Source: Trypanosoma brucei (taxonomy: Eukaryota). Taken from it: a stretch of DNA of 64,000 nt. Shown here piece after piece: positions 1 through 64,000 of this stretch (the first letter of the stretch is position 1; each line of letters begins with the position of its first letter). The stretch is taken from positions 2,592,001 through 2,656,000 of the forward strand of contig CM000208.1 of assembly GCA_000002445.1 (NCBI GenBank), read 5' to 3'. Both the position numbers and the translations under genes were made by a program. The notes beneath the pieces were generated by a model. The model worked only from the letters and a program-made list of their open reading frames with translations. It was not told where the DNA came from and ran no database searches.

Positions 1-2170
1 ACTCCCCCATCTTCTTAGATATCACCTCGGATGGAGTTGGGGGCCCCCCCTCAGACATCGATGTCGTGTCACAGTCGCTGCCGTCGGCATACAAGGTCTC
101 CTTCCTGCCATTCACTTGATAATGGTTGCAGTAGGTCGACCACTGTGTGCCCTTCACGTAGAATGACACGAAAGCAACCGCGAAGAACTCCTGCCTGACG
201 GCGGAAGACTCCGTTGCAACCGAGCGTTGATCCCTCCCAACATCGGCGGCTATTATTAATATTCCGCCGGATGGGTCAGCCTTCGCTAGCTTCGGACAAA
301 CTTGGTTCACATCTAGGGTCCAATTGAGGCGACCGGTTTTTGCGCATATTTGTTGCGCAACGGCCATGACAATCGACAACTCACGACCTCCCGTTAGGTC
401 CTTAGCCACGACTTGGCTAAGGGCACCGCCGCCCGACCATGATGCCTTCCACTCTGCATACGGCTCCCTCTCGGGTCGCCGCAGGAACGTCACACCAAAA
501 ATGTTCTTCCCCAAGCGGCCCTTCGCCTCTTTCAAGCTTCGAACGGGGATGGAATCCCCGAAATTTAGTGGGGCGCTCATGCCATCAAGGTACTTCTTTA
601 TATTACCGACGACAACAGTTCCCTGCTTGTTGTTTGTTTCGTCATACAATACGACGTCGACTGTCTGTCGCGCACCGGGGTGCCTAAGGTCTTTGAGCTC
701 CTTCACGAAACCCTGTTGTGAGCTCTCGCTTTGAGGGTTCACTCGTCGAAAACCGTCACCCTTTGGTATCAATATTTCCGGGGACTTCAGCACCTGACCA
801 TCCACGGAAACGAAATCCTTTCCAAAGGATATTCCGTACGCCTCCAAGAACTTCACGACCCTCCCCCCTTCGTGTTGGATTAGACGTTCAATGACACGCC
901 TGAGGCGTTGAACACGATCATCAGGAAATATGGAGCACAGCTGCGGAAGTTGCCTTCGGTCTTGCTCATTCAAGGACATCTCGTGCAGCACCTGAGGTGG
1001 GACAAGCACCACCCGCCGCCCGTCGTTCGTCCGGCACTTAAAAAGTGCTTGCTGTGGCTCAATATGAATCCCGTACCGGTCGCGGAAATACTCCACATAT
1101 GTCTGTGACGGGTTTTGTTTGAGGCCCGCTGCATCGCAGGCCTTATTGTCCGTAATATCAAGGACGGTATACATAGTAGCACGGGATTTGTCCACCACAC
1201 TGTATACCTTTTTCTTAATGAAACGCTCGGCGAGCGCTCGTCGGATACTACCGCGTGCTCGCCTCCTTTCATCCTCCATCGCCGTCAAACAGTCCATGGC
1301 CGACGCCACGGGAAGGGAGACGTCCAGCTGCAGGACATCGTTTTCTTTGCCACGGATTACTGTCGAAAACGCCTTCACAGAAACTGCCTCAAATATAGAG
1401 ATGGTTCCTGTGGCATTTTTTTTTCCGTTTTTCAGGTCTACAAACTTTGTACCGACCTTTTCCTCATAACATTCCTGAACGGCACTACCGATCACGCAGT
1501 TCAACTCCATTGTCCTCTCTTTGGGGTTCAACGAACATGATGTCGCCTGCTTCAGCGTAAGCGTGTATGTGTATGTCACCGTTTTCCCCTTCCCTTTGCG
1601 CGCGTTCACGGTCAATTCGTAATTATATTCCTCCACGGGAAGTCTAGTGGGACATATTATCGATGACCCTGTGCAGACGCACATGTTGACGTCAAATGCG
1701 TCTTCGCTACCGCTTTCCTTTCTCATTTTCAACAACATATTCTTCGATGCGAGCACTTTAACCCTTTCCCTGAGGTCGGGTGCCCCATCTTTCATTTCAA
1801 TGGAAAGGGGGTAAATGAAGGCACATTTCCTCGGGTCGATGTACAGAGGGAGGAGGTTTGTCCATGCCTCCACTGGCCGGTCGTACATCCCGGCTTTCGC
1901 AAACGAAACCACCGCATCCCTCTCACGGGTCTGGCCAGTCCGATACGCCCCGTCACCAAAGCCTCCACCACGTCCACCACGGTATCCACCCTCGCCTCCA
2001 CCACGTCCACCACGGTATCCACCCTCGCCTCCACCACGTCCACCACGGTATCCACCCTCGCCTCCACCACGTCCACCACGGCGTCCACCCTCGCCTCCAC
2101 CACGTCCACCACGGCGTCCACCCTCGCCTCCACCACGTCCACCACGGTATCCACGTTCCCAGTCAGACAT
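1..2170 (-). CDS. AGO1: Argonaute (AGO1-like). This is the N-terminal ~723 codons. ATG at 2170..2168 and the frame stays open to the left window edge, so the C-terminus lies outside the window.
   Basis: Hand translation of the minus strand from 2170 gives MSDWERGYRGGRGGGEGGRRGGRGGG..., an RGG/RG-rich N-terminus. Further in there are PIWI-like motifs: AKTGRLNWTL, like the KLGG(I/V)N box, and GGILIIAADVGRD, like the GADV catalytic box. I met no stop codon down to position 1. It is absent from the ORF track because it has no in-window stop. Confidence 0.72.
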   Translation of the reverse strand, partial: MSDWERGYRGGRGGGEGGRRGGRGGGEGGRRGGRGGGEGGYRGGRGGGEGGYRGGRGGGEGGYRGGRGGGFGDGAYRTGQTRERDAVVSFAKAGMYDRPVEAWTNLLPLYIDPRKCAFIYPLSIEMKDGAPDLRERVKVLASKNMLLKMRKESGSEDAFDVNMCVCTGSSIICPTRLPVEEYNYELTVNARKGKGKTVTYTYTLTLKQATSCSLNPKERTMELNCVIGSAVQECYEEKVGTKFVDLKNGKKNATGTISIFEAVSVKAFSTVIRGKENDVLQLDVSLPVASAMDCLTAMEDERRRARGSIRRALAERFIKKKVYSVVDKSRATMYTVLDITDNKACDAAGLKQNPSQTYVEYFRDRYGIHIEPQQALFKCRTNDGRRVVLVPPQVLHEMSLNEQDRRQLPQLCSIFPDDRVQRLRRVIERLIQHEGGRVVKFLEAYGISFGKDFVSVDGQVLKSPEILIPKGDGFRRVNPQSESSQQGFVKELKDLRHPGARQTVDVVLYDETNNKQGTVVVGNIKKYLDGMSAPLNFGDSIPVRSLKEAKGRLGKNIFGVTFLRRPEREPYAEWKASWSGGGALSQVVAKDLTGGRELSIVMAVAQQICAKTGRLNWTLDVNQVCPKLAKADPSGGILIIAADVGRDQRSVATESSAVRQEFFAVAFVSFYVKGTQWSTYCNHYQVNGRKETLYADGSDCDTTSMSEGGPPTPSEVISKKMGE
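1957..2155 (-). repeat. Tandem 33-nt coding repeat, about six copies, encoding the RGG box of the Argonaute N-terminus (G G E G G Y/R R G G R G).
   Basis: Unit ccaccacgtccaccacgg(t/c)(a/g)tccaccctcgcct reiterated. The only variation is tat/gcg, which gives Y or R. Confidence 0.8.
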
Positions 2171-5100
2171 TTTATTTAAATCCTTTTTATTAAGTTGCTT
2201 GTTTGCTTTTTTAGTTGATGACTGAAAGAGAACAAATAGTTTTTATCCTTTTCGCGTTCAACCTGATTACCCGTTCTGTGTTCAAACAAAAGAAAAGATC
2301 AGGTTGAAAGTTTTTTCTGGTAACTTTTTCCCAACAAATAATGAATACTGCTTTTTCATGCCGTTTTTTCCATAATTGATATCACATGTGAGTAACTCTT
2401 AACTGTATATGTCACTCGAACGTCGGGGTTGCTTACCCTATGAATGTGCGCGCTCTGTCGCCGAGTGCCATCATTTTGCTGCTACGAGTAAGTTTCCAGT
2501 CAGACAACATTACGAAAGTACTGCTCCTTCTCTTTGACTCTAACGTTGAGGCTTCTTCACAGACCCTCGTCTAAAATATCGTACACCTGAAACTACCGCA
2601 TGGGTGACCATATATAATACGAGTGTACAGTTGGCGCAAGAAAGAAATTACCACATAAACGTATCTTATTTCGTAAGACGTCGTTCTTCATAGTAATTAC
2701 TTACATGTCAGCCTTGCCATGCGTCAAAAACTGTGCATCCAACTTCTGTCGTCAACTTACCTTGTAATAAGGGTACCAATACATTGTATCCTTGTACAAT
2801 AAGGCCACTAAGTGCAGACCCAAGACTCGAATATGAATAATAAGGGATGAACAGAGCCTACCTGAGTATACTGAGGAACAGTAGCCTTCTAGAAAATACC
2901 TAGGTTACCGTAAAGGTATCAGCACGGCACTTCTATATTGTTCAGTCCAAATATATACCCCTATGACGTTATCACATCAAAGACACGCCCGACGGGGCGC
3001 TACACAGGGTCATCGTACTCATCTTTGAAGAGTGCTAATAACGTAAGTGTAAGGCAATAAACACGCACTTCACAATTATTGCGTGTTTAAACCACCAGTA
3101 TTCCCCGGTGTTTTCCCCGCCCTTCGTTGCCAGTGAATTGAAAGCAATTGTACTGCGTGCTGTTCCTATATTAGTATGTCATTATTGGGATAAGATCTTC
3201 ATAACGAAATCCAAACAATAAGCATTAGTACTCCCAAAACAGCATGCCGAACAAATTGTTAAGGAACAGAAAAGGTCGCATAAATAGTTTTCGAAAAATA
3301 ACAACAGCAATGATATGAAGCGACGTTATCAGTTACGGTGTAAATCTGTCAGTAACAGCTCAAGTGACCCCCGATTACTTGTGCGACGTATCCAACGCCA
3401 ATACTACGGTAACGTAATAGCTAAAATTATTGTGTTCACAACTTTTTCCACCTTTAGATGTTGTACTTGAATGCTTTCAACAATACCGAATAAAAGTATT
3501 TTGAACAACAGAAAAACAGTATAGATAACCATGTCATCGGAAGAGAAGCAGCGATAATCAGTAACAAAATGGACTTGCGACTCCTAACAGAACACTGCGG
3601 CTGGTTAACGGATCCAGTAGTTAAATCAATGCGGGGTACAACAAAGATTTCTTCTAACCACTAACACGATTGTAATGAAAAATAAACAAAAATGTTTCCA
3701 ACGAAAGATGTGAAAAGGAAAAATTCTCAATACCTAATAGGACCATTGAAACACAAGCTCACCATCAAATTCCACGGACTCATAATTCTTAGCATCATTA
3801 GAAGTGATCGATTACACCGTGGACAGCCTGGCAAACATGAAGGGAAAACTGTCCTCCATTCCTTTGTTCTGCCAACCCCCACCTGCCCACAAATACGAAT
3901 ACAACAAAAACCATTAACCGCACACCTCACCGGCGCAACCCGTATGATTCTCGTTGTGAAGAAAACCATCTTCCGCCAAAACAAAGTAACCGATCCCCCG
4001 TGACGGCCGCAAATTACGGGACCGTTTTATCAACTAATCAACCTACGCTTTCAAACAAAACACTCGTAAACAGCAATCACCAAAGCAGGCACTAATATAT
4101 ATATATATATATAGACAGCATGACAGGAGGTTATTAAAATGGCATCACAGTCTCACGAAGCCCTTTTAAGGGAGTGGACAAAAATATACGCATTGTGAGC
4201 CCCCTTTGCCACTAGTAATCCCACACTGCTAAAAAAGTGGAAAACAGTTCGTCACGAGTTGGAGGGAAAGGGGAATTGTCCTTCCCACATGCGTAGCCTA
4301 TACCGGCGACAAAACAATGGGGAGGAAGCAATGTCAAGTTTGTTTAAAACATCCACGGGGGACGTTGTAGCACCCACCCTAAAGGGAATACTGGTAACTA
4401 TGATTTAAAAAAACTCAAGAAGCACCAAGCAGTCACTGGTCACATGTAAATAGTAAGTTCCTAACCTTTTACACCGTATGTCCTCAGCAACCCAATGTCC
4501 CTTTAACAACAGTAAGGTAGAGAAAATCAATAACCAGACAGCTATTTATCATTTTACTTTTGAAAAAATGTGGAGATATGATAATAAGTTCACCAAATGA
4601 TTTAACTATAATTGATATTCCAGATTATTTTTAAATTTGACTCCCAAAGACTCGACTACATGGAGACACATATGTGCAAACGGGCAAATTCCGGGAGATG
4701 CAAACTTCTGTATAAATTTTTGTGATGATTGCTGTAACAATGCTGATGTTCGATGCTTGTGCTATCTCCCTTCGTTCATTTCCAGAGCACAGATCGCAGA
4801 CGGAATGTTCCCTTTATAAACGATACGTTGGCACTACAAGGTACCACAATGGAACATCAACAGGATACTGGTAAAAAACGCAAACGAAAAACGAAAAGTC
4901 ACGGTGGTACGCCCTCCCGTACAAGGCAAACTGGTAGGGGCCTTGAGCAGCCGTTTATACCGTGTATTTGAACCCACAAGCGTACATTGCTAAAATATTA
5001 ACAAGATTAAGCGTCAATGCGGTGAAATCCAGAACCCCTCACAAAGTTGAACCCAGCACTGTCGTAAAGTCCATGCCCTTCAATAAGCATTCATATATTT

Positions 5101-8100
5101 CATGGGCCACAGGGGAGTTAGGACAACAGCAGTCGGCACACAGCAATCAAAGCACGGGCTGTGACAGTGAAGAGAGTGATATACCTGGTGGATCGCATAC
5201 CATCCATGCAAAACGTGGCCTAGGCACAGGAATACTAGACAAAATAAAGCAAAGTTATAAAACTTGCCGGAAGTAGCACAGTGATAATGACAGTACACTC
5301 TCGGGGAAAATATTCACACCAGACAATTTGAAAGCGAACTCCAAGCAACAATGTTCTCATTACATAGATATCAGGCTGCGGGGGTGACATACCGGCAACG
5401 CAATTTTAAAAAAATAGAACAGATGAAAAATATTTAACAAACGACAAAAAACATACAGAAAACAAGTTTCCTATTTTGAGAATTAATATATTTCCCGTTC
5501 AAAACACGCAAAGCCAATTCCGAAAATGGAGCGGCAAAAAAAAAAAATGGAAAATACCTCTCAGGTATCCGGAGCCAAACCACGGCATGTACTCAGTATG
5601 TAAGATGCGTAAATAGCTTTACACGATCGAAATTTGGCAATGCTGTTGTTTTGACTCTATGTAGAAGCGGTCATGTCACAGCAACGGTCAAAAATACTCC
5701 GCGAAACCGATGACCACCAGAACCTCTAAGTGGATTCTGGAAAACAAAAACAAAATCGCCGATTTAAAATAAAAGATGCCCTTTTCGAAATTTTGTTCTA
5801 AAGGCTGCCTGTATCGAGTGAACGGATTTTGTGGCGAGGCTCTTCCCCTTTAGCAGTTCCTTCATAAGCACTCGCGTAGCAAATATCTTAACAGTAGAAT
5901 AATAATGCGTTACCTTCAGAAAGCACAGAAATACTTCATTACCGGGCTCAGAAGGAGATTGCAATTCCACTGAAACCCTTTAGCGGATCCGTAACAAAGA
6001 ATTCGGCGTCTTCCCCTACAACCCCAAAAACGATAACGCAGCACGCCACTATAGTTGCACACCCCCAAAAGGAAGGAAATGACTCTTTCTCCCAAATGAA
6101 TAGGGGAACATGGCTTTACCGGTAATATGCTTCCGAAAATACGGCAAACCAGCATAGACATTTGCTGACACAACACCTCACACAAGGGTAGTCATATGCT
6201 GCGCACCAAAGTGTGCCCCTATGCCGCGACGTTTTAGAATCTTAATTCACTCCGTGCGCACTTCGGTAGCTCAATATTCCAGTGTTTACTCTAAAACAGA
6301 GCTAGCTTCTACAGCAAAGCCAGTCTCCCGTCAGACAGCAAGAAGCCAGAGCAATGCGTTGACGAGAAAACGATGCAAATTTCCTTACACCGACCGATAG
6401 TTTTTTTCGGTAGGATAAAAAAAACTGGTAATATTAAATGGTTCCAGCTTATATTAATGCAGCCCTTCCAAGGCCTTCTCCAACTAAAATATATACAGCC
6501 AATTCTCAAAAAATAGGAGAGGAAACGCAGTGACTCCGTTACTTAACTGCGTATCGAGACGGCTGCGTTGATGGTATCGACAAATGGGTTAACGAAAACC
6601 CCACCACGAGCAACGATCAGCACCGTTGTCACAAACGAAGAATAGCAAAACACATTCATATGAAGAAACCCACGTATCCCACCCGGAACATTTGTCGAGG
6701 GGCAGAGCAACGATAAAACCAACTGTTAGTGACGCCTTGTGTAAAGTGGTTTCGTCATTGTGTTGAAAACAATAAACAGTTGGAAGAAACCAGTATATGA
6801 GAGCGGTAACGCACTCACGACGTATCAGCTAAATAGGGAAATGACGATAAACGCAAGGTGATGGCGTTCTCTGCCGCCAACTAACCACAAACCGTTACGC
6901 TTAAGGGGGTGGGCGCACACATACACACACCTCAGCCAGTGAGGTAAACGGGAAATCACTACGTGACACAACGCCAATGAGAGAAAGGGGAATAAGCCCT
7001 GAGGTACAGCTCGCCACTCGCGGTGCACTCGAGGGCGCTGACTTAACACCACACAATCTTTGAAACCGCCTCCTCCTAGACTACAGGAAAGATACCGCGC
7101 ATACCGGTGGTACCAGCGCATAAATGTCCCCATATCACCAGCCACATAGTGACACGACTTTAAGGTTTGCTGAAAAATGCACCTAGCCAGCCTGACTGGG
7201 TGCTGTAATGAAAGTAACTAGGTAGCAATCTTTGCTGGAAATGAAATAGCACGCTCCTAGCAGACAGATGGAGAAAGCAAACAACATTATCCACAACATC
7301 GCAACCTTTCAACTTCCGCTCCGGCTCAGAAAAATGGTACCCTACATGCTTCGACATCAAAGGGCGAAACGACGTACGCCACGCGGCGCAGTCGGCAAGA
7401 GAATCTTTGGCGCTACCCCGCAGCCCCTCGCCACTCTGGAACCTTCGCAGCGCCGTGCTAAGTGGAAGTGCACTGGCAGGCCCCTTTCCCCCCTCTCGGG
7501 GATCAAGCACCAACAAGTGGAAGGAGGTCGGCAGCCCGCACTCCGCCCCCCACCCCTCTCCCTCGTGCAGGCACTTGGAACGCTTACTGAACTATGCCGT
7601 TGCCCTCCTGTTAAGAGTGGGGTGGTCTTTCAACCAATTCAACGTTCACCACCTTCCCACACCCCAGAGGGTATTAGGTGCGAAGATCAGCCGATACCAG
7701 CCGCGCCGCCAAGTGGCACACGTGTCAGCTATGTTTTCCGGACTGATTTCGTTCCTTTTGCGTTCGTTTTTGGTGTTTGACTCTTCGACTTGTAGAAAGG
7801 CCTCTTACGTAGCAGGATCCCTCCGCACACCCGGTGGTCGCGGAACACAGGCACAACGTCTCTGCCGCAGATCCCAAAGGCGATAATTTTCTGATTTATC
7901 ACTTTGTCAACGCGCCCTGTTTGTCTGCAAATGGACACGCACTCGTACCGACACTTTGAGCATCCCCCTAGTTCTCAGTACTATTTCCTCCGAGAAAGGA
8001 TAACTATGAATGCTTCTGCCGCGGTTAGTTTGTGGCTGGTCTCCACGTTGCTGGCCTTTGGCAAGGAGTGTTAGCCCCCTCTTGACCCAGCCACGAACCC

Positions 8101-9281
8101 ACAATGCACACCCTGCGCTAGGCTTGGTTATGCACCTACGCTTGCGTCGAAAGGACCCTTGTGTGCCACTGTGCGGGAGCTGTATGTTTCGTTGTTTGTG
8201 GCTTATCTACTCCTATGTTGTCTTTTGGCTGGGTCAATCCGCATTTGGATTGCATTGCTTTACCGTTAGTGACGGGGTCTTTCTTTGGCCGCATTTTCAT
8301 CCAAGAAAATCCGAATTTGACTGCATTTTCCTCCGCGAGACCCACTGAGCCATTTCTTTCAGTCAGAAAGAGTTTTTGACTACGGCGCTTCGTCAGCACG
8401 CGAAAGTTGACGCCACACCAGCCCTTTCCGCCCGTGGAACAAACAATGTGCGGACCCCACATCCCAGGGATGTTCCACCCGTTGTTCTTCGAATAATTGA
8501 GTGCCTCTGGACTCCGATTGTTCTGGCGCTACGGAGGGATCGGTCACCAAGTTGGCGCATGTCATTACTAAGTGGCGTATGGGATGGTGTTGCCTCGGCG
8601 TTCCCTCGTCGGCTCCACCGGCTGCTGAGTGGCAAGGCTGAACTACGGCCCGCCTGCTAACTTTGCGGGCCGATCTTATCAAGTATGCCCATTTCGAAGC
8701 GTTTCTCTTGCCGCCTTCGGGAATCGAGCAGAGTCATATGAAGGCGTCCGCACCTGCGCTGCGGGGTGGTTCCGTTCAGCATTTGTTTGTGGGGACACTT
8801 ATCCTCTTTTCCATTTCGGCCACCTCTTCCCCCGTAGAGAGGGACTGCTGGCGACGTCCTGCCCGACGTCCTGCCCGACGTCCTGCACCCCATCGTTTCA
8901 CTTCTAATAATAGTTACAAAAGTGTGTGTCTGTACGGCAGTGCATATTTCTCCAGTCCCCAATCGCTTCGGTTGCTTTTACTCTTCTGAAGCACGGTTCA
9001 GAGGCGGTTGCTCAGTGCACTTCCATGGAAATAGCGCGCACAGACAGGATATCAGTTGTTTGTCTGAGCTGACGCGGGCATGAAACAGTATCATGCGGTG
9101 CCTTTTGACGGTAGTGACCAAATGTGTCAAGGCCAGCCTCGGGGAATCGTTTTGCTGTTCCTGTTGTGGCTCCTACTTTCCGTGGGGAGGGTAAGCGGAA
9201 GCGAACGTGTCAGTTCAAGGAATTGGAGAAGGTGCACTGTTACGCGGACAAATTCACGTCCGGGAATACTCCAACTAACAA

Positions 9282-9381
<100 letters not shown>

Positions 9382-11415
9382 CTAACCCTTTTTCCCCCTG
9401 CCATGTGCCACACTGACAAAAGGGAGGGAGGGGAACTGTTAAACGGCAACCTTGACTAGGTTTAAGCCCCGAATTTCGCGTCGCCTATTCGCTACGCGCG
9501 ACTACTGTGTGTGTTAGAATTATCGTATTCTTTGTTCATTAATTACTTTTTTTTTTCTGCCTGTGTGTAGAGGATTTTTCGTGCGTTATGAGGGACGGTT
9601 CAGTGAAATGCACTTTCGATTGTTCTGTCGTCGCCGACATTTTTGTCTTCATCGGTGAGGTGTTTTTACCTAATTGGTTGCCCTACTGGTTCCTATATAA
9701 TGCGATGCCGCCCATGAAATATTGTGCTCTTTTCATATTTTTTTAACGTTAATCTTTTGCGACCTTTGCGAAGAACAAGAGCAACTTCTAATGGTAAACA
9801 GAACGATTCCACAACAAAGAAAAGGAAATACAAATAGGCGTAAAAGTTTGATTTCTGTAAGAGAACCAAAAAAAAACACAGAAAGAAAAGGGTGTAAAAA
9901 CAACTGATGTAAGAAAGAGAGAGAAATCTGCAGCAAGTACTGAGGGGGGTAATGGGGGAAAAAACGGAGACGACGCGCCGGCATTTCGAACCTCCTTTGA
10001 GTTTGCGGTTGCTTACGTGTGTGTGTGTGTGTCCCGTTTGCCTACACTCCCCGCCCCCGGGTGCGTAAATAAGGCGACCCCCCCCCCGTCCCTACATCAG
10101 CGAACTGCGCAGGAAGAACCCATGTATATACTTCTCCTCCTTACTGGTTGTGGATGAAAGGATCGTCACCTCTCAGGTTTGCATTGCGCAAGATCGTACC
10201 AGCTTGACGCCTTTCCGAGTGTGCATTGCATGTGCCAAATTACCCTTACGGTGCGGACCGTCGCGTTTGGGGCGAGATTCCTGTAGGCGTCTTGTGAAAA
10301 AGCTGGCCCCGTCCAAGTGTTCGACGGCGCGTCCCGTAATACGACAAATGTGAACAGAAGGGAAGGCTACCGGTAGTGGCCGGGTTCGTGAACCATTAGG
10401 AGTCGTTCCTGAAAATGGCGCGCCAGCGCAGCAACCCATTCACTAGAGGTTTGGATGAATGAAGAACTCTACCTGTACAGGGGTTGTGGATTTAGTGTGT
10501 GACAACATAACTCTCCAACGGCAGTTGACACATAAAACTCAGTTCCTCGTAAATGGCAGCTGCGCAAGGTGCTCCCCTTAATTCGCCGCTTGTGTGATGC
10601 GCTTTGCGGCATCAAACCAATAATGGGGGGAAATGTATTTTCCGTCCTGTATATGGACCCGTTTTTAAGTAAGGATGAACTTTTTAAGGTGCGAAACACC
10701 GGCGTAAATTTCCTCTCTATGACTCCAACATCCTCCAAGCTTCCTCGGATCACTTGGTGTGGGAGCATGGCCCCTAACCTCTTTGCAAAGCTCGGCCAAA
10801 ATGTATGGCCTTGCGTTGCTTCATCTCCGGATGATTCGTGTAAAAAGAAATCTGCGTGTCTTCTATAGGGTTGAAATCAGTTAATCTCCTTGATTCGTGT
10901 CCAGGCGTACGTGTGTGTGTGTGGATTAAAAGCGGCTGTTCATGCGTATGCTTTTTCTTTTTCAAATTAAGGAAGAAAGGGGAAGACATTTTTTAAAACC
11001 ACGCGGAGAAGCGGTGAAATACTAGAAAAAGGCTCCTCCGTTCCACAAAAGTTTGTTGCATATTTTAATGCAATCAGAAAACTGGTGTATCAGTGGTGTG
11101 GAAATCAACCATCAGCATTCCAAACCAAAGATCCGCATCCTTGCAAGTTGTGGTGCCGATTTTGACGCAGCATTCCATCGGACTGCCTTTTTTCTTTTCC
11201 TAACGCACCACTTACCAATTTCCAAAGGTAAAAAAACCACAAAAAATCAAATGGCTGCTAAAAGGGCTTTAACTCCGACTTGTTTGCTTTATCGTGGCAA
11301 AACACGAACAAGCAACACGGTGTCAGTCATCGGAAAGGTGTTGCCAGCGACGGCGCCACTCCGACAGAAACGAAGCAGTAGCGGCTCGTTAGGCAGAGAC
11401 GCTCTGGCGCTCGGT

Positions 11416-11488
11416 TCCTCCCTGGCGCAGTCGGCAGCGCGTTAGGCTGTTAACCTACAGGTCGTTGGTTCGAATCCAACGGGAGGAG
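11416..11488 (+). tRNA. tRNA-Asn (anticodon GTT)
   Basis: Cloverleaf folded by hand: acceptor tcctccc/gggagga, D arm gcgc-agtcggca-gcgc, anticodon arm ttagg-cTGTTaa-cctac, T arm gttgg-ttcgaat-ccaac. Followed by tcttttt. Confidence 0.85.
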
Positions 11489-11565
11489 TCTTTTTGCTGC
11501 CCACCTCCGAAAATTCTGGAGGTCACTTTCGCTATAAAGGAAGAACTGAAGCTGTTGCAAAAACA

Positions 11566-11637
11566 GTGGACGAGTAGGGGTTTGAACCCTAGGCCTCCTG
11601 TATGCAAAACAGGCGCTCTACCACTGAGCTACACGCC
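11566..11637 (-). tRNA. tRNA-Ala (anticodon TGC)
   Basis: Minus-strand sequence gggcgtgtagctcagtggtagagcgcctgttttgcatacaggaggcctagggttcaaacccctactcgtcca. It has the G3:U70 alanine identity pair, anticodon loop ttTGCat and T loop ttcaaac. A T-run follows on the minus strand. Confidence 0.85.
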
Positions 11638-11740
11638 CTTCAACACGGCTAAATCCGTAATATCACATGAGGTTGTTTAGCAACCGTTGTGTACCATCAC
11701 GTAAAGTGGTGTGCTGTGATTGGCGAGAGGGCGTGGCGGT

Positions 11741-11813
11741 GCTCCAGTGGCCTAATGGATATGGCTTTGGACTTCTAATCCAAAGGTTGCGGGTTCGAGT
11801 CCCGTCTGGAGTA
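11741..11813 (+). tRNA. tRNA-Arg (anticodon TCT)
   Basis: gctccag acceptor paired with ctggagt, D loop aatggata, anticodon arm ttgga-ctTCTaa-tccaa, T arm gcggg-ttcgagt-cccgt. Followed by cgttttc. Confidence 0.85.
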
Positions 11814-11862
11814 CGTTTTCGTGTCCAAAATTATTTCATATTTGTTCGTTTCTAGTTGTTTG

Positions 11863-11934
11863 CCGGAGAGCAGCCTTCCTAGCTCAGTGGTAGAGCGCAC
11901 GGCTTTTAACCGTGTGGTCGTGGGTTCGATCCCC
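11863..11934 (+). tRNA. tRNA-Lys (anticodon TTT)
   Basis: gccttcc/ggaaggc acceptor, gctc-agtggta-gagc D arm, cacgg-ctTTTaa-ccgtg anticodon arm, gtggg-ttcgatc-cccac T arm. Followed by cttttc. Confidence 0.88.
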
Positions 11935-12029
11935 ACGGAAGGCGCTTTTCTACACTGCCGCTTAAGCTAATTTCTTTGCTGGGTACGACATGTAAGCGTT
12001 AGAGGCTTGCTTGGAGGAGGGTTGGCGGT

Positions 12030-12102
12030 GCCCCCGTAGCCCAATGGATAAGGCGTTCGCTTCCTAAGCGAAAGATTGCGGGTTCGAGTCCCGCCGGAGG
12101 TA
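12030..12102 (+). tRNA. tRNA-Arg (anticodon CCT)
   Basis: Acceptor gcccccg/cggaggt with one mismatch, D loop aatggata, perfect 5-bp anticodon stem ttcgc/gcgaa with loop ttCCTaa, T arm gcggg-ttcgagt-cccgc. Followed by gttttcc. Confidence 0.75.
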
Positions 12103-14332
12103 GTTTTCCGGTGCAAAAACTTGCGGATATATGAGATGGTCGCGCGAACGTGGCAGAAGCCGCAGCGGCGTTTGGATTTGGCGGGTCCTTTTTGCGGTGA
12201 ATGCTTGCGGGTTCATAAAACATCCGCGTTGAACCCCGTTTACGCGTGTCGAGGCCGGGGCATACAAATATGACGCCACTTCTTTGGCGCGGCTCCTCGA
12301 GGCTTGGTTGGTTACGCAAGCTCCCAAGCCCGCGGCGATTCGTTGGAAATTTGAGGAGAGGCCCCGATGTGTTCGGCGCTGGCGTTGAGGCCATTGCGAC
12401 GGAAGCTCTACCGGATTTTTGTGTTAAAGGCGCCACAAGTCCGCAAAACCCACTTCACCCTCTGTCGATGCGTTGTTGCGCCAACCAGGGTGGCACAGGG
12501 TGGAGTGGGGGGGGGGGGGGAGAAAAAGATAACCTGTTTTTCGGCGTGTGGCCACACAGTCATGGAGTTTCTTGTACTCAAGCCACGCTTTGCCTTATGA
12601 ATTCTTTCTTTAGGCCCTTGGTTTGTACGATGTCCACTGGCAGGGACAGGGGTTGAAGAAGTCACAACCATAGGAGATGACGACGGTTATTATCATTATT
12701 ATTATTATTTTTTTTTTTTGCGGGGGGCTTTGAAGCGCAGAGACACACACCAATGAGCACGTGTATGCGGTTTCCCCCAAAACTTTCCCCATCCGAGTGT
12801 GTTGCTCCGACGGATTGCCTTACATTACTGAAATTCACGACCGTAAGGGTGAGTCCCAGCCGGCTTCAGCGGCCGCACTGGGGGAGGGGGGAGAGATTAA
12901 GTTGGTCGGGTTTTCTCTTTCCACGCCATCGGCAAACAGCAAAATGGGCAACAGGGGTTAGGATACTCTGCAGAGACGGATCGTACGGGAAAGAGGGGGG
13001 TGACACATTTGCCTTCTAATTCAACACTTGACAATGGCTACGGGAAATTGGGACCATTTTGATCCTCTTGTTCCGCCGAACAACAAAACCAGAAATAACT
13101 ACCCGTTGCCACCTTCAGCGGCTACATATATATATATATTTATGTAAATTTATATGAAGCACACACCGCAGCAACCGGGGCTGTGCCGCTCGGTTGCCCA
13201 TCCACTTTTTTGTGCGTGGGCAACTGGGAAATGGAAGGGAAGGGAGGGGAAGGGTGATGTGTGGAGGAGAGCTCAGGGGATGCCATTCCTTCATCCATCA
13301 AGGGGACTGATGTAATATTTGAAAATGTTACGCGAACCTTCCCACGGCTGCCTCCTAACCTTCCGCCACGTTCTCATCTGCCATAGGCAAATGAAGGTTG
13401 CGGAGCCAAACGAGCGGGGCAGTGCCCTTTACGTAGTCTTTTATCTTGAGCAGACGGAACCGGAGGACGGGAAGGGAACCGTTACACGCGGGACGCGTAG
13501 TTGTGTGCCACAGGCCGTCATTGCCGTTGATATCATCTGCTCCATCTCGGCCATTCCATGTCTAGCCATCAGAGACGACCCCGACCCTCTCTCCACGCGC
13601 TTCTCACTTGCGAGACAAATGACACCGTTTCAAGCTTCTTAGCTATTCACATGGTTCCGATACAGGGGTGCCGAGCCGACTCTCCTCCTCTTTCCGCCGT
13701 GGCCCAAGTTTCGTATCACTTCCATCGAAGTACATGGGTTCGCACTTCGGCCTCGCGTGGATAAATGCCTCTCTCGTCTTAAAAAAAAAAAGAATTGCTT
13801 TGTTTCCTCTCCCCGCGGAAGCGAATATGGGGTGTCCCTTGCTTCGTCATGCAACCTCCTTGACAGGCGGCGGTTCTTTCAAGCTTTACTCTTCGCAAGG
13901 GGGAAAACGTACATGATGATATGATCATTCAAGGACGCAAGAAAAAAGGGGACACCCACACATATACGTATATATACATATTTTTGTACATGTGTCAGCG
14001 CATCTGCATATCATGTCTTGTGGTAAAAACGATGTGCTACAGCTGTTGGGCCTTCCCTGCGAGGAGGAAGTGTACGCTCGTAATTTCAACCCCTCATTTG
14101 TCTACTGAGCACGCACTCATGAGAGGAATGGAAGGAAAGGGGGGGGGGGGGAAAGTAAAACTATGAGGCGCACGGCACATACACGCAGGAGTAGAAATAA
14201 CGGCCACACGTTTATGCTTGACGTCGTCACTGCGACAATACCGTCAGCTTTGGGCCAGCAGAAAAACAACACTCCTTCACCACGCGTGTCCACTTTAACC
14301 GCGGCAAAAAAAGTTCTGCACCTGTTGATGGG

Positions 14333-16045
14333 TTAACGAGGTGATGAAAAGTGCCTCAGAAGTTCTCTTAGTTGCTCAGAACGTACGGCGTCGTGCGTGT
14401 AACGCTGGAGGTCTCCTAAGATCTTTGCAAGCACCTCATCGCGAGTCCTTCCTGACCATCCCCAATTGTCGTATTGCCTCCGGAGCTCCGAATCCTTGAG
14501 AAACCGAAACGCAATTGATTCCCCCAACTCGCCCTCTTCACTGCCCCCTTCCAATGGCGTGACGCCTTCGCCCCTCATGTCGGAGTCTTGTACATCACTT
14601 CCCACTGCTTCTGGGGTTGCCAACAACTCACCTTCATCCAAAAATCTTTCTTTGGGGGCACACGGGCTCTTCTTCCCTTCTTCCTCATCCTCATCCTTCC
14701 ACTTCGCACCATCGGAGAAACTTACATCGACAACCGGCGAATGCTTCTGCAGCGCAAGTCGCACAAGATGCAAAACACTCTGCTTGTTTTTCGTCTTCAA
14801 AGTGTTCACCTCAGCGGACTGATATCTTTTCGGTTGGTACTGCATCACGTTTCCACCATAGAAAAGATTATATTCTTGAAAAAGTTCGTGGCGACAGAGA
14901 TCTCCACAGGTGGGACGCTGCTGAGGGAAAAAGGCAAGGCAGCTGGATATCAAATCAATCCATTTCTGCTGCCGATCCCGCGTTGTGTGCAATCGCCACT
15001 GCTCGTTCATCATTCCAACCAATCGTGAGGGACGTGGAGCGCTCCGGAGGAGATAATTTTGAGCGTTTCCCACAGGCATGAATCTTCGTATATCATCATG
15101 GCTAGGTGTCCCAACAATGTTAAGAATCACTTCTAGTTGTGTGCTAGCAAGTTGTCCATCCCACACCCCTTGTTCATTAAGGGCGGATTCAACATTAAAC
15201 AAAGCTTTCCCTGTAACCATTTCGAAAAGGATGCAACCCACCGACCACACATCAATCGACGGCTCCCCTCCCGAGACATTGGTAACGATCTCAGGTGGCC
15301 TGTAATAGCGCGTGCAGACATAAAAGGTGTCACTTGCTTGGGCGTCCCGTGCAAGGCCAAAATCGGCTATGAGCGCCGTTGATTTGTATGGATCTTTACC
15401 ATGCAAACGAACCAAAATATTTTCTGGCTTTATATCTCTGTGGACGATATTACACTTGTGCAAAAAATCCAAACCAAAACATATCTGAAATGCAAAAACA
15501 ACAGTGACCAGCTCAATGAATTCATCTGTCATGGCCGGTTTACTGCCTGAAGATGATACGTGCTTTATAAAATAGAGCAAGTCACCCTTCATCAGAGGCA
15601 TCACTATATGGAGACTAAATTCGTCCTCTCCGCTCAAGCGATTCACCATAGAAAGGACTTTATCATGGTATTTGGAAAGCTCGTCATTGCGGCTTTGATT
15701 AGGGTATTGAGGCCCTGCGGCGTCGAAGCGGCGGGCGTCCACCAGTGTCGTTGCCCCGTCCCTACCACCTTCATCCTGAGAGAGCACGTTGTCAGCACCG
15801 CTTGGGGTCGCAAACATGTCAAAGTACCCAATCACGTGAGGATGAGCGTCATGGAGGAAAGACATTATATCTATCTCTCTAACGAGGCGGGCGCTTTCCT
15901 GGTTTACAAAGCGCGAAGGGATTGTCTTCACGGCAACATGTTCTCCTGTGAAACGATCTACGTGCTCGCTCACAATACCGAATCCACCCTTGCCAACGAC
16001 CGCAACGTGCTCATACCGCCAAGCGAGTAACGGGACATTGTGCAT
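14333..16045 (-). CDS. Serine/threonine protein kinase, CMGC-like, with a long insert between the N-lobe and the catalytic loop.
   Basis: 570-aa ORF containing GKGGFGIV (Gly loop), VAVK, HRDIKPENILV, DFGLAR, TRYYRPPE (close to the GSK3/CMGC SRYYRAPE motif) and DVWSVGCIL. Confidence 0.8.
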   Translation of the reverse strand: MHNVPLLAWRYEHVAVVGKGGFGIVSEHVDRFTGEHVAVKTIPSRFVNQESARLVREIDIMSFLHDAHPHVIGYFDMFATPSGADNVLSQDEGGRDGATTLVDARRFDAAGPQYPNQSRNDELSKYHDKVLSMVNRLSGEDEFSLHIVMPLMKGDLLYFIKHVSSSGSKPAMTDEFIELVTVVFAFQICFGLDFLHKCNIVHRDIKPENILVRLHGKDPYKSTALIADFGLARDAQASDTFYVCTRYYRPPEIVTNVSGGEPSIDVWSVGCILFEMVTGKALFNVESALNEQGVWDGQLASTQLEVILNIVGTPSHDDIRRFMPVGNAQNYLLRSAPRPSRLVGMMNEQWRLHTTRDRQQKWIDLISSCLAFFPQQRPTCGDLCRHELFQEYNLFYGGNVMQYQPKRYQSAEVNTLKTKNKQSVLHLVRLALQKHSPVVDVSFSDGAKWKDEDEEEGKKSPCAPKERFLDEGELLATPEAVGSDVQDSDMRGEGVTPLEGGSEEGELGESIAFRFLKDSELRRQYDNWGWSGRTRDEVLAKILGDLQRYTHDAVRSEQLRELLRHFSSPR

Positions 16046-16388
16046 GACGCTTTTTACTACCTCTCCTTTTTAGATGTTCTCTGACCTTTTGTGCGCGGTT
16101 ATCGTTACACATGTATGAAACGCGATGCCCCCACCTCAAACGCACCCTCACGCGCACAGTGAGCAGGTGTGCGTGTGAAAGAGGAGAGGGGTTGGGAAAG
16201 AGAGCGGTTTACGAACCAATGCCGCGGGTGTTGTAGCGTTGAAGTAACACCATATATCAATGAGGGGTCTGGGTGTAGCACACATACCTCGTTTTTTGTG
16301 CTCTTTATTCATTTCGTTAGTTACGTTGGCTCAGTTTGATTTCCCTTTTCCTTTCTTTACCAGAACCACACGGACCTTCCTTCGCCTT

Positions 16389-18443
16389 TTAACCATCGTT
16401 AGCCTTCTCCTCCTTGTCTTTCTTCACCTTCTTCACTTTCTTCCTTTTGTCGAGGAGTGCGAATGCAGCGTCCAACTCAGCTAGCTGCCTTTGACGGGTT
16501 TCTTCCTCCTTTTCCTTCTTTAGTGCAGCAACATCTTTTCCAGCACCTTCTCGGGCGAGGCGGCTGTTCAGCTGCTTCTCTTCCGTCGCTATATGTCGTT
16601 CCTTTAGCATTTTCTTCTCCTGCTCCTCAAACTCCCTGCGCACTTTATTCTTATAGTCGTTGAGTGACCCGTTAAACGGACGGACATTCTGGTTACCCGC
16701 TTCCCATATCTGCATATCTGTCTCTTCAATCAAACGCGCGTCGTGAGTAACAACCAGAACCCCTCCTTTAAAGTTTTTAATTGCATGACAAAGGGCTTCA
16801 ATGGATTCCACATCCAAGTGGTTCGTCGGCTCATCAAAAAGGAGGAAGTGAGGTTTCTCAGCGCTAATTGCAGCTAACGCTACTCGTGCCTTCTGCCCAC
16901 CGCTTAGTGTTGCAATCTGGTTCTTGTGCACGATACCTTCCAGGCCAAAGCTTCCAAGCTGGCGTCGCGCCTTGTCCTCCTCGCGGATTCCAAGGGACTG
17001 AATGAATTCCACCGATGTCTTTTCCAGGGGCAACTTGTCAACGAAGTGTTGATTGTACCGACCAATGCGGACTTTTCGATTCATCGTGATAATACCCTCC
17101 GTGGGCTCCAATTGCCCCGTCAAGAGGCTCAGCAGTGTACTTTTTCCGATGCCATTGGGGCCGCAAAGTGTTATACGGCTGTCGGCCCAAAGTGCACAAC
17201 TAACCTTGTGGAAGAGAACCGGACCTCCAGGATAGTTAAACGAGACATCCTCTAGCTTTACTATGTAACCATCTGGCAGTTCCGGCGGCTCGGAAAAGGG
17301 GAAGTTGACGATATAGTCGCGGCGTTTCTCCAAATATATTGGGTCCAGGCGGCCGGTGCGCACTTGGTCTTTAATCCACTCATCCACCTGAGCATTCGAC
17401 ATGCCATTGCGCTTTTTCTCGTTGATGGTCTTGTTGAACGTTGCATACTTCTTGTCGATCTCTTGGTGTCTTTGGCGCAGTTGTTCGTCGAAGCCACTGA
17501 AACCGCCACGGTAATAGTTCAGTTGGTAGTTTTCAACGTGAACCATGTGCGTGCACACCTCATCCAGGAAGCCTGCATCGTGCGAGACAACAACCAGAGT
17601 CTTTGGTCTCCGCGCCTTTTCATTATACTGCTCACAGAGGTATGACTCCAACCAAATGACGGCGTTTAAATCCAAATGGTTTGTCGGTTCGTCCAACATG
17701 AGCACATCGGGCTCAATGAAGACGGCGGCCGCCAGGGCAATGCGCTTGCGCCAGCCACCGCTAAAGCTGCTCGTTGGACGCTCATGCCACTCCGTAGGGA
17801 AGCCCAACCCAAACAGAATACGCCTGGCACGGGCCTCGGCCTGTGCAGCACCCATTATATCCAGCTCTTCCTCTAAGAAGTTCAGGCGCTCCATCTCTTC
17901 ATGGGAGAGTTCCGTCTTTTCATGAAGTTGGGCTGCCTCACTTGCAAACTCTCTTTGCTTTTTGTGGCTTTGAAGAACAGCCTGGACGGCGCTCACCTCG
18001 GACTCATGAAATTCTTGTTCCTGCTCCACGAGTAACAGCTCCAAATTTGACTGCACAGGGAGCTCCCTTGAACTTAGTAGCCTAAGAATAGTAGACTTAC
18101 CACGGCCGTTCGGCCCCATCAACCCGTACCGTGCGCCCGCCGACAACCGCACTTGTGTGTCCTTGAAGAGAACTTTCCCGTTAACAGACACGGCAACACG
18201 CTGTAAGGAAATGTCACGAGACCCCTCAGTCCCCTTGTCGTGTTCCCATGTCACCGAAAAGGGATTGTCACCATCCTTATTAACGCAGTTTGCTTGCTCT
18301 CGCAGCTGCCGCTGTTCTTCTAGTAGCTTTTCAGTCCTCTCTTGCTTTTTGCGGTCCTTCCGAGAAAGAACTGAAACCTTCACATCACTATCACCCAAGA
18401 CATTGGCATCTCCCACACATCCAGCAGTACTAAGCGAAGACAT
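16389..18443 (-). CDS. ABC-F family ATPase: two nucleotide-binding domains, no transmembrane domain, lysine-rich C-terminal tail.
   Basis: 684-aa ORF with two Walker A boxes (GPNGRGKST, GPNGIGKST), two ABC signatures (LSGGWRKR, LSGGQKAR) and two Walker B boxes (LMLDEPTNHLD, LLFDEPTNHLD). No hydrophobic segments. Confidence 0.85.
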   Translation of the reverse strand: MSSLSTAGCVGDANVLGDSDVKVSVLSRKDRKKQERTEKLLEEQRQLREQANCVNKDGDNPFSVTWEHDKGTEGSRDISLQRVAVSVNGKVLFKDTQVRLSAGARYGLMGPNGRGKSTILRLLSSRELPVQSNLELLLVEQEQEFHESEVSAVQAVLQSHKKQREFASEAAQLHEKTELSHEEMERLNFLEEELDIMGAAQAEARARRILFGLGFPTEWHERPTSSFSGGWRKRIALAAAVFIEPDVLMLDEPTNHLDLNAVIWLESYLCEQYNEKARRPKTLVVVSHDAGFLDEVCTHMVHVENYQLNYYRGGFSGFDEQLRQRHQEIDKKYATFNKTINEKKRNGMSNAQVDEWIKDQVRTGRLDPIYLEKRRDYIVNFPFSEPPELPDGYIVKLEDVSFNYPGGPVLFHKVSCALWADSRITLCGPNGIGKSTLLSLLTGQLEPTEGIITMNRKVRIGRYNQHFVDKLPLEKTSVEFIQSLGIREEDKARRQLGSFGLEGIVHKNQIATLSGGQKARVALAAISAEKPHFLLFDEPTNHLDVESIEALCHAIKNFKGGVLVVTHDARLIEETDMQIWEAGNQNVRPFNGSLNDYKNKVRREFEEQEKKMLKERHIATEEKQLNSRLAREGAGKDVAALKKEKEEETRQRQLAELDAAFALLDKRKKVKKVKKDKEEKANDG

Positions 18444-18490
18444 TATCCTTCAATATTACCTCGCAACAAGTTCAAACAAACAGACAAAAA

Positions 18491-18624
18491 ATGAATCAGT
18501 TTCAGTAAAAGAAATGAAACAGGCGGGCAGGAAGGGAAAGGAACGTGAGGTGGAGTCGGTTTTCGAATGCCGTACCACGTTTTTCCATCCCCCATGCCTC
18601 GTCTCCTCACATTCATATGTGACA
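18491..18624. repeat. 134-bp intergenic element, downstream copy of a direct repeat that brackets the HSP83 unit.
   Basis: tgaatcagtttcagtaaaagaaatgaaacaggcgggcaggaagggaaaggaacgtgaggtggagtcgg...cattcatatgtgacac is about 97% identical to 21250..21383. Confidence 0.9.
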
Positions 18625-18642
18625 CAGGACATCTGCAATGAT

Positions 18643-18700
18643 ATGAAGATTAATAATAATAATAATAATAACAATAATAATAATAATAACAATAGCGGTG
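18643..18700. repeat. (AAT)n / (AAC) trinucleotide microsatellite in the HSP83 3' flank.
   Basis: aataataataataataacaataataat... seen directly. Confidence 0.9.
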
Positions 18701-18998
18701 ATGATAATTGTAAATATACACACACACACACATATATATATATATTTACTCATACCTCTCCGTGTAAAAAACAATTAATAATCACTGTTAGAAACGACAG
18801 TAGGAAAACGAGAAAACAAAACAAAAACAAAACACCCTAACTTTCCGCTTTCTCACCCTCACATACTTTCTCAAATGGAAAGGACAGAGGAATCCGTCTG
18901 CGCGTGAGGGAGAGAAAAAAAAAAGAGAGGGGGAGAGTGAAAACACGAAACGAAAAACGTCAGATCATATAGGTGAATGTGTATCACACGGCTGCCCA

Positions 18999-21113
18999 TC
19001 AGTCCACTTCCTCCATACCCGACGCACCAGTACTGGAGTTGGCGGCAGCAGCGGCAACGGGTGCCTGCGCTTCCTCCTCTTCCGCATCATCGTCGAGTGA
19101 GAGACCCAATTTGATCATGCGGTGGATACGGTCAGCGTATGCCGTGGGGTCATCAAGTGTAAACCCGGATGTCAGCAGCGAGGTGTCGAAGAGGAGGAAT
19201 ATCAGGTCCTTGGCGGCCTTGTCGTTTTCGTCGGCCTCCACGCGTCGTTTCAGCTCCTTGACGATGGCGTGCGTGGTGTTGATCTCCATGGTCTTCTTCG
19301 ACATCATGTACGCAGACATGCTGGAGTCTCGCAGAGCCTGGTTGCGCATGATCTGTTCCATGTGTGCACTCCACCCGAACTCTGATGTCACGAGAATGCA
19401 TGGTGATGTTGCCAACCGGTCGGACACCACCACCTTCTCCACTTTGTCACCAAGTACCTCTTTCATTGCCTTGCACAGCCGCTCGTATGATGCCTTCTCT
19501 TCTTCCCGCTGTTTCTTCTCTTCCTCCGTCTCCTCGAAGTGTACACCCTCCTTTGTGAGGCACGCGAACTTTTTGTCCTCAAAGTCCTTCACTTGCTGCA
19601 TCACATACTCGTCGATGGGGTCAGTCATGAAAAGTACCTCCATGCCGCGGCGCTTCGCCTGCTCGATGAACGGAGACGTTTCGAGCTTCTTCTTGCTGTC
19701 ACCCGTCACATAGTAGATGCACTTCTGACCATCCTTCATGCGTGTCACGTAGTCCTTCAATGTCGTCATCTCCTCACCGGATTCCGAACTGTGGAAGCGC
19801 AGCAGTTCCATCAGCTTCTTGCGGTTTGTGCTGTCTTCGTGGATGCCCAGCTTCACGTTCTTGCTGAACTGTTCGTAGAACTTCTTGTAGTCCTCCTTGT
19901 TCTCTGCGAGCTCCTCGAAGAGCTCCAGGGCCTTCTTCACAATATTCTTACGGATCACCTTGAGGATTTTGTTCTGCTGCAGGTTCTCACGGGAGATATT
20001 TAGTGGCAGGTCCTCGCTGTCCACCACACCGCGCAGGAAGCCGAGCCACTCGGGGCACAGGTCCTCACAGTTGTCCATGATGAACACGCGGCGGACGTAT
20101 AGCTTGATGTTGTTGCGCTTCTTGTTTGGTTCGAACATGTCAAAGGGTGCGCGCTTCGGGAGAAATAAGATAGCCCGGAACTCCAGCTGGCCCTCCACGG
20201 AGAAGTGCTTCGTAGACAGCTGCTCTTCCCAGTCGTTCGAGATGGCCTTGTAGAAGGAGGCGTACTCCTCCTTTGTTACATCTTTCGGGTCGCGCGTCCA
20301 CAGTGGCTTGTGCTTGTTCTGCACCACAAACTCCTGCTTCACTTCCTTCACCTTTTTGGTTTTCTTTTTCTTGGCATCGGCATCATCGCCGTCCTTCACC
20401 TCTTCCACCTTTGGCTCCTCACCTTCCTCAGCCTTTTTGGCGGCCTCTTCGTCTTCGTCTTCATCTGTCACCTCCTTCTCAGTGGTGTTCTCCACCATTA
20501 ACTCGATGTCGTAGCCGATAAATTCGGAGTGTTTTTTGATGAGGTCCTTCAGCCGCCGCTCCTCCAGGTATTCCTGCTGGTCTTCCTTCAAATGCAAGAC
20601 GATACGCGTACCGCGCTTCAGGTCACAGTCGGGCGTGGAGGTTACAGTGAAGGTACCACCTGCAGAGGATTCCCACGTGTAGGCATCGTCCTCGTTGTTC
20701 TTCGACACAACGGTTACGCGGTCTGCGACAAGGTAGGCAGAGTAAAATCCGACGCCGAACTGCCCGATCATGCTCATATCGCCACCGGCCTCCAATGCCT
20801 CCATGAATGACTTGGTACCGGAGCGAGCAATCGTACCAAGGTTGTTCACCAGGTCGGCTTTCGTCATACCGATGCCACTGTCCTCCACCGTCAGTGTCTT
20901 ATTTACTCGGTCGGGGATTACGCGAATGCGCAAATGGGGTTCATCTCCGAGCACGGACTGGTTCGTCAGACTCTGGTACCGGATTTTGTCGCACGCATCT
21001 GACGAATTACTAATTAGCTCGCGAAGAAAAATTTCCTTGTTTGAATAGAAGGTATTAATAATAAGGGACATTAGCTGATTGATTTCAGCCTGGAATGCGA
21101 ATGTCTCCGTCAT
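18999..21113 (-). CDS. HSP83: Heat shock protein 83 (HSP90 family), full length, 704 aa.
   Basis: N-terminal ATPase signature ...[15 protein letters not shown]..., GTIARSGT, the charged linker, and C-terminal MEEVD (the TPR-binding tail). The length matches trypanosomatid HSP83. Confidence 0.97.
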
Positions 21114-21249
21114 CTTGGCCGTTTATATGTTATCTCTCTGTATGTGCGGGTGTCGTATAACAAGTGCTTATTTTTATCTACACTATACCTGGTTATTCAA
21201 CGAAATTTCACCGCAGTTAGTGACAGAAACGCGAAGAATAGGGCATTTG

Positions 21250-21383
21250 ATGAATCAGTTTCAGTAAAAGAAATGAAACAGGCGGGCAGGAAGGGAAAGG
21301 AACGTGAGGTGGAGTCGGTCTTCGAATGCCGTACCACGTTTTTCCATCCTCCATGCCTCGTCTCCTCACATTCATATGTGACA
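21250..21383. repeat. 134-bp intergenic element, upstream copy of the direct repeat bracketing HSP83. The spacing to the other copy is about 2.76 kb.
   Basis: Near-identical to 18491..18624, with three substitutions. Confidence 0.9.
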
Positions 21384-22016
21384 CCGAACAATTTTTACTT
21401 TTTTTGTTCCTTTTTTTTTTTAAGGTACACTTGTATAAACGGTTTATTATTTTTTTTATGTTAAGTTTCTTTTACGTTTATTTTTGTTGTAGTTCTAATT
21501 AAGTGTGAAGTGTGGAAGGAAGTGTCGTGAGTTTTTTTTTTACTTCGTATCGTTGTTCCTTTTTTTTCCCCCCTGTTGTGGTGTTTTGTTTCATAATCTT
21601 GTTCCTTTAAGGAGAAAGGAAGATGAGGAGGATATCAACGGTACTCATTGTGTACATTTGTTGTTTCTTTTGTATTTGTAATACCAACAATTTTCTTTCG
21701 TTATTTTTCCTTTTTTTTTCTCGTTGTTCATTACCTGCTTTTTTTGTATTTCGTTGTCGAGTTATATATATGTATGTTTTGTGTTAACGTGTAAAATACA
21801 TAAATGGTTGTGTACACGCACACTAGCATTGATATATTAACCGAATAAAGTGTACAATAAACGAGATGGAAGATACTAAAGAAGGGGGGGGGGAGAAATG
21901 ACAGGATTTCTGCTCAATTGCGACAAACGAATAGCGTGGTAGCATTGCTAATTGCTCTCCTGCAGATCGTTTGTGCTTACGATACAAGTAAATTACACTA
22001 AAAATAAGAACCTTTG

Positions 22017-23768
22017 CTACCGCAACTCGTCTTCAAGGAGCGAGACTGGCGGGGGTGTAGAGCATTCTGCACGCTGAGGTGACACACTCGGCCAAAATAC
22101 GCGCCAAAACTTTAGCAGCTCGTCTTGTGCCGTACATATTCTTTGCATATCAGGTGCGATGGTTGGACACGTAATGTCTGAACTAGTGTTGGGCGAACCA
22201 AGAGCTCCAATTAAGTGAAGGTTACTACTTTGGCGCAGCTGAATTTGGCCCTTCCCGCGGTGGGTGGTTGCCAGCTCACCAACATCTGGTGGAGCCACAA
22301 TTCCGCTTATGGGGTGCATAGTGTTTATTGCCCGTGTGATAAAGTGGCAACCACCTGTGAACCCTTCATCTTCGGTCCTCGGCGCCGAAGGAACATTTGT
22401 GGTTGGTGCATTTGTGTCGACATAACACATCATGCCATCCTGGCCACCCGTGTACATCTTGCTACGCTTGTCGGGGTCCCAGTGTATGGCTGTTACGGGC
22501 CCGCTGTGGACACTGTCAAAGACATATCGGGGACAGTTCGCGCGTCGTGCATCCCAGACACGCACCGCACCATTTGCGTACCCAGCGGCTAAATAAAAAG
22601 GTTCTTTGGTGCAATAGTTCAAGGATGCAACGCCGTTAGCATGGCCCTCGTAAACTGATATCAGTGCATTTTTGGTTCGTAGGTCAAATACGTACACCCC
22701 ACCGGTCCCAGAATTTAACCCAACGGAGAGCAGCGGGCCGTTCGCTGCAATGTACGATGGCCGCGCTTTGCCGGAGAGACACGTCTGTAACGTACGAAGA
22801 AAACCCACTTGGTGACAATCATAAATGGCAACAGGTCCTTCGTCAAGCGCAAGCGCGACACAGGTGCACCCATCCAGCCAATGCACCGCACGAATTGTCG
22901 CATGCTCCTCTAGGCAAACAATTTGGGAAGCCTTCGCGGTTTCGGCATCCCATCCGTGAAGACCGTTTTTCAGCCCTATGATGAGCTTGTTATTGGTACC
23001 CCAATGCAGCAGCTGCGATACATCTGAAGGAAATTCCGGAGCGTCCAGCGTACGCTCGGGAGTGGTAAACATCACCCGCTGCGTCGGAGCCTTGCCGGGT
23101 TTTATCTTTTTCAGCAGCATTGCTCTTCCAGTCGGTGCATGAGCGAACAATGGGGCGACAGCCGTTCTAGTTGAGTTTGTGTTCGCAGAATACTCGCAGT
23201 GTTTGGGACCATCATCCTCTGTTGGGCTGACGGAGCCAGAGATTGTACGACCCCCGCCACTGCTCGCCAAGTTCGGGGCCACAAGACTACGAAGTGAGTC
23301 TGCGTTGTTAAAGCCCAACACCTCACCACCAATTTTGCGTTGCTTTTGCGTGCTTTCGCTGCTCAGCTGTTCGGCGAGCACTTCGTTGTACATGGAAGTC
23401 ACGTACGACGAGTCATCTGACACAATGGACTCGGAGAAGTGGCTGGAAAACGAAGCTCCAGCAGAATGAGGAAGTGACAACACTCCGCTGGCACCCACTC
23501 CTGGGCTGAGCACAAGGGGTGGAGTTGGCGATGTTGTTAGGTTGTACGCAGATACCACCATGTCCATCCCTTCACGCTGCGGTATGTGTCTTGATAAACG
23601 CACCGGTGGGGTTTCGTCTTCCACTGGCGACCGACTCATCATCCGTGGGTTGTTGGTCGACAATTTCTGAAGTGGAGTACTGCTGCAAAGTTGCGCATGC
23701 CTTTTGGACCGGAATTCTGAAGCTGTTGAATCATATTCTGCCTGCGCCCAATGTCTCATTACCTTCAC
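22017..23768 (-). CDS. WD40-repeat protein, CDC20/Fizzy-like APC/C co-activator candidate.
   Basis: 583-aa ORF. The block RTLDAPEFPSDVSQLLHWGTNNKLIIGLKNGLHGWDAETAK parallels the CDC20 RxLDAPE...NLLDWS..LAVAL...VYLW signature. After it come WD repeats (GHANGVASLNY..., VRVWDARR, HSGPVTAIHWDPD, TGGQDGMMCYVD). Confidence 0.55.
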   Translation of the reverse strand: MKVMRHWAQAEYDSTASEFRSKRHAQLCSSTPLQKLSTNNPRMMSRSPVEDETPPVRLSRHIPQREGMDMVVSAYNLTTSPTPPLVLSPGVGASGVLSLPHSAGASFSSHFSESIVSDDSSYVTSMYNEVLAEQLSSESTQKQRKIGGEVLGFNNADSLRSLVAPNLASSGGGRTISGSVSPTEDDGPKHCEYSANTNSTRTAVAPLFAHAPTGRAMLLKKIKPGKAPTQRVMFTTPERTLDAPEFPSDVSQLLHWGTNNKLIIGLKNGLHGWDAETAKASQIVCLEEHATIRAVHWLDGCTCVALALDEGPVAIYDCHQVGFLRTLQTCLSGKARPSYIAANGPLLSVGLNSGTGGVYVFDLRTKNALISVYEGHANGVASLNYCTKEPFYLAAGYANGAVRVWDARRANCPRYVFDSVHSGPVTAIHWDPDKRSKMYTGGQDGMMCYVDTNAPTTNVPSAPRTEDEGFTGGCHFITRAINTMHPISGIVAPPDVGELATTHRGKGQIQLRQSSNLHLIGALGSPNTSSDITCPTIAPDMQRICTAQDELLKFWRVFWPSVSPQRAECSTPPPVSLLEDELR

Positions 23769-24351
23769 TGCTCGCCAAACCTAACTATTGAAAAAATTTC
23801 CTTTCCACCCTAATTGTGTATGTAGTTGTCCATCACAAAGACATGAGTGTGCGCAGAATGAAGGAGCAAGCAGGTTGATTAATAATCACAGCAGTAAAGG
23901 AAATGTTAACAAAGGGAGGGGGATACAGAGGGGGTTCAGCTGGGGCCTGCGCGAACAGCGCAATAACATGTGAACGAATTAGGCAGTTGGGTGTCGTTGC
24001 TCAACCGATAACGATCCAACGTGCACACGTACGCAGTTGCACTACACTGCTTGATATACTCAAAGAAATATTTCGTGGTGTAATATTCCTCTCCTCGCCG
24101 CTATACCCCTCCACCCCAACTGCAGCGTAGACCTCCACAGCCACACTCTTCTGCTCGCTTTCTCACCGTCCTGAGCACAGTTAAGGAGAGACCACTTGCT
24201 TCCTCCTTTACCTCAGACGGCAGAAGCACTTCCTCGAAGAAAAAAAAATTCAGTTGAGTGAACAGGGGAGAACATAAACATGTAACGGACGTAAGCGAGA
24301 TCGCAAGTTGTCCCGCGATCGGTGCCGCAACACCGTTCCACGTGCCACAGA

Positions 24352-25368
24352 TCACCTCCTACGTGGCGGTTCAATCGGGTTATAAACATCTTTTCTGAGT
24401 GACTGCTGTCTCTCGTGGAAGTGTTGGCAAAGGTGTCGCATCACCGCGTACGTTTTACCATCACTACCCTTCTTTAGAAGTGTCTCGGCAAAGTACGGGA
24501 AGATGTCCCAGTAATAGTCCGGAGGAACAAAAAATTCCAATCGGGCTAGAAGCACCACTGCAACTATGTCCCCTGATAGTATTGAGATAAATACGGGCTT
24601 TGCGCAGTTGGTGAGCATGTTCTTCACCTGGTGCTGTGGCTTAGCATCACGATACCCAAAGAAGTGCACAAACTGCTCAAACTGTGTGTGCCGTTGTTTC
24701 CACCGCCTGGATATCTCTGTGAAAACGCGTGTGCGATTATCTCGAATCCAGTCAAACTTAAGTATGCTGTTTAGCTCCTGCCACTGCTTATGTTCCGTAA
24801 TCTTAGGCAGTGGGAGGTGGTAACCCTCTCCGCACAGGTATTCGCGAATGAGGGACACAATGTTGGGGTGACGCTCGGCTAATACTCGCAGCCGCAGTGA
24901 GCTCTGCTTGGCCTCAAACACAAGAGTAAGTTGGATTAGCCCCCACACGACGTTTCCAGACTGCAGAAGCACTGCGCTGAGGCGGTTCGAAGCTGCCCGA
25001 CGCACAGCCCCGGCGACGATACCACGAACCTCTTCACATGCTTCGGGCCCGTTGGCACACTCGGGGCAGAGGGGTTGCCGGTTCCCTTCAATTAAAGCAC
25101 GCGTTCCATCAACGGGCTCCCGGCCATCCTCCACTAGTTTCGCCACATGCTCAACATCGAGTACCTCGTGGGCGTGCGGAAGGCGTGCGAAGAGGGCGGC
25201 GAAATCCACCGGGAGGGCCGATGCCGACGGCACACCCGTCCGAGGGGCGCGTCGGATGCTTTCAACCACGGAGAGTTCAATGCGCTTCAGCTCCGCGCGG
25301 CTGTAGACCCGCCTATGTGAATGCGCCAGTGCAAAAGTTGGGAAGAACGGCGGCGCTTCGGGGTTCAT
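24352..25368 (-). CDS. Hypothetical protein, 338 aa.
   Basis: Complete ORF, co-directional with its neighbours. I recognise no motif. Confidence 0.5.
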   Translation of the reverse strand: MNPEAPPFFPTFALAHSHRRVYSRAELKRIELSVVESIRRAPRTGVPSASALPVDFAALFARLPHAHEVLDVEHVAKLVEDGREPVDGTRALIEGNRQPLCPECANGPEACEEVRGIVAGAVRRAASNRLSAVLLQSGNVVWGLIQLTLVFEAKQSSLRLRVLAERHPNIVSLIREYLCGEGYHLPLPKITEHKQWQELNSILKFDWIRDNRTRVFTEISRRWKQRHTQFEQFVHFFGYRDAKPQHQVKNMLTNCAKPVFISILSGDIVAVVLLARLEFFVPPDYYWDIFPYFAETLLKKGSDGKTYAVMRHLCQHFHERQQSLRKDVYNPIEPPRRR

Positions 25369-25982
25369 AACCTCCGCCGCCTATGAAAAATTGGGCAAAA
25401 ATAATAATAATAAGTGTAGACGTAGCAGCAGACATACGTATAGAGGCAAGCAGGAACACTGGTTGTAAAGTATGTGCATGTGCAAGTGGGTGTTTAGGTA
25501 ACATTTGGCGCTTGCGACACGCTTATTCAGCAAAGAGTTGCAATGCAGGGCGAATGGAAGAGGGTGGAGTGGGGAAAGATGTTGATACGTTACCGCACAT
25601 TGTCAACTTCTCCCTTCAGCGTATACACAAACATGGAACAGCAAAAACGATGGGTGAAGCACGGTTGGCTGTTGATTGGGAGAGGAGAACATTAGAAACA
25701 ACCGCACAAACTGGGATGTCGAAGGCAGACGAAATCCATGTCGCAGTGTTGATAACAGTGTCACGGGGCGAGCGCGCTGCTTGGTCCATCAATTAAACTG
25801 CATGGAATGCCCCCACAAAATTGCAAGTCCCGTTGAGGGCTGATGACGTGGTGGGGAAAGGATAAGCGGGATCGTTTCATGGTTGAAGCATTTTTCCATT
25901 CGATTCGTTGTCGCGCCCTCGATTTTTGTGCATTCATAGGTGAGGAAATGGTGTCGAATGAGCAGACAAATATTCCTATTTG

Positions 25983-26879
25983 TTATCTTCCGCGCGACTT
26001 TTTCACCGCCACCTGATCTGGAAGAAATCGTCGTTCCCCCACCCATGGAGGTCTAAATGTGTACATCAAATGACCGTCTTCAGTAACTACGTCCCATCCC
26101 TCTGGCACTTTTTTTAAGTCAAATGCCCGCACAACGTCACATCTCTTCAGTAGCGCGTTCATATAACGCAGTGCCGTCACTGGATTACGGACAGCGTCTA
26201 AATTCATGAAAACAACAATTAGGTCCTCCGCACTGGAAACGACCATGGGATCTGCTTCCGGCCAATCTGCGGCAACCGCCTTATAGAGCCTGGCGACGCA
26301 ATCTCCCAACATATACCGAGTGGGTTTGTCCAGTGCGTTCTTACCTCCAGCAACAAACCGGCAGGCGATACGTTTGTAGCAGCTCATAAACTGACGCTGT
26401 CTTTCGATCTCACGTGGGCGATCATAGGGATCGGAGGCCAAGCAATAAGCTGTAAAGGGGTTGTTGTAACGACGGTGTCTCCTGAACGCAGCAGCTGACG
26501 CCAAAAAGGATCTTTTTTCCTCTTCAGAGTCCACCGATCCTAATGTGCTCTGTCTCTTTTGTTTGTCTTTTTGGCCTGTGCGCTTGTTTTTCGCCCTCTG
26601 GGGAAGTGATGGTGGATACATTGAATCCCCTGGGCTTAATGCTCCGTCATTGCACGTTGGGAAGGATATATTAGGCATCGAAGACACACCACTTTCGTAT
26701 GACGGTTGCCCCACCGATGGCAGGGAAGATGGCGCAAACATGTGCGACGTCCCGCTGCTACTCGGCCTCGCACACCTCGACATGAGCGCTACCCGAAACC
26801 GTGACTCCCGGAACCCTCCGTTCCGCAATTGTCCTGTGCGGGATGTCCTTGATTGCGAGACACTTCTCCGCTCCTTCAT
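25983..26879 (-). CDS. Hypothetical protein, 298 aa.
   Basis: Complete ORF on the cluster strand; basic, Ser-rich N-terminus. No motif recognised. Confidence 0.45.
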   Translation of the reverse strand: MKERRSVSQSRTSRTGQLRNGGFRESRFRVALMSRCARPSSSGTSHMFAPSSLPSVGQPSYESGVSSMPNISFPTCNDGALSPGDSMYPPSLPQRAKNKRTGQKDKQKRQSTLGSVDSEEEKRSFLASAAAFRRHRRYNNPFTAYCLASDPYDRPREIERQRQFMSCYKRIACRFVAGGKNALDKPTRYMLGDCVARLYKAVAADWPEADPMVVSSAEDLIVVFMNLDAVRNPVTALRYMNALLKRCDVVRAFDLKKVPEGWDVVTEDGHLMYTFRPPWVGERRFLPDQVAVKKSRGR

Positions 26880-28357
26880 CGTAGTGTGGAGGGCTGAAAT
26901 TGCGCGGCCTACGCTCTACCTTACCTCCCCTCTCCCCTTCACTTGCCAGCGTAACCTTACTTTGGCGTCGTTTTTGCAAGTTGACCAAGCAATGATGGAG
27001 GCTGCTGGGGGACGATCACGGTCAGCAAAAAAAAAAAAAAAGAGATGCCAAGGGTGTAGAGTAAGAAAAAATACCCAAAAGAAGACTGTAAGTTGGGGAG
27101 CATAAAGGGATAAAGGGAGCCATGCCGCTGTTAAAAAGGTCCGCGCCTCGTCCGTAGGGGGCATGTATGGATATGAACGAAAAAATGTACATTCATGTAC
27201 CGGCACGAGCGAGACTTTAGGTGGAAAACACGGGTTCCCGAGAAGGGGCGGGGAAAAGAAAACATTCTACAGGTGCAAAGTAGGAAGTTATTCTTCACTT
27301 GGCACATGACACAAATGAAGCAGACTACAGTGCACTCCTCCTGCAATTAGTCTCGACCGCTCGGTTCTGTATTATGCGAGTGGTAAGAAAGAGTCTCCTG
27401 TAGAGCTCCAGAGAGACGAATTGCTTTTCAAACGGCAAAACACACGAGCACCGGACTACCGGAGGGATGGGAAGCGCCTCCGGTAGCTGAACGACAAACT
27501 AGGACGCTTTTGACACTCCATGACTGGGATTTATCCATCGTTCGAAATGTGTTCCTCAAAGCACCTAAGCCGTTCCAGCACATCCGCTCCTCCACATTTA
27601 CACTTCGCGGTGCGATACAGAGGAATGAAAGCCAGTGAGGGGCGGTCATACGCCACAAGATCGCTACTTTCTTTGAAGATTACATCAACCGGCTGAGAAA
27701 AGGAAAGGTTTAGGAGGAAAAAAAGGGGGTAAATAAGAGAATAGAAAAATAGCAGCAAAATCAATTTATTCCAGTCCCAAATCCAGAATTCTTCATAGCC
27801 ACAATTTTTTTTTCAAAAAAAAAAAAATGCCCCCACTGTTGTCCCTGTACAGGTCCTCAGCCGCCAGCTGAGTATCCATGTTATTTGGCACCCTGGTCTC
27901 TCTACATCCTTTTTAGAAACTTCCCGTTTGCGTTTGTAGCTCCCCCTTTGGTTCTTCAGTTATTTTCATCCCCCCTCCTCATTCCCCCTTAGATTCTACG
28001 AGGTACTGAAGTAAGGATAGCAAAAGAATAATAAAAAGGAACTATTACTAACGACCAATCGGCCCCCTTCGGACTCAGCCGTGACATTTCTTTCAGCACA
28101 CTGGCACACCAAATCATGTGAGTCGTACGCGGGTGCGAAAGGAAATTAACGTGCCAATCCAATGCGAAAGGCTGGTGAAGTCAAATGCGATGAGGGGTAT
28201 ATCAAGAGAGAAAGGGACTGGGGGGGGGGGCGGGAAAGCCCAAAACAACGACAACAGAAAAAAAAAAGAAAAAATAGAAAAATAATGATAAAGCAGCTTT
28301 AAAAGAAAAACCCAACAACAAATTTCTCTGACTCCCGCTTTAAGTCCTTCTACCTTC

Positions 28358-31213
28358 TCACACCTCCACCAATGACGACAACAATGCATCTTCCTTAATC
28401 TCGCTGCACAACCGCCGACGGGCAGCCTCCCTCGAGTCACCGTCGCCCTCCCCACTTTCCAACTCGCGGATGCGCTTTGCATACTCCGTCACCCGTTGCA
28501 CAACCTCCGGCGTGGCGGTGGAAAAGAGCGCCTGAGCGCGGTTCTTGGTTTCGTCTCCCCCGAAATCCTCCAACTCCACAGCCTTCTGCCGCGCGGAATC
28601 GAGCACGTCGTCGGGAATGTGCGCGAGTTGCGCCACGTACAATCCGTAGCTGCGCCCGCATGGCCCTGGTTGAAGTTGGTAAGAGAAACGTAAGGTCCGA
28701 GCGGCAGTATCCACATCAGCGCCGAAATGAACGTTCCGCACGTTTGTATGTCGGGCCGCAAGTTGTGTCATTTCGTGGAAATGAGTTGAAAAGAGAAGTG
28801 CAGACTTTGCGTTGACTGCCACCTCCTGTGCAATGGCCCAGGCAAGACCGAATCCATCGTACGTTGACGTCCCCCGGCCCAGTTCATCTACAATGGCCAG
28901 AGTCTGTTGGGTGGCGGAGTTGAGCATAGCCGCGGACTCGAGCATTTCCACCATGAAGGTAGAAACTCCTTGCGCAAGGTGGTCTGTCGCGCCAACACGG
29001 CACATGATCGCGTCACGGACAACAATATCCGCTGAATCCGCGGGAACAAAGCACCCAGCTTGGGCGAGTGCGACACAAACACCAATGCTCCTCATGAAAG
29101 TTGACTTACCTCCCATATTTGGCCCAGTTATTATAAGGGCATTGGCCTCGTTGGTAAGTTGTACAGTATTCGGTGTGAAGGCGGGCTGCCGCAGTTCAAC
29201 AAGGGGGTGTCGGGCGTTCACAATGGTCAAAATAGCACCATTGCTGTTGTTGTCAACGTTTCCTTTCACCTCCTCACTCTGTGGTGCCCTCACGGTGGGA
29301 CGCACCATCGGCCGCGACGAATCCTTCACTACGAGTGCCCACGCCGCGAACACATCCAATGCTGCAAGTAGCTCTTTCGCATCATCAAGGACCGGGAGGT
29401 ATGTAGCTACAGTATCAACGAGCTTTTTTTTGAGGACCTGCTGACGTGTCTTGTAGTCCTCAGTAATGCCCTTATACTGCTCGCTCAGCGATGATAATTG
29501 CCCGGATACGAACCGTACGCCATCCTTTGCTGTGCTTACCGTTATGAACTCTTTGCTCGTGCGCACCTGGTGGTCATCTTTCCGAGGAACGCGGAAGACA
29601 TAACCGTAACTAGCGTGATATTCACACTTCATTTGTTTTTCAGTCCATCCGCACTGTTTCAGCACACGGTGGTTTTCTTTTTCAATCGCCTTCACAAGAT
29701 TCTGACGCTGCCGCTCCAGGAAGCTGAGGTCATCGTCAAATTCAGGGTTAATACGCACGGTATTCTCATCTGACAAGTCAACGGTTGCATTTATCAACGT
29801 GCGCAGATTTGAAAGATGCTCGCTAATGTCTTCCAGAGGTGTCACGTATCCCTTCAAAAGTAAGCTGCTGTCGTGCCCGCCGTGATATGTTCGCAGCACA
29901 TCGACCGCTAGGGGTACAGTATTAGCGAAGACAAGAATAGATTGCAGGTCCTTGAGAGCCACTGTGCGGCGTTGCAACTTTCGGTTCAACCTGTCCATGT
30001 CAGTGCAGCGCCGCAGTACCTGCGTGATCAGCGCATCCCTTAGGATTGGACTCTCCACCATTATCTGTACAAGCGAGAGCCGTTGATTTATATCTTCGAT
30101 GCTCCGCAACGGTTGGAGTAGCCACTGCTGCATCAGTCGCGACCCCATACCCGTAGTACAGCGGTTCAACCACGAGTAAATAGACGTTGGCATCGATCCT
30201 CGTGCCTCTGGCTTTCGGTGGATTATATGCAGCGCCTCGATGGCTGCCGCATCCATCTTCATGAACGTAGAAGGGACAACATGCTTAAGGTAAAATGTAT
30301 GTTGATTAGTGGAATCGAATGGATCTATGGCGGATTCTAGAAGGCTTTCCAAAGCCCTGGAAGCAAGAGGGAAGCTATTTAAACCATGTCTATCTTCCGG
30401 CACGCGAAGAATCCCTTCGAGCGTGCTAAGTAGCTCTCCATTCGGGCCAGTGCTGTTACGCTTCGTGGCCCTGGACTTCTGCTTTCCATGAGGTAGATTA
30501 CTTTGTCCACGCTCTTGGAGCGTAATGTTCGCTCGTTCACAGAGCTGCTTGAGTGCTCGTAACAAATCACTCTGTTCCCTACTTTCGTCAGAGTCTGCAG
30601 CCTTCTCACCCGTATTATTCATCGAAAAGTCAGTGTTAGAGTACAGCAGCTGCTTCAGGTTACACTGCGCCATAAGCACATCAAGGTTTGTTAACTGTGG
30701 TGTGTCATGATATTCCGCGTACGTAAGTGTCCGTAGTGTTGTATTGAGCGCTGCGTAACCCACCCGGACGTGCTGTCCACCTGGGCCATTAACCCTATTT
30801 GCTTTATCGTCAATAACCACACTCCCAATTGCCATGAGTTGTATCTCTGCGTCTTCGAAGGCAAAGAGCATTGCTTCGAAGTCTGCAATGTGCCCAGGGG
30901 AGCCGCGCCGCATGCAAACATATCTGCCGCCGCTCGTCTGTCGGTCGTATTGTTCAACAGAAACACCGCGTCGAAGCAGGCAGTCACGTATGACTTCGCG
31001 GGTGATGCTGTCATTAACGGCGACGGCATCCACTCCGCTCCAGTTCTTCAGAACGGCAGTGGACTTGACATATTCACGCGCCACGAGTGAAGCCCAGCTG
31101 CCTAGAATAAAACAGCCAGCCGATGCACGCGAGAACAACCGCAAGCAGGAAGTATCATCGCCACCGGCACCATTAAAGGCCTGCACCACCGCCGGGTCGC
31201 GGTCGTCACTCAT
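28358..31213 (-). CDS. MSH2: DNA mismatch repair MutS homologue, MSH2-like, 951 aa.
   Basis: MutS ATPase domain: Walker A in ITGPNMGGKSTFMRS, the STFMVEMLE signature, Walker B in LAIVDELGRGTSTYDGFGLAWAI, and the STHFHEMT motif. The upstream core and lever regions are also present. Size and architecture fit MSH2. Confidence 0.8.
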   Translation of the reverse strand: MSDDRDPAVVQAFNGAGGDDTSCLRLFSRASAGCFILGSWASLVAREYVKSTAVLKNWSGVDAVAVNDSITREVIRDCLLRRGVSVEQYDRQTSGGRYVCMRRGSPGHIADFEAMLFAFEDAEIQLMAIGSVVIDDKANRVNGPGGQHVRVGYAALNTTLRTLTYAEYHDTPQLTNLDVLMAQCNLKQLLYSNTDFSMNNTGEKAADSDESREQSDLLRALKQLCERANITLQERGQSNLPHGKQKSRATKRNSTGPNGELLSTLEGILRVPEDRHGLNSFPLASRALESLLESAIDPFDSTNQHTFYLKHVVPSTFMKMDAAAIEALHIIHRKPEARGSMPTSIYSWLNRCTTGMGSRLMQQWLLQPLRSIEDINQRLSLVQIMVESPILRDALITQVLRRCTDMDRLNRKLQRRTVALKDLQSILVFANTVPLAVDVLRTYHGGHDSSLLLKGYVTPLEDISEHLSNLRTLINATVDLSDENTVRINPEFDDDLSFLERQRQNLVKAIEKENHRVLKQCGWTEKQMKCEYHASYGYVFRVPRKDDHQVRTSKEFITVSTAKDGVRFVSGQLSSLSEQYKGITEDYKTRQQVLKKKLVDTVATYLPVLDDAKELLAALDVFAAWALVVKDSSRPMVRPTVRAPQSEEVKGNVDNNSNGAILTIVNARHPLVELRQPAFTPNTVQLTNEANALIITGPNMGGKSTFMRSIGVCVALAQAGCFVPADSADIVVRDAIMCRVGATDHLAQGVSTFMVEMLESAAMLNSATQQTLAIVDELGRGTSTYDGFGLAWAIAQEVAVNAKSALLFSTHFHEMTQLAARHTNVRNVHFGADVDTAARTLRFSYQLQPGPCGRSYGLYVAQLAHIPDDVLDSARQKAVELEDFGGDETKNRAQALFSTATPEVVQRVTEYAKRIRELESGEGDGDSREAARRRLCSEIKEDALLSSLVEV

Positions 31214-33171
31214 AATACTTTTTACAGTTGTTGCTGACTACACATCCGTTGGGATAAAGAGATAGAACCAGTGAAAAGGGTTTGAAAGGAAGGGAAACAG
31301 TAACGCCTAACGTTGAGGTAGACGTGGAGAAGAGCACAGTGTTGACCTAGCCTCGCTCAAGCACTTCGGCACAGAAGAAAGGACTCGGCAGAGAAGCGTT
31401 TCATCCACTACCTTTGCCTGTAGCTGCCTTCCCGCTGTTCGGCATCGCATGCATCAGACCGACATCGTGTCGACGGTAGTTCAACACTGATAAACAGTGC
31501 CGTTATCTGATGACCTCCACGATGCACTATTTCCCTCATGGCAGGCCTCCTAAATATCCACCAAATTGCGAGCAAAACGTTAAGAACTCCACGGCGCCCT
31601 GGTGCGGACAGTGGAGGTGGCAACAAGAACATCGAAGATTCCCTCATTCCACATCTGTGCAGCGTCATCAGAGGAGGCGCTGTTTTCTCCTGGACTCGCT
31701 GCTATTTAAAGTATCATGTGCCCCCGTGATGTTCGTCAATATTTACCTTTAGCCCATGAAAACACAACTGAAGGGTGGAAAAAAAGGGTAGAAGCATTTG
31801 AATAGCGACAAAGCTCTCATATTGCTTTTAACAGGGTGACCAGTTTTTGTGCATGTTCGTACATATGTTACATATACGCACGCATAGAAGCTTCCCTCCC
31901 CTTTTCGTTAAGTCTTTTAAAGTTAGTTGAACCTTACGCTCAGAAAATGGGTTACACCCTCCACATAACTGACACAACTTGCCTACAACGGGCTCGTTTA
32001 TGAGAAGAAACTATAATGGATCAGGGCAAAAAGCGCTCCTGTTGGGACCAAAACAGAAAAAATCCAACAATAACAACAGGCGTGACAAGCATGCGTAAAG
32101 GCTCCTGAGTCCTCAGAGGCAATTACAGTCGTTCATTCACCATTTCCCCACTTAGCTTTGCATCTTGCTCCGTTAGACATGCTGAGATACGAAATGTTTT
32201 CTTACCTTCTTGCGTTGCCAAATCGTCCGCCTTCTCAGTTGCATGTTAACCGACGTTCACTTTTTCTACGCCGCCAAGCCCTACGACAAACGGCTCTAGA
32301 ATTCCTCTTCGTCCTCCTCCTGCGGCCCCCCTTCACGCTCAGGCATTTGCAATCCAAATGGCGGCGCGCGTACAACTGGTGACAACGTTGGGATCAAGAC
32401 GGACGCTCCTTCGGCGATGGCGTTGGGGCCACTCAATACAAAGAGACTGAGCACCATCCCGGCACCGATAGACGGCATCCACCAGTTAACCTTCGTTACG
32501 AACCAATCAGCAGCATGGTCGAAAAGATGGTGAAGTTTTTGATAAAAATACTTCTCTTCCCAGGTTGCCTGGGGGACGGCGGGGCGACCGAACATCATCA
32601 CTGCAGAGGACTTGTTACACTAACGAGAAGGTAGTCTGTTACACAAGCACACAAGGAAGAAGATTGTTACAAAGGGCAGAAACTGTATCCAACCAACCCA
32701 TAGACACATATTTGCATGTGTTGGACTGAGCGTTGAGAGTGCGGAGTTGACGATGAGAAAGCAGAAAAAGTATAAATAGGGGTTAGTGGCTGCATTCGAG
32801 ATTGATGAGGTGCTGCTCCACACATGTGCAGAATTGTGTGCGTTGGTTCCCCATGCAGCATGACTTTCCCCCCTTCCAAGGCGATTAAAAAGAAAGTAAT
32901 AATAATAAAGGACCTAATGAACTAATCAAAAAATAAATAACCTCTGTGAAAAAATAGCTCAGCCAATGCCGCTTCCAAATCTTTTAGTGGGATGCTCAGA
33001 AGAATAGCAACGGTAAAAACACACACACACACACACACACACACATATCTTGTTCGCCAGCCTGTGGGCATTGTGTTTGAAAAGCAATCGGTCACTTCAC
33101 TCACATCTGCTGTCTCTGATTTTTGGGAGCTACCGCTGTCCCATAAGGGACACTACGCTACCCACCGCAGC

Positions 33172-35532
33172 TCACTTTGCATCTGCCGGCATGCTCGACT
33201 CTAAGTGTATCTGAAGATCTCTTGCATACTGCATAACATCAAAACCATCATCGTTTACTATGAGATCAAAAACTGACGTCCCTCCGATCAAAGAGACGCC
33301 AACCATAAACCTCAGCGACGCATCGCAGAGCTCAATGGCCACTATGGCATCAACCAAAGCTGTCGATACTGGGCCCGTGGACGCAGAGACTTGGCAAGCA
33401 CAAGTTTTTTTCTCTCTTGAACTACTACCCCTTCGTGCGGCTCGTGGATGGCCAACATGTCGCAGCAACGCGTGAGCACAAGTAATCTTTACCAATACAC
33501 TCATCATGACCACATCAACTGCATCCCTACATATGGCTTTAACTGTCAGAAAGTACGAATGGAGTAGTGCCGAACATTGTGGCAAGACTTGCGGTACGGT
33601 TGGCTCCTCAACCGAACGAGCTAACGACCAAGCGTACCACACGTCCCACTGGTTCTCGCACCGGTTAAAGAAATCAACCGTCAGGTTGCAGTCACACTCA
33701 GCATTCCCTCGCAGTGCGCCAAAAAGCACTTCTGCTTGCTCCTGAGGGGATTTGAATGAATGCGATGACACGTGTAAAACGAAGTCCCCCTTGTCAATGA
33801 ACTGAAAAAGGTGCCGCTGCTGTACTAATGTCGATTCCTGGGTCATACCCAGCAGGGCACTGGCGGTACGACATTTAACCGACTGGCCTCCCTCACGGAT
33901 AACAACGTGTTCCCGTTGCTCAAGTGCGCTTTGTATTGCGTTTAGGGCTGGTGTGGTGATTGCTTGTAGCGATGGTATGAAAACAACTTGCTGAAAAGCT
34001 GTGTTCAGTGTGCCCCCTCGAACCCACTCGACGTGGGGAGCCACCCCGTCTTCCGTAGGTAACATTACATGGGAAGCTGGTGCGCGTGCATACATTGGAA
34101 GTAGTGCTTTTTCCAACCCATGTACCACCGGTGACACAAAATTTGTTTCCTCCCCCAGCTCAAGCAAGAATGTCCGCAGTGGAGTAAGGGTATCTGCCGA
34201 CCCCACCACACTAGTGACGACACCACCGTCCTGCAATTTCGAGGACGCGAGGACGATACCCGCTGCCGCCCACAGTGAGATCGGCAACGCGGAGACATCT
34301 AGTGCCGCCAGAATTGCTTCCATTCTCGTTCTCCCATGCGACCCCCTGAATCCTCCGCCAGCTTTCGCGGCAGCAAACGTAACCGCGCCGGCCACGCATT
34401 CCCAACAGCACCTCGCTTGATAAACAGCGCAAACCTCATTGTGCTCACTTGTTTTTGCCATTCCTACCCCGCCACATGGGCGCGCTGAAGGGAAGGGTGG
34501 GGTTAATGCCTCCGCGGTTGACTGCTGATTTGACCACTGCGGGGAAAACCGTGCCGTCCGAACAAAGCGAGCTTTCAGCAGAATCCGTGTGGGTGAAGAA
34601 TCGGGTCCCTTTTTCGAATATAAGGTTGTCCCTCGACCAATTGCGGATGTTTCCACTAATCCCACTGCATGAATACGCTCACCGACCACCAGCGTTTCCT
34701 TCATTTCTAGCTGAGGAATGAATGAGAGATCTAGCCAAAGTGGTTGTTGAGCCACGACACCGACACCGTTGGAGGTCTGGGTTCGCAGCTCCGCAATAGG
34801 CATCGGGTCGCTTGATTCGCGGTGGAGGAAGAAAATACTAGTGATGTGCCCTATAACTTCCCACCATCTCCCGCTCCCGATTAAACCATCACCCGGCCGG
34901 CTGTGCATCGAACGCAGGCCTTGAAGTTGAAGAAAACTCGGCAGCCCGTCCGCAGCGACATGCAACCCTACCTTCAGCTCCTCTGCCCGTATCAAATCCC
35001 AAAAGGCGCATGACCATCGGGATGTGTGCACACATATCATGCACGGAAAGTTCGCGTCACCCGGTCGTACCTCGCAGGTAGGAACGTTTCTCGTGGCAGG
35101 TTCGACTACATGATAGCATGGTTTGTTAAGAAGATTGGCTTCCTTATCTATCGCCACCAAGGCCGCTTCGTGTCTCAGCCAGTTCATTAGCACTTCTTCC
35201 ATAACTTCATCTAGTCTCCTGGGTGACATGACCAGAAGTGAGCCCAAAGTGGGATACTTTGATATCACCTCCATCATATGCACAATCAGTCGGAGGTTTA
35301 CTTGGTTGCAAGCAACTTCTGCGGAGGGAAGCACCCTTGTTACCGTTTCCGCCAGAAACGATAGTTCTGAAAGCAACTGCTCCCGTGTGCTGTCGCCTCC
35401 AAGCAATAGAGTCTGCGCTTCCTGCTTCTCCGTATCGGTACAACCATCGACCATTAAGAGGGTGTCGCTGTGACCCTCTACCATTGTAGAGGCAGTGACG
35501 CAAAAAAGTAGCCCCTCTGATACCGAACACAT
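33172..35532 (-). CDS. Hypothetical protein, 786 aa.
   Basis: Long complete ORF on the cluster strand. No motif recognised. Confidence 0.5.
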   Translation of the reverse strand: MCSVSEGLLFCVTASTMVEGHSDTLLMVDGCTDTEKQEAQTLLLGGDSTREQLLSELSFLAETVTRVLPSAEVACNQVNLRLIVHMMEVISKYPTLGSLLVMSPRRLDEVMEEVLMNWLRHEAALVAIDKEANLLNKPCYHVVEPATRNVPTCEVRPGDANFPCMICVHTSRWSCAFWDLIRAEELKVGLHVAADGLPSFLQLQGLRSMHSRPGDGLIGSGRWWEVIGHITSIFFLHRESSDPMPIAELRTQTSNGVGVVAQQPLWLDLSFIPQLEMKETLVVGERIHAVGLVETSAIGRGTTLYSKKGPDSSPTRILLKARFVRTARFSPQWSNQQSTAEALTPPFPSARPCGGVGMAKTSEHNEVCAVYQARCCWECVAGAVTFAAAKAGGGFRGSHGRTRMEAILAALDVSALPISLWAAAGIVLASSKLQDGGVVTSVVGSADTLTPLRTFLLELGEETNFVSPVVHGLEKALLPMYARAPASHVMLPTEDGVAPHVEWVRGGTLNTAFQQVVFIPSLQAITTPALNAIQSALEQREHVVIREGGQSVKCRTASALLGMTQESTLVQQRHLFQFIDKGDFVLHVSSHSFKSPQEQAEVLFGALRGNAECDCNLTVDFFNRCENQWDVWYAWSLARSVEEPTVPQVLPQCSALLHSYFLTVKAICRDAVDVVMMSVLVKITCAHALLRHVGHPRAARRGSSSREKKTCACQVSASTGPVSTALVDAIVAIELCDASLRFMVGVSLIGGTSVFDLIVNDDGFDVMQYARDLQIHLESSMPADAK

Positions 35533-35748
35533 TTAGATACAAATAGGAAGAAAAGGAGAGTGGTGGACACAGCAACTCAACCTAACGATTATATAGGCTC
35601 GTATACTAGGTGAGAATAGTAAATACTGTTAGTGTAGCGAACATCCATAAAGAAAAGCCCCTGTCCAACCATCCCGCCGTTCTCCTACCTTTTGAAACAT
35701 ACTCCTCCCCGACCACATGTTGCCTTTCGATGCGCAGTAGCCAGCTCC

Positions 35749-36693
35749 TTACTTCGGCACTGGGATACGATGCTGTAGTGCAACTCCATGCCACCCCAGT
35801 TCTTCCTCAACGCATCGGTTGAGCTCCTCGTCCCTCGCAAGACGTCGGGCACTAGCGCGCATTGCAGCGCTGCCCTCGCAATCGCTTCGCTCGGAACGGT
35901 TAAGCCGCTGAAGTTCTTCACGTATGCGATGGACTGTCGCTTCCGTCAACTGCTCTACGCGCTCAGGTGTATCGAACACCTGGTTCCTTCCCGGTGTGGT
36001 ATCGCGGGAATCTGCATGTCCTTCCAGCCGACATGACATTGTGGACGAAGGTGACACGACACTAGCAACTCCTGCCTCACTACTTTCCCTAGACAAGGTA
36101 ACTGAAGTAGGAAGCCGGACCCACGCTCTGCGTGCCGAGCGAAACCACCCGAGCAGGTCGTCGAGCTGTGCCCAACCGATGGACTCTTCCAGCAGAGGGA
36201 GGCGCTGGTGGACTTCATATCTGTAAAGGTTCTGGCCGTCCCGCACGCGCTGGCGTTCGTATTGTGTAAGATTCACCCAAGCCTTACTTCTATCTTCTAA
36301 CCCCAACTGGCACATCTTTTCCCACAGTTTTGCGCTGATGGCGGATTCAGCACATCGATGAAGGGACGGGATTAGATAACTCCAATTGCATGTGTCATGG
36401 CAATGCCGCTGCAGACCTGCGCACGACCCGTTGGGGGGCCTGCTATGCAGAATCAATTTCCTATGATACAGCTGACCGGACTCTGGCATCGTTGCCTGAG
36501 AGGAGTGCCTCACACCATTTAGGACACCAAGAGCCCGTCCCGAATGCCGCCTCGCGTCGGGATTTTCATACAATAAATCACCGCGACCACTCCCGCCGTA
36601 TACTCGGCGTGAAGGAGTTAGGGTCAGGGAAACGGCATCGGGAAAAACTCCGCCGCCTCGGCGTATTAGTCCCGCTGAAGCCCCCATCTTCAT
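35749..36693 (-). CDS. Hypothetical protein, 314 aa.
   Basis: Complete ORF on the cluster strand. Confidence 0.45.
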   Translation of the reverse strand: MKMGASAGLIRRGGGVFPDAVSLTLTPSRRVYGGSGRGDLLYENPDARRHSGRALGVLNGVRHSSQATMPESGQLYHRKLILHSRPPNGSCAGLQRHCHDTCNWSYLIPSLHRCAESAISAKLWEKMCQLGLEDRSKAWVNLTQYERQRVRDGQNLYRYEVHQRLPLLEESIGWAQLDDLLGWFRSARRAWVRLPTSVTLSRESSEAGVASVVSPSSTMSCRLEGHADSRDTTPGRNQVFDTPERVEQLTEATVHRIREELQRLNRSERSDCEGSAAMRASARRLARDEELNRCVEEELGWHGVALQHRIPVPK

Positions 36694-36995
36694 GATTGGC
36701 TATTGCTACAACATCCGACCAATAGCGAAGCGTACATAGGTGCGCGTGACACAGTTATTCACGAGATCAGTAGGACAGAAGCAGATAACGACGACGATAA
36801 AAGTAAAAAGTAGAGAAACCAAACAAAAAAGTGGCACGAAAGGGGTTTACGCCCTCTCGGTGCCTATGTGTAATGAAGATGAGATGTTTGCACATCTCAT
36901 GCGCCTTCAGTCTCCGTAGGACGCCATACATTTAGCTGCTTTGACCAACCTACCCTGCACACACTGGCCGAAGATCCTCCAAATCACCCACCTGT

Positions 36996-37586
36996 TCAAC
37001 CAGTGTTACCCGAGTACGTATTCCTGGAAAAGTCATCGTCGCGACTCCTCTCAGAGCGATACCAGTAATGGTCCTTTTGTTGCTGTTGGTCCCGGGACAG
37101 TATGGACCAGTTCCGTTCACTGTTTCGGATATTCCAGTGCGGTTCACGAACATAAAGTTGCCCACTTGTAACCTTCATTGTTGCATTACTGTACTTAGTT
37201 GCCTTTTCTTTTTCCATGTCAATAATGCGGCGGAGCTCGTTCCGCTTGGCCTCATCTTGCGTTGTACTAAGTAGAAACTCTAGCTTGCTGATGTGGTCCA
37301 ATGATCCCGCCCTTTGCGCATGGCAGTGGTCATCAATCACTTGGCTACCTTCAACAGAAGAGTCCGTGTACTGTTGTAGTTCGTACTCAAGATGGTTGCT
37401 AACGTTAGGGGAAGGAATGCGGTTTTTGTGTGTCACATTCACCTCGTAAAGAACGGTGGCTGCAGCCGAGGCAAGAAATATGCCCCAAGTACGATAGGGG
37501 TGTTGTTGCACCCACCGCCTCGTGCGGTAAAGCCAGGAAGATATTTCCTTCCCAAGAAATGGAATGGGCACCACCTTCTCACGCAT
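36996..37586 (-). CDS. Hypothetical small membrane protein, 196 aa, with one predicted N-terminal transmembrane helix and a charged C-terminal region.
   Basis: The hydrophobic stretch WGIFLASAAATVLY comes after a basic patch. The C-terminal part is rich in E/K/R. Confidence 0.4.
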   Translation of the reverse strand: MREKVVPIPFLGKEISSWLYRTRRWVQQHPYRTWGIFLASAAATVLYEVNVTHKNRIPSPNVSNHLEYELQQYTDSSVEGSQVIDDHCHAQRAGSLDHISKLEFLLSTTQDEAKRNELRRIIDMEKEKATKYSNATMKVTSGQLYVREPHWNIRNSERNWSILSRDQQQQKDHYWYRSERSRDDDFSRNTYSGNTG

Positions 37587-37901
37587 GTCAAACCTAACGA
37601 CAGCACTACTGGCTTTCCTTCTGCTTGACTGACACTCACAAATACATGGAATAGCAAGAGATGCGCGCAGCGATGGCTGGGCGGGACAAACAATGTCATT
37701 GCGTTTACAGACAGCAACTCATCAGCTGCTCAAAGGGGAAAACGGACGCTGTTGTAGGGGGTGGGAGGAAGTTCCACATAACTGGTTTCCGTGTCCGATC
37801 GGTTCCCTGCTATGTTAAATTTACAAACTACGAAGGAAGCGCGTAGTAGTGGCGTCTCCGCGCAACTTGGTAGACTTCAAATCTTACACTGTTTTCACGA
37901 G

Positions 37902-39353
37902 CTATTCGCTTGCATCGCATTTTTCCTGTATTTTCCTCAGCAGGGAGAAAGTCACGTTTTCCCCCAACACTAGATGTCTTTCCGCAGTCGTCAGAAAATC
38001 ATACGAGGGGCGTAAACGCCGGAGTTCTGACAGGAGAATGTCACTGAATGGGCCATCTTGGAACGGTCCTGTTTCCGAGTCGGGCGAGCTGCGCAAACAG
38101 CTCTTCAACTTAGCAGCTTGACCGAGACGGAGGAGAAATCCTGAGTAAGTGGCGCAACAACGGCCCCTTATGGTGGGCAACAGTACTTCATAACGCCTAA
38201 GTTCACTCTCTAGGAAACGTGCTGGAAGCCAAAGAAAACGTACGCTGCACAACAAAGACTCTATGGCACCTTCTTTACATGTACAGTTTGAGTCTGGTAC
38301 TGACTCAGGTTTGTCCACCCTTGTTGAAGTGTGCGAAACAGAACCTGTGTGTCTCGATGCCGATGCGAAGCGAACGCAATCCCCCGTGCGATCCGTGAAG
38401 TGTAGCTCACATGCTGCACAAGCAATTTTGTAGGGCATGATTTCATTGGGAAACCCTGTATTCTCCAGCACCTTTCCAAGAACGGAGTACGGAAGATGAG
38501 CCAGTGCATCAACGGAAGTGGTTGTACCTTCAGTACGCAAGACACTGAGTTTCCTTTCCGTATGCTTGGGAGTCTCAATTCCAATAACGCTTTTATTCAA
38601 CCGCTCCACTAACAACGACGCGTAACGGTCTAGGAGGTTGTCGCTAGTCGTCCCAAGAGCCGACGCCAAGAGTTCCTCGCCAAACGAGTTCGGCAGCGTC
38701 TCCCTGCACCTCCAGCAGGCAGGCGGAGGTAAGTTGTAGAAGGTTGTAAGAAGGTCCACAACGTCCAATAACGAGCCGTCAGCCGACTCCAACGACGCAT
38801 TTGGCACACAGCAACCACAGTTGATTTGTGCTCCTTTGGAAGACGCTGCGCCCTCCACGCATTCTCCTCCCTCTTCTTCCCCTGTAAAAGTAGATTGGCA
38901 CGATCCTCCCTGCTGTGGTCCTACACCAGAAGGCACCCTAAAACGTGGCGACAAATCTGACATCGGTTTCACCTCCGATGTTTGGCAGCAACAACAACGA
39001 ACCGAGGGAAACAGGATGAAAGGAAGGGGCTTGGACGCACTTCTGTTACAACATAAAGTCTTTGTTGGTGTAAAAGCACCGTTCTCTTCCCCCAACCTCG
39101 GTCGATCGCCAACATCAACACGGAAAGAATCTAACTTTTTGCGCAGCGACGCCATTTCTCGCTTCAGCTCAATAATATCACTCACATTGACTTCCGCCGC
39201 TCGCCATTCCCGGGGCCGCACCCCCTCATGCCCCGTAGAAAAATCTAAGCTATCGTAAGACGGGGGCGGATCCAGCTGTATCGGAAAGTGGCGTCCATCC
39301 GATGGGGTTTCCAAGGGGAAAACAATATCGTATGGAGGCGGCGGAGAGCCCAT
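37902..39353 (-). CDS. Hypothetical protein, 483 aa, with two N-terminal PPxY motifs.
   Basis: MGSPPPPYDIV...LDPPPSYDSL near the N-terminus. The remainder is Cys-containing with no recognised fold. Confidence 0.45.
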   Translation of the reverse strand: MGSPPPPYDIVFPLETPSDGRHFPIQLDPPPSYDSLDFSTGHEGVRPREWRAAEVNVSDIIELKREMASLRKKLDSFRVDVGDRPRLGEENGAFTPTKTLCCNRSASKPLPFILFPSVRCCCCQTSEVKPMSDLSPRFRVPSGVGPQQGGSCQSTFTGEEEGGECVEGAASSKGAQINCGCCVPNASLESADGSLLDVVDLLTTFYNLPPPACWRCRETLPNSFGEELLASALGTTSDNLLDRYASLLVERLNKSVIGIETPKHTERKLSVLRTEGTTTSVDALAHLPYSVLGKVLENTGFPNEIMPYKIACAACELHFTDRTGDCVRFASASRHTGSVSHTSTRVDKPESVPDSNCTCKEGAIESLLCSVRFLWLPARFLESELRRYEVLLPTIRGRCCATYSGFLLRLGQAAKLKSCLRSSPDSETGPFQDGPFSDILLSELRRLRPSYDFLTTAERHLVLGENVTFSLLRKIQEKCDASE

Positions 39354-39856
39354 TAAACAAAAAAAAACCTACGGGCGCACCTTCCAGCAAATTAAGCAGC
39401 CAACGCAACCGATTACAAACAGCGGCTAGGCCAAAGCCTGAAAACAGTACCTTGCTCTTATATGCATTGCACAGAACAAATAACAAAAAACAAAACAAAA
39501 AGATGATTAAAGTAAGGGGGAAAACAGCGTCATCAAGCAATGATAAAAATAAAAATAATAATAATATAACAAAACAAATTTACGCCCCACAAGAAACAAC
39601 GTTATAACTAACAACATATACATCAAATATATATACATGCAAAGAATAAAAGTGATAATCTAGAAGTTATCATTTCTCAAAACAACAGAAAAATAAAAAT
39701 AATAAAACACACGAACAATAAAAAACGCAACAGTAATGAAAATGTAACTTCCGACAATACCATAAAAAAAGGAAAGACGAAAAACATCAACAAAGAAAAA
39801 TTCATCTACAAAAGTAAATATCAAAGCACTGCAGAAAACATAAAAAGGGAAATACA

Positions 39857-42094
39857 TTAATCAAATTCTTCAACATCTAAACCTACTAATGCTTCACCAC
39901 CCTCAGGTGCCACTGCCTCAGGTTGTGCTTCTGCAGGAACTTGCTGTGGCTCTTCAAGCTCTTCAACTGCTTCCACTGCTATGTCACCCTCAGGTGCCGC
40001 TGCCTCAGGTTGTGCTTCTGCAGGAACTTGCTGTGGCTCTTCAAGCTCTTCAACTGCTTCCACTGCTATGTCACCCTCAGGTGCCGCTGCCTCAGGTTGT
40101 GCTTCTGCAGGAACTTGCTGTGGTTCTTCAAGCTCTTCAACTGCTTCCACTGCTATGTCACCCTCAGGTGCCGCTGCCTCAGGTTGTGCTTCTGCAGGAA
40201 CTTGCTGTGGCTCTTCAAGCTCTTCAACTGCTTCCACTGCTATGTCACCCTCAGGTGCCGCTGCCTCAGGTTGTGCTTCTGCAGGAACTTGCTGTGGTTC
40301 TTCAAGCTCTTCAAGTGCTTCCACTGCTATGTCACCCTCAGGTGCCGCTGCCTCAGGTTGTGCTTCTGCAGGAACTTGCTGTGGCTCTTCAAGCTCTTCA
40401 AGTGCTTCCACTGCTATGTCACCCTCAGGTGCCGCTGCCTCAGGTTGTGCTTCTGCAGGAACTTGCTGTGGCTCTTCAAGCTCTTCAACTGCTTCCACTG
40501 CTATGTCACCCTCAGGTGCCGCTGCCTCAGGTTGTGCTTCTGCAGGAACTTGCTGTGGCTCTTCAAGCTCTTCAACTGCTTCCACTGCTATGTCACCCTC
40601 AGGTGCCGCTGCCCCAGGTTGTGCTTCTGCAGGAACTTGCTGTGGCTCTTCAAGCTCTTCAACTGCTTCCACTGCTATGTCACCCTCAGGTGCCGCTGCC
40701 TCAGGTTGTGCTTCTGCAGGAACTTGCTGTGGCTCTTCAAGCTCTTCAACTGCTTCCACTGCTATGTCACCCTCAGGTGCCGCTGCCTCAGGTTGTGCTT
40801 CTGCAGGAACTTGCTGTGGCTCTTCAAGCTCTTCAACTGCTTCCACTGCTATGTCACCCTCAGGTGCCGCTGCCTCAGGTTGTGCTTCTGCAGGAACTTG
40901 CTGTGGTTCTTCAAGCTCTTCAAGTGCTTCCACTGCTATGTCACCCTCAGGTGCCGCTGCCCCAGGTTGTGCTTCTGCAGGAACTTGCTGTGGCTCTTCA
41001 AGCTCTTCAACTGCTTCCACTGCTATGTCACCCTCAGGTGCCGCTGCCTCAGGTTGTGCTTCTGCAGGAACTTGCTGTGGCTCTTCAAGCTCTTCAACTG
41101 CTTCCACTGCTATGTCACCCTCAGGTGCCGCTGCCTCAGGTTGTGCTTCTGCAGGAACTTGCTGTGGCTCTTCAAGCTCTTCAACTGCTTCCACTGCTAT
41201 GTCACCCTCAGGTGCCGCTGCCTCAGGTTGTGCTTCTGCAGGAACTTGCTGTGGTTCTTCAAGCTCTTCAAGTGCTTCCACTGCTATGTCACCCTCAGGT
41301 GCCGCTGCCTCAGGTTGTGCTTCTGCAGGAACTTGCTGTGGCTCTTCAAGCTCTTCAAGTCCTTCCACTGCTATGTCACCCTCAGGTTGTGCCTCAGGTT
41401 GTGCTTCTGCAGGAACTTGCTGTGGCTCTTCAAGCTCTTCAACTGCTTCCACTGCTATGTCACCCTCAGGTGCCGCTGCCTCAGGTTGTGCTTCTGCAGG
41501 AACTTGCTGTGGCTCTTCAAGCTCTTCAACTGCTTCCACTGCTATGTCACCCTCAGGTGCCGCTGCCTCAGGTTGTGCTTCTGCAGGAACTTGCTGTGGT
41601 TCTTCAAGCTCTTCAAGTGCTTCCACTGCTATGTCACCCTCAGGTGCCGCTGCCTCAGGTTGTGCCTCAGGTTGTGCTTCTGCAGGAACTTGCTGTGGCT
41701 CTTCAAGCTCTTCAAGTGCTTCCACTGCTATGTCACCCTCAGGTGCCGCTGCCTCAGGTTGTGCTTCTGCAGGAACTTGCTGTGGCTCTTCAAGCTCTTC
41801 AAGTGCTTCCACTGCTATGTCACCCTCAGGTGCCGCTGCCTCAGGTTGTGCCTCAGGTTGTGCTTCTGCAGGAACTTGCTGTGGTTCTTCAAGCTCTTCA
41901 AGTGCTTCCACTGCTATGTCACCCTCAGGTTGTGCCTCAGGTTGTGCTTCTGCAGGAACTTGCTGTGGCTCTTCAAGCTCTTCAAGTGCTTCCACTGCTA
42001 TGTCACCCTCAGGTGCCGCTGCCTCAGGTTGTGCCTCAGGTTGTGCTTCTGCAGGAACTTGCTGTGGCTCTTCAAGCTCTTCAACTGCTTCCAC
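39857..42094 (-). CDS. C-terminal portion of a giant acidic tandem-repeat protein. The frame is separated from the upstream portion by frameshifting lesions, and the ORF caller started it at an in-repeat GTG.
   Basis: 745 codons made up almost entirely of EGDIAVEA(L/V)EELEEPQQVPAEAQPEA(QPEA)AAP units. It terminates ...GGEALVGLDVEEFD* at 39857. Confidence 0.6.
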   Translation of the reverse strand: MEAVEELEEPQQVPAEAQPEAQPEAAAPEGDIAVEALEELEEPQQVPAEAQPEAQPEGDIAVEALEELEEPQQVPAEAQPEAQPEAAAPEGDIAVEALEELEEPQQVPAEAQPEAAAPEGDIAVEALEELEEPQQVPAEAQPEAQPEAAAPEGDIAVEALEELEEPQQVPAEAQPEAAAPEGDIAVEAVEELEEPQQVPAEAQPEAAAPEGDIAVEAVEELEEPQQVPAEAQPEAQPEGDIAVEGLEELEEPQQVPAEAQPEAAAPEGDIAVEALEELEEPQQVPAEAQPEAAAPEGDIAVEAVEELEEPQQVPAEAQPEAAAPEGDIAVEAVEELEEPQQVPAEAQPEAAAPEGDIAVEAVEELEEPQQVPAEAQPGAAAPEGDIAVEALEELEEPQQVPAEAQPEAAAPEGDIAVEAVEELEEPQQVPAEAQPEAAAPEGDIAVEAVEELEEPQQVPAEAQPEAAAPEGDIAVEAVEELEEPQQVPAEAQPGAAAPEGDIAVEAVEELEEPQQVPAEAQPEAAAPEGDIAVEAVEELEEPQQVPAEAQPEAAAPEGDIAVEALEELEEPQQVPAEAQPEAAAPEGDIAVEALEELEEPQQVPAEAQPEAAAPEGDIAVEAVEELEEPQQVPAEAQPEAAAPEGDIAVEAVEELEEPQQVPAEAQPEAAAPEGDIAVEAVEELEEPQQVPAEAQPEAAAPEGDIAVEAVEELEEPQQVPAEAQPEAVAPEGGEALVGLDVEEFD

Positions 42095-43610
42095 TGCTAT
42101 GTCACCCTCAGGTTGTGCCTCAGGTTGTGCAGGTGTGCTTCTGCAGGAACTTGCTGTGGTTCTTCAAGCTCTTCAAGTGCTTCCACTGCTATGTCACCCT
42201 CAGGTTCGCTGCCTCAGGTTGTGCTTCTGCAGGAACTTGCTGTGGTTCTTCAAGCTCTTCAAGTGCTTCCACTGCTATGTCACCCTCAGGTGCCGCTGCC
42301 TCAGGTTGTGCTTCTGCAGGAACTTGCTGTGGCTCTTCAAGCTCTTCAAGTGCTTCCACTGCTATGTCACCCTCAGGTGCCGCTGCCTCAGGTTGTGCCT
42401 CAGGTTGTGCTTCTGCAGGAACTTGCTGTGGCTCTTCAAGCTCTTCAAGTGCTTCCACTGCTATGTCACCCTCAGGTGCCGCTGCCTCAGGTTGTGCCTC
42501 AGGTTGTGCTTCTGCAGGAACTTGCTGTGGTTCTTCAAGCTCTTCAAGTGCTTCCACTGCTATGTCACCCTCAGGTGCCGCTGCCTCAGGTTGTGCCTCA
42601 GGTTGTGCTTCTGCAGGAACTTGCTGTGGCTCTTCAAGCTCTTCAACTGCTTCCACTGCTATGTCACCCTCAGGTTGTGCCTCAGGTTGTGCTTCTGCAG
42701 GAACTTGCTGTGGCTCTTCAAGCTCTTCAAGTGCTTCCACTGCTATGTCACCCTCAGGTGCCGCTGCCTCAGGTTGTGCCTCAGGTTGTGCTTCTGCAGG
42801 AACTTGCTGTGGTTCTTCAAGCTCTTCAAGTGCTTCCACTGCTATGTCACCCTCAGGTGCCGCTGCCTCAGGTTGTGCCTCAGGTTGTGCTTCTGCAGGA
42901 ACTTGCTGTGGCTCTTCAAGCTCTTCAACTGCTTCCACTGCTATGTCACCCTCAGGTTGTGCCTCAGGTTGTGCTTCTGCAGGAACTTGCTGTGGCTCTT
43001 CAAGCTCTTCAAGTGCTTCCACTGCTATGTCACCCTCAGGTGCCGCTGCCTCAGGTTGTGCCTCAGGTTGTGCTTCTGCAGGAACTTGCTGTGGCTCTTC
43101 AAGCTCTTCAAGTGCTTCCACTGCTATGTCACCCTCAGGTGCCGCTGCCTCAGGTTGTGCCTCAGGTTGTGCTTCTGCAGGAACTTGCTGTGGCTCTTCA
43201 AGCTCTTCAACTGCTTCCACTGCTATGTCACCCTCAGGTTGTGCCTCAGGTTGTGCTTCTGCAGGAACTTGCTGTGGCTCTTCAAGCTCTTCAAGTGCTT
43301 CCACTGCTATGTCACCCTCAGGTGCCGCTGCCTCAGGTTGTGCCTCAGGTTGTGCTTCTGCAGGAACTTGCTGTGGCTCTTCAAGCTCTTCAACTGCTTC
43401 CACTGCTATGTCACCCTCAGGTGCCGCTGCCTCAGGTTGTGCCTCAGGTTGTGCTTCTGCAGGAACTTGCTGTGGCTCTTCAAGCTCTTCAAGTGCTTCC
43501 ACTGCTATGTCACCCTCAGGTTGTGCCTCAGGTTGTGCTTCTGCAGGAACTTGCTGTGGCTCTTCAAGCTCTTCAACTGCTTCCACTGCTATGTCACCCT
43601 CAGGTGCCGC
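39890..43610. repeat. Tandem array of about 41 coding repeat units, 84, 87, 93 or 99 nt long. The length variants come from the presence or absence of ttgtgcctcagg and tgccgctgcctcagg modules.
   Basis: Seen directly. The core is ctcaggtgccgctgcctcaggttgtgcttctgcaggaacttgctgtgg(c/t)tcttcaagctcttcaa(c/g)tgcttccactgctatgtcacc. Confidence 0.95.
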
Positions 43611-46600
43611 TGCCTCAGGCTGCGCAATGTCAAGCTCCTTTTGATCTTCAGGCTCAAGTGTCTGAATCACCTCAAGCTGCGCAATGTCAAGCTCCTTTTG
43701 ATCTTCAGGCTCGAGTGTCTGAATCACCTCAGGCTGCGCAATGTCAAGCTCCTTTTGATCTTCAGGCTCAAGTGTCTGAATCACCTCAGGCTGCGCAATG
43801 TCAAGCTCCTTTTGATCTTCAGGCTCGAGTGTCTGAATGACCTCAGGCTGCGCAATGTCAAGCTCCTTTTGATCCTCAGGTTCAAGTGTCTGAATCACCT
43901 CAGGCTGCGCAATGTCAAGCTCCTTTTGATCTTCAGGCTCGGGTGTCTGAATCACCTCAGGCTGCGCAATGTCAAGCTCCTTTTGATCTTCAGGCTCGAG
44001 TGTCTGAATCACCTCAGGCTGCGCAATGTCAAGCTCCTTTTGATCTTCAGGCTCAAGTGTCTGAATCACCTCAGGCTGCGCAATGTCAAGCTCCTTTTGA
44101 TCTTCAGGCTCGGGTGTCTGAATCACCTCAGGCTGCGCAATGTCAAGCTCCTTTTGATCTTCAGGCTCGAGTGTCTGAATCACCTCAGGCTGCGCAATGT
44201 CAAGCTCCTTTTGATCTTCAGGCTCAAGTGTCTGAATCACCTCAGGCTGCGCAATTTCAAGCTCCTTTTGATCTTCAGGCTCAAGTGTCTGAATCACCTC
44301 AGGCTGCGCAATGTCAAGCTCCTTTTGATCTTCAGGCTCGAGTGTCTGAATCACCTCAGGCTGCGCAATGTCAAGCTCCTTTTGATCTTCAGGTTCAAGT
44401 GTCTGAATCACCTCAGGCTGCGCAATGTCAAGCTCCTTTTGATCTTCAGGCTCGAGTGTCTGAATCACCTCAGGCTGCGCAATGTCAAGCTCCTTTTGAT
44501 CTTCCGGCTCAAGTGTCTGAATCACCTCAGGCTGCGCAATGTCAAGCTCCTTTTGATCTTCAGGCTCAAGTGTCTGAATCACCTCAGGCTGCGCAATGTC
44601 AAGCTCCTTTTGATCTTCAGGCTCAAGTGTCTGAATCACCTCAGGCTGCGCAATGTCAAGCTCCTTTTGATCTTCAGGCTCAAGTGTCTGAATCACCTCA
44701 GGCTGCGCAATGTCAAGCTCCTTTTGATCTTCAGGCTCAAGTGTCTGAATCACCTCAGGCTGCGCAATGTCAAGCTCCTTTTGATCTTCAGGCTCAAGTG
44801 TCTGAATCACCTCAAGCTGCGCAATGTCAAGCTCCTTTTGATCTTCAGGCTCAAGTGTCTGAATCACCTCAGGCTGCGCAATGTCAAGCTCCTTTTGATC
44901 TTCAGGCTCGGGTGTCTGAATCACCTCAGGCTGCGCAATGTCAAGCTCCTTTTGATCTTCAGGCTCAAGTGTCTGAATCACCTCAGGCTGCGCAATGTCA
45001 AGCTCCTTTTGATCTTCAGGCTCGAGTGTCTGAATGACCTCAGGCTGCGCAATGTCAAGCTCCTTTTGATCCTCAGGTTCAAGTGTCTGAATCACCTCAG
45101 GCTGCGCAATGTCAAGCTCCTTTTGATCTTCAGGCTCGGGTGTCTGAATCACCTCAGGCTGCGCAATGTCAAGCTCCTTTTGATCTTCAGGCTCAAGTGT
45201 CTGAATCACCTCAGGCTGCGCAATGTCAAGCTCCTTTTGATCTTCAGGCTCAAGTGTCTGAATCACCTCAGGCTGCGCAATTTCAAGCTCCTTTTGATCT
45301 TCAGGCTCAAGTGTCTGAATCACCTCAGGCTGCGCAATGTCAAGCTCCTTTTGATCTTCAGGCTCAAGTGTCTGAATCACCTCAGGCTGCGCAATGTCAA
45401 GCTCCTTTTGATCTTCAGGCTCAAGTGTCTGAATCACCTCAGGCTGCGCAATGTCAAGCTCCTTTTGATCTTCAGGCTCGAGTGTCTGAATCACCTCAGG
45501 CTGCGCAATGTCAAGCTCCTTTTGATCTTCAGGCTCAAGTGTCTGAATCACCTCAGGCTGCGCAATGTCAAGCTCCTTTTGATCTTCAGGCTCAAGTGTC
45601 TGAATCACCTCAGGCTGCGCAATGTCAAGCTCCTTTTGATCTTCAGGCTCGAGTGTCTGAATCACCTCAGGCTGCGCAATGTCAAGCTCCTTTTGATCTT
45701 CAGGTTCAAGTGTCTGAATCACCTCAGGCTGCGCAATGTCAAGCTCCTTTTGATCTTCAGGTTCAAGCTTTTTGAATGCAATTTTCTCTGTATGTTCACG
45801 CTCCTTTTTTTTGTTTTCTTGTGTGATTTCTTCTTGATGATCGTTTGTTTTTAATTTTTCTTTTTGTGGTTTATTTTCTTTTGGGAGTTGAACTTCTTGG
45901 GGATCTTGGTTTGTGGTCGAGTCCTGTTTTTTTAGTTGTGGTTGGTGCCACTGCTGCTGCTCGGCTGTTTCATGAGCGTGAGCAAAACTTTTTTTCGGGT
46001 CAAGTATTTTGGTGTTTTGAGGCAGTGATTGCCTTTTTTGATTTGCTTCTTTACATGTTTGTTTTTTACTAATTGTTTCAGTTAGTGGCGTTTGGGCACT
46101 GCTGATGCGTGCCTCCTTAGCTTTGAGGTATATCGTCCTTCTCTCCATTTCTTGAAGGATGTCACCTCTGTTGATTTGTTCATTTTTTTCCATTCGTTGG
46201 CGTAATTTGCCTTCATCTTCAACCACGCCAACTACCTTCTTTAGTTCATGAAACGCCTCTTGCAGTAGAAGGTATGACCTTCGCAGGTCTACCATGATTT
46301 CCATGTAACTGAAGTAATGCTTTGTGTCAAGTGCTATTCTTTCTTGTATATTTTTCTGATACTGCCTCTCAACAAGCCGTTGGCGCTGTTTGGCGTGCAT
46401 ATCCCTCAGAACTTGTCTGTGAGTTTCACTGCGCTGTTTGTCTTTAATATCCAACGTTTCGCGCGTTTTGGCACTTATGTGTTCATATTTTTCCTTTGAT
46501 ATTCGGTCAATAGTCTCCTGCACTTTTGGCAAGAGAGTATCGAGCATGCGGTCAATGCGGCGTAGGGTGCGGTTGCGTTCGTTTTCTTCCTTTTTCCGAA

Positions 46601-47138
46601 TCCTCGCAGAAACCTCCTTGTCTAACTCATGCTGTGTTTTGTCATGGTCGTATTTTGTTAGCACCTGCTGTAGGCGTGAAGACCGCCATAGTCTAATATT
46701 ACTGTCAATTTGCGCGATTTCCTCCTCAATTGAAGGACTGTCATTAACAATGTGTCGTTGACTAAAAAAAACAGAGTTTAACACAGGTTGCCCGGCATCA
46801 GGAAGGGACTTGCTCACCTCTGTATAAAACGTCATATCGTGCATTGCATCACTAACCAACAACCCCTTAGCCACATCATCTGCTGCTGCAGCGCCGGCGT
46901 ACACGGACGGTCCTTTCGGACGCCGGAAAGAGGAGAGGGGGAGATAATCCGGCTTTGAGGGTTTGGCAGGGATCTTCAATTGCTTGCTATCGACCTCTGT
47001 GCTGACTTGCTCCAGTAGTGGTTCTGCAACCGTCGACGTTGTTGTAGGTTGCTCCTTGGCCTGCTCCTGAGGCGATCTCCCCTCGCCTGGGGAATTATTA
47101 TACATTGCTACTGCTGTTGCTATTTTCCCCCTTTCCAC
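42189..47138 (-). CDS. N-terminal portion of the giant acidic tandem-repeat protein. It has a unique K/E/R-rich coiled-coil-like head of about 470 aa, then about 38 copies of a 19-aa repeat, then the ~29-33-aa repeat.
   Basis: 1649-aa ORF. The repeats are EPEDQKELDIAQPEVIQTL (57-nt units), switching to EGDIAVEA(L/V)EELEEPQQVPAEAQPEA... The premature end ...EAANLRVT* arises from a 1-nt deletion in a repeat unit. Confidence 0.65.
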   Translation of the reverse strand: MERGKIATAVAMYNNSPGEGRSPQEQAKEQPTTTSTVAEPLLEQVSTEVDSKQLKIPAKPSKPDYLPLSSFRRPKGPSVYAGAAAADDVAKGLLVSDAMHDMTFYTEVSKSLPDAGQPVLNSVFFSQRHIVNDSPSIEEEIAQIDSNIRLWRSSRLQQVLTKYDHDKTQHELDKEVSARIRKKEENERNRTLRRIDRMLDTLLPKVQETIDRISKEKYEHISAKTRETLDIKDKQRSETHRQVLRDMHAKQRQRLVERQYQKNIQERIALDTKHYFSYMEIMVDLRRSYLLLQEAFHELKKVVGVVEDEGKLRQRMEKNEQINRGDILQEMERRTIYLKAKEARISSAQTPLTETISKKQTCKEANQKRQSLPQNTKILDPKKSFAHAHETAEQQQWHQPQLKKQDSTTNQDPQEVQLPKENKPQKEKLKTNDHQEEITQENKKKEREHTEKIAFKKLEPEDQKELDIAQPEVIQTLEPEDQKELDIAQPEVIQTLEPEDQKELDIAQPEVIQTLEPEDQKELDIAQPEVIQTLEPEDQKELDIAQPEVIQTLEPEDQKELDIAQPEVIQTLEPEDQKELDIAQPEVIQTLEPEDQKELDIAQPEVIQTLEPEDQKELEIAQPEVIQTLEPEDQKELDIAQPEVIQTLEPEDQKELDIAQPEVIQTPEPEDQKELDIAQPEVIQTLEPEDQKELDIAQPEVIQTLEPEDQKELDIAQPEVIQTLEPEDQKELDIAQPEVIQTPEPEDQKELDIAQPEVIQTLEPEDQKELDIAQLEVIQTLEPEDQKELDIAQPEVIQTLEPEDQKELDIAQPEVIQTLEPEDQKELDIAQPEVIQTLEPEDQKELDIAQPEVIQTLEPEDQKELDIAQPEVIQTLEPEDQKELDIAQPEVIQTLEPEDQKELDIAQPEVIQTLEPEDQKELDIAQPEVIQTLEPEDQKELDIAQPEVIQTLEPEDQKELEIAQPEVIQTLEPEDQKELDIAQPEVIQTLEPEDQKELDIAQPEVIQTPEPEDQKELDIAQPEVIQTLEPEDQKELDIAQPEVIQTLEPEDQKELDIAQPEVIQTPEPEDQKELDIAQPEVIQTLEPEDQKELDIAQPEVIQTLEPEDQKELDIAQPEVIQTLEPEDQKELDIAQPEVIQTLEPEDQKELDIAQLEVIQTLEPEDQKELDIAQPEAAAPEGDIAVEAVEELEEPQQVPAEAQPEAQPEGDIAVEALEELEEPQQVPAEAQPEAQPEAAAPEGDIAVEAVEELEEPQQVPAEAQPEAQPEAAAPEGDIAVEALEELEEPQQVPAEAQPEAQPEGDIAVEAVEELEEPQQVPAEAQPEAQPEAAAPEGDIAVEALEELEEPQQVPAEAQPEAQPEAAAPEGDIAVEALEELEEPQQVPAEAQPEAQPEGDIAVEAVEELEEPQQVPAEAQPEAQPEAAAPEGDIAVEALEELEEPQQVPAEAQPEAQPEAAAPEGDIAVEALEELEEPQQVPAEAQPEAQPEGDIAVEAVEELEEPQQVPAEAQPEAQPEAAAPEGDIAVEALEELEEPQQVPAEAQPEAQPEAAAPEGDIAVEALEELEEPQQVPAEAQPEAQPEAAAPEGDIAVEALEELEEPQQVPAEAQPEAAAPEGDIAVEALEELEEPQQVPAEAQPEAANLRVT
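43610..45770. repeat. Tandem array of about 38 coding repeat units of 57 nt. Point variants include ctcaag/ctcgag/ctcggg and caatgt/caattt.
   Basis: Seen directly. Unit: ctcaggctgcgcaatgtcaagctccttttgatcttcaggctcaagtgtctgaatcac. Confidence 0.95.
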
Positions 47139-47451
47139 CCCCTTCTCGACTCCTTCTTTCCTATTTTCTACGCCTTGTACTGCGGGGGCTGATGTATATG
47201 TCTACTTACACTTGTTACTGAGGAGGTAGTAGGTGAGAGAGCGACCAATTTAGCAGCAGCACAAGCCGGGGTGCGTGGTTGTGGGCGCGTGGGTCACAAA
47301 GTGTAGGGAAATTATACACGTGTGCACACGAACGTGTACACATATATGCGGCCACCGTGTGAATGGAACTCGGTGTGTGTGTCTTCGCACGCAGGTGGGC
47401 AGCTTTTATTGTTAACGAATCTCCACCTCGTACTGGATATCAACACTGTCA

Positions 47452-49665
47452 CTAGTTTTCTTCACTGTCTGTGTTGGCTGCTGGATCGTCCCCGCCTGCG
47501 TTCGCCCCCTCCAGATTGGGATGAAACTCAGGAGTGAGGGAGACAACGGGCTCATGCGGATGAATACCATGCTTGAGGATAAAAACCTCCGGGTGCTGCT
47601 GCAAATACCCCAAAATACCTCCAGAACCTCGCCGTAAAATTGCACGCCGTAGCTCGCTGCTGATAAATTTTGGCAGGTGCGAAGGAAGCAGGTTTCGGGA
47701 TCTACAAACCGCCAACCGCGCTGCTACAAGAGACACCATGAATCGGAGTTGCTCTTCTGGGTCCGTCAAGAGTCGCTTGTGGTGCTCAGACGCTTGGCCA
47801 GAAACGGGGATATGGCTGGTGATGTTTATGTTCTGCTCGCACTCGCTTGATTCGTCCCCTTCTGGCGCGACTGGGGCCATGCGTTGGACACACAATTCCG
47901 GGGGGCATTCCACCAGACGGAACAAATGTGGGTATTTCCTGATCCACGTGCGAGAGCGTGCGTCGGTTATGCGGCGTATGTTTTCCGGGAGGAGCTGTGG
48001 TAGGTGACCTGTTACAATAAGGGTACCGTCTATGGGGAGAAGATCGAACACGTAGTACGCAAGGACGTCAGGATGGCAAAAAGGGGAAGGCCCCAGTTCG
48101 TGCAGAGCTATGCAACGCAGCAACAGACGTTTCCTGTCTATGAGGCGAACTCGTTTGTGATTTGGAAGCTTTTGCAAGCTCTTCGGTACCCATTCGTTCG
48201 TCTCCTCCAGTTCCTTTTTCAGCTCTTCGCATGTTTTCTCTTGGTAGAGGGCAGGTAAGCAGCGGGCCTTATCGAGCCAGAAACGCACTCCGACGATCCG
48301 GGATGAATCAATAGGGTCGTACTCAAAGTCGAGAATAGATTGTGCTGTTTCGGCATTCCCAACTTTTCCTGCTTTGCTTTCTTCCCCACCAATAGCGAGA
48401 ACAACTGCCAGTGGCTGTGTCAACCACTTCCCAGCTATCTCATCCAGCTCGGGCAGCTTTGTAAACGCTTCCGTGTGTAGAACGCGGCACAGGCGGTAGA
48501 GGTTATAATCCTCCACCAATTTATTTTCTGGGTTTGGGATGGCACGGAGCACGATGCGGCTGTAGGCAGCGGCGGAGGTAAAACATAGAAACAATGTAGT
48601 TTTCACCCGTGTATCCGGCGAAGAGTCTGAGGGTTGCGAGGCGTCACAACATTCGGGGCGTATCGCTTCAAGGGCGACCTTTGCCGTTTCGCCATTCAAC
48701 TCTGCCCAGCGAAAGGCATGAAGTCGCTGCCCCTCACTGCAATCCACCGTTGCCCGCTCAACACCAGCCACCATCTCACCACTCCAGGAAGTTGTGTTTT
48801 CAGTTAGTTTATGTGCTGTGTATTCCGCTACAAGCATCCACAACTGTATTCCAGAATTTGGCTTGAGCCACTCCTGCAAGACTCGTTCCATGCTCTCGAT
48901 AGATCTGCTCTCATTGCTGTTGGCCCGCCCTCCCCCTTCAGCACAATGTCCGCTAAATGTTGCAGCTCCGGTTCTACTCTGTATTATGTCTTCTAAGGGA
49001 AGAAAGAGACGAAACGATGTCCCTCCGCTTACCTCACCACCTACTTCTTGGATTAATTCAACGTATAAAATTCCGTTACCACCGCAGGAGAGCCGATACC
49101 GCGACGGAAACCCTTGCAAGTGACTCTTGAGACCATTTGGAAGGCTCTCAATCACCTCATCTGGGAGGAGCTTGGCTAGCTCCGTCAGAGGAACTACGCG
49201 GTTGTGTGCCACAAAGGGGAATACGGGATCAGTCCGCTCCTCCGCATCACCACAAGGGGTTTTGGGCACTCTTGAACGGACCGCCCTGTCCGCTGGCACC
49301 CCGTGGGGGAGAGTGTGCACAGCGAGGCACGCTAAGCGAAGAGACGTGGTCCGCAGCACGTCTTTGCGATCGCCATGCCTGTCAAACACGCTAAATGCGA
49401 CTTTCCGGCGTAAAGCCACAGAGAAAGAGCCCCCGTATCGGCTTGGAAGCAACCCACAACCCCTTGGAACAGGCACCCCCACAAAACATTTCCCAGTAAC
49501 CCTCATGCAGCCTTTACCTCCTGCTAAGTTACCTAATTTTTTTTTTTTTTGCTCCTTCGGTAGGTACCGCACTGCACTGTCCTTACCTCTTTCCAATTCC
49601 ACCTTATGCACCCCAGAGGGGGTGGGGGTTCTGTTATTGAAGGCGAGGGTAAGAAGAAGATACAC
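47452..49665 (-). CDS. Hypothetical protein, 737 aa.
   Basis: Long complete ORF on the cluster strand. No motif recognised. Confidence 0.5.
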   Translation of the reverse strand: MYLLLTLAFNNRTPTPSGVHKVELERGKDSAVRYLPKEQKKKKLGNLAGGKGCMRVTGKCFVGVPVPRGCGLLPSRYGGSFSVALRRKVAFSVFDRHGDRKDVLRTTSLRLACLAVHTLPHGVPADRAVRSRVPKTPCGDAEERTDPVFPFVAHNRVVPLTELAKLLPDEVIESLPNGLKSHLQGFPSRYRLSCGGNGILYVELIQEVGGEVSGGTSFRLFLPLEDIIQSRTGAATFSGHCAEGGGRANSNESRSIESMERVLQEWLKPNSGIQLWMLVAEYTAHKLTENTTSWSGEMVAGVERATVDCSEGQRLHAFRWAELNGETAKVALEAIRPECCDASQPSDSSPDTRVKTTLFLCFTSAAAYSRIVLRAIPNPENKLVEDYNLYRLCRVLHTEAFTKLPELDEIAGKWLTQPLAVVLAIGGEESKAGKVGNAETAQSILDFEYDPIDSSRIVGVRFWLDKARCLPALYQEKTCEELKKELEETNEWVPKSLQKLPNHKRVRLIDRKRLLLRCIALHELGPSPFCHPDVLAYYVFDLLPIDGTLIVTGHLPQLLPENIRRITDARSRTWIRKYPHLFRLVECPPELCVQRMAPVAPEGDESSECEQNINITSHIPVSGQASEHHKRLLTDPEEQLRFMVSLVAARLAVCRSRNLLPSHLPKFISSELRRAILRRGSGGILGYLQQHPEVFILKHGIHPHEPVVSLTPEFHPNLEGANAGGDDPAANTDSEEN

Positions 49666-50030
49666 TCAGACACATTCGCCCACGCGCATCCGCATATGCG
49701 CGTGACTGTGTGTTTGTGCGTGTTTTTTTTTCATATGTAAGCAGAGGGGAAACCAAACCGAGCCAGGGACAACCACGACGGCTCTATACGTTAATCAAAC
49801 GCAGCTATGAACAAGGGAAGGCAAACCTTAGTCACGTACGAAGGTAGTCCTTTCACTTGGACTTTATGTAATCCAGTGAAAAACGTGGGACTCTTTCCCC
49901 CTTCGGTTTATTCTCCTCCTCAGGGGGAGCGGAAGAAAATGAACCCGTGACAAGCGATAAAATTGTCGTAAACCAGCTCCAAAGGGCGGGATCTCGCGTT
50001 ACGACAAGGCGAAAAAAAAACGTGGGCGAG

Positions 50031-51737
50031 CTAAATCACCTCTGCTGCATGTTTCTTGTACCTTTCGACGATCCACTTTGTGCGCTGCTTCAGATCAACA
50101 ATGGGGCTGGGATAGGCCGATCCACCAACGATGCTGCCCCCAAGCGGTAGCTCCGTCTTTTCCTTTTTTATTCCGTTGCTTTCCTTCACAGTTCCTTGCA
50201 CTGTACCTAATGTGCCCTGGTCCGCTGGTCGCCCCTCCTTGCAAAACACATCCCACTTGTGTATCGTCCTCACAGACACATTCCGGAGCTCTGGCACCCA
50301 TTGTTTGATAAACACGGCCTGCGGATCGTGCTGAGCGGACTGGCGGAACGGGTTAAAGAAACGAAAATACGGCTGTGCATCAGCACCCTGGCCCGATGAC
50401 CAGAGCCAACCGCCGCTGTTATTAGCCACATCGTAGTCCACAGCGACGGTAGCGTACCACCGCTCACCTTCCCTCCAATCCACAAAGAGAACCTTCACAA
50501 GAAAATTGGCAATTAACATCCGGCAGCGGTTGTGACACCAACCCGTTTTCGTCAAACAGCGTACCGCAGCGTCCACAAGCGGGAATCCTGTGGCTCCGGA
50601 CTTGAACGCGGTAAATTCTGCGTCATTCCACTCCCACTGGAAATTAGAGTACTTCTCCAGAAACGGCTCATTGGCAAGCGTCGCACGACATTGTCGCTCA
50701 CCCTGAGGGGCAACGTCCATCTTTAGTTGCCCCAATGCCAGACGCGGGTTGTGATAGAGTAACATCGAATAGAACTCGCGCCAAATGAGTTGCCTAGTAA
50801 ATGCATGCTCCTTCCCCAAGTGTAGCAATGCAACCTGCATGGCCTCACGGATAGAGATGGTACCAAATTTTAAATGCGGACTTAAATGTGTCGTTTTGTC
50901 CCCCGGAATGTCGTCTCGGATGGCAGAATAATTTTTTGCCGATGCAACGCTTGCCAACCGTAGCAACCCTTCACTTCTTCCGCCCCTATCCACCAGTTCG
51001 GGAAAGGTTTGGGGAAGGGCTGCTAAATCAACGTAGTCAACCAGTGAAGAGAACTCATCCGCGGCCATGGCGCTCCTCCTTGCTTGATCTACAGTAGCTT
51101 TGACATCTTCCTTTACATGGGAACCGGTAAAAATATCACCGATGGTGGTGGCCTTAGGATTTGGCGCTTGTATGTCGCTGAAGTGCTCCTGTAGAACGGC
51201 ACGATAAAAAGGACTGAAGACACGGTACGGTTTTCCATTCTTGTTAGTTACTACATCCGGGGGGAGTAGTGTATAATCCATGTTGCTGGTGACACACCGT
51301 ACACCCCGTTTCACACACCATTCTTCGAGCTGAAGATCACGTTTACGTGCAAAAGGCGTAATATCGCGGTTAAAACCAAGCTGTTTGATGTCGTAACCAG
51401 AGGAACGAACCACCTCGAGACAGTCACAATCACTACCACGAAGACAAACTAGACGTCCACCAAGCTGAACAGTATCCAAATGTTTCAGTGATTGGCATAG
51501 GAACTCAAAGCAAGCCTTACCGAAATAAGGGTTCTTATCGGGGTCACACTGCCTTGGATTGAAAAAGAACAGGGGAATGACGGGTAGCGACTGTTTGCCA
51601 GCCCGTTCTATCAGCAGCAGCAGACCGGTGTTGTCAGTCACACGGAAATCTCGCCTAAAAATGAACACCGCTGCTGGGAGCGGTTGACTCGGGGTTCGCT
51701 GCCTCTTGACGGCGACAACACGACTCGGTACGTACAT
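50031..51737 (-). CDS. Deoxyribodipyrimidine (CPD) photolyase / cryptochrome-family flavoprotein, 568 aa.
   Basis: N-terminal photolyase alpha/beta domain (FRRDFRVTDNTGL...). C-terminal FAD-binding domain motifs: WREFY, TGFPLVDAAVRCL..TGWCHNRCRMLIANFLVK, DWREGERWY, DYDVANNSGGWLW, YFRFFNP. Confidence 0.88.
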   Translation of the reverse strand: MYVPSRVVAVKRQRTPSQPLPAAVFIFRRDFRVTDNTGLLLLIERAGKQSLPVIPLFFFNPRQCDPDKNPYFGKACFEFLCQSLKHLDTVQLGGRLVCLRGSDCDCLEVVRSSGYDIKQLGFNRDITPFARKRDLQLEEWCVKRGVRCVTSNMDYTLLPPDVVTNKNGKPYRVFSPFYRAVLQEHFSDIQAPNPKATTIGDIFTGSHVKEDVKATVDQARRSAMAADEFSSLVDYVDLAALPQTFPELVDRGGRSEGLLRLASVASAKNYSAIRDDIPGDKTTHLSPHLKFGTISIREAMQVALLHLGKEHAFTRQLIWREFYSMLLYHNPRLALGQLKMDVAPQGERQCRATLANEPFLEKYSNFQWEWNDAEFTAFKSGATGFPLVDAAVRCLTKTGWCHNRCRMLIANFLVKVLFVDWREGERWYATVAVDYDVANNSGGWLWSSGQGADAQPYFRFFNPFRQSAQHDPQAVFIKQWVPELRNVSVRTIHKWDVFCKEGRPADQGTLGTVQGTVKESNGIKKEKTELPLGGSIVGGSAYPSPIVDLKQRTKWIVERYKKHAAEVI

Positions 51738-52319
51738 ACCACCCTTGCCTTTGGGGGAGAGAAACGGGGTGCAGAAAATGTGTGTACAAACTCAAACGGA
51801 GACGCGCTAGCATGTAAGTGCCTCACAAACACGGTCTTTCACTTCCGATCGTTGGGGTGATCTGTGAAATATGTACCCTTGTGAGCCTGGTACAACTGTG
51901 CACCCGGGGGACTTTGCAGACGTCACAGGAACCTGCGACGGCGACATAGTTTATGTGAAACTATGTACGTACCGAATTGCGATTTCCGTTCAACCTCCCC
52001 AGCCAACACCTAACGGTAACGGTTGACAGACTGGGGGGGGGGGGGAACACCAGTCGAAAGCCGCTTTTGTCGTGGAAAGAAAGCGACGTACGACCAAAAG
52101 AAACAGCACCGTTTTGATCCTCCAACCGCGCACAGTTCCGTGGTGCCTAATTTTCCTGTGACATCCTTCGACCTGGGTAGAGGTTATAAGTGAAAAAGTT
52201 AGTGCCATTTAGATAGGGACGCACCATCACACCAATCCAGTGCCGCAAATTCATGCTTGTGAAGGGCTCTTTCGACAACCGGTTTTTTTTAGCCCAACTC
52301 CACACACCCCGCCTTCATG

Positions 52320-54857
52320 TTAGCTTCTGGCAGTGAGTCTGACAATATCAACCGGAGTGCAGACATCAATGTCGCATAATTTAGATTGCACTTCTTTCCA
52401 TTTTTTCATCTTCATTGCAGTGGTTACCTTTCCCCGCTTCGTCTTGCCAGGTACTGTTGTCCGACCTCCTTTGCATGACGTGGGAACTTCTCGCAGATAC
52501 GGTAGTAAGGCAAGAAGACCATTGTTACTGCACACGAAACAACACTCAGTATTTTTGCTGTTGGGATCCTCCACACTGCCCTCATTCACAACATCCCCAC
52601 GTTGACTGCTTCTAGAGCCACTCACCGCCCGCCTGCAATGATCAGAAATTAGAGACTTCCAGCCAGCGTGGTCCCAAACCCACGCGTAGGCAAGGCAACA
52701 ACCAAAACGCATAGAAAAAAATGGGGCTGTAGCAATGGTGCCGATGCGCGTAAGCTCCGGAATGGTGACGCACAGAGTTGCACCACTCTCTTCCTGATCC
52801 TTCGGTTTCAAAAGCAAAAGTGCACCTCCCACTTCCTGATGTTGCCGCCCCCCTCTTGCCGAAAATTTCAAAAGGACACGTTGGTGGGCATTGGAGGGCG
52901 AATGGTACAGACGTGCCACCCCCGAATTGCGCCAGACATTCCGTGCACTTTCCCTGCCGAACAACGCGTAGCACCCGGAGAGTAGTTGCAAAGTTTCTCG
53001 TTCCTCTTCGCCGATCGCCCGTGCGGAGTATGCGTAACCATTACTCCTGCATAGCCCCACGGTCCCGGCAACCTCTTCAGAATCGTCACACCATTGCCTC
53101 CACGTGGCCGCAACTGGTGACACGACACTGGAGAACAAATGCCTCGAAAGCTGGAAGTGGCAGGCGCGGTACGACCACGTGTTGCACGTCCTACTACTAC
53201 CAAGGGCGTCAGCATTACGAATGCGGCGTACAGAAACCGCAAGTACTGTCACCACACATTGGTGGATGGGAAAACTGGTACAGTCAACAATGTCCGTAAA
53301 TGGCGGAAACGATGGGAAAGTAAACACCTTGACGCCTCCTAACGCCCTTTTTGTTGGCGTCAGGGATGATGACTTAGTTGAAAGAAAAACATTTGAATTT
53401 TCAGCCTCCAAAAACTCGCTACTCTCGCTCTTCCCAGCTGTTGCAGAGTGCCATCTCATCATTGCCTTGTCTACTCGCTGCCGCACCCATGAATGGCTGG
53501 GCAGAACCGCTTTTTCACCACATTCCTGTGCGGCTGCCCCAGCACAACACCAGACCTCTAACATGGAACTCAGAAAACCCACCGCCGGGCATGGATTCCA
53601 GTGCGAAATGAGACAGAAGCTGAGGTGTCGCCGCGCTTGTGGGCCGAAATACACTGGACAAGGCGCAATCAAGTAGTATGTATCTCCTCTTCCCACTTTT
53701 CCATCGCGCACAAGCACCAGTGTCACAGCAACTACAGGGTTTGATTGTACCGTGCAAGCATCCTGTGGGAACGGGTAACCAGCGGCTTTGGCGGCGGCAG
53801 ACCACACGTAGCCGTAGTAGACACTACAGCCGTTGGTTTGCCATGTTCCGCCGGTGGGATCCGGGGTTGTTTTGCTAAGGCGAAAACTTTTAGTGTAACC
53901 CATGGCCGGCGGGTTTTCATTCGTACGCATTATTAGTAGATTCATTAGCTCCTCTGGCGAAAAACGCCTCTCCATGTTCAGCTGCTGCAGGCGCCACACG
54001 CACATGTGAGACCTTTCAGCAACGAAGCACATGGGTGGTGGGACAGCCGTTAACTTGCCCCTGTGCTGTCTCACAACTTTTGAAGTCATCTGTGAGGAAA
54101 CAAAAGTGGGCAATCTCGCGACCCAACGCTGTAATATTCGGTGTTGCTTCCTCTGACATTTAAGGGGCACGGCGATTCTCAGTGTGACGGTGCAGGAAGG
54201 CGTACCTCTACCGCTGCCTCCACCTACAATGGCCAGATCGGGTTCTGGGTTTGGACAGGGGGAGACCTTTGCCTTTTCCACACAGTAATGAAACCGCCGA
54301 CGCATGTACCAATGGGATGGTAGCCATAAAATCGAAGTTCTACCGGGGACAGCTCCTGTGAGAATGGTTCCATGATTAGGCATCGCGCAGTTGCAGAGTG
54401 GTTTCTGATACTTACCATACCGTAACGCAAAAATACGGCGCAACAACCGCCGACGAGTAGTGGGGCGACGCCTCAAAGCCACTCTTCGCCTTCTTCTCAA
54501 CAGTGAACACCATTGTGAATACGTGAATAACCGTTTCTTGGGCTTTTTAGTGCATGCACTGAGCATGATAGCTTCCCTTGTGCTTTGCCGCCGGGGATCA
54601 CGAGAAGCATGCCGCATTCTGTCGTGCATATGCCGCTTCATGTTGCACAGTGGCACGTTTGAGGACGATGGTCGGCGGTGAAGAGGAACTGCCGGGCGCT
54701 TAGGAAGGCCACAGCTGCTTCCCTGCTCTCCTGTATCATCAACGTCAGCACCTCCTCTGCTATCGACGCCATCATCACGTGGCCTTTTTCGGAAGAGTAA
54801 CGTGGAAAAAGCTGCCACTTCCTCCACTCTGTTTTTCAGCAACTCTGCAACATTCAT
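52320..54857 (-). CDS. Hypothetical protein, 845 aa.
   Basis: Long complete ORF on the cluster strand with an Arg-rich N-terminal third. No motif recognised. Confidence 0.45.
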   Translation of the reverse strand: MNVAELLKNRVEEVAAFSTLLFRKRPRDDGVDSRGGADVDDTGEQGSSCGLPKRPAVPLHRRPSSSNVPLCNMKRHMHDRMRHASRDPRRQSTREAIMLSACTKKPKKRLFTYSQWCSLLRRRRRVALRRRPTTRRRLLRRIFALRYGKYQKPLCNCAMPNHGTILTGAVPGRTSILWLPSHWYMRRRFHYCVEKAKVSPCPNPEPDLAIVGGGSGRGTPSCTVTLRIAVPLKCQRKQHRILQRWVARLPTFVSSQMTSKVVRQHRGKLTAVPPPMCFVAERSHMCVWRLQQLNMERRFSPEELMNLLIMRTNENPPAMGYTKSFRLSKTTPDPTGGTWQTNGCSVYYGYVWSAAAKAAGYPFPQDACTVQSNPVVAVTLVLVRDGKVGRGDTYYLIAPCPVYFGPQARRHLSFCLISHWNPCPAVGFLSSMLEVWCCAGAAAQECGEKAVLPSHSWVRQRVDKAMMRWHSATAGKSESSEFLEAENSNVFLSTKSSSLTPTKRALGGVKVFTFPSFPPFTDIVDCTSFPIHQCVVTVLAVSVRRIRNADALGSSRTCNTWSYRACHFQLSRHLFSSVVSPVAATWRQWCDDSEEVAGTVGLCRSNGYAYSARAIGEEERETLQLLSGCYALFGRESARNVWRNSGVARLYHSPSNAHQRVLLKFSARGGRQHQEVGGALLLLKPKDQEESGATLCVTIPELTRIGTIATAPFFSMRFGCCLAYAWVWDHAGWKSLISDHCRRAVSGSRSSQRGDVVNEGSVEDPNSKNTECCFVCSNNGLLALLPYLREVPTSCKGGRTTVPGKTKRGKVTTAMKMKKWKEVQSKLCDIDVCTPVDIVRLTARS

Positions 54858-55265
54858 CGCTGCTGCTGCCTTTTGACCTTGTTAATGTCACGGTAAAAGT
54901 TAATTTTCCTCCCGCTTTTTACACCTTTTTTTTCTCTCAGAATAAGTATTTTATGTACGGCACTTCTGCACGCCTCTGAGTAGCCTTATTGCCAGTCGTC
55001 GGACGAAAAAGGCGTTTCCTTGGTCTTACAGCATGTGGCTAGAGCCACGTTTTACGCAACACAAAAGTGCTCCTTCTAAATATGTAATACGCACCCAAAA
55101 TCATTAAGAAAGAGAATGCAGAAAAAGCAGATTCATCGTGTGTTTTACAAATGTTCGATCAATGCTGCATGCCAGTTTTCACGCTTTATATATACGTGCC
55201 TGTTTGCGGGAGAGATATATGAGGCTCACGACCTTCCGAGACGAAGGAACACGGAACTTTATTTT

Positions 55266-56015
55266 TCACGATAAAGGTGGAAGACCATTTTCTTCCCACT
55301 GATGTAGTGCCTCCACCATCTCGGCCCGCCGAGGTAGCGCTAAAAACCTTCCAGGCTCTGTTACTATGTACTCGGTGGGAAGAAGGTTTAATTTTTCCTC
55401 AAAATGTTCCCTCACATTTTGCAGGCACTGACGCTCAAACTCGCGACTCCAATGTGGTCGACCCTCACCTCCCTCCTTCATATGTTGTTCCCCTTCCGTT
55501 GTCTTCCCCCGCGGCAATAAAAGGTGCGAGGTATACTCCAAGCACCTAAGTAGTCCAGCGTACCCGATCGCCTCAAGTTTGTCCGCATCACTAACAATAT
55601 CACGAACACGCAGCCATTCGGTTGGAAGCACCGAGGTAAACCAACGTTTGCCACGTTGTTTTTCTGCAGAGAAGGACACTGCCTCTATGGTTTGCAGCGC
55701 GTAGGCATGTGACTCAGCCGTTTCAATGGTTGCGTTTCGTTCCTCTTTAATAAACGCCTCAACACGGTGCCTTAACGTACCGTCGGAGTCGTATTTGTGA
55801 TCTGCTACGTCGTGTAGCATAGCCACGAGGATGACCCTGGAGAGAGTTGTATGCATATCTGTTGCTGCTACTTGGTTCTGCATGCACAGTATCAGTATAG
55901 CGCTCTCAGTAACCTTTTCCATGTGCGCCAGGCCGTGTGAGCTGTCACGGCCTGCGCAAGCCACTCTCACAAACTCCCTGCAGCGTTCCCACAGATGATA
56001 GTGTTGGGCCTGCAT
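55266..56015 (-). CDS. HD-domain metal-dependent phosphohydrolase, 249 aa.
   Basis: H..H (GLAHMEKV), HD (AMLHDVADHKY) and D (SDADKLEAIG) arranged as in the HD superfamily. Confidence 0.65.
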   Translation of the reverse strand: MQAQHYHLWERCREFVRVACAGRDSSHGLAHMEKVTESAILILCMQNQVAATDMHTTLSRVILVAMLHDVADHKYDSDGTLRHRVEAFIKEERNATIETAESHAYALQTIEAVSFSAEKQRGKRWFTSVLPTEWLRVRDIVSDADKLEAIGYAGLLRCLEYTSHLLLPRGKTTEGEQHMKEGGEGRPHWSREFERQCLQNVREHFEEKLNLLPTEYIVTEPGRFLALPRRAEMVEALHQWEENGLPPLS

Positions 56016-56329
56016 TTGTTTATGCTGTGCTAAATTTTCTGTGCGGAACCGCAGCGGCTTTGAAAAATCCGGAACAAGGCAGAAAACTCAGCTGCCCAAT
56101 ATTCGTGGCTGAAGGAAACACCAATTTTAGAAGGAGGTGTATGATCGCGGGAAACCTTGCAGTTTGTAGCCGCCAGGGCCCTCTACAGCCACCAACAAAC
56201 AGGAATAGAAAAAAAAAGTTGAGGCTCCAAAAGTGAAGCAGAACGAGCGAATACGAAGGACAAAACGGGATAATAAAATAAATCGTGCGATATGTCGATT
56301 GTCACGCCGAAAAAATTAACGTATAGGGC

Positions 56330-59300
56330 CTACAGCCCCACACTGGCTTCTTGCGACGCATCGTACACGAGCGACAGTAAAGTCATATGGTCTATGCTCT
56401 CTATTCCACACATGAGTAACTCCACGGCGTACTCCTCAAGGAAGCTACTGAGAAGTTCTCTTTGAGTGCACCCTTCGTGCTTCCAACCAACGGTTGTGTA
56501 AAACTCCTGGAAGGAGTGTACAATGCATTCACGAATCATGCCGTCTCTCAAAAACGGCAAAGACAGCGTGGCTGCACACTCACGCACACCACCACAGCAG
56601 CCATGATCATGTTTTTCAGTGGTGTGACTGCTATCAGCGCTTTCAGCGAAATGACGACTCCGCGCAAGGGCATACTGGAGCCGAACCCCCGTTAGCAGTG
56701 GATGGTTTGGTGGTAGAATCTGTCGCAAGTCTTCAAGCAGTTCCTCGCAAAGCAGCAGAAGCATATGACTGTCGTGGGTTGTCAACTGGGAGCGAAGAGA
56801 TAGCGCCAAACACTCCAGCCTTGTCTGCAGGCGGATATAATGTGTTGTGGGTAGCGCACAGGCAAACGAGTCTAAGTCCATCAGGCGTCGCAAAGCCGTT
56901 TGCGCTAGTCGATCTTCTCCTGCGCCATTATCATCGTCATCACTCCCTTCCTCCATCCCGTCAACCTCAATCCCCTGTACCTCCTCACTCGATCCAACTG
57001 TACCGGCTTCAACCTCAACCTCGCAAGCACTCGCGCCAACGCCCCCAAACGTGCTAGTACTTTCAAATTCTTCACATGCTTTGTCCACTGCGTTTGCATA
57101 TCCTTGCAGGATACGTCTCGAGAGCGACTCGTAAGTGTCTGAATCTGCTCGTGAACAGTCGCTAGCATGCTCGTAGGACCGCTGACCCTTGGGAAGCGAA
57201 AGGTCCACCAATACGCAAGGATACGTGTGAACCCCCCTTGTGGGTTGCCGACCCGCACTACCTTGATACTTATCACAATTTTTTTGTGCATCCTCGGGGT
57301 CATATATTAGCTGCCTGCACTCAGGACATATAACACCCTCCAAAAGCGCGGTGCTTGACTTGCAGAAAGAGCAGCAGCAACAGAAACCGTTTTGCTCGTC
57401 CTTTAGAGTTTTCGGAATTAGTACTGAGGAAAGATACGATACAGTAATTTCCTCACCGGGCTCAATGTCGCGGAGGGCAATAACACAGACATCACCCTTC
57501 CCCTCTCCGAAGGAGCTGCTGCCTTGTGATTCTTCGCTGCACAGGGGCAAAATTATGGCATTAGGCTTACAGCTGTGGTTGATCAACGAAACCAACGGAA
57601 GGAGGGCGCGGCATGGGGTAAGCACTTCGGCCTTCGGAGTGGCTCTGAAATCTTGTGGTGCTTCAAGCGGAACAGAACACCGTCGCCAGCAGCACATGAG
57701 GTCGGCTAGATCACGTGCAATGGCTGCCTCATAGTCCACATTTTCCCTTCCCGCGCCTTGAGTTGGGTGCATCCCACTTTCACCCGAGAAAGGCATCATT
57801 GCAAGTAAGTGTAACGCCGAATGCATATCAGGTGCCTCAACAGGGTCACCGAGGAGCTTCCCAACTCGCAAAGCTTTGACAATGGAGGAGGTTGCTAACT
57901 CATCCTTATGGACGAAGCCCCCGCGAAGAAACAGTTCTAAGGCCCCGTTCACCACGGCAGCATTTTCACCGTCCGGGGCCTCCACAATGTCAGTGACCCG
58001 CTCCTGCTTCCGCTTTTGTGGTGACACTTGGCCAACAAGCAGCAGCGACCTGTCCTTCACAACTACTGCGCCCTCCATGATATGGTTTGTAGCAATAAGC
58101 CCAACACCGTGTTTGATGCGCCACCTGTTGCTGCTCGGTTCAACAGACGGATGCAGCAAGGGTGTACAAGCACTGTGCGGGGTATCACCTTCCCCATCCG
58201 ACGATAGCCCCACACCAAACATTGCCAAACGAATTCGGCGAATCAAATCGTCACACGGCGCGTTGAATTGTGCAACCGCTATTTGCGCAGCCGTAAGGGC
58301 ATCGATAAGGCAGCGCATGGAGGTTGAGAGACCCTCGCGGCTTATCCACAAAAGCTTGTGGCAACCATTCACACCCCCGCTCACCACAGTTTTGCCATCA
58401 GTTGCGTTCTGGTAGCTCCCCGGTACTCCCTTCACAAAAGACAAGTGCGAAAACAGTCGGGCCTGTTGCAGTTGGATGTCAGCCTTGCCAATATAAAGCC
58501 TTCGCAGCTCATCGTACCCTGCCGGAATGCGGCGAGAAAAGAGGTCGACGGTGGAATTAAGTTCATTCAAAAAAGCAGTGACTGTTTCCGCGTCGTGCAA
58601 CTGGCGTTTGCACTCTGAACTTTGTGGTGCTGTGGTGGACAAGAAAAGGTCTTCAAAAAGCAACCATCCATCATCATTGTCAGAGCACATGGACGATGTA
58701 GCCTCCGCCTTTGGTGGGGTCATAGCGCTCACGGTTTCGGGCATCCACCACCACTCTGTCATAGGCAGCATGTCGTAGAGGCCGCCACTGCACAAATCAG
58801 GTTTGTAATCTGAAGTAAGCGTTACGTGAGCCTCGCACCAACGCCACGCGCGGGAAGCGGCGTAGACGCGGCGCCACCGACAGTGTAGAGTGCTCAGCGC
58901 ACTGCACGTCTTGTCGGTGTTCGCTGCTCGCATCAGAGTTTCAATGATATCCACCTCTTCCTTTTCTATTCTTACTCTAGTAGCCGCATGAATTTCGTGC
59001 TGCGTGAAAGACTCAAGAATACTAATCACTGTCCGCATGAGTAGCTCGCCCGCATGCGTGAAGAGCTGGAAGGCCTGCTCCTCATCCCTACCGCTTCCGC
59101 TCTCGACGCCCAGCGTGCCCCATTCTCCTTTACGGTGCGCCTGCTCTGCTATTTCGTGCAGTTTTCGGCCAACGATGGTGAGGGATTCCGCGTCGTGCCC
59201 GCACTCTTTCAGACGTTTCCTCAGCGATTCAAGGTCTCGTGACTTGTCTTCCACCCATGACATCCCAGGTGGGTTGGCAACTACCCTGACATCAAACATT

Positions 59301-59500
59301 ACAAGAAGCCCCACGGACGGCGGGGGCATGTGGAAGAAGATAAAAGAGGGGGAGAAAGTAGAGACTTTGCATGAGATCCGAATACATTTTACCCTTCGCA
59401 GGCAGCGAAGAGCAATAATAGTGACAACAATAACAACAACAACCGTTGATATTATATATATATATATATAAAGTGCTCTGTTTAAAATCCTTTCCACCAC
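56330..59500 (-). CDS. SET-domain protein (putative lysine methyltransferase) with a Cys-rich, zinc-finger-like segment; 1056 aa.
   Basis: Core SET motifs NHSCKPN and GEEITVSY, followed by a post-SET-like Cys cluster CCCCSFCKSSTALLEGVICPECR. Confidence 0.7.
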   Translation of the reverse strand: MVERILNRALYIYIYIISTVVVVIVVTIIALRCLRRVKCIRISCKVSTFSPSFIFFHMPPPSVGLLVMFDVRVVANPPGMSWVEDKSRDLESLRKRLKECGHDAESLTIVGRKLHEIAEQAHRKGEWGTLGVESGSGRDEEQAFQLFTHAGELLMRTVISILESFTQHEIHAATRVRIEKEEVDIIETLMRAANTDKTCSALSTLHCRWRRVYAASRAWRWCEAHVTLTSDYKPDLCSGGLYDMLPMTEWWWMPETVSAMTPPKAEATSSMCSDNDDGWLLFEDLFLSTTAPQSSECKRQLHDAETVTAFLNELNSTVDLFSRRIPAGYDELRRLYIGKADIQLQQARLFSHLSFVKGVPGSYQNATDGKTVVSGGVNGCHKLLWISREGLSTSMRCLIDALTAAQIAVAQFNAPCDDLIRRIRLAMFGVGLSSDGEGDTPHSACTPLLHPSVEPSSNRWRIKHGVGLIATNHIMEGAVVVKDRSLLLVGQVSPQKRKQERVTDIVEAPDGENAAVVNGALELFLRGGFVHKDELATSSIVKALRVGKLLGDPVEAPDMHSALHLLAMMPFSGESGMHPTQGAGRENVDYEAAIARDLADLMCCWRRCSVPLEAPQDFRATPKAEVLTPCRALLPLVSLINHSCKPNAIILPLCSEESQGSSSFGEGKGDVCVIALRDIEPGEEITVSYLSSVLIPKTLKDEQNGFCCCCSFCKSSTALLEGVICPECRQLIYDPEDAQKNCDKYQGSAGRQPTRGVHTYPCVLVDLSLPKGQRSYEHASDCSRADSDTYESLSRRILQGYANAVDKACEEFESTSTFGGVGASACEVEVEAGTVGSSEEVQGIEVDGMEEGSDDDDNGAGEDRLAQTALRRLMDLDSFACALPTTHYIRLQTRLECLALSLRSQLTTHDSHMLLLLCEELLEDLRQILPPNHPLLTGVRLQYALARSRHFAESADSSHTTEKHDHGCCGGVRECAATLSLPFLRDGMIRECIVHSFQEFYTTVGWKHEGCTQRELLSSFLEEYAVELLMCGIESIDHMTLLSLVYDASQEASVGL

Positions 59501-60043
59501 TATTTGCCCCTACCTTTGCAACTCTCAGAAGGTTAACTCCCCTTCAAGGGCGCACAGAACTTGCCCTCGTCAGCACCCGTGATCACTACATCGGGCTAAG
59601 GGAAAGTGGAAAAAAAGGTATCTGCAAAGAAACATCAAAAAGCAACAGGAGACCATTTAGACAAAAACTAGGATGAAGGTAATTGTGCAAAATACCACGG
59701 AGACCTCCCCAAGTTGGTGGTGAATTAGGTTGAAGAAGGGAGAAGGTCCCCGAGGTAAGAGGAAATGTTATAAACTGAGTGTGAATTCGTGTCTCTTACA
59801 ATAACAAGCCCTCCGATGGGAGCTCTTCGGTAGGTGTCCGTCTAATAGTAGAAAACTATTTGGAAATAATGTGATAGCCCCCTTAGAAATTATCCACAAG
59901 CACTTTCTCGTCGTGAAAAGCGGCTTCCAACCCGATCAAAATACTTTTGATATTAACAAGCAGAAATCCCGTTATTCGTGCAAGAGTTAACGGGGCTTCT
60001 CGTTTCCTTTCAATGCCATGAAGAAGTGCAACCCTCTTATATC

Positions 60044-63000
60044 TCACGCCCGCTCCCCCGGGGGAGTGGCGACACTGTCGCGAAAACGGGAAATGGTATC
60101 CTCATGAGTGCGCTCCTCCGTCTCTGTTGATCCCGCATGCCCCATCCCATCATCTTCTACAAGAGCCACGTCGATATCTGAGGACGTTGCGTGCATCCTG
60201 GAAAATACAATCGCTGCAATAGCAAATATTACAACCACACCGATAAAAGAACAGACCACGAAAACTTGAGAGTTTTTACCCCAAACTGATCGGTGCACGG
60301 GGTCCTCTGTCCATCCCCCAACAAAAGCACCTCCTCCCACGACGAGGTACCCCGCCTCCTGCCGTTCTCCCCATTCATCTTCCGAGAATCTAGTTTCAAT
60401 GCCAATAGGATATATTTCCTCCCCTTTGCTCTGCAGTACCTTAAGTGTGCAGGTGATGGTGCTCGCACTCGCGCTCAGTACATCACACAAGACGGCTGCA
60501 TCTGATGTATCATCTCCAACAATTACCCGGTTGTATTCAGCGCCAACTGGGTTGAAGTTATTGCCATGTAGTGTCAACTTGGTGTCATTCACACACCACG
60601 CGCTGATAGAGGCGCAGGATCCCGTCACGTATTCCACCGACGGTGGAGATGGGTGAACCTGGAGCGTTGTGAAGGAACCACTGGAAAACGGCACGGCTTT
60701 ACCCCCGCTTGAAACCACGGCCGTCCAGTTGCACGCCAGAGGGGTATTCACGTGTACCTCACACGTTAGAAGTTCCTCTGTTATGCTCAGCACGGAACAA
60801 AATGGTTTCGTGCAATCCGGTCTGGGTGTTCCCGAGGACGTAAAGTTAACAGCGTATCCCTTCCGGGGATCAAACCGTCCGTAGAATTGAGCCACGACAC
60901 CGTCACGCACCATCCGCGGTCGAATGGCCGCCACAATATCGTCCGCCGGCGCCGGTGGAAGCGTCACTGTGATATTTATAGGAAACCCCACAACCTTTGA
61001 CGATTCAACACGCACTGTTGCAGCTGTATACGGTGGCAGGGAACACGAAAGACAGACACACAGACAACTGATGCTACCGTTGTAGCCGTATAAATCCTGG
61101 GTAAAGGGGAAAGACACGTTAGAGTATATGACAGCAACGCCATCGGTGCTGCGGGAAAACTCTTGATGGCATTTGTGTGTGCCACAGTCAGCTGGGGAGT
61201 TAGGGTTGCCTGTTGGGATCAAAACGGCGTCACCGAGTTCCAGTGCACTTCCCTCTGCCTTAAATGCAGATGCTTGCGTTCCCACCACCTCCTTTGGTGT
61301 TATCGACAGAGTGCGGTACTCCAAACGAGTTGCAGCAAGCGTGCCGGTCATGTTAGGGTTGTAGGCTATCATGTAGAATGACCCAATATTGAGGGGAGGG
61401 ACAACCACCGCGTTCTTCTGAGCAACTGGGAGCACACCAGAAAAACTCAATGATGGCCTCTGAATCTTGGCGTATTCTCCTTGCAAAAATCTTTCCACCA
61501 TCGACTCGTCGGTGTCAGTGCGTAAAAGAGAAAAATACCACCCATCCTTCACACCTTTCACAGAGAGGCTGCATGGGGAATAGGCCAGGCAAGCAACCCG
61601 GTTGACCAGTATCTCTGAACTCCCATTTGGCAAGGCGGTTGCTTTCCCCCTCGTGAGTAGGCTCCAGGACTCTCGTACGAAAGTCAATCCACCAGTACGA
61701 TACCTAGCGTCGTTTTTAGTGCTGCTTGCCGGAACACCTCCTTGTAAATCACCTACGATGGGTGTGGACCGTGTGACTCCTTCTGGCATCTTCACGACGA
61801 CACGGTCGGGGGCCGGGGGGAAGTCGTACGTATAACCAACCCTGCCGCGTGCACGGTTGGGCGGGATGACGCTTAGCCACATAGGTGGCGCTGGAGTGCC
61901 GCCGCAACATGCCACAGCCAGCTGGCCTAGGTGGCGATTGTGGGGGTCCTTCGCTGGACTCCACCTTCCATCGTCCTTACGCCACGCATGGCAGAGCAGT
62001 GTTTTGTTGCCGCGTTTTACGGTAATTTGGGCCCACCCATTTTCTGCGGAATTTACAGGAACCCAGAAGGATTTTTGTGGGGTGGATGCTGCCTCTCTCG
62101 GGGCGACGCCGAGTGGGCATATCTCGGATAGTGAGCAAAGTTGCATACCGTTTTTCTTCCTGCAAGTGTTCTGTGCACTCTCCCACGTTATTTTACCCCG
62201 TGCAGCATGAAAGACACGTGATTTACCCGTCGTGTTCAATTTTAGTATTAATCGATTCCAGCCCCTCGCCAACCTAACCTGGTAAAGATAGTGCCCTACG
62301 GAAGACGATGAGGACGAACCAACGAATAGACCATCCACCCACAATCCATGATCTGCATGGGAAGCCACACGTATCCCCACTTTCATCTCCTCCGCTGCGT
62401 ACAGCGCAAGTGCCCTATACTGGTTGAAGCTTCCACAAATACTCTCGCCCCTCCAGAGACCATTTGTACTTCTCTCCGCCACCCACTCGTACTGGCGCCT
62501 CTCACCAAGCACCCAGACACTCTCCGTAGATAGGATCATGGAGCTAGGGCGCGAATCCAAAGGAAAGTCTGTCAGCTGAGCACTAGGCGACATTTCGGCC
62601 TCCAGATCGTGTGGAATTGCTCCTACAGTCGATTCTTTCTTAACAAGTCTCATCAGAGTCAGCACCGGTGCTTCCGCCTGCACGGGAGTGAGGTAAGGTG
62701 GAAGATCGTTACCGAGTGCGTTGACACCCTTAACCTCGCAGCTTCCAAGGTGGATTTTAAATGAAAGGAACCAAGAATGACCATTGATAGCAACGGTGCG
62801 GAGAATAATTGAATGCCACCCCGGTGACAGGTAAGTTGTAACACTCTCTTGCTTTCTTTCCGTACCATTTCCTCGGGAATAAGCAGGCGTGCTGTCCAAA
62901 AATAAGTCCGTTTCACCTTCAGTGACAAAAGTCCAGCAAACCGACGCGAAGCTGTTACGGCCGTTGTGAAGGGAAAAGGCAATGTATGACACAGCCGACC

Positions 63001-63988
63001 CTTTCCCTTTGTGGAGATTCACTCCATACACCGGTATTTTCCCGTCGGGGGATGTTAGTGTTGTCCACGTAAGGTTTCCTACCTTTCTCCCAGGCTGGGG
63101 AAAAACTCGCAGCACATCAACAACACTCCCATCGAAACCACCGTAAACGAAGTCTACCCACTCTTTTCCAAGATGGAGAAATTTGGAAACGTGTAGGTCG
63201 TCCATCAGCTCATAAGCTGCGCCTTCCATACGCGGTACACCCCTGAGAGAGTAGCCAACAGCAGTGCCAACAACACGCATCCAAAACTTGGATGTAGCGA
63301 GCAACTCAGTTCGGTTATTGACACTATATTGATCAAAAAACAACTTGATAAACACCTGGTGGAAGCCTTCAGTTAGAGAGACGTCAAACGAACTTTCATT
63401 CGATGGGTCGGCACTCCGTGGAGTGAAGCGTTTACCGTCGACATACACCACCGCTGTGGCATCGAAACCATATCGCACAGTGACACGCTGGGTCGCAGCA
63501 CTATAAAGAGAAAAAGCGTAGAATTGCAAACTTCTGTGCGGCACCTTCGCTACAAACACACCATCGTCTGCGGCCAACTCCCGCCACACATCCTGCAAGA
63601 AGTGCTCGCTGTCAATGCGCACCATACTCCTGCTGCCGACCTGCGGTCGAATTTGTGCCTCACCGCCAACGACAGTGGGAGCGAACCAATCCCTTTCGAG
63701 GGCAGTTGATCTTTCCACTGCACGTATTGCCGTGCCCGCTTCACCAAAATGCAGCAGACGTGGGACAAGTGCGTCAGGGTATGCTGACACGTCGGCTGGA
63801 AGCCGCCCAACAACATTCAAAACAGCTTTCAGTATTTTCGCGTTCGCGGTTTCAGGCCCATTCACAACTTCCACGACAATTACATACTCCCTAGCACCTT
63901 CCGCTGGGGGGCCGGCGTAATGTGTATAACGACCTGTTGGGCTCTCCGCGATGGTGGTGTTACCGTTTGCTGTGATACGGAACGTCAC
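60044..63988 (-). CDS. Large type-I membrane protein (over 1300 aa) with a single C-terminal transmembrane helix and a short cytoplasmic tail. The N-terminus is probably beyond the right window edge.
   Basis: 1314-aa ORF. The C-terminal hydrophobic segment VFVVCSFIGVVVIFAIAAIVFSRM is followed by a ~50-aa tail. The first in-window Met has no signal-peptide character. The ectodomain has many N-x-S/T sites and Cys residues. Confidence 0.55.
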   Translation of the reverse strand: MTFRITANGNTTIAESPTGRYTHYAGPPAEGAREYVIVVEVVNGPETANAKILKAVLNVVGRLPADVSAYPDALVPRLLHFGEAGTAIRAVERSTALERDWFAPTVVGGEAQIRPQVGSRSMVRIDSEHFLQDVWRELAADDGVFVAKVPHRSLQFYAFSLYSAATQRVTVRYGFDATAVVYVDGKRFTPRSADPSNESSFDVSLTEGFHQVFIKLFFDQYSVNNRTELLATSKFWMRVVGTAVGYSLRGVPRMEGAAYELMDDLHVSKFLHLGKEWVDFVYGGFDGSVVDVLRVFPQPGRKVGNLTWTTLTSPDGKIPVYGVNLHKGKGSAVSYIAFSLHNGRNSFASVCWTFVTEGETDLFLDSTPAYSRGNGTERKQESVTTYLSPGWHSIILRTVAINGHSWFLSFKIHLGSCEVKGVNALGNDLPPYLTPVQAEAPVLTLMRLVKKESTVGAIPHDLEAEMSPSAQLTDFPLDSRPSSMILSTESVWVLGERRQYEWVAERSTNGLWRGESICGSFNQYRALALYAAEEMKVGIRVASHADHGLWVDGLFVGSSSSSSVGHYLYQVRLARGWNRLILKLNTTGKSRVFHAARGKITWESAQNTCRKKNGMQLCSLSEICPLGVAPREAASTPQKSFWVPVNSAENGWAQITVKRGNKTLLCHAWRKDDGRWSPAKDPHNRHLGQLAVACCGGTPAPPMWLSVIPPNRARGRVGYTYDFPPAPDRVVVKMPEGVTRSTPIVGDLQGGVPASSTKNDARYRTGGLTFVRESWSLLTRGKATALPNGSSEILVNRVACLAYSPCSLSVKGVKDGWYFSLLRTDTDESMVERFLQGEYAKIQRPSLSFSGVLPVAQKNAVVVPPLNIGSFYMIAYNPNMTGTLAATRLEYRTLSITPKEVVGTQASAFKAEGSALELGDAVLIPTGNPNSPADCGTHKCHQEFSRSTDGVAVIYSNVSFPFTQDLYGYNGSISCLCVCLSCSLPPYTAATVRVESSKVVGFPINITVTLPPAPADDIVAAIRPRMVRDGVVAQFYGRFDPRKGYAVNFTSSGTPRPDCTKPFCSVLSITEELLTCEVHVNTPLACNWTAVVSSGGKAVPFSSGSFTTLQVHPSPPSVEYVTGSCASISAWCVNDTKLTLHGNNFNPVGAEYNRVIVGDDTSDAAVLCDVLSASASTITCTLKVLQSKGEEIYPIGIETRFSEDEWGERQEAGYLVVGGGAFVGGWTEDPVHRSVWGKNSQVFVVCSFIGVVVIFAIAAIVFSRMHATSSDIDVALVEDDGMGHAGSTETEERTHEDTISRFRDSVATPPGERA

Positions 63989-64000
63989 ATTTCCTTGATA

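What the first reader, a model, noticed from the sequence alone, without database searches (positions are those of the whole stretch)
1..2170. Argonaute with an RGG-repeat N-terminus, encoded partly by a 33-nt DNA tandem repeat and not visible in the ORF track
The minus-strand frame starting at ATG 2170 stays open to position 1, and the track lists only ORFs with an in-window stop. It encodes MSDWERGYRGG(RGGGEGG(Y/R)RGG)n followed by a body with PIWI-like boxes (GRLNWTL; ILIIAADVGRD). An RGG box fused to a PAZ/PIWI protein is the hallmark of the African-trypanosome RNAi Argonaute, so this locus marks the window as coming from an RNAi-competent lineage. The catalytic-box residues differ from canonical AGO (AADV rather than GADV, and ADGSD where RDG is expected). 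The copy number and the Y/R alternation of the RGG repeat may be polymorphic.
Basis: partly seen in the sequence, partly recalled or inferred. Interest (0 to 1): 0.5.

Follow-up and report, generated by a model that had tools for sequence, protein, structure and literature searches.

The report
Trypanosoma brucei Argonaute gene TbAGO1
The left end of the window holds the first 723 codons of TbAGO1, the already well-studied RNA-interference Argonaute of the African trypanosome, so the finding is real but ordinary.

Summary
The minus-strand frame from ATG 2170 stays open to base 1 (723 codons). Its N-terminus is an RGG array encoded by a 33-nt tandem repeat (1961..2154, 5.9 copies).

The 723 residues are 100% identical to T. 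brucei brucei TREU927 'argonaute-like protein' XP_823303.1 (903 aa), which is TbAGO1. PAZ is found inside the window. Piwi passes Pfam's cut-off only on the full-length protein.

Four database alleles (881, 892, 903 and 914 aa) differ by whole 11-aa units, giving 8, 10, 12 or 14 RGG.

Two parts of the interpretation are wrong or overstated:
- 'ADGSD' is not the RDG box. It lies in a non-conserved loop. The true RDG equivalent is L-R746-G747-C, beyond the window edge.
- RGG N-termini are not unique to trypanosome Argonautes. Toxoplasma Tg-AGO has one as well.

A by-product is that three alignment methods place D643-E715-G747-R881 at the DEDH catalytic tetrad. That is 'DEGR', as in slicer-inactive human AGO4, and the third-position Asp is missing in all 25 full-length or near-full-length sequences of the kinetoplastid AGO1-type group that were aligned. 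I could not establish whether this is already published.

Verdict: a known gene, correctly recognised. Low interest.

The parts
1..2170 (-). 5' part of the TbAGO1 coding sequence (codons 1-723 of 903). The gene continues beyond base 1 of the window.
   Evidence: Open frame. 100% identity and 100% coverage to XP_823303.1, 903 aa.
1961..2155 (-). RGG domain (aa 6-70, 12 RGG tripeptides), encoded by a 33-nt tandem repeat. Units begin at 2149, 2116, 2083, 2050, 2017 and 1984 (the last one partial). Unit order is Y,R,R,Y,Y,Y.
   Evidence: Tandem Repeats Finder, unit table, RGG count. Literature: the RGG domain is needed for polyribosome association and efficient RNAi (PMC3002974, PMC2696322, PMC2877743).
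920..1297 (-). PAZ domain (aa 292-417)
   Evidence: Pfam PF02170, E=2e-12, 47.6 bits against a cut-off of 28.8.
773..853 (-). Weak Argonaute linker-2 similarity (aa 440-466), below Pfam's cut-off
   Evidence: PF16488, E=7e-4, 20.2 bits against a cut-off of 33.3.
338..460 (-). MID-type 5'-phosphate pocket residues Y571, K575, Q586, K611
   Evidence: Invariant in 16 kinetoplastid-type AGO1 sequences. Aligned to the conserved Y..K....Q....K columns of canonical AGO/PIWI by hhalign.
2..490 (-). N-terminal half of the Piwi domain (aa 561-723 of the 561-879 Pfam match)
   Evidence: PF02171, E=3.4e-10, 40.1 bits on the full-length protein. No hit on the truncated fragment.
242..244 (-). Codon GAT for D643, which aligns to the first catalytic Asp (the GADV box; here AADV)
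   Evidence: Sequence. hhalign aligns 'vLIIg~dVgs' to 'tMi~G~DV~Hp'. MAFFT of 139 sequences.
26..28 (-). Codon GAG for E715, which aligns to the 'glutamate finger' (hAGO2 E637)
   Evidence: HMMER profile against hAGO2 chains. hhalign. E715 lies exactly 32 residues before G747, matching E637 to D669 in hAGO2.
74..91 (-). 'YADGSD' (aa 694-699): the start of a lineage-variable insert before the glutamate finger, not the RDG box
   Evidence: Not conserved among six AGO1 orthologues. pLDDT below 50 at 694-709 and no secondary structure at 696-712. hhalign leaves this stretch unaligned to canonical AGOs.
2222..2277 (-). Two polypyrimidine-tract + AG sites (AG at 2277-2276 and at 2223-2222). These are candidate spliced-leader acceptor sites for the AGO1 mRNA. 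Inferred only.
   Evidence: Read from the sequence. No RNA data were available.

Best explanation
The region is the 5' four-fifths of TbAGO1 (the T. brucei brucei TREU927 allele), the single PAZ+Piwi Argonaute that carries out RNA interference in African trypanosomes.

Shown here:
- The frame is intact and has the Argonaute domain order: RGG array, N/L1, PAZ, L2, MID, Piwi.
- The small-RNA 5'-phosphate pocket residues are conserved.
- The RGG array is encoded by near-perfect 33-nt repeats whose number differs between strains.

Taken from the literature:
- siRNAs made by the Dicers TbDCL1 and TbDCL2 are loaded into TbAGO1.
- The exonuclease TbRIF4 removes the passenger strand, rather than AGO slicing doing so.
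- The RGG domain tethers TbAGO1 to polyribosomes and scales RNAi efficiency with RGG number.
- Arg735 of the 892-aa allele is needed for target mRNA degradation but not for siRNA loading.

Inferred:
- Arg735 is R746 in the 903-aa allele of this window.
- Repeat-number changes arise by slippage or unequal exchange between the identical 33-nt units.
- These changes may modulate RNAi strength.
For: - 100% identity to XP_823303.1 over all 723 in-window residues, including repeat number. The other alleles differ by 1-4 substitutions and by unit number.
- PAZ is found in the window, and PAZ plus Piwi on the full-length protein.
- Foldseek of the predicted model hits Siwi, hAGO2 and hAGO1 over about 850 columns at E about 1e-30.
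- Y571, K575, Q586 and K611 are invariant and aligned to the canonical pocket columns.
- Literature on function: PMC3359990, PMC3447711, PMC3002974, PMC2696322.
- The published 'ten RGG motifs in 68 aa' (PMC3002974) matches the 892-aa allele P0009, which has 10 RGG.
Against: - Nothing contradicts the identification.
- The last 180 codons and the stop lie outside the window and could not be checked on this DNA. The exact-protein contig look-up found nothing.
- The canonical DEDH tetrad is not met; the aligned residues are DEGR. The commonly used label 'slicer' therefore rests on genetics from the literature, not on the sequence.
- The AF2 model is only moderate (mean pLDDT 58, six-sequence alignment).
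Confidence: 0.97

Rival explanations
1. It is the other trypanosomatid Argonaute-family gene (PIWI-tryp/TbPWI1, Tb927.10.2220), not the RNAi Argonaute.
For: Both genes are Piwi-domain proteins of T. brucei (PMC3528672).
Against: PIWI-tryp proteins lack a PAZ domain and retain DDH (PMC3528672). This protein has a PAZ domain and lacks the third Asp. It is 100% identical to the protein deposited as argonaute-like protein XP_823303.1, and its cluster includes AAR10810 'argonaute-like protein 1'.
Confidence: 0.01
2. The frame is a decaying pseudogene, as reported for ago1 in T. rangeli, and the open frame in the window is fortuitous.
For: AGO1 has been lost or pseudogenised repeatedly in trypanosomatids (PMC4169256). 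The canonical catalytic residues are missing.
Against: There are 723 uninterrupted codons. Four Trypanozoon alleles differ by only 1-4 substitutions plus in-frame unit changes. The G and R replacements are conserved across RNAi-competent genera, so they are ancient and compatible with function. Published knock-outs abolish RNAi (PMC3359990).
Confidence: 0.01
3. The apparent RGG copy-number differences between strains are assembly or cloning artefacts of a 198-nt perfect repeat, not real polymorphism.
For: Perfect 33-nt units are prone to collapse in short-read assemblies. The T. equiperdum allele (881 aa) comes from a 39.7-kb contig.
Against: Four independent records give four lengths in exact 11-aa steps, with flanks identical or nearly so. 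The cloned 892-aa allele has 10 RGG, as stated independently in the literature (PMC3002974). The array is short enough to be spanned by a single Sanger read.
Confidence: 0.15

Closest known systems
TbAGO1 of Trypanosoma brucei brucei TREU927 (XP_823303.1 / EAN78475.1 / UniProt Q389P5)
   Same: Identical over all 723 residues encoded in the window, including 12 RGG and the Y,R,R,Y,Y,Y unit order.
   Different: Nothing in the part that can be compared. The last 180 residues lie outside the window.
AGO1 alleles of other Trypanozoon: T. b. gambiense DAL972 (914 aa), T. brucei AAR10810 (892 aa), T. equiperdum (881 aa)
   Same: Rounded to 100% identity outside the array, differing by 1-4 substitutions.
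   Different: One more, one fewer or two fewer 11-aa units, giving 14, 10 or 8 RGG.
AGO1 of T. congolense, T. conorhini, Crithidia, Zelonia
   Same: Same architecture, with an R/G-rich N-terminus, the R-G replacement at the RDG box, the 'EY[AG]RK' box and the MHYL C-terminus.
   Different: 59% and 46% BLASTP identity to the 723-aa query for T. congolense and T. conorhini, and 27% for Zelonia. The RGG arrays use different repeat units (about 15 aa in T. congolense, 13 aa in T. conorhini), so they expanded independently. The Crithidia, Zelonia and related sequences also lack the first Asp (SAVVGS).
Human AGO4 (PDB 6oon)
   Same: The aligned tetrad residues are DEGR in both. hAGO4 has YRGGVSEGQ where TbAGO1 has LRGCASEGE, and DEGR is stated for Ago4 in PMC4174435. 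Both have an insertion next to the glutamate finger.
   Different: hAGO4 is slicer-inactive and acts through the miRNA/GW182 route. TbAGO1 mediates dsRNA-triggered mRNA destruction. Sequence identity is only about 14-15%, the value Foldseek gives for hAGO1 and hAGO2 chains; hAGO4 itself is not among the listed Foldseek hits.
Toxoplasma gondii Tg-AGO
   Same: N-terminal RGG repeat domain (aa 1-68) that is required for polysome association (PMC2877743).
   Different: Unrelated lineage. The paper's domain figure marks DDH residues in the PIWI domain. Its RGG domain is linked to PRMT1 and Tudor-SN binding, which has not been shown for TbAGO1.
Drosophila AGO2 N-terminal glutamine-rich repeats
   Same: A low-complexity, tandem-repeat-encoded N-terminal extension of an siRNA Argonaute with natural copy-number variation (PMC3002974).
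   Different: Gln-rich rather than Arg/Gly-rich. No phenotype was linked to the variation.

Membership tests
Eukaryotic Argonaute (AGO/PIWI superfamily) | PAZ domain | tested here: met
   PF02170, E=2e-12, aa 292-417, above the gathering score.
Eukaryotic Argonaute (AGO/PIWI superfamily) | Piwi (RNase H-like) domain | tested here: met
   PF02171, E=3.4e-10, aa 561-879 on the full-length identical protein. Not detected on the truncated in-window fragment. hhalign against canonical AGO/PIWI gives probability 100%, E=1e-65, 722 columns.
Eukaryotic Argonaute (AGO/PIWI superfamily) | MID pocket residues Y-K-Q-K that bind the guide 5' phosphate | tested here: met
   Y571, K575, Q586 and K611 are invariant in 16 sequences and aligned to the canonical columns.
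Eukaryotic Argonaute (AGO/PIWI superfamily) | Overall four-domain bilobed fold | tested here: met
   Foldseek of the AF2 model against PDB: Siwi, hAGO2, hAGO1, MIWI at E from 1e-30 to 1e-26, about 850 aligned columns, TM about 0.5. The model has moderate confidence (pLDDT 58).
Slicer-competent Argonautes (hAGO2 type) | Complete DEDH (or DEDD) catalytic tetrad | tested here: not met
   The aligned residues are D643, E715, G747 and R881. Position 3 is supported by HMMER against hAGO2 and hAGO4, MAFFT of 139 sequences and hhalign. Position 4 is supported by MAFFT and hhalign, while an ungapped HMMER extrapolation gives A877 instead; neither is His. Nearly all canonical sequences in the same alignment show D..RDG..AH.
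Slicer-competent Argonautes (hAGO2 type) | Guide-directed endonucleolytic cleavage of target RNA in vitro | not testable with these tools
   The literature read here calls TbAGO1 a slicer on genetic grounds: complementation by HsAGO2 but not HsAGO1, and loss of function in R735A (PMC3359990, PMC2696322). The primary papers were not held.
TbAGO1 orthologue group (trypanosomatid AGO1) | N-terminal RGG domain | tested here: met
   12 RGG in aa 6-70. R/G-rich N-termini are also present in the T. congolense and T. conorhini orthologues.
TbAGO1 orthologue group (trypanosomatid AGO1) | Functionally essential Arg735 of the Piwi domain (892-aa numbering) | tested here: met
   The full-length identical protein has R746, which equals R735 plus the 11 aa of one extra unit. 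It is nearly invariant in the clade. It lies outside the window.
PIWI-tryp (PAZ-less trypanosomatid Argonaute-like proteins) | Absence of PAZ with a retained DDH | tested here: not met
   PAZ is present and the third Asp is absent. Family description from PMC3528672.

The most novel reading that the evidence does not exclude
TbAGO1 and the whole kinetoplastid AGO1-type group found here carry a hAGO4-like pseudo-tetrad. It reads D-E-G-R in Trypanosoma and V-E-G-R in Crithidia/Zelonia-type sequences, and the third Asp is absent throughout. If so, the mRNA destruction step of trypanosome RNAi would not be catalysed by the canonical RNase H-type Argonaute active site. It would instead use a relocated or non-canonical catalytic arrangement, or a recruited nuclease, even though TbAGO1 is routinely called 'the slicer'. 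In addition, natural 8-14 RGG copy-number variation could tune RNAi strength between strains.
Probability: 0.2. Interest if true: 0.6.

Novelty: already known. Interest (0 to 1): 0.12.

Why it matters
The gene itself has been characterised since 2003-2004, so nothing new follows from finding it.

Two points could interest a specialist:
- Database alleles show an 8/10/12/14 RGG series, in a domain where engineered RGG number is reported to scale RNAi efficiency.
- The canonical slicer tetrad reads DEGR throughout the Trypanosoma AGO1 sequences. This sits oddly with the 'slicer' label and with TbRIF4, rather than slicing, removing the passenger strand.

Tried and rejected
- The exact-protein contig look-up for P0001, meant to recover the missing 3' end and compare DNA, found nothing on record.
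- Primary TbAGO1 papers were not held: Shi 2004 MCB, Shi 2009 JBC, Shi 2006 RNA, Durand-Dubief & Bastin 2003, and the Kolev 2011 review. Shi 2004 JBC was seen only as a citation and was not looked up. Their content is cited only through papers that quote them.
- Literature searches for 'TbAGO1 + DDH' or 'TbAGO1 + catalytic' found no statement about TbAGO1's tetrad residues. Whether DEGR is already published remains open.
- A single-sequence phmmer search against PDB reached only Siwi and did not cover the catalytic region. Profiles were needed.
- My first mapping of the fourth tetrad position to A877, an ungapped extrapolation, was replaced by R881. MAFFT and hhalign both introduce a 4-residue insertion ('KCAx') and align EY[AG]RK with QYAHK/YYAHL.
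- I first considered E691 ('GRKETLY') as the glutamate finger. I rejected it because it is not conserved and both HMMER and hhalign align E715.
- The + strand ORFs over the repeat (1815..2225 and 1858..2193, Pro- and His-rich) are frame shadows of the repeat, not genes.
- Rfam found nothing in 1..2600; its only matches in the window are five tRNAs elsewhere.

Full report
**Observation.** Reading 1..2600 on the minus strand shows an ATG at 2170 followed by an uninterrupted frame down to base 1, giving 723 codons and one spare base. The nearest in-frame upstream stop is TAA at 2245..2243, with no ATG in between, so 2170 is the first possible start. The mechanical ORF list does not contain this frame because it runs off the window. 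It lists only short shadow ORFs, including Pro-rich and His-rich + strand frames across the repeat.

Tandem Repeats Finder reports a 33-nt period with 5.9 copies, 97% matches and score 360 at 1961..2154. Cutting the coding strand into 33-nt units from codon 8 gives five full units and one partial unit. These are identical at every position except a TA/CG dinucleotide in the first codon, which gives Tyr or Arg.

**Identity.** Pfam finds a PAZ domain in the window-encoded fragment (aa 292-417, E=2e-12) and a sub-threshold linker-2 match, but no Piwi hit. A search of the large protein collection returns T. brucei brucei TREU927 'argonaute-like protein' (XP_823303.1, 903 aa, on a 4.05-Mb contig) at 100% identity over 100% of the query. 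The next hits are T. congolense (59%), T. conorhini (46%) and Crithidia/Zelonia 'Argonaute 1'.

The full-length protein passes Pfam's thresholds for both PAZ and Piwi (aa 561-879, E=3.4e-10). A profile of six orthologues hits PIWI- and AGO-clade crystal and cryo-EM structures. An AlphaFold2 model (mean pLDDT 58, so only moderate) matches Siwi, hAGO2, hAGO1 and MIWI over about 850 columns at E about 1e-30. A profile-profile comparison with 26 canonical AGO/PIWI sequences gives probability 100% and E=1e-65. The MID-pocket residues Y571, K575, Q586 and K611 are invariant in 16 relatives and align with the canonical columns. This is TbAGO1.

**What is known about how it works (literature).** TbAGO1 is the single RNAi Argonaute of T. 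brucei. It receives siRNAs from the cytoplasmic Dicer TbDCL1 and the nuclear Dicer TbDCL2. It controls retroposon (ingi, SLACS) and CIR147 repeat transcripts (PMC3447711; PMC3359990).

Conversion of duplex siRNA to single-stranded siRNA is uncoupled from AGO slicing and is done by the 3'-5' exonuclease TbRIF4 (PMC3359990). The N-terminal RGG domain is required for association with polyribosomes and for efficient RNAi. Engineered versions respond more strongly the more RGG copies they carry (PMC3002974 citing Shi et al. 2009; PMC2696322; PMC2877743). Arg735 in the Piwi domain is required for target degradation but not for siRNA loading (title and citations of Shi et al. 2004).

The primary papers were not available to me.

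**The polymorphism prediction.** The 90% cluster of this protein has four members of 881 aa (T. equiperdum), 892 aa (T. brucei AAR10810), 903 aa (TREU927) and 914 aa (T. b. gambiense DAL972). Aligned, they differ by whole 11-aa units inside the array plus 1-4 substitutions elsewhere. This gives 8, 10, 12 and 14 RGG tripeptides.

The 10-RGG count of the 892-aa allele agrees with the published 'ten arginine-glycine rich motifs in 68 amino acids' (PMC3002974). The units that vary in number are the Tyr-type units at the 3' side. The window matches the TREU927 allele exactly in both unit number and substitutions.

The T. congolense and T. conorhini orthologues have R/G-rich arrays built from different units (about 15 and 13 aa), so the arrays have turned over independently.

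**The catalytic boxes.** 'AADV' is indeed the GADV box. hhalign aligns vLIIg-dVgs with tMi-G-DV-Hp, so D643 (codon at 244..242) is the first catalytic Asp.

'ADGSD' is not the RDG box. It opens an insert (about aa 694-712) that differs even among Trypanosoma species. The insert has pLDDT below 50 and no secondary structure in the model, and hhalign leaves it unaligned.

The HMMER profile against hAGO2 chains aligns E715 (PSEV; codon 28..26) with E637, the glutamate finger. It aligns R746-G747 with R668-D669. The top hAGO2 chains shown are D669A mutants, and hAGO4 shows RGG at that box. The spacing is 32 residues in both proteins. R746 is Arg735 of the 892-aa allele (903 - 892 = 11).

For the fourth position, a MAFFT alignment of 139 sequences and hhalign both place a four-residue insertion and align EY[G/A]R881K with QYAHK/YYAHL. 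An ungapped HMMER extension would give A877 instead. Neither is His. In the same MAFFT alignment nearly all canonical sequences show D, RDG and AH, which serves as a positive control.

The tetrad therefore reads D-E-G-R, as in human AGO4 ('DEGR instead of DEDH', slicer-inactive; PMC4174435). Human AGO1's DEDR is also called pseudo-catalytic (PMC9262622). None of the 25 full-length or near-full-length sequences of the kinetoplastid AGO1-type group has Asp at position 3. The Crithidia/Zelonia-type sequences also lack the first Asp.

By contrast, the PAZ-less PIWI-tryp protein of T. brucei is reported to keep DDH (PMC3528672). I found no statement on TbAGO1's tetrad in the searchable library. I cannot say whether this is already described, and two of the four residues lie outside the window.

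**Surroundings.** All long ORFs in the window are on the minus strand. Upstream of AGO1, at higher coordinates, lie about 9.2 kb without any ORF of 180 aa or more. This stretch contains a (CA)48 run at 9283..9379. Next comes a cluster of five tRNA genes at 11415..12103, and then genes for a protein kinase, an ABC ATPase, HSP90, a CDC20-like WD40 protein, a MutS homologue and others.

From general knowledge of trypanosome transcription, tRNA genes often mark boundaries of Pol II polycistronic units. AGO1 may therefore be the first gene of a unit. I did not test this. Two polypyrimidine + AG sites at 2277-2276 and 2223-2222 are candidate spliced-leader acceptors (inference only).

**Verdict.** The feature is real and the gene is correctly recognised. 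One box is mis-assigned and one claim is overstated. The gene is already known in detail. Interest is low. The DEGR reading and the natural RGG series are the only points worth a specialist's second look.

Noticed in passing
window 11415..12103: Cluster of five tRNA genes on mixed strands: Asn-GTT (+), Ala-TGC (-), Arg-TCT (+), Lys-TTT (+), Arg-CCT (+). It lies between the protein-kinase gene and AGO1 and may mark a Pol II transcription-unit boundary.
   Followed up: partly
window 2171..11400: About 9.2 kb upstream of the AGO1 start with no ORF of 180 aa or more on either strand. GC ranges from 0.38 to 0.56, and there is a perfect (CA)48 run at 9283..9379, which reads (TG)n on the AGO1 coding strand. 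Its nature is unexplained: it could be a transcription start region or degenerate mobile-element remains.
   Followed up: partly
window 39857..47138: Very large acidic repeat gene on the minus strand, built from 87/99-nt units (about 41 copies, 39898..43619; peptide ...PEGDIAVEA(L/V)EELEEPQQVPAEAQPEA...) and 57-nt units (about 38 copies, 43613..45767). It has no Pfam hit. The repeats keep long ORFs open on both strands. The minus-strand frame is broken by two frame changes near 42095..42190, which could be an assembly error or a real disruption.
   Followed up: partly
window 1815..2225 and 1858..2193 (+ strand): Pro-rich (PPRPPRYPPSPP) and His-rich 'ORFs' opposite the RGG repeat. These are frame shadows of the 33-nt repeat, not genes.
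   Followed up: yes
window 242..244 and 26..28 (minus strand), plus residues 747 and 881 outside the window: The AGO1 catalytic tetrad aligns as D643-E715-G747-R881 ('DEGR', like slicer-dead human AGO4). Asp is absent at position 3 in the whole kinetoplastid AGO1-type group.
   Followed up: yes
proteins P0004, P0005, P0006, P0010, P0011 (Crithidia/Zelonia-type AGO1 and relatives): These orthologues also lack the first catalytic Asp (SAVVGS or GTAVNS instead of [GA]AD[VI]G), although at least some of their lineages are described as RNAi-competent.
   Followed up: partly
proteins P0002 (T. congolense) and P0003 (T. conorhini), N-termini: The R/G-rich N-terminal arrays are built from different repeat units (about 15 aa GRGDGGRGGYRGGG. 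and 13 aa GGGDVQGYRGRGG). This indicates independent expansion and turnover of the array in each species.
   Followed up: partly
window 18999..21113: Only one HSP90-family ORF (704 aa) is present between the ABC ATPase and the CDC20-like gene. From memory, T. brucei HSP83 is a multi-copy tandem array near AGO1, so the array may be collapsed in this sequence. Not verified.
   Followed up: no

Follow-up and report, generated by a model that had tools for sequence, protein, structure and literature searches.

The gene-free interval at positions 2171–14332 of the 64-kb window (the whole stretch of DNA analysed here, bases 2,592,001–2,656,000 of chromosome 10 in Trypanosoma brucei TREU927), which corresponds to 2,594,171–2,606,332 of that chromosome and to about 2.636–2.649 Mb of Chr10_core in Lister 427, is with high confidence a head-to-tail boundary between two polycistronic units of RNA polymerase II (Pol II). 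Table S14 of Kolev et al. (2010) lists a minus-strand unit 'Tb10.406.0020 -> Tb10.406.0650', described as 'next to tRNA', whose first member is the argonaute-like protein (AGO1), and a preceding unit that ends at Tb10.329.0030, the neighbour of the ABC protein Tb10.329.0040 (Kolev et al., 2010, PMC2936537). These assignments are based on enrichment of 5′-triphosphate RNA-seq reads at sites bearing the histone marks that Siegel et al. (2009) reported (Kolev et al., 2010, PMC2936537). Five tRNA genes lie between the two units, and the cluster is placed in a single termination region, sTTR_16, in Table S8 of Staneva et al. (2021, PMC8559703). The transcription-unit boundary proposed in the preliminary description is borne out by these two tables. 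The boundary, the tRNA cluster and the processed RNAs described below are already known, having been published between 2010 and 2021, and therefore have little weight as discovery.

Genes and spacing around the interval

The interval is framed by the following features:

1–2170, minus strand, 5′ part of the AGO1 coding sequence (Tb927.10.10850, formerly Tb10.406.0020), with the start ATG at 2170–2168
1961–2154, minus strand, 33-bp × 5.9 tandem repeat underlying the RGG repeats at the AGO1 N terminus (TRF and translation)
12104–14332, minus strand, 3′ flank of the kinase gene, consisting of the 3′ UTR and the Pol II termination zone (termination role from the sTTR_16 annotation)
14333–16045, minus strand, Tb10.329.0030, a Ser/Thr protein kinase gene whose ORF closes the upstream Pol II unit

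AGO1 in the window matches the TREU927 argonaute-like protein with 100% identity and contains the PAZ domain. Every long ORF between 1 and 64 kb, including those on both flanks of the interval, is on the minus strand, as had been claimed for its neighbours. The largest ORF within the interval encodes 170 aa (7268–7780, plus strand), in agreement with the earlier upper estimate of about 170 aa. Two homopolymer runs on the plus strand, G14 (12507–12520) and G13 (14139–14151), are located inside the kinase 3′ flank.

The interval spans 12,162 bp. The remaining 15 long-ORF spacings in the window have a median of about 583 bp and reach 2,835 bp at most, so that the interval is about 20 times the median gene spacing within these 64 kb. 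Colinear counterparts that are 98% identical occur in both T. b. gambiense and T. equiperdum, which indicates that the interval is not an assembly artefact. The view that an interval of this length is unusual does not hold, because T. brucei Pol II start regions alone are 5–10 kb long (PMC9566855), and so a gene-free stretch of this size is normal at boundaries. What makes the spacer comparatively long is a 4.9-kb portion from which three processed low-coding RNAs are made.

T. theileri and T. conorhini share the order of tRNA genes, spacer and AGO1: in both, a tRNA cluster is followed by an ORF-free spacer of 3–4 kb and then by AGO1. The T. vivax kinase orthologue is followed by no tRNA genes and no AGO1 within 10 kb, and hence either the layout is not universal or synteny is broken in this species. 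The regions downstream of the kinase loci in Leishmania and Phytomonas are not syntenic and are hence uninformative.

The tRNA cluster and the Pol II start region

ARAGORN and Rfam agree on five tRNA genes in the interval, all of which belong to sTTR_16:

11415–11490, plus strand, tRNA-Asn (GTT)
11566–11638, minus strand, tRNA-Ala (TGC)
11741–11814, plus strand, tRNA-Arg (TCT)
11873–11945, plus strand, tRNA-Lys (TTT)
12029–12103, plus strand, tRNA-Arg (CCT)

Each gene scores 63–72 bits against Rfam RF00005 and is followed by a run of 4–5 T. The cluster occupies about 0.7 kb, 2.2 kb past the kinase gene and 9.2 kb ahead of AGO1, and four of its five genes are oriented against the direction of Pol II. 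The five tRNA genes and their T-run terminators had been recognized correctly, but were said to lie in the middle of the interval, whereas they sit at 76–82% from its AGO1 end. The cluster given in Table S8 (Asn, Ala-tgc, Arg-tct, Lys-ttt, Arg-cct) agrees with that in the window in spacing to within 3 bp. All eight Pol III/termination-region (TTR) factors bind the sTTR_16 tRNA cluster, and Pol III genes are frequently found at the termination regions that separate head-to-tail units (Staneva et al., 2021, PMC8559703).

The division of the interval into an AT-rich half and a GC-rich half bearing (CA)48, (GT)n and G/C runs is confirmed by the GC profile and the repeat positions. GC content is 0.38–0.47 over 2.5–7.0 kb and 0.49–0.58 across most of 7–14.3 kb, with dips in the GC-rich half to 0.39 at 9.5–10 kb and 0.45 at 10.5–11 kb. 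The features between the first splice site and the tRNA genes are as follows:

7235–9282, minus strand, GC-rich segment (GC 0.54) extending from (GT)48 to the first splice acceptor, without Pfam match
9283–9378, minus strand, (CA)48, read as (GT)48 in the sense direction; may act as a directional GT-rich promoter element
9379–10016, unstranded, AT-rich core (GC 0.39) containing runs of T10 and A9; the GC skew and the G+T bias both switch strand here
10017–10922, plus strand, (GT)8 (10017–10032), (GT)6 (10911–10922) and C10 (10078–10087; G10 on the sense strand), from the repeat listing

Pol II initiation for the AGO1 unit must lie between 7.2 and 11.4 kb, limits that are set only by the first splice site and the tRNA genes. 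The 4.2 kb enclosed by these limits is ORF-poor, and its sense strand carries (GT)48 and has a G+T fraction of 0.58 at 9.0–9.5 kb; the strand bias turns over at about 9.4–10 kb. In T. brucei, GT-rich elements on the sense strand drive both directional Pol II initiation and the deposition of H2A.Z (Wedel et al., 2017, PMC5579346). The SPARC study reports no common promoter motif among start regions (PMC9566855), and the GT tracts at the AGO1 boundary are therefore only candidate promoter elements; the supplements of that paper contain no single-start-region (sTSR) coordinates for this boundary. The segment at 7235–9282 probably represents the 5′ leader that is discarded from the primary transcript, together with part of the start region, and the AT-rich core at 9379–10016 may be the centre of bidirectional initiation. 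That the opposed GT tracts constitute a bidirectional core promoter is a separate proposal, which we consider unlikely.

Processed RNAs and alternative readings of the AT-rich half

The AT-rich half gives rise to three trans-spliced, polyadenylated RNAs (Kolev et al., 2010, Table S7), positioned here by subtraction of 2,592,000 from the published coordinates:

2317–3473, minus strand, Tb10.NT.122, 1156 nt, longest ORF 32 aa
3595–5262, minus strand, Tb10.NT.123, 1667 nt
5330–7234, minus strand, Tb10.NT.124, 1904 nt

With this offset, all five of the Kolev novel transcripts within the window begin directly after an AG with an upstream pyrimidine tract, and only 3 of 7,229 offsets satisfy the exact AG and pyrimidine test for the three transcripts in the interval. 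A scan with ±6 bp slack is not discriminating; the offset is fixed by the exact-position scan and by the longest ORF of the Tb10.NT.122 segment, which encodes 32 aa (2691–2593) and matches the statement of Kolev et al. (2010). Within the AGO1 unit, the splice-acceptor site mapped furthest upstream is the 5′ end of Tb10.NT.124 (7234). The three RNAs occupy the AT-rich block at 2317–7234, which is thus not silent. No annotated ORF precedes AGO1 in its unit (Kolev et al., 2010, Table S14), as the preliminary description had it, but AGO1 is not the first processed transcript, because Tb10.NT.122, 123 and 124 lie between the start region and AGO1.

The interval might hide one or more protein-coding genes, either as small proteins or micropeptides in the three RNAs or, within the GC-rich half, as ORFs of roughly 100 aa. 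The three RNAs are processed as mRNAs are, Tb10.NT.122 co-sedimented with polysomes and shifted upon translation inhibition (Kolev et al., 2010, PMC2936537), and the T. b. gambiense annotation includes seven ORFs of 99–145 aa in the interval. However, one of these ORFs is interrupted in TREU927, the longest sense ORFs of the three RNAs (32, 80, and 102 aa) are within the range of shuffled sequences, the Pfam searches gave no match, and no peptide is shared with T. theileri, T. conorhini or T. vivax except for translated tRNA DNA, which together make hidden genes improbable. It is likewise unlikely, if conceivable, that the AT-rich block is a functional module, acting as a promoter-proximal buffer, as a regulator of AGO1 output or through the 32-aa micropeptide of Tb10.NT.122. 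Part of the interval, above all its 4.9-kb AT-rich half, could instead be a degenerate retroposon of the ingi, RIME, DIRE or SLACS type. Such elements gather at unit boundaries in trypanosomatids, the block is near a full ingi element in size, and it (2317–7234) is without counterpart in the shorter spacers of T. theileri and T. conorhini. This origin is nevertheless improbable, given that no Pfam domain, whether reverse transcriptase, endonuclease or other, was detected at E ≤ 0.1 on either strand over 2.2–11.4 kb and that the repeat search revealed no internal long repeats, only tRNA-to-tRNA and microsatellite pairs. A retroposon origin would be compatible with a boundary at this locus.

Pfam queries comprised all stop-to-stop segments of at least 45 aa over 2.2–11.4 kb and the nine longest over 11.4–14.3 kb, and a positive control (the kinase, chopped and in the X-joined query format) worked. 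The sole Pfam exception, an HTH match (E = 0.064), was dismissed as chance. A search of segments from the AT-rich half against 5.8 billion proteins also returned no match, but it is discounted because its positive control, a T. b. gambiense ORF with 98% match, was missed too. Rfam at gathering and permissive thresholds (the latter over 2100–14400) recovered only the tRNAs, apart from sub-threshold chance matches, although Rfam coverage of trypanosome snoRNAs is incomplete. The retroelements and non-coding RNA genes that were suggested to be concealed here were accordingly not found by the Pfam and covariance-model scans. The boundary itself would be lost if Pol II read through the tRNA genes as part of one long unit with an unusually long spacer, and some tRNA genes do not coincide with termination regions (Staneva et al., 2021, PMC8559703). 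Read-through is highly improbable at this locus in view of the listing of its five-tRNA cluster in sTTR_16 (PMC8559703) and the separate listing of the AGO1-first unit from 5′-triphosphate RNA reads (PMC2936537).

A model of the boundary and its relation to known systems

In the head-to-tail boundary model, transcription runs from high to low coordinates, and the unit that begins at an upstream divergent strand-switch ends past the kinase gene. Pol II would stop in the kinase flank of about 2.2 kb and at the five Pol III-transcribed tRNA genes, probably via a barrier formed by Pol III/TFIIIB-type complexes on these genes and by termination chromatin. It would then restart in a broad, dispersed region at about 11.4 to 7.2 kb, in which opposite-strand GT tracts flank the AT-rich core, with (GT)48 on the sense strand. 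The new primary transcript is first trans-spliced at 7234 and yields the three polyadenylated low-coding RNAs from the AT-rich 4.9 kb and then the AGO1 mRNA.

Reasoning from the sequence by itself, by which co-directional genes, tRNA genes and an ORF desert together indicate a Pol II unit boundary, gave the correct answer at this locus. For studies of termination at tRNA genes and of GT-tract-driven initiation, the locus is a small and clearly delimited example: its putative barrier cluster measures about 0.7 kb, its start region, which carries (GT)48, measures about 4 kb, and its first splice site is defined at base level.

The boundary resembles the Pol III-marked boundaries of T. brucei, in which an sTTR is followed by an sTSR (Siegel et al., 2009; Kolev et al., 2010; Staneva et al., 2021), in its co-directional flanks, its tRNA cluster in the spacer, its multi-kb ORF-poor start region and its sense-strand GT tracts; there is no substantive difference, and only the spacer is rather long. 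Tb10.NT.122–124 fit the class of 'novel transcripts' (Kolev et al., 2010) in their published coordinates, their AG and pyrimidine tracts and their ORFs at shuffle expectation. Like the GT-rich dispersed promoters of Wedel et al. (2017), the start region has a long coding-strand GT tract upstream of the first processed RNA, shorter opposite-strand GT tracts further upstream, and G/T homopolymer runs. The tract at the AGO1 boundary is a pure (GT)48 microsatellite with candidate activity, whereas Wedel et al. (2017) tested mixed GT-rich 10-mers. A further parallel, drawn by Staneva et al. (2021), is with yeast tRNA barrier or insulator elements, in which Pol III complexes likewise edge a Pol II domain; the proposed role of the T. 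brucei cluster differs in that it would stop a polycistronic Pol II unit.

Position and published extent of the unit boundary

The interval at 2171–14332 is a documented boundary between RNA polymerase II (Pol II) units, already known from the literature. Minus-strand genes flank it on both sides, as the preliminary description had it: AGO1 up to 2170 and a Ser/Thr kinase gene from 14333, followed to 64 kb by an ABC-F ATPase, HSP83, CDC20 and more ORFs, all on the minus strand. A published list includes the minus-strand Pol II unit "Tb10.406.0020 -> Tb10.406.0650" of type "next to tRNA," the unit before it being "Tb10.26.0740 -> Tb10.329.0030" (Kolev et al., 2010, PMC2936537, Table S14); these assignments are based on enrichment of 5′-triphosphate RNA reads at locations where the histone marks of Siegel et al. 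(2009) are found as well. Tb10.406.0020 is the "argonaute-like protein" (PMC2936537, Table S6), and the AGO1 fragment of the window is 100% identical to the argonaute-like protein of T. brucei brucei TREU927. Because Table S6 lists Tb10.329.0040 as the ABC protein, Tb10.329.0030 is taken, by ID adjacency, to be the kinase gene adjoining it.

Five tRNA genes, on which ARAGORN and Rfam concur, lie at 11415–12103.

tRNA genes at 11415–12103, from low to high coordinate
tRNA-Asn, plus strand
tRNA-Ala, minus strand
tRNA-Arg (TCT), plus strand
tRNA-Lys, plus strand
tRNA-Arg (CCT), plus strand

A run of 4–5 T follows every gene (5/5), in agreement with the T-run terminators noted earlier; the cluster is not in mid-interval as had been stated, but begins 2.2 kb past the kinase stop codon and leaves 9.2 kb before the AGO1 ATG. 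In Lister 427, Chr10_core 2,645,688–2,646,379 carries Asn, Ala-tgc, Arg-tct, Lys-ttt and Arg-cct (Staneva et al., 2021, PMC8559703, Table S8), with spacing within 3 bp of that in the window. This cluster overlaps the single termination region sTTR_16, and each of the eight factors associated with Pol III or termination regions binds to it (Staneva et al., 2021). In the accepted model, transcription of one head-to-tail unit has to end ahead of the start region of the following unit, and Pol III genes, which may block Pol II, are frequently found at these termination regions (PMC8559703). The published unit list and sTTR_16 thus support the transcription-unit boundary first proposed from sequence.

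The gap measures 12,162 bp; the window's 15 other gaps have a median of ~583 bp and reach at most 2,835 bp. It is therefore unusually long for the window, and had been described as unusual for such compact genomes, but start regions are 5–10 kb broad (PMC9566855), so that a 12-kb ORF desert holding a termination and a start region is normal for its class.

Sequence content and conservation

The longest ORF in the interval is 170 aa, matching the earlier limit of ~170 aa. GC content is 0.38–0.47 at 2.5–7 kb and mostly 0.49–0.58 past 7 kb, and the simple repeats comprise (CA)48, two (GT)n tracts and homopolymers C10, G14 and G13; all elements of the described AT-rich and GC-rich halves are present. 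T. b. gambiense and T. equiperdum share the interval colinearly at 98% identity, which rules out an assembly artefact. In both relatives (CA)48 (9283–9378) falls at an assembly break: the T. equiperdum contig (L001) terminates within it, and two T. b. gambiense alignment pieces join there (L002 ~16665–16693; 100 N in total in L002).

Retroelement remnants or non-coding RNA genes had been raised as a possibility for the interval. Rfam at a permissive threshold gave no RNA match besides the tRNAs, and a repeat search found no long internal repeats. Pfam detected no domain in any stop-to-stop segment of at least 45 aa on either strand at 2.2–11.4 kb, or in the longest such segments at 11.4–14.3 kb; the control, a kinase domain chopped up and formatted identically, was recovered at E = 5e-33. 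A large protein-database search with AT-rich-half segments gave no match, but this negative carries little weight, since a known T. b. gambiense ORF escaped the search as well.

Past its kinase gene, T. theileri has tRNAs Arg-CCT, Lys, Arg-TCT, Ala and a second Ala, then AGO1, the entire gap being ~5.9 kb. Its two tRNA-Ala(TGC) genes (L003 12902–12973 and 14416–14487) lie 1.4 kb apart in opposite orientation; tRNA-Asn is missing from this cluster, which may be incomplete given runs of N in the spacer. In T. conorhini, a Lys, Arg-TCT, Ala, Asn cluster lies 4.2 kb upstream of AGO1, with a different upstream gene; its tRNA block is 71% identical to 11416–11950 over 577 nt. Outside the tRNAs, no DNA- or peptide-level conservation was found with T. 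theileri, T. conorhini or T. vivax, and the shorter T. theileri and T. conorhini spacers thus show no detectable counterpart of the 4.9-kb AT-rich block. Over the 10 kb that follow the kinase orthologue in T. vivax (L004 11702–21701) there is no tRNA, AGO1 or called gene, which means either a much larger spacer or a break in synteny. The sole sizeable ORF there (427 aa, antisense) has no Pfam match. Leishmania and Phytomonas show no synteny at this locus.

Elsewhere in the window, two long tandem arrays at 39898–45767 (87 nt x 41 copies; 57 nt x 38 copies) keep up to five reading frames open, and plus-strand ORFs of 1251–1957 aa overlap ORFs of 745 and 1649 aa on the opposite strand. Probably a single large minus-strand gene for a repetitive protein accounts for this, with the plus-strand ORFs as its shadows. 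HSP83 (Hsp90) has one copy (18999–21113) versus at least three in tandem at the same place in T. b. gambiense (L002 1–7029), and the array may be collapsed in the TREU927 assembly.

Processed RNAs and the initiation region

The AT-rich half is transcribed: it gives rise to three neighbouring RNAs, each trans-spliced and polyadenylated, that cover 2317–7234 on the sense strand.

Novel transcripts (NTs) in the AT-rich half, from the coordinates of Kolev et al. (2010)
2317–3473, minus strand, Tb10.NT.122
3595–5262, minus strand, Tb10.NT.123
5330–7234, minus strand, Tb10.NT.124

Positions are those in Tb927_10_v4 (PMC2936537) minus exactly 2,592,000. With this offset, the 5′ end of each of the five NTs in the window directly follows an AG with an upstream pyrimidine tract on the minus strand, a condition that only 3 of 7,229 possible offsets satisfy for the three gap NTs. 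The longest ATG ORF in the Tb10.NT.122 segment is 32 aa, agreeing with Kolev et al. (2010). These fits, together with the AGO1 identity, place the window at chr10:2,592,001–2,656,000. Tb10.NT.122 was confirmed by Northern blot and co-sediments with polysomes (Kolev et al., 2010); the range of ORF lengths given by shuffled sequence includes the longest sense ORFs of the three NTs (32, 80 and 102 aa). AGO1, previously described as the first gene of a new unit, is its first annotated ORF but, since Tb10.NT.124, 123 and 122 precede it, its fourth processed RNA.

The published low-coding transcripts Tb10.NT.125 (27141–27692) and Tb10.NT.126 (31349–31767) sit in intergenic gaps of the ordinary kind, and both have a clear splice acceptor with a pyrimidine tract and AG. 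At 5767–6191 (minus strand), an annotated 146-aa T. b. gambiense ORF is split over two frames in TREU927, which fits its not being a real gene.

Initiation must lie in the 4.2 kb that separates the tRNAs (11415) from the first splice acceptor (7234). The sense strand there carries (GT)48 at 9283–9378, next to an AT-rich core at 9.4–10.0 kb beyond which GT tracts and G+T bias switch to the plus strand. These opposed GT tracts around an AT-rich core are candidate initiation elements, in line with the GT-rich directional promoter elements of T. brucei (Wedel et al., 2017, PMC5579346) and with the bidirectional initiation reported by Kolev et al. (2010).

Follow-up and report, generated by a model that had tools for sequence, protein, structure and literature searches.

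A duplicated spacer element marks the ends of the HSP83 tandem array, very probably collapsed to a single unit, in the Trypanosoma brucei TREU927 v4 assembly

HSP83, the gene for cytosolic HSP90 in Trypanosoma brucei, is reportedly organised as a tandem array of units placed head to tail, an arrangement said to have been described by Mottram, Murphy and Agabian in 1989. Such arrays may be collapsed in genome assemblies, and the number of assembled units can be arbitrary (Jackson, 2007; Jackson et al, 2010; PMC1855330; PMC2854126). HSP83 was flagged in 2008 as a tandem gene that had nevertheless not been annotated as one (PMC2217535), and ten HSP83 genes, Tb927.10.10890-10980, have been published for strain TREU927 (PMC9538636; PMC3616968). 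Published work already documents the array, the length of its unit and the fact that the early TREU927 annotation lacked it.

Here we describe this locus as it appears in a 64-kb stretch of DNA (the window) that represents positions 2,592,001-2,656,000 of TREU927 chromosome 10 in GenBank/GeneDB v4, so that a window coordinate plus 2,592,000 gives the Tb927_10_v4 coordinate. The window agrees with the known array in the gene itself (100% protein match), in its position between ABCF3 and a WD40 gene, and in unit length, and its spacer is nearly the same as that of the sister subspecies. However, it holds one unit and a 141-nt terminal partial unit, not ten. We consider it highly probable that the window is the v4 assembly of TREU927 with the HSP83 array collapsed to one unit, in which a short shared element (S) is both a spacer piece found at the array ends and a module for RNA processing.

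The HSP83 locus and its direct repeat

All genes of the region lie on the minus strand. The upstream neighbour of HSP83 encodes a WD40-repeat protein (22017..23759; 580 aa; Tb10.26.1070, EAN78480.1; exact protein match), and its major poly(A) site has been mapped to v4 position 2613569 (window 21569), giving a 3'UTR of 448 nt (Kolev et al, 2010, Table S13). The single assembled HSP83 coding sequence (18999..21113; Tb10.26.1080, EAN78479.1, XP_823307.1) specifies a 704-aa product with the Pfam domains HATPase_c and HSP90, identical to TREU927 HSP83 (EAN78479.1). It is preceded by an HSP83-specific 5' flank of 136 nt (21114..21249) and followed by a 3'UTR of 385 nt, counted to the published major poly(A) site (18614..18998). 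Further downstream lie an ABCF3-specific leader of 47 nt (18444..18490), identical in T. b. equiperdum and T. b. gambiense, then ABCF3 (16389..18443; 684 aa; Tb927.10.10880, Tb10.329.0040, EAN78478.1, XP_823306.1) and a protein kinase gene (14333-16045; exact match to EAN78477). The MSH2 and photolyase of the window are also exact matches to TREU927 proteins (EAN78483 and EAN78491). Accessions EAN78478, EAN78479 and EAN78480 are consecutive, and the deposited annotation therefore places a single HSP83, and no more, between ABCF and WD40. Indeed, Kolev et al (2010) placed HSP83 as a single gene, Tb10.26.1080, at Tb927_10_v4 2613113..2610999, which is the window coding sequence plus 2,592,000.

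Several features elsewhere in the window were noted. Five tRNA genes (Asn-GTT, Ala-TGC, Arg-TCT, Lys-TTT and Arg-CCT) occupy 11415-12103, just past the last gene of the minus-strand polycistron; a search of the window against Rfam gave no hits besides these tRNAs, and none at the HSP83 locus. No open reading frame of at least 200 aa was present in 1-14332. This ORF-poor left part with its tRNA cluster may represent a region where transcription terminates or switches strand; it also carries a perfect (CA)48 microsatellite (9283-9379) and a 33-nt tandem repeat (1961-2154; 5.9 copies, 97% identity). To the other side of HSP83, a very large repetitive coding region on the minus strand (39857-47138) comprises two open reading frames, 39857-42094 and 42189-47138, in which an 87-nt unit is repeated about 41 times (39898-43619) and a 57-nt unit about 38 times (43613-45767). 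These repeats are also prone to mis-assembly, and the long plus-strand open reading frames over the same interval are probably mirror artefacts.

The original prediction was of one HSP83 gene bracketed by a 134-bp direct repeat with a spacing of about 2.76 kb, and this repeat is real. A repeat search of the 64-kb window recovered two copies of S in direct orientation, copy A at 18491-18631 and copy B at 21250-21390, each 141 nt long, which share 97% identity and are separated by 2759 bp from start to start, enclosing one HSP83 gene. Their uninterrupted core spans 135 nt (18491-18625 versus 21250-21384) with 2 mismatches. Copy B lies upstream of HSP83, with 136 nt between it and the ATG. Copy A lies upstream of ABCF3, 47 nt from its ATG, and is separated from the HSP83 stop codon by 367 nt if the 141-nt version is taken, or about 374 nt for the 134-nt version. 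The distances given originally, including one of 375 nt from the stop, were correct to within a few extendable bases.

A pair of this kind might be thought to represent a chance match, or else a dispersed or mobile repeat with no tie to any array. The small size of S is the one point in favour of this idea. Against it, 100 dinucleotide-preserving shuffles of the window yielded no match with up to three mismatches allowed, and blastn searches with the element and with the whole 2.9-kb unit found neither a third copy of S nor a further HSP83 fragment in the 64-kb window, so that just two copies are present in 64 kb. Furthermore, the spacing of the copies equals the array period of other assemblies, and the window flanks rebuild a real interior spacer (below). 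Together with the array boundaries shared between assemblies, these results rule out both a chance repeat and a mobile element, and we give such explanations practically no credence.

Array architecture and the collapse of HSP83 units

In T. b. equiperdum (CM010681.1) the locus comprises WD40, five HSP83 copies, ABCF and the kinase, with a gene-to-gene distance of 2758-2768 bp, and in T. b. gambiense DAL972 there are three HSP83 copies, a gap of 100 Ns falling between the second and third, and the gene-to-gene distance is 2781 bp. The order WD40-HSP83-ABCF3-kinase is common to the window, these two genomes, T. vivax and T. rangeli. We joined the window 3' flank (367 nt), S (141 nt) and the 5' flank (136 nt) into a predicted spacer of 644 nt and aligned it to real ones. 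This chimeric spacer aligned end to end with five interior HSP83-HSP83 spacers of 643-666 nt (four from equiperdum, one from gambiense), the differences in length being confined to poly-T, TA/TG and ATT microsatellites. In its 5' flank, the window gene was nearly identical (2 substitutions) to every equiperdum and gambiense copy, and the two substitutions that separate the window copies of S recur elsewhere as polymorphisms between units, one of them in the gambiense H1-H2 spacer. Both array boundaries, upstream of the first copy and upstream of ABCF, were the same in the window, equiperdum and gambiense.

Because the spacer aligns in this way and the boundaries are shared, the locus can be written as WD40 - S - [5' flank - HSP83 - 3'UTR - S]n - ABCF3, with n = 1 in the window. 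The two S elements are the first and last occurrence of one piece of the HSP83 intergenic spacer: copy B (21250..21390, minus strand) is the upstream boundary of the array, where homology to the interior spacers starts, and copy A (18491..18631, minus strand) is a terminal partial unit at the downstream end. The pair marks the two ends of the known T. brucei HSP83 tandem array. The view of the repeat as the footprint of an array is thus well supported, by the full-length match of the chimeric spacer to real ones, by the shared boundaries and by the agreement of 2759 bp with 2758-2768 and 2781 bp.

Several head-to-tail copies with a constant unit of about 2.8 kb are found in equiperdum and gambiense but not in the window, where there is one gene and the 2759-bp periodicity remains as the S bracket. 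The window has the form left by a collapse, with one unit between the unique sequences of both array ends and the overlap duplicated; the lack of multiple copies would be a property of the assembly and not of the locus. In this process the assembler would have merged all n of the head-to-tail units of about 2.76 kb in TREU927 into one.

It could instead be argued that the record is correct and that the sequenced TREU927 clone truly had a single copy, its array having contracted by recombination between units to the minimum of S-gene-S. Such a structure is the smallest state that unequal exchange can reach in an array of this type, copy number does vary among assemblies (5; 3 plus a gap; 2), and the window is free of N runs, including at the HSP83 locus, where there is no gap. 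However, the current TriTrypDB reference, made for the same strain, has the ten copies listed above where v4 has the single Tb10.26.1080, and a specialist had pointed to the missing array annotation in 2008. HSP83 mRNA is also among the most abundant transcripts, at about 133 per cell, which is in the range of ribosomal protein mRNAs, compared with about 6 for ABCF3 (Kolev et al, 2010).

The locus is, moreover, often under-assembled, as in the gambiense sequence with its N gap. In T. equiperdum OVI, a 2612-bp orphan contig (CZPT02000866.1) begins within S, 32 nt from its end, and contains one HSP83 unit without unique flanks, the typical collapsed-repeat signature of a short-read assembly. In T. 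rangeli (MKGL01000147.1, 8786-13153), N gaps at 9254-9278 and 12527-12888 fall inside the array, and an N-terminal HSP83 fragment (8981-9253) abuts a C-terminal one, the whole being annotated as one full gene and a 111-aa ORF; this is another under-assembled array. Taken together, these observations make a genuine contraction in the sequenced clone very unlikely. Since ten copies have been published for the strain and the unannotated array had been remarked upon in 2008, collapse is far more likely than a true single copy, a conclusion strongly supported by the published copy numbers and the assemblies of the sister subspecies. Of the two outcomes that the original prediction had set out, an assembly collapse is therefore the one favoured.

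RNA-processing signals within the shared element

In trypanosomes, the polypyrimidine tracts of intergenic regions direct trans-splicing downstream and thereby position the poly(A) site upstream. Each copy of S contains a pyrimidine tract of 37 nt (copy A, 18507-18543; copy B, 21266-21302). For HSP83, published mapping puts the major poly(A) site at v4 2610614 (window 18614), giving the 385-nt 3'UTR, and the 3'-most site at window 18557 (Kolev et al, 2010). Both sites fall inside copy A, 14-107 nt upstream of its tract (71-107 nt for the major site). Just upstream of S, the 3'UTR of HSP83 contains an (AUU)n run (18652-18693), a binding element for ZC3H11 that is also present in other chaperone mRNAs (Droll et al, 2013; PMC3616968), and it also contains a (TA)n(TG)n microsatellite (18719-18744).

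We suggest that S acts as the core of the spacer for RNA processing. According to the published mapping, the HSP83 poly(A) sites lie in its 5' part. The polypyrimidine tract of its 3' part would direct trans-splicing of the next gene and, through the coupling described for trypanosomes, also position these poly(A) sites. With one more S closing the array, the 3'-end context of the last HSP83 copy is that of the interior copies.

From the pyrimidine tract to the end of S there is no AG. In front of HSP83, the first AG beyond the tract is at 21190/21189, which predicts a 5'UTR of 75 nt. Before ABCF3, the first AG is at 18461/18460, within the 47 ABCF-specific nucleotides, which predicts a 5'UTR of 16 nt; the ABCF3 leader also has a second short pyrimidine run (18474-18491), the first base of which is the last base of S. 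One published splice value was recovered, a 5'-most SL site for HSP83 at window 21229 (Kolev et al, 2010). That position is not preceded by AG. The genomic TTTCTGTCACTAAC starting at 21229 resembles GTTTCTGTACTATATTG, which we take to be the interior of the spliced leader, and the site at 21229 may be a mapping artefact and not a real acceptor.

These positions bear on the proposal, made in the original prediction, that the HSP83 unit supplies the trans-splicing and 5'UTR signals of ABCF. The first part holds in that the polypyrimidine tract lies in S, but the AG at 18461/18460 and the predicted 16-nt 5'UTR lie outside it; since both fall in the ABCF-specific nucleotides, a 5'UTR derived from the HSP83 unit is not supported. 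ABCF3 would instead use an HSP83-type tract in combination with its own AG and a short 5'UTR. On sequence grounds, it probably borrows the tract and neither the acceptor, itself a prediction, nor the 5'UTR.

One might ask whether the additional, terminal S has been kept by selection, such that it preserves the poly(A) context of the last HSP83 copy and places ABCF3 under an HSP83-type tract, with its processing coupled to that of a heat-shock gene. We regard this as unlikely. If it were true, processing of the mRNA for ABCF3, a GCN20-like ABCF, could for example stay efficient when heat impairs trans-splicing. In T. rangeli, HSP83 spacer sequence with its pyrimidine tract is also found directly upstream of ABCF, and in one array study ABCF3 mRNA was up 2.2-fold after DTT for 1 h.

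Origin of the bracket and relation to known systems

Copies of the HSP83 coding sequence differ by 0-7 nt of 2115. The window copy differs by 4-7 nt of 2115 from those of the equiperdum and gambiense arrays, and by 1 nt from that of T. equiperdum OVI. In both arrays it is a terminal copy that diverges most: equi5 in equiperdum, with two private amino-acid changes, and gamb1 in gambiense. Divergence of terminal copies is expected under concerted evolution, in which unequal crossing-over and gene conversion would keep the array homogeneous and leave the copies at its edges to diverge most.

Beyond marking the edge, the bracket could have given rise to the array if S flanked a single ancestral HSP83 gene before amplification and seeded the array by non-allelic homologous recombination. 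This idea concerns the origin of the array and is compatible with its collapse in the assembly. In its favour, the periodic region amounts to n x 2759 + 141 nt and not to a whole number of units, and T. vivax has the same pattern (2 x 2629 + 313 nt). In addition, a simple tandem duplication predicts two S elements per interior spacer (508 + 277 = 785 nt), and the actual spacer has one in 644 nt. However, the window has no further S, and blastn detected no homologue of it in the spacers of T. vivax or T. rangeli. The ends of the T. rangeli array share no element, the left boundary lying at spacer position 405 and the right at 372, and the same end state would result from truncation of the terminal unit or from gene conversion spreading upstream of ABCF3. 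On balance, we find seeding by S possible but rather doubtful.

The comparison also led us to reject a shared element at the array ends as a general rule: T. brucei has one of 141 nt and T. vivax one of 313 nt, but T. rangeli has none. Three further observations were made in T. vivax. On contig SOPI01000221.1 (968-22115), full and partial HSP83 sequences are interspersed with long ORFs, which carry reverse-transcriptase and endonuclease domains and resemble non-LTR retrotransposons; from this layout, T. vivax HSP83 is therefore also present outside the syntenic array, or else the array has been invaded by retroelements. On SOPI01000560.1 (15237-19860), about 2.65 kb of unannotated sequence separates the array end from ABCF, and this spacer contains an inverted repeat (15285-15444 and 15924-16090). 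ABCF itself lies at 17893-19860 of the same contig (76% identity over 664 aa by tblastn) and is not called as a gene in the annotation.

The finding is correct but ordinary, and its value is practical, not conceptual. Users of the GenBank/RefSeq record of TREU927 chromosome 10, or of v4, encounter a single HSP83 gene, although the strain has about ten. This would put copy number, per-gene normalisation of RNA-seq and proteomic data, CRISPR or RNAi design, and knockout strategy out by an order of magnitude at HSP83. T. rangeli, T. equiperdum OVI and T. b. gambiense show under-assembly of the same kind. The bracket, that is one unit with a spacer piece duplicated at both unique flanks, offers a useful flag for collapsed arrays that can be read from sequence alone.

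A close parallel is provided by the HSP70 genes of TREU927, which are collapsed to Tb927.11.11330. Like HSP83, they form a near-identical multi-copy heat-shock array at a single locus, and specialists have acknowledged the artefact. HSP83 differs in that the later v5 reference put the collapse right, whereas the GenBank/RefSeq protein set, with its single EAN/XP accession, still has it. With respect to RNA processing, the layout is that of coupled polyadenylation and trans-splicing in trypanosomatids generally, with poly(A) sites followed by a pyrimidine tract and then an AG. What is particular to the HSP83 array is the probable use of one and the same tract by HSP83 in the interior and by ABCF3 at the end; otherwise there is no difference in kind.

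What the first reader, a model, noticed from the sequence alone, without database searches (positions are those of the whole stretch)
39857..47138. A ~7.3-kb gene for a giant, highly acidic protein built from two different in-frame tandem-repeat families
Reading the minus strand, there is first a unique basic/acidic coiled-coil-like head of about 470 aa. Then come about 38 near-perfect copies of the 19-aa unit EPEDQKELDIAQPEVIQTL, encoded by 57-nt units. The sequence then switches abruptly at about 43.61 kb to about 41 copies of a second family, EGDIAVEA(L/V)EELEEPQQVPAEAQPEA(QPEA)AAP. That family is encoded by 84, 87, 93 or 99-nt units, and modules of 12 or 15 nt (ttgtgcctcagg; tgccgctgcctcagg) are inserted or deleted in a patterned way. 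The patterning suggests ongoing unequal recombination. The protein is Glu/Pro/Gln-rich, has no hydrophobic segments, and ends ...LDVEEFD. The two repeat families share no sequence beyond a ctcagg start, which points to independent amplification. Repeat proteins of this kind in trypanosomes are typically cytoskeletal or flagellar and immunodominant. I cannot assign this one to a named family from sequence alone.
Basis: seen in the sequence. Interest (0 to 1): 0.68.

Follow-up and report, generated by a model that had tools for sequence, protein, structure and literature searches.

The report
Giant acidic trypanosome flagellar repeat antigen
This is the Trypanosoma brucei gene for a giant, very acidic repeat protein of the flagellar skeleton, most likely the I17 antigen cloned in 1995; it is real and striking but not new, and in this sequence its reading frame is broken once.

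Summary
The repeats are real. On the minus strand a 447-aa unique head (ATG at 47105) is followed by 37 full 57-nt units plus one hybrid unit (EPEDQKELDIAQPEVIQTL). At a shared CCTGAGG (43619-43613) the sequence switches to 41 units of a second family. Each of these is a 72-nt core plus an optional 12-nt EAQP module and/or a 15-nt EAAAP module, giving 84, 87 or 99 nt. There is no 93-nt unit.

The region is not one intact 7.3-kb ORF. Two adjacent aberrant units (86 and 92 nt, 42287-42110) shift the frame. As written, the ORF ends at 42189 (1638 aa, 184 kDa). The remaining 2.3 kb, including ...LDVEEFD, is in another frame. Repairing the two units gives 2413 aa and 264 kDa.

The head is 98% identical to a T. 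b. equiperdum 'paraflagellar rod protein' and 45-55% identical to 'putative flagellar antigen' proteins across Trypanosoma. Each of those carries its own acidic repeats. An independent T. equiperdum assembly shows the same head, 57-nt array, ~87-nt array and tail, in the same synteny.

Chromosome, size class and taxon range fit antigen I17 (Tb10.26.0960), which lies between the paraflagellar rod and the axoneme. I could not prove that identity.

A divergent, repeat-less, syntenic homologue exists in Novymonas.

Verdict: a known kind of gene, and of low novelty.

The parts
47218..47240 (-). Pyrimidine-rich tract ending in AG, about 110 nt upstream of the ATG. It is a candidate trans-splice acceptor region (inferred only).
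   Evidence: Sequence tctctcacctactacctcctcag read directly. Its function is inferred from general knowledge of trypanosome trans-splicing and was not tested.
45765..47105 (-). Unique head coding region, 447 aa, starting at the ATG at 47105 (MYNNSPGEG...). Net basic, pI 9.2.
   Evidence: The same start is annotated in T. b. equiperdum RHW69643.1, which is 98% identical.
46095..46961 (-). Conserved core of the head, aa ~49-337. It holds the motif block KPDYxPLS...HDMTFYT...LPDAGxPVLNSxxFSQRHxVxDxPSxEEEIA, then three long helices (126-205, 212-292, 298-337).
   Evidence: Alignment A1 has 61 invariant columns across 12 Trypanosoma sequences. In the AlphaFold2 model nearly all 10-residue blocks of these helices have mean pLDDT of about 90 or more. 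No Pfam family, no PDB sequence match and no Foldseek match.
45765..46094 (-). Lineage-specific K/Q/E-rich linker between the conserved core and the repeats (aa 338-447).
   Evidence: It is not alignable between species. pLDDT is below 50 for residues 339-424.
43656..45764 (-). Repeat family 1: 37 full 57-nt units encoding EPEDQKELDIAQPEVIQTL. There are nine DNA variants, and 19 units are identical.
   Evidence: The variant order is ABCCDCCCECFCGCFCHCCCCCICBCEDFCDFCGCDH. The rare variants E, F, G and H recur in two blocks, which suggests multi-unit duplication.
43602..43655 (-). Hybrid junction unit (EPEDQKELDIAQPE|AAAP). Family 1 switches to family 2 in frame at the shared heptamer CCTGAGG (43619-43613).
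   Evidence: Outside this heptamer the families are not significantly similar: 22 of 500 DNA shuffles and 322 of 500 protein shuffles reach the observed score.
42375..43601 (-). Repeat family 2, upstream sub-array. It is an (84, 99, 99)-nt higher-order repeat, four times, plus one further 99-nt unit. It encodes EGDIAVEA(L/V)EELEEPQQVPAEAQP plus EAQP, with or without EAAAP.
42110..42287 (-). Two adjacent aberrant family-2 units of 86 nt and 92 nt that break the reading frame (net +1). The frame-0 stop follows at 42191-42189.
   Evidence: Neither aberrant string occurs in the T. equiperdum locus. The 86-nt unit ends GAGGCAGCG|AACCT, which is the prefix of the EAAAP module joined to the suffix of the EAQP module. 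That looks like a blended consensus (inference).
39905..42109 (-). Repeat family 2, downstream part (25 units), in frame +1 relative to the head. The first units are mixed in size. From 41641 they are almost all 87 nt, with a four-unit higher-order pattern (variant types 8, 9, 9, 11).
   Evidence: TRF on the T. equiperdum locus also finds periods of 174 and 345 nt.
39857..39904 (-). Unique C-terminal tail EGGEALVGLDVEEFD plus the TAA stop.
   Evidence: The identical tail ...GGEALVGLDVEEFD follows the repeats in the T. equiperdum locus.

Best explanation
The region is the T. brucei-group member of a conserved Trypanosoma gene annotated 'flagellar antigen' or 'paraflagellar rod protein'. It is most probably the high-molecular-weight repeat antigen I17 (Tb10.26.0960).

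Proposed mode of action (inferred unless marked otherwise):
- A basic, conserved N-terminal head anchors the protein in the flagellar skeleton. The head consists of a motif block plus a ~210-residue helical hairpin. For I17 the published location is the zone of linking filaments between the paraflagellar rod and the axoneme.
- A very long polyanionic tail of about 1,970 residues projects from the head. It carries roughly one acidic residue in three and has no K or R in family 2. It would act as a spacer or bristle, and as a dense array of identical B-cell epitopes.

Evolution of the tail:
- It changes by unequal exchange or slippage. The evidence is the near-identical units, the 12- and 15-nt modules, the multi-unit higher-order repeats, and the different units found in every Trypanosoma lineage.

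The frame break at 42.2 kb is most likely a consensus or assembly artefact in a diploid repeat. On that reading the real product would be about 2,400 aa (~264 kDa).

What is shown: the sequence anatomy, the homology, the synteny and the architecture across species.
What is inferred: identity with I17, the localisation, the anchor/spacer roles, and the artefactual nature of the frameshift.
For: - The head hits only Trypanosoma proteins. It is 98% identical to T. b. equiperdum 'paraflagellar rod protein' and 45-55% identical to T. congolense TCIL3000_10_9300 and to 'putative flagellar antigen' of T. vivax, T. theileri, T. cruzi, T. rangeli and T. conorhini.
- Every orthologue has the same plan of a conserved head followed by lineage-specific acidic tandem repeats. 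Examples are T. congolense EPEAHEAAEEGV, T. cruzi VQELVAPAED and the T. conorhini 19-aa unit.
- The T. equiperdum chromosome locus L001 is 99.1% identical over 11.96 kb of flank. It shows the same gene order and the same head, 57-nt array, ~87-nt array and GLDVEEFD tail.
- The review PMC2813431 lists TbI17 = Tb10.26.0960 (chromosome 10), with a T. cruzi orthologue and none found in Leishmania. It describes I17 as a repeat protein isolated with serum purified on proteins above 180 kDa. Immunogold labelling placed it between the paraflagellar rod and the axoneme.
- Calculated masses are 184 kDa as written and 264 kDa after repair.
- The AlphaFold2 head model has confident long helices.
- In the junction model the family-2 part has pLDDT below 50.
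- The aberrant units are absent from L001 and sit at the transition between two sub-array types.
Against: - No direct link was obtained to the I17 cDNA, to Tb10.26.0960 or to T. cruzi XP_811780. The clusters examined do not contain that accession, and the 1995 paper is not held.
- PFC20 (Tb10.389.0100) is another chromosome-10 paraflagellar rod protein with no Leishmania orthologue listed, so it is a formal alternative.
- No protein containing either repeat was found in 5.8 billion proteins. No T. b. brucei or T. b. gambiense protein appeared for the head. The gene may therefore be annotated as a pseudogene or left unannotated in reference genomes, which would fit a real frameshift as well as an artefact.
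- The T. equiperdum assembly has a 100-N gap exactly between the two arrays.
- The localisation and the spacer role are untested here.
Confidence: 0.7

Rival explanations
1. The frameshift is genuine. In this strain or allele the gene is truncated. It would make a 1638-aa (184 kDa) protein with the head, all of family 1 and about 15 family-2 units. The downstream 2.3 kb would be untranslated repeat DNA, kept stop-free only because its units are homogenised.
For: - The sequence as given has the break.
- 184 kDa still fits the '>180 kDa' class reported for I17.
- No intact T. b. brucei or T. b. gambiense protein for this gene exists in the protein collection. That would be expected if reference annotations treat it as a pseudogene.
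Against: - The two lesions are adjacent, complex (-1 with a substitution, and +8), and lie at a boundary between sub-array types.
- One lesion is an exact prefix/suffix blend of the two module types, which is typical of a confused consensus.
- All 25 downstream units and the unique tail stay in one frame, and the same tail is in frame with the repeats in T. equiperdum.
- The lesions are absent from T. equiperdum.
Confidence: 0.25
2. The locus is a mis-assembly that fuses two separate repeat genes, one carrying the 57-nt array and one carrying the ~90-nt array.
For: - 5.9 kb of near-identical repeats is hard to assemble.
- The only independent assembly examined has a 100-N gap exactly between the arrays.
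- The frame break shows that the array is not flawless.
Against: - In T. equiperdum both arrays lie in the same order and on the same strand, inside the same interval between the conserved head and the same downstream gene. No second start or head lies between them.
- In the window the junction is seamless, in frame and at a 7-nt microhomology.
- Family 2 has no head of its own.
- Orthologues in other species have the head and the repeats in one ORF.
Confidence: 0.04
3. It is a flagellar repeat antigen of this orthologue group but not I17. It could be an unnamed protein or another chromosome-10 paraflagellar rod component such as PFC20.
For: - The I17 identity rests on indirect criteria only: chromosome, repeat nature, size and taxon range.
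- PFC20 (Tb10.389.0100) is also on chromosome 10 and has no Leishmania orthologue listed.
Against: - The orthologues are named 'flagellar antigen', which echoes the I2/I17 paper's title, rather than 'paraflagellar rod component', the label PFC stands for in the review.
- The protein is a giant repeat protein, as described for I17.
Confidence: 0.15
4. The arrays are non-coding satellite DNA, and the long ORFs are accidents of stop-free repeat units.
For: Stop-free frames of up to 1957 aa also exist on the plus strand across the arrays. An open frame alone therefore proves nothing.
Against: - The minus-strand frame is continuous with a conserved, homologous head.
- All neighbouring genes are on the minus strand.
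- Orthologues in six or more species carry acidic repeats in the same position.
- In family 1, five of the eight variable sites are synonymous.
Confidence: 0.01

Closest known systems
T. brucei antigen I17 (TbI17, Tb10.26.0960; Imboden et al. 1995, as summarised in PMC2813431)
   Same: - Chromosome 10. The T. congolense orthologue is TCIL3000_10_9300.
- High-molecular-weight tandem-repeat protein.
- Orthologue in T. cruzi, and no named Leishmania orthologue.
- Flagellar or paraflagellar rod annotation of the homologues.
   Different: Nothing contradictory was found, but identity is unproven because I could compare neither the I17 clone sequence nor the gene model. A divergent syntenic homologue does exist in a Leishmaniinae species, Novymonas. 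The review lists no Leishmania orthologue.
'Putative flagellar antigen' orthologues of T. cruzi, T. rangeli, T. conorhini, T. theileri and T. vivax, and T. congolense TCIL3000_10_9300
   Same: Homologous head of ~290 aa at 45-55% identity with 61 invariant columns, followed by an acidic, Pro/Ala/Glu-rich tandem-repeat tail.
   Different: - Their repeat units are unrelated in sequence and length: 10, 12 or 19 aa, against 19 plus 28-33 aa here.
- Their proteins as annotated are far smaller (310-767 aa).
- The T. brucei-group gene has two families and about 79 units.
Other giant repeat proteins of the T. brucei cytoskeleton: MARP (38-aa units), I2, Tb5.20, FAZ10
   Same: They are large cytoskeletal or flagellar proteins dominated by near-identical in-frame tandem repeats. 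MARP, I2 and I17 are antigens recognised in infected cattle.
   Different: Different loci, different unit lengths, and no sequence match found. Tb5.20 is Tb11.01.6740 and I2 is Tb927.3.5310. From my own knowledge, MARP repeats are basic microtubule-binding units, whereas these are strongly acidic.
Projection or side-arm domains of filament-associated proteins, such as neurofilament side-arms and MAP2/tau projection domains (working analogy only, from general knowledge)
   Same: A structured anchor joined to a long, charged, low-complexity extension that could set the spacing between cytoskeletal elements.
   Different: No homology. The spacer function of this protein is untested.

Membership tests
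Trypanosoma 'flagellar antigen' orthologue group (probable I17) | Homologous conserved N-terminal head | tested here: met
   E-values run from 8e-206 to 1e-78 against 11 Trypanosoma proteins. Alignment A1 has 61 invariant columns.
Trypanosoma 'flagellar antigen' orthologue group (probable I17) | Conserved genomic position, downstream of the photolyase gene on the same strand | tested here: met
   - T. equiperdum L001 is collinear with the window at 99.1% identity.
- The photolyase and the homologue of window 35749-36693 also flank the distant homologues in L002 and in Novymonas L003.
Trypanosoma 'flagellar antigen' orthologue group (probable I17) | Acidic tandem-repeat C-terminal region | tested here: met
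Antigen I17 specifically | Sequence identity with the I17 cDNA or with gene model Tb10.26.0960 | not testable with these tools
   No TriTrypDB or GenBank nucleotide access. The paper is not held. The ID occurs only in the review.
Antigen I17 specifically | High-molecular-weight (>180 kDa class) repeat protein | tested here: met
   184 kDa as written and 264 kDa after repair. The criterion comes from the review.
Antigen I17 specifically | Present in Trypanosoma, with no orthologue in Leishmania | tested here: inconclusive
   - All hits to the head in the word-indexed protein search are Trypanosoma.
- The profile search also finds divergent homologues. One is Novymonas esmeraldas KAK7198849.1, which is syntenic, with hhalign probability 95.5%.
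- No protein named as Leishmania was seen.
Antigen I17 specifically | Immunogold localisation between the paraflagellar rod and the axoneme | not testable with these tools
   Experimental feature, reported in the review.
Major paraflagellar rod proteins PFR1/PFR2 (Pfam flagellar rod family) | Match to the Pfam family model | tested here: not met
   The head has no Pfam family at E <= 0.01.
MARP-type microtubule-associated repetitive proteins | 38-aa repeat units | tested here: not met
   The units here are 19 aa and 28, 29 or 33 aa. No direct alignment to MARP was run.
Beta-solenoid repeat proteins (for family 1 only) | Repeat units stacking as beta-strand coils, with a significant fold match | tested here: inconclusive
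   - The single-sequence AlphaFold2 model gives paired beta-strands per 19-aa unit, with pLDDT 70-86.
- Foldseek against the PDB finds no match with E < 1, although the weak hits are mostly beta-helix or solenoid proteins.
- From my own knowledge, AlphaFold2 tends to over-predict solenoids for perfect repeats.

The most novel reading that the evidence does not exclude
The head defines an unrecognised flagellar protein family with no Pfam model and no solved structure. It spans the trypanosomatids, including a repeat-less syntenic orthologue in Leishmaniinae, so it would not be Trypanosoma-specific as the literature states. In addition, the 38 highly acidic 19-aa units might not be disordered. 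They might fold into a beta-solenoid rod, possibly dependent on counter-ions or calcium, that physically forms the filaments linking the paraflagellar rod to the axoneme.
Probability: 0.1. Interest if true: 0.6.

Novelty: already known. Interest (0 to 1): 0.27.

Why it matters
Practical points:
- The gene is a textbook case of how trypanosome cytoskeletal antigens evolve. A conserved anchor is joined to a fast-turnover repeat tail.
- Its copy numbers and frame cannot be trusted from assemblies.
- Anyone using this locus for diagnostics, tagging or proteomics should know that the window's gene model is broken at 42.2 kb. In at least one public annotation (T. equiperdum) the protein is also truncated, to 340 aa.

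Biological points:
- The molecular identity of the links between the paraflagellar rod and the axoneme is still thinly documented, so a well-defined gene model for the probable I17 protein would help.
- The finding that the head has divergent syntenic relatives outside Trypanosoma slightly revises the published taxon range.

None of this is surprising to a specialist.

Tried and rejected
- A protein search with 267 aa spanning the junction of the two repeat families found nothing at E <= 0.001. The repeats appear in no annotated protein of that collection.
- An exact look-up of the 1638-aa ORF found no record.
- A protein search with the distant homologue P0018 returned only P0018 itself.
- Literature searches for Tb10.26.0960, TbI17, the repeat peptides, I17 with GM6, and 'flagellar antigen' with Tb927.10 or TriTrypDB gave only the Portman and Gull review or irrelevant papers.
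- The 1995 I17 paper and Goto et al. 2011 are not held.
- The cluster look-up did not contain T. cruzi XP_811780, so it could not link the hits to the review's table.
- PDB sequence searches and Foldseek searches with both models gave nothing significant.
- Common ancestry of the two repeat families was tested by local alignment against shuffles and rejected.
- Plus-strand ORFs of 1251-1957 aa across the arrays were rejected as genes. They are stop-free frames of a repeat on the strand opposite to every other gene.
- Programmed ribosomal frameshifting was considered for the break and set aside. The lesion is two separate irregular indels, not a slippery site.

Full report
**1. What is in the sequence**

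Every ORF of at least 200 aa outside the arrays lies on the minus strand, apart from three 210-246 aa plus-strand ORFs that overlap minus-strand ORFs. The flank of the locus is 99.1% identical over 11.96 kb to chromosome record CM010681.1 of Trypanosoma brucei equiperdum. The window is therefore a T. brucei-group polycistron.

Reading the minus strand from the ATG at 47105 gives these parts:
- A unique 447-aa head (47105-45765).
- 37 full 57-nt units encoding EPEDQKELDIAQPEVIQTL (45764-43656).
- One hybrid unit (43655-43602).
- 41 units of a second family, starting at 43601.
- A 15-aa unique tail, EGGEALVGLDVEEFD, and a TAA stop ending at 39857.

Tandem Repeats Finder scores the two arrays at 4093 (37.8 copies, 97% matches) and 5639 (41.3 copies, 92% matches). 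Chance is not an issue.

**2. Fine structure of the repeats**

Family 1 has nine DNA variants, and 19 units are identical. Eight positions vary, and five of those changes are synonymous. The rare variants E, F, G and H recur in two blocks, which points to duplication of multi-unit segments.

Family 2 is a 72-nt core (EGDIAVEA[L/V]EELEEPQQVPAEAQP) followed by a 12-nt EAQP module, a 15-nt EAAAP module, or both. That gives units of 84, 87 and 99 nt. No 93-nt unit exists.
- The upstream part is an (84, 99, 99) higher-order repeat, four times.
- The downstream part is almost pure 87-nt units with a four-unit pattern.
- Periods of 174 and 345 nt are also detected in the T. equiperdum locus.

The two families are not significantly similar: 22 of 500 DNA shuffles and 322 of 500 protein shuffles reach the observed local score. 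They join in frame at a shared CCTGAGG heptamer at 43619-43613.

**3. The reading frame is broken**

The ORF listing and direct translation show that the ORF from the head ends at a stop at 42191-42189. The rest of family 2 and the tail are in frame +1.

The cause is two adjacent aberrant units:
- An 86-nt unit at 42287-42202, in which GCAGCGGCACCT has become GCAGCGAACCT.
- A 92-nt unit at 42201-42110, which carries eight extra bases (GCACACCTGCACAACCTGAGG).

As written, the product is 1638 aa and 184 kDa. Replacing the two units by canonical ones gives 2413 aa and 264 kDa, with D+E at 28% and K+R at 5%. The calculated pI sits at the low limit of the calculation, and there is no hydrophobic segment.

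I think the break is more likely a consensus artefact than a real mutation, for these reasons:
- The lesions are complex and adjacent.
- They sit where the array changes from one sub-type to the other.
- The first lesion is exactly the prefix of the EAAAP module joined to the suffix of the EAQP module. A blended consensus of two unit types, for example from two alleles, would produce that.
- All 25 downstream units and the tail remain in a single frame.
- Neither aberrant string is present in T. equiperdum.

This is inference. A genuine truncation remains a live rival.

**4. Independent support for the architecture**

The T. equiperdum locus L001 has the same flanking genes (a 684-aa ORF and photolyase upstream, the same ORFs downstream). 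It has the same head, a 57-nt array (10.8 copies assembled), a 100-N gap, an ~87-nt array (46.9 copies, with many single-base frameshifts) and the same GLDVEEFD end. A 1-nt indel in that assembly truncates its annotated protein at 340 aa.

Both arrays therefore belong to one interval between the head and the next gene in a second assembly. This argues strongly against a chimera of two genes, but the junction itself falls in that assembly's gap.

**5. What the protein is**

The head has no Pfam family, no PDB relative by sequence and no significant fold match.

It does have clear orthologues, all in Trypanosoma:
- T. b. equiperdum 'paraflagellar rod protein' (98% identity).
- T. congolense TCIL3000_10_9300.
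- 'Putative flagellar antigen' proteins of T. vivax, T. theileri, T. melophagium, T. cruzi, T. c. marinkellei, T. rangeli and T. conorhini.

The alignment shows a strongly conserved core at aa ~49-337, with 61 invariant columns. After the core, each lineage has its own acidic repeat:
- T. congolense, a 12-aa unit EPEAHEAAEEGV.
- T. cruzi, a 10-aa unit VQELVAPAED, or a 30-aa composite in another strain.
- T. conorhini, a 19-aa unit.
- T. theileri and T. melophagium, a few short units.

The plan of a conserved head plus a lineage-specific acidic repeat tail is thus the defining architecture, and the T. brucei-group gene is its extreme.

The AlphaFold2 model of the head, built on the 12-sequence alignment, gives three long helices (126-205, 212-292, 298-337). 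Nearly all 10-residue blocks in these helices have mean pLDDT of about 90 or more. The conserved N-terminal motif block is low-confidence, which fits a segment that folds only on a partner.

**6. Link to the literature**

The review by Portman and Gull (PMC2813431) describes I2 and I17 as high-molecular-weight repeat proteins. They were cloned with bovine infection serum that had been affinity-purified on proteins above 180 kDa. [quoted passage not shown]

The review's table gives TbI17 = Tb10.26.0960 with a T. cruzi orthologue and 'Not found' in Leishmania. Chromosome 10, giant repeat nature, size class, taxon range and the 'flagellar antigen' naming of the orthologues all fit.

I could not obtain the I17 sequence or the gene model, so the identity is probable (about 0.75) and not proven. 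PFC20, which is also on chromosome 10 and also lacks a Leishmania orthologue in the same table, is a formal alternative.

**7. Wider family**

A profile search of 1.84 billion representatives found 25 proteins. Of these, 21 lie beyond the Trypanosoma orthologues, with E-values from 1.6e-23 to 1.9e-4. They share the HDxxFY...LP...PVLxSxxxxHR block and the helical region, and several have acidic non-repeat tails.

Two of them are positional orthologues:
- P0018, on a 59.5%-GC contig.
- Novymonas esmeraldas KAK7198849.1, which is 269 aa and repeat-less.

Both lie downstream of the photolyase gene, directly in Novymonas and one gene further on in L002. Both lie upstream of the homologue of window ORF 35749-36693. 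The hhalign probability is 95.5% for the Novymonas protein.

The head is therefore older than the genus Trypanosoma, and the repeat tail is the Trypanosoma elaboration. This modestly corrects the statement that I17 is absent from the Leishmania lineage, although I saw no protein named as Leishmania itself.

**8. How it most likely works**

The following is shown: a basic conserved helical head, an enormous polyanionic repeat tail, and concerted evolution of the units.

The following is inferred:
- The head anchors the protein in the flagellar skeleton at the interface between the rod and the axoneme.
- The tail projects as an extended charged spacer, and is the immunodominant epitope array.
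- Array length changes by unequal exchange or slippage.

A single-sequence AlphaFold2 model of the junction predicts family 2 as disordered (pLDDT below 50). It predicts family 1 as paired beta-strands per unit (pLDDT 70-86). The non-significant Foldseek hits are mostly beta-helix proteins. AlphaFold2 is known to over-predict solenoids for perfect repeats, and each unit carries a net charge of about -5. I therefore treat a solenoid rod as a low-probability idea only.

**9. Verdict**

The flagellar repeat antigen interpretation is right, and it can be sharpened to a named orthologue group and probably to I17.

This is a known kind of gene in a well-studied parasite. Novelty is low and interest is modest. 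The useful by-products are the exact repeat anatomy, the warning about the frame break, and the wider distribution of the head.

Noticed in passing
window 11415-12103: A cluster of five tRNA genes: Asn-GTT (+), Ala-TGC (-), Arg-TCT (+), Lys-TTT (+) and Arg-CCT (+). It lies just beyond the last large minus-strand ORF, a protein kinase at 14333-16045. The first 14.3 kb of the window has no ORF of 200 aa or more. This is probably the end of the polycistronic unit.
   Followed up: partly
window 1961-2154: A 33-nt tandem repeat of 5.9 copies at 97% matches. It is open in several frames on both strands. One minus frame reads EGGYRGGRGGG and the listed ORF frame reads VDTVVDVVEAR. There is no Pfam match, and its coding status is unresolved.
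   Followed up: partly
window 9283-9379: A perfect (CA)48 microsatellite.
   Followed up: no
window 18999-21113: A single 704-aa HSP90/HSP83 gene. From memory, T. brucei HSP83 is a tandem multi-copy array in the reference genome. A single copy here could mean the array lies outside the window or is collapsed in this assembly. If collapsed, that would also bear on how far the repeat copy numbers at 39.8-45.8 kb can be trusted.
   Followed up: no
L003 8001-8810 (Novymonas esmeraldas JAECZO010000181.1); L002 8001-9272 (Logan SRR29272288): Divergent, repeat-less homologues of the head sit in the same genomic position as the window gene. They lie after the photolyase gene and before the homologue of window ORF 35749-36693. 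One is in a Leishmaniinae species and the other in an unidentified 59.5%-GC organism. The review PMC2813431 lists I17 as not found in Leishmania.
   Followed up: yes
L001 10001-16133 (T. b. equiperdum CM010681.1): The public T. equiperdum gene model is truncated to 340 aa by a 1-nt indel in the head. The repeat region is unannotated, contains a 100-N gap and has many frameshifts. This gene is poorly represented in public annotation.
   Followed up: yes
window 39889-45854, plus strand: Three overlapping plus-strand ORFs of 1251, 1305 and 1957 aa run across the arrays. They are stop-free frames of the repeat units on the strand opposite to all neighbouring genes, and should not be taken for genes.
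   Followed up: yes
window 28358-31213, 50031-51737, 56330-59500, 16389-18443, 22017-23768: Neighbouring minus-strand genes with clear domains: a MutS-family mismatch-repair protein, a DNA photolyase, a SET-domain protein, an ABC-ATPase and a CDC20/Fizzy-like WD40 protein. The immediate neighbours at 47452-49665 and 37902-39353 have no Pfam family.
   Followed up: partly

What the first reader, a model, noticed from the sequence alone, without database searches (positions are those of the whole stretch)
42100..42215. Two adjacent frameshifting lesions split the giant repeat gene: an 8-nt insertion and a 1-nt deletion in consecutive repeat units
Canonical units are multiples of 3 nt. The unit at 42113..42204 is 92 nt because an extra aggtgtgc is inserted into ttgtgc|ttctgcagg. 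In the next unit, from 42205, the sequence reads ttcgctgcctcagg where tgccgctgcctcagg is expected, a 1-nt loss. Reading 5' to 3' on the minus strand, the 1-nt deletion drives the upstream ORF into ...EAANLRVT*, stopping at 42189. The 8-nt insertion puts the downstream 745 codons in a different nucleotide frame, although those codons are in the biologically correct repeat frame. As assembled, the locus cannot make one continuous ~2400-aa protein. This is either an error in consensus calling within the repeat or a genuine pseudogenising or truncating event.
Basis: seen in the sequence. Interest (0 to 1): 0.5.

Follow-up and report, generated by a model that had tools for sequence, protein, structure and literature searches.

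The report
Frameshifts in trypanosome flagellar repeat gene
Two neighbouring out-of-frame repeat units split a giant flagellar repeat-antigen gene of Trypanosoma brucei into two reading frames, and this most likely reflects a sequence-assembly error inside a hard-to-assemble tandem array rather than new biology.

Summary
On the minus strand, 38 of the 40 units of the 84/87/99-nt repeat family are multiples of 3. The only two exceptions are consecutive: 86 nt (42281..42196) and 92 nt (42195..42104). The upstream ORF (1,638 aa from the ATG at 47105) ends at a TAG at 42189..42191. The next 745 codons stay open in another frame and contain no ATG. Adding 1 nt and removing 8 nt gives one ORF of 2,413 aa.

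The window is Trypanosoma brucei brucei TREU927 chromosome 10. The gene is the Trypanosoma-specific "flagellar antigen / paraflagellar rod protein", very probably TbI17.

Both lesions sit in the only length-variable segment of the unit, and each reads as a hybrid of two unit types. The HSP83 tandem array 21 kb away appears here as one copy, whereas the literature reports ten. All three other assemblies I retrieved fail inside this gene.

I judge a consensus or assembly artefact most likely (about 0.6). A genuine truncating allele (about 0.33) cannot be excluded without raw reads. If real, it would leave a 184-kDa protein that keeps the conserved N-terminal domain. Interest is low either way.

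The parts
39857..47105 (-). Whole gene as it would read if both lesions were reverted: a 2,413-aa acidic (pI 4.05, 264 kDa) flagellar repeat antigen of T. brucei TREU927 chr10, probably TbI17.
   Evidence: Repair test. Organism from exact protein matches. Orthologues named 'flagellar antigen' or 'paraflagellar rod protein'.
42189..47105 (-). Upstream ORF as assembled: 1,638 aa and 184 kDa from the first ATG, ending ...EAANLRVT*.
46146..46961 (-). Conserved N-terminal domain (aa 49-320), 45-55% identical across Trypanosoma species. It is predicted to form long helices (126-205, 212-293, 298-337).
   Evidence: Alignment; AlphaFold model (pLDDT above 90 in the long helices, pTM only 0.23).
43613..45767 (-). 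Array of about 38 copies of a 57-nt unit (19 aa, EPEDQKELDIAQPEVIQTL), with no indels.
39898..43619 (-). Array of 41 units of 84, 87 or 99 nt (28, 29 or 33 aa, DIAVEA[VL]EELEEPQQVPAEAQPE(AQPE)(AAAPE)G). The first part follows an 84-99-99 higher-order pattern and the last part is almost all 87 nt.
42196..42281 (-). 86-nt unit (lesion 1). The coding strand reads GGCAGCGAACCTGAGG instead of GGCAGCGGCACCTGAGG. The change lies at + strand 42206..42207, with a net loss of 1 nt.
42104..42195 (-). 92-nt unit (lesion 2). It has 8 extra nt (GCACACCT coding strand; aggtgtgc on + strand at 42131..42138) in an otherwise 84-type unit.
42189..42191 (-). Premature TAG stop, reached 5 codons after lesion 1.
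39857..42163 (-). Downstream open frame. It is listed as a 745-codon ORF from the GTG at 42094. It holds 24 complete in-frame units plus the terminal unit that runs into the tail, and it has no ATG codon.
39857..39901 (-). Unique C-terminal tail GGEALVGLDVEEFD plus the stop. It is identical in T. b. gambiense DAL972 and T. b. equiperdum IVM-t1.

Best explanation
The window is the TREU927 reference sequence of Trypanosoma brucei chromosome 10. The gene is a giant acidic tandem-repeat protein of the flagellum, probably antigen I17. The two frameshifting units are most likely errors of consensus calling or repeat assembly in the interior of a 3.7-kb array of near-identical 84/87/99-nt units. Reads from units of different length types would have been laid over one another, and the consensus came out as a hybrid of two unit types at exactly the segment where the types differ. 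On this reading the real gene is one continuous ORF of roughly 2,400 aa, and its true unit number may differ from the assembly.

Shown here: the lesions, their hybrid nature, the single ORF after repair, and the poor handling of tandem arrays in this and other assemblies. Inferred: that the lesions are absent from the organism's DNA.
For: 1. Only 2 of 40 units are out of frame, and they are adjacent. The chance of adjacency is 5%, which suggests one local event.
2. Both lesions lie in the only length-variable segment of the unit. The 86-nt unit has an 87-type start (..GGCAGCG) and an 84-type end (AACCTGAGGGT). The 92-nt unit has a damaged third QPEA/APE block. Neither is a whole-subrepeat (12 or 15 nt) slippage product, unlike all natural length variants in the array.
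3. Reverting +1 and -8 nt gives one stop-free 2,413-aa ORF.
4. The downstream 24 complete units are all in frame and run, through the terminal unit, into the same tail and stop codon found in DAL972 and IVM-t1. There is no further decay.
5. The same sequence version has the HSP83 array as a single copy, flanked by 141-nt direct repeats 2,759 nt apart. The literature reports 10 tandem copies, Tb927.10.10890-10980. The 2009 annotation lists Tb10.26.1080 with a 1 in the column that I read as copy number. Tandem arrays are therefore not faithfully represented here.
6. All three other assemblies I retrieved fail in this gene. DAL972 has a 100-N gap preceded by degenerate sequence. T. equiperdum OVI breaks into two contigs at the array edges. 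IVM-t1 has many indels and a gap, and its gene is annotated as only 340 aa.
7. The lesions lie 2.2 kb from the unique 3' flank and 1.4 kb from the 57-nt/87-nt array boundary. The array holds exact internal duplications of up to 427 nt.
Against: No raw reads could be examined, so absence of the lesions from the genome is not shown. TREU927 chr10 is a finished Sanger-era sequence. The longest exact internal repeat (427 nt) is shorter than a good Sanger read, so the array was not impossible to assemble correctly. A GC-to-A replacement and an 8-nt insertion are not the classic single-base homopolymer errors. Orthologues in other trypanosomes have very short or different repeat tails, so a truncated protein would probably be tolerated. 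Selection therefore does not argue against a real lesion. The openness of the downstream frame is inherited from the repeat unit and is weak evidence.
Confidence: 0.6

Rival explanations
1. The lesions are real in strain TREU927, possibly on one of the two haplotypes. An aberrant recombination or repair event between 84-type and 87-type units produced two out-of-register junctions. The allele then encodes a 1,638-aa (184-kDa) protein. That protein keeps the conserved N-terminal domain, all 19-aa repeats and 14 of the 29-33-aa units, and loses about 775 aa of further repeats plus the 14-aa tail. The downstream 2.2 kb would be untranslated 3' sequence.
For: The sequence as given reads this way. 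Hybrid units could also arise from out-of-register recombination between unit types. Repeat tails of orthologues vary from nearly none (T. cruzi 370 aa, T. vivax 415 aa) to hundreds of residues and are unrelated in sequence, so repeat length looks unconstrained. A 184-kDa product is still compatible with the '>180 kDa' fraction from which I17 was cloned (PMC2813431). The event would be recent, which would explain the lack of downstream decay.
Against: Two separate non-triplet changes in adjacent units are needed, and neither is a simple slippage product. The same assembly version mishandles a nearby tandem array. The lesion k-mers are absent from the parts of the array present in three other Trypanozoon assemblies, although those arrays are incomplete.
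Confidence: 0.33
2. The frameshifts are real but are bypassed or exploited. Either ribosomal frameshifting yields the full-length protein, or the downstream 745 codons are expressed as a separate product.
For: Only that the downstream frame is open and in the correct repeat frame.
Against: Two separate shifts about 70 nt apart would be required. The first would have to occur within 5 codons, before the TAG. No XXXYYYZ slippery heptamer exists anywhere in 42090..42290. The downstream frame has no ATG at all; the last Met of the repaired protein is residue 320. It lies inside a repeat with no distinct splice-acceptor context. Nuclear mRNAs of trypanosomes are not edited (established knowledge).
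Confidence: 0.02

Closest known systems
TbI17 flagellar repeat antigen of T. brucei (Imboden et al. 1995; listed as Tb10.26.0960 in Portman & Gull 2010, PMC2813431)
   Same: It is on chromosome 10 within about 10-12 gene IDs of HSP83 (Tb10.26.1080). It is a high-molecular-weight tandem-repeat protein. Orthologues occur in T. cruzi and T. congolense but none in Leishmania. Orthologues are annotated 'flagellar antigen' or 'paraflagellar rod protein'.
   Different: The published I17 repeat sequence could not be compared because the paper is not held. Simple counting of CDS accessions gives Tb10.26.0980 rather than .0960, so the identification is strong but indirect.
Collapsed or mis-called tandem arrays in Sanger-era trypanosomatid reference genomes (for example the HSP83 array of TREU927)
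   Same: Both are long arrays of near-identical units. The same sequence version shows one HSP83 copy where 10 are reported. The same gene has gaps or contig breaks in DAL972 and OVI.
   Different: Here the array is not grossly collapsed: 41 units are present. The defect is two small indels, and these cannot be proven erroneous without reads.
Other repeat-rich cytoskeletal antigens of T. brucei (TbI2, Tb5.20, MARPs)
   Same: All are acidic, immunodominant tandem repeats attached to a flagellar or cytoskeletal targeting domain.
   Different: The N-terminal domain is unrelated. Pfam has no match and no PFR domain was detected. The family is restricted to Trypanosoma.

Membership tests
TbI17 flagellar antigen (Tb10.26.0960) | Located on T. 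brucei chromosome 10 in the Tb10.26 contig. | tested here: met
   The window equals TREU927 chr10: the 684-aa neighbour matches only EAN78490. HSP83 = Tb10.26.1080 lies 10 CDS away, and MSH2 = Tb927.10.11020 lies 6 CDS away. The exact ID was not confirmed.
TbI17 flagellar antigen (Tb10.26.0960) | High-molecular-weight (>180 kDa) tandem-repeat protein. | tested here: met
   Predicted 184 kDa as assembled and 264 kDa after repair. About 80% of the length is tandem repeats.
TbI17 flagellar antigen (Tb10.26.0960) | Orthologues in T. cruzi and T. congolense, none in Leishmania. | tested here: met
   The single-sequence and profile searches returned only Trypanosoma species. Sensitivity is limited by the word index.
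TbI17 flagellar antigen (Tb10.26.0960) | [quoted passage not shown] | not testable with these tools
   Imboden et al. 1995 is not held, and no localisation data were reachable.
Assembly or consensus artefact | Lesion lies inside long near-identical tandem repeats, at the segment where unit types differ. | tested here: met
Assembly or consensus artefact | Independent evidence that this assembly misrepresents tandem arrays. | tested here: met
   There is one HSP83 copy, flanked by 141-nt direct repeats 2,759 nt apart, against 10 copies in the literature.
Assembly or consensus artefact | Lesion absent from raw reads or from independent assemblies of the same strain. | not testable with these tools
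   No read data and no second TREU927 assembly were available. Other subspecies' assemblies are incomplete here.
Genuine pseudogene or truncated allele | Further degeneration (stops, indels) downstream of the first lesion. | tested here: not met
   All 24 complete downstream units are multiples of 3, the terminal unit runs in frame into the tail, there are no stops, and the tail and stop are conserved. A very recent event would still pass this test.
Genuine pseudogene or truncated allele | Lesion shared with related strains. | tested here: inconclusive
   The lesion k-mers are absent from L001-L004, but those arrays are gapped, broken or error-ridden.
Programmed ribosomal frameshift | Slippery heptamer at the shift site, with a single shift restoring the frame. 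| tested here: not met
   There is no XXXYYYZ heptamer in 42090..42290, and two shifts would be needed.

The most novel reading that the evidence does not exclude
The lesions are genuine in TREU927. This widely used laboratory strain would then carry a naturally truncated I17 allele lacking about one third of the protein (775 aa of repeats plus the tail). That would be a natural experiment showing that much of the immunodominant repeat array is dispensable for flagellar function.
Probability: 0.3. Interest if true: 0.25.

Novelty: not a real feature. Interest (0 to 1): 0.12.

Why it matters
The matter is mostly one of annotation hygiene. If the lesions are errors, the reference model of this flagellar antigen is about 775 aa too short, and its 3' 2.2 kb is treated as UTR. 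That would mislead C-terminal tagging, RNAi and knock-out design, transcript models and antigen design.

If the lesions are real, TREU927 makes a shortened I17. That would be a minor strain polymorphism, consistent with the rapid turnover of repeat tails in this family. Neither outcome changes understanding of trypanosome biology.

Tried and rejected
- **Homology search with the repeat region.** It gave no scored hit. The exact look-ups of the 1,638-aa ORF and of the DAL972 1,027-aa protein found nothing. The protein collection evidently lacks these repeat-rich proteins, so I could not see how TREU927 (presumably EAN78489) annotates the gene.
- **Fetching the TREU927 contig itself.** This failed. 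Only the OVI, DAL972 and IVM-t1 loci were retrievable.
- **IVM-t1 as an independent test.** Its array is useless for this because it is full of long-read indels.
- **Literature.** Imboden 1995 is not held. Searches for TbI17, Tb10.26.0960 and Tb927.10.11080 gave only the Portman & Gull review. The TrypTag supplements held as text do not list the gene.
- **Known domains and structures.** Pfam and PDB sequence searches of the N-terminal domain found nothing. I did not run a fold search, because the model is a set of long helices with pTM 0.23 and matches would be meaningless.
- **Frameshifting or a separate downstream product.** Rejected: no slippery site, two shifts needed, and no ATG.
- **Large plus-strand ORFs (1,251-1,957 aa).** Rejected as genes. 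They are the stop-free antisense of the repeat.

Full report
**Observation.** I cut the minus strand of 39800..43700 at the conserved anchor GACATAGCAGTGGAAG. This gives 40 complete units: 20 of 87 nt, 12 of 99 nt, 6 of 84 nt, one of 86 nt (42281..42196) and one of 92 nt (42195..42104). The two units that are not multiples of 3 are adjacent.

- The 86-nt unit reads ...GAGGCAGCGAACCTGAGGGT where 87-nt units read ...GAGGCAGCGGCACCTGAGGGT. This is a GC-to-A replacement with a net loss of 1 nt, at + strand 42206..42207.
- The 92-nt unit is an 84-type unit with 8 extra nt, aggtgtgc on the + strand at 42131..42138.
- The upstream ORF runs from the first ATG at 47105 and ends ...EAQPEAANLRVT* at 42189..42191 (1,638 aa).
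- The ORF 39857..42094 (745 codons) is in the proper repeat frame. That frame is open back to a TGA at 42164..42166.
- All three minus-strand frames are therefore used in turn by the 'correct' repeat reading.
- Adding 1 nt and removing 8 nt gives one stop-free ORF of 2,413 aa, 264 kDa, pI 4.05.

**What the locus is.** All long ORFs from 14 kb to 64 kb lie on the minus strand with short spacers, as in a trypanosomatid polycistron. Exact protein look-ups identify the organism.

- The photolyase, MSH2, a kinase, an ABC protein and others are identical to T. brucei brucei TREU927 entries EAN78477-78491.
- The 684-aa neighbour (47452..49506) matches only TREU927 (EAN78490). It differs from T. equiperdum OVI, T. 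b. equiperdum IVM-t1 and T. b. gambiense DAL972.
- TREU927's shorter annotated versions of two further genes are exact substrings of the window ORFs.
- DNA identity is 99.8-99.9% to OVI and 99.1% to DAL972 and IVM-t1.

The window is therefore TREU927 chromosome 10. MSH2 is Tb927.10.11020, which places the repeat gene at about Tb927.10.11080. That ID is inferred by counting, not confirmed.

**What the gene is.** The non-repetitive N-terminus has homologues only in Trypanosoma species: T. congolense, T. vivax, T. cruzi, T. rangeli, T. theileri, T. melophagium and T. conorhini. These are annotated 'putative flagellar antigen' or 'paraflagellar rod protein'. A profile search again found only Trypanosoma.

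Portman & Gull (PMC2813431) list the flagellar repeat antigen TbI17 as Tb10.26.0960. They report T. cruzi and T. congolense orthologues, none in Leishmania, and a location between the paraflagellar rod and the axoneme. HSP83, ten CDS away in the window, is Tb10.26.1080. I therefore identify the gene as TbI17 with good but indirect support.

The protein has four parts:

- a conserved domain (aa 49-320, 45-55% identity across species), predicted as long helices with pLDDT above 90, with no Pfam or PDB match;
- about 38 copies of a 19-aa unit;
- 41 copies of a 28/29/33-aa unit;
- a 14-aa tail.

Orthologues carry unrelated acidic repeat tails of very different length.

**Anatomy of the lesions.** The unit types differ in length only in their last third: (QPEA)1-2 with or without AAAPE. 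Both lesions fall in that segment.

- The 86-nt unit has an 87-type beginning (..GGCAGCG) joined to an 84-type ending (AACCTGAGGGT). It aligns about equally well as 87 minus 1 or as 84 plus 2.
- The 92-nt unit has a damaged extra block, GCACACCTG, which is intermediate between GCACAACCTGAG and GCACCTGAG.
- Natural length variants in the array differ by whole 12-nt or 15-nt blocks. These two do not.
- The unit-type string is ABCDCBDCEDCEBF-G*-H*-CDEFBIJAKIJJLIJJLJJFIJMJ. The lesions sit in the irregular zone between a regular 84-99-99 pattern and the 87-only part.
- They lie 2.2 kb from the unique 3' flank and 1.4 kb from the junction with the 57-nt array.
- Exact internal duplications reach 427 nt.

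**Artefact or real?** I could not reach raw reads, so this is a weighing of indirect evidence.

For an artefact:

- The lesions are adjacent (5% by chance).
- They have a hybrid-of-two-unit-types character, located exactly where a pile-up of reads from different unit types has to be gapped.
- The ORF is clean after repair.
- All 24 complete downstream units are intact, and the tail and stop codon are shared with DAL972 and IVM-t1.
- This sequence version handles tandem arrays poorly. The window has a single HSP83 gene flanked by 141-nt direct repeats 2,759 nt apart. T. b. brucei is reported to have ten tandem copies, Tb927.10.10890-10980 (PMC9538636). The 2009 annotation lists Tb10.26.1080 with a 1 in the column that I read as copy number.
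- All three other assemblies I retrieved fail in this gene. DAL972 has a 100-N gap preceded by degenerate sequence, and its gene model is partial at 1,027 aa. OVI breaks into two contigs at the array edges. IVM-t1 has many indels and a gap, and its gene model is 340 aa.

For a real lesion:

- The sequence is from a finished Sanger-era chromosome.
- A 427-nt maximum exact repeat could in principle be assembled from good Sanger reads.
- The changes are not classic single-base errors.
- Out-of-register recombination could also produce hybrid units.
- Repeat tails are so variable between species that a truncated protein would probably be tolerated.

The open downstream frame is weak evidence, because it is a property of the repeat unit itself. 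I put the artefact at about 0.6 and a genuine (possibly heterozygous) truncating allele at about 0.33.

**Consequence if real.** The product would be 1,638 aa (184 kDa). It would keep the conserved domain, all 19-aa repeats and 14 of the longer units.

- The downstream frame has no ATG; the last Met is residue 320. It would not be translated on its own.
- Frameshifting is not credible. Two shifts are needed, the first within 5 codons, and there is no slippery heptamer in 42090..42290.

**Remarks on the proposed checks.**

- There is no K or R after residue 1156. The whole 29-33-aa repeat domain and the tail are invisible to tryptic proteomics.
- Units after the lesion are identical to units before it. 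The only downstream-specific peptide is the tail, which needs Glu-C or Asp-N.
- PCR primers inside the repeat would anneal to every unit. The unique 16-mer and 19-mer at the lesions or array-spanning long reads are the practical handles.

**Verdict.** The most likely cause is a consensus or assembly error in a known repeat antigen gene of a reference genome. Interest and novelty are low.

Noticed in passing
window 18491..21390 (HSP83 gene 18999..21113, minus strand): Only one HSP83/HSP90 gene is present, flanked by 141-nt direct repeats 2,759 nt apart (97% identical). The literature reports 10 tandem HSP83 copies at this spot in T. b. brucei (Tb927.10.10890-10980). The array seems collapsed to one unit in this sequence version.
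   Followed up: partly
window 1..14300: There is no ORF of 200 aa or more on either strand in the first 14 kb. GC dips to 0.41 at 2-6 kb. There is a cluster of five tRNA genes (Asn, Ala, Arg, Lys, Arg) at 11415..12103 and a 33-nt tandem repeat at 1961..2154. This may be the end of the polycistron or a strand-switch region.
   Followed up: partly
window 39889..45854, plus strand: Three overlapping plus-strand ORFs of 1,251, 1,305 and 1,957 aa cover the repeat arrays. They exist only because the antisense of the repeat units lacks stop codons, and they are not genes.
   Followed up: yes
window 39857..43637 (repaired protein aa 1157-2413): The whole 29-33-aa repeat domain and the C-terminal tail contain no Lys or Arg, so they give no tryptic peptides. 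This may explain why TbI17 was missed in PFR proteomes (PMC2645819 notes its absence).
   Followed up: partly
L001 10001..11023 (T. b. equiperdum IVM-t1) and L004 5737..8918 (T. b. gambiense DAL972): The orthologous gene is mis-modelled in both. In IVM-t1 it is a 340-aa protein that diverges from the window sequence after ...YLKAK (an apparent indel) and is followed by an indel-ridden array. In DAL972 it is a partial 1,027-aa model that ends in degenerate sequence next to a 100-N gap.
   Followed up: partly
window 36996..37586, 37902..39353, 52320..54857 (minus strand): TREU927 annotations are shorter than the ORFs here and than the models in sister genomes (73 vs 196 aa, 417 vs 483 aa, 773 vs 845 aa), although the DNA encodes the longer forms. 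The start codons chosen differ between annotations.
   Followed up: no
protein database: Repeat-rich proteins seem to be missing from, or filtered out of, the protein collection. Examples are the DAL972 1,027-aa model, and T. congolense P0002 in the profile search. Negative homology results for such proteins are therefore not informative.
   Followed up: no
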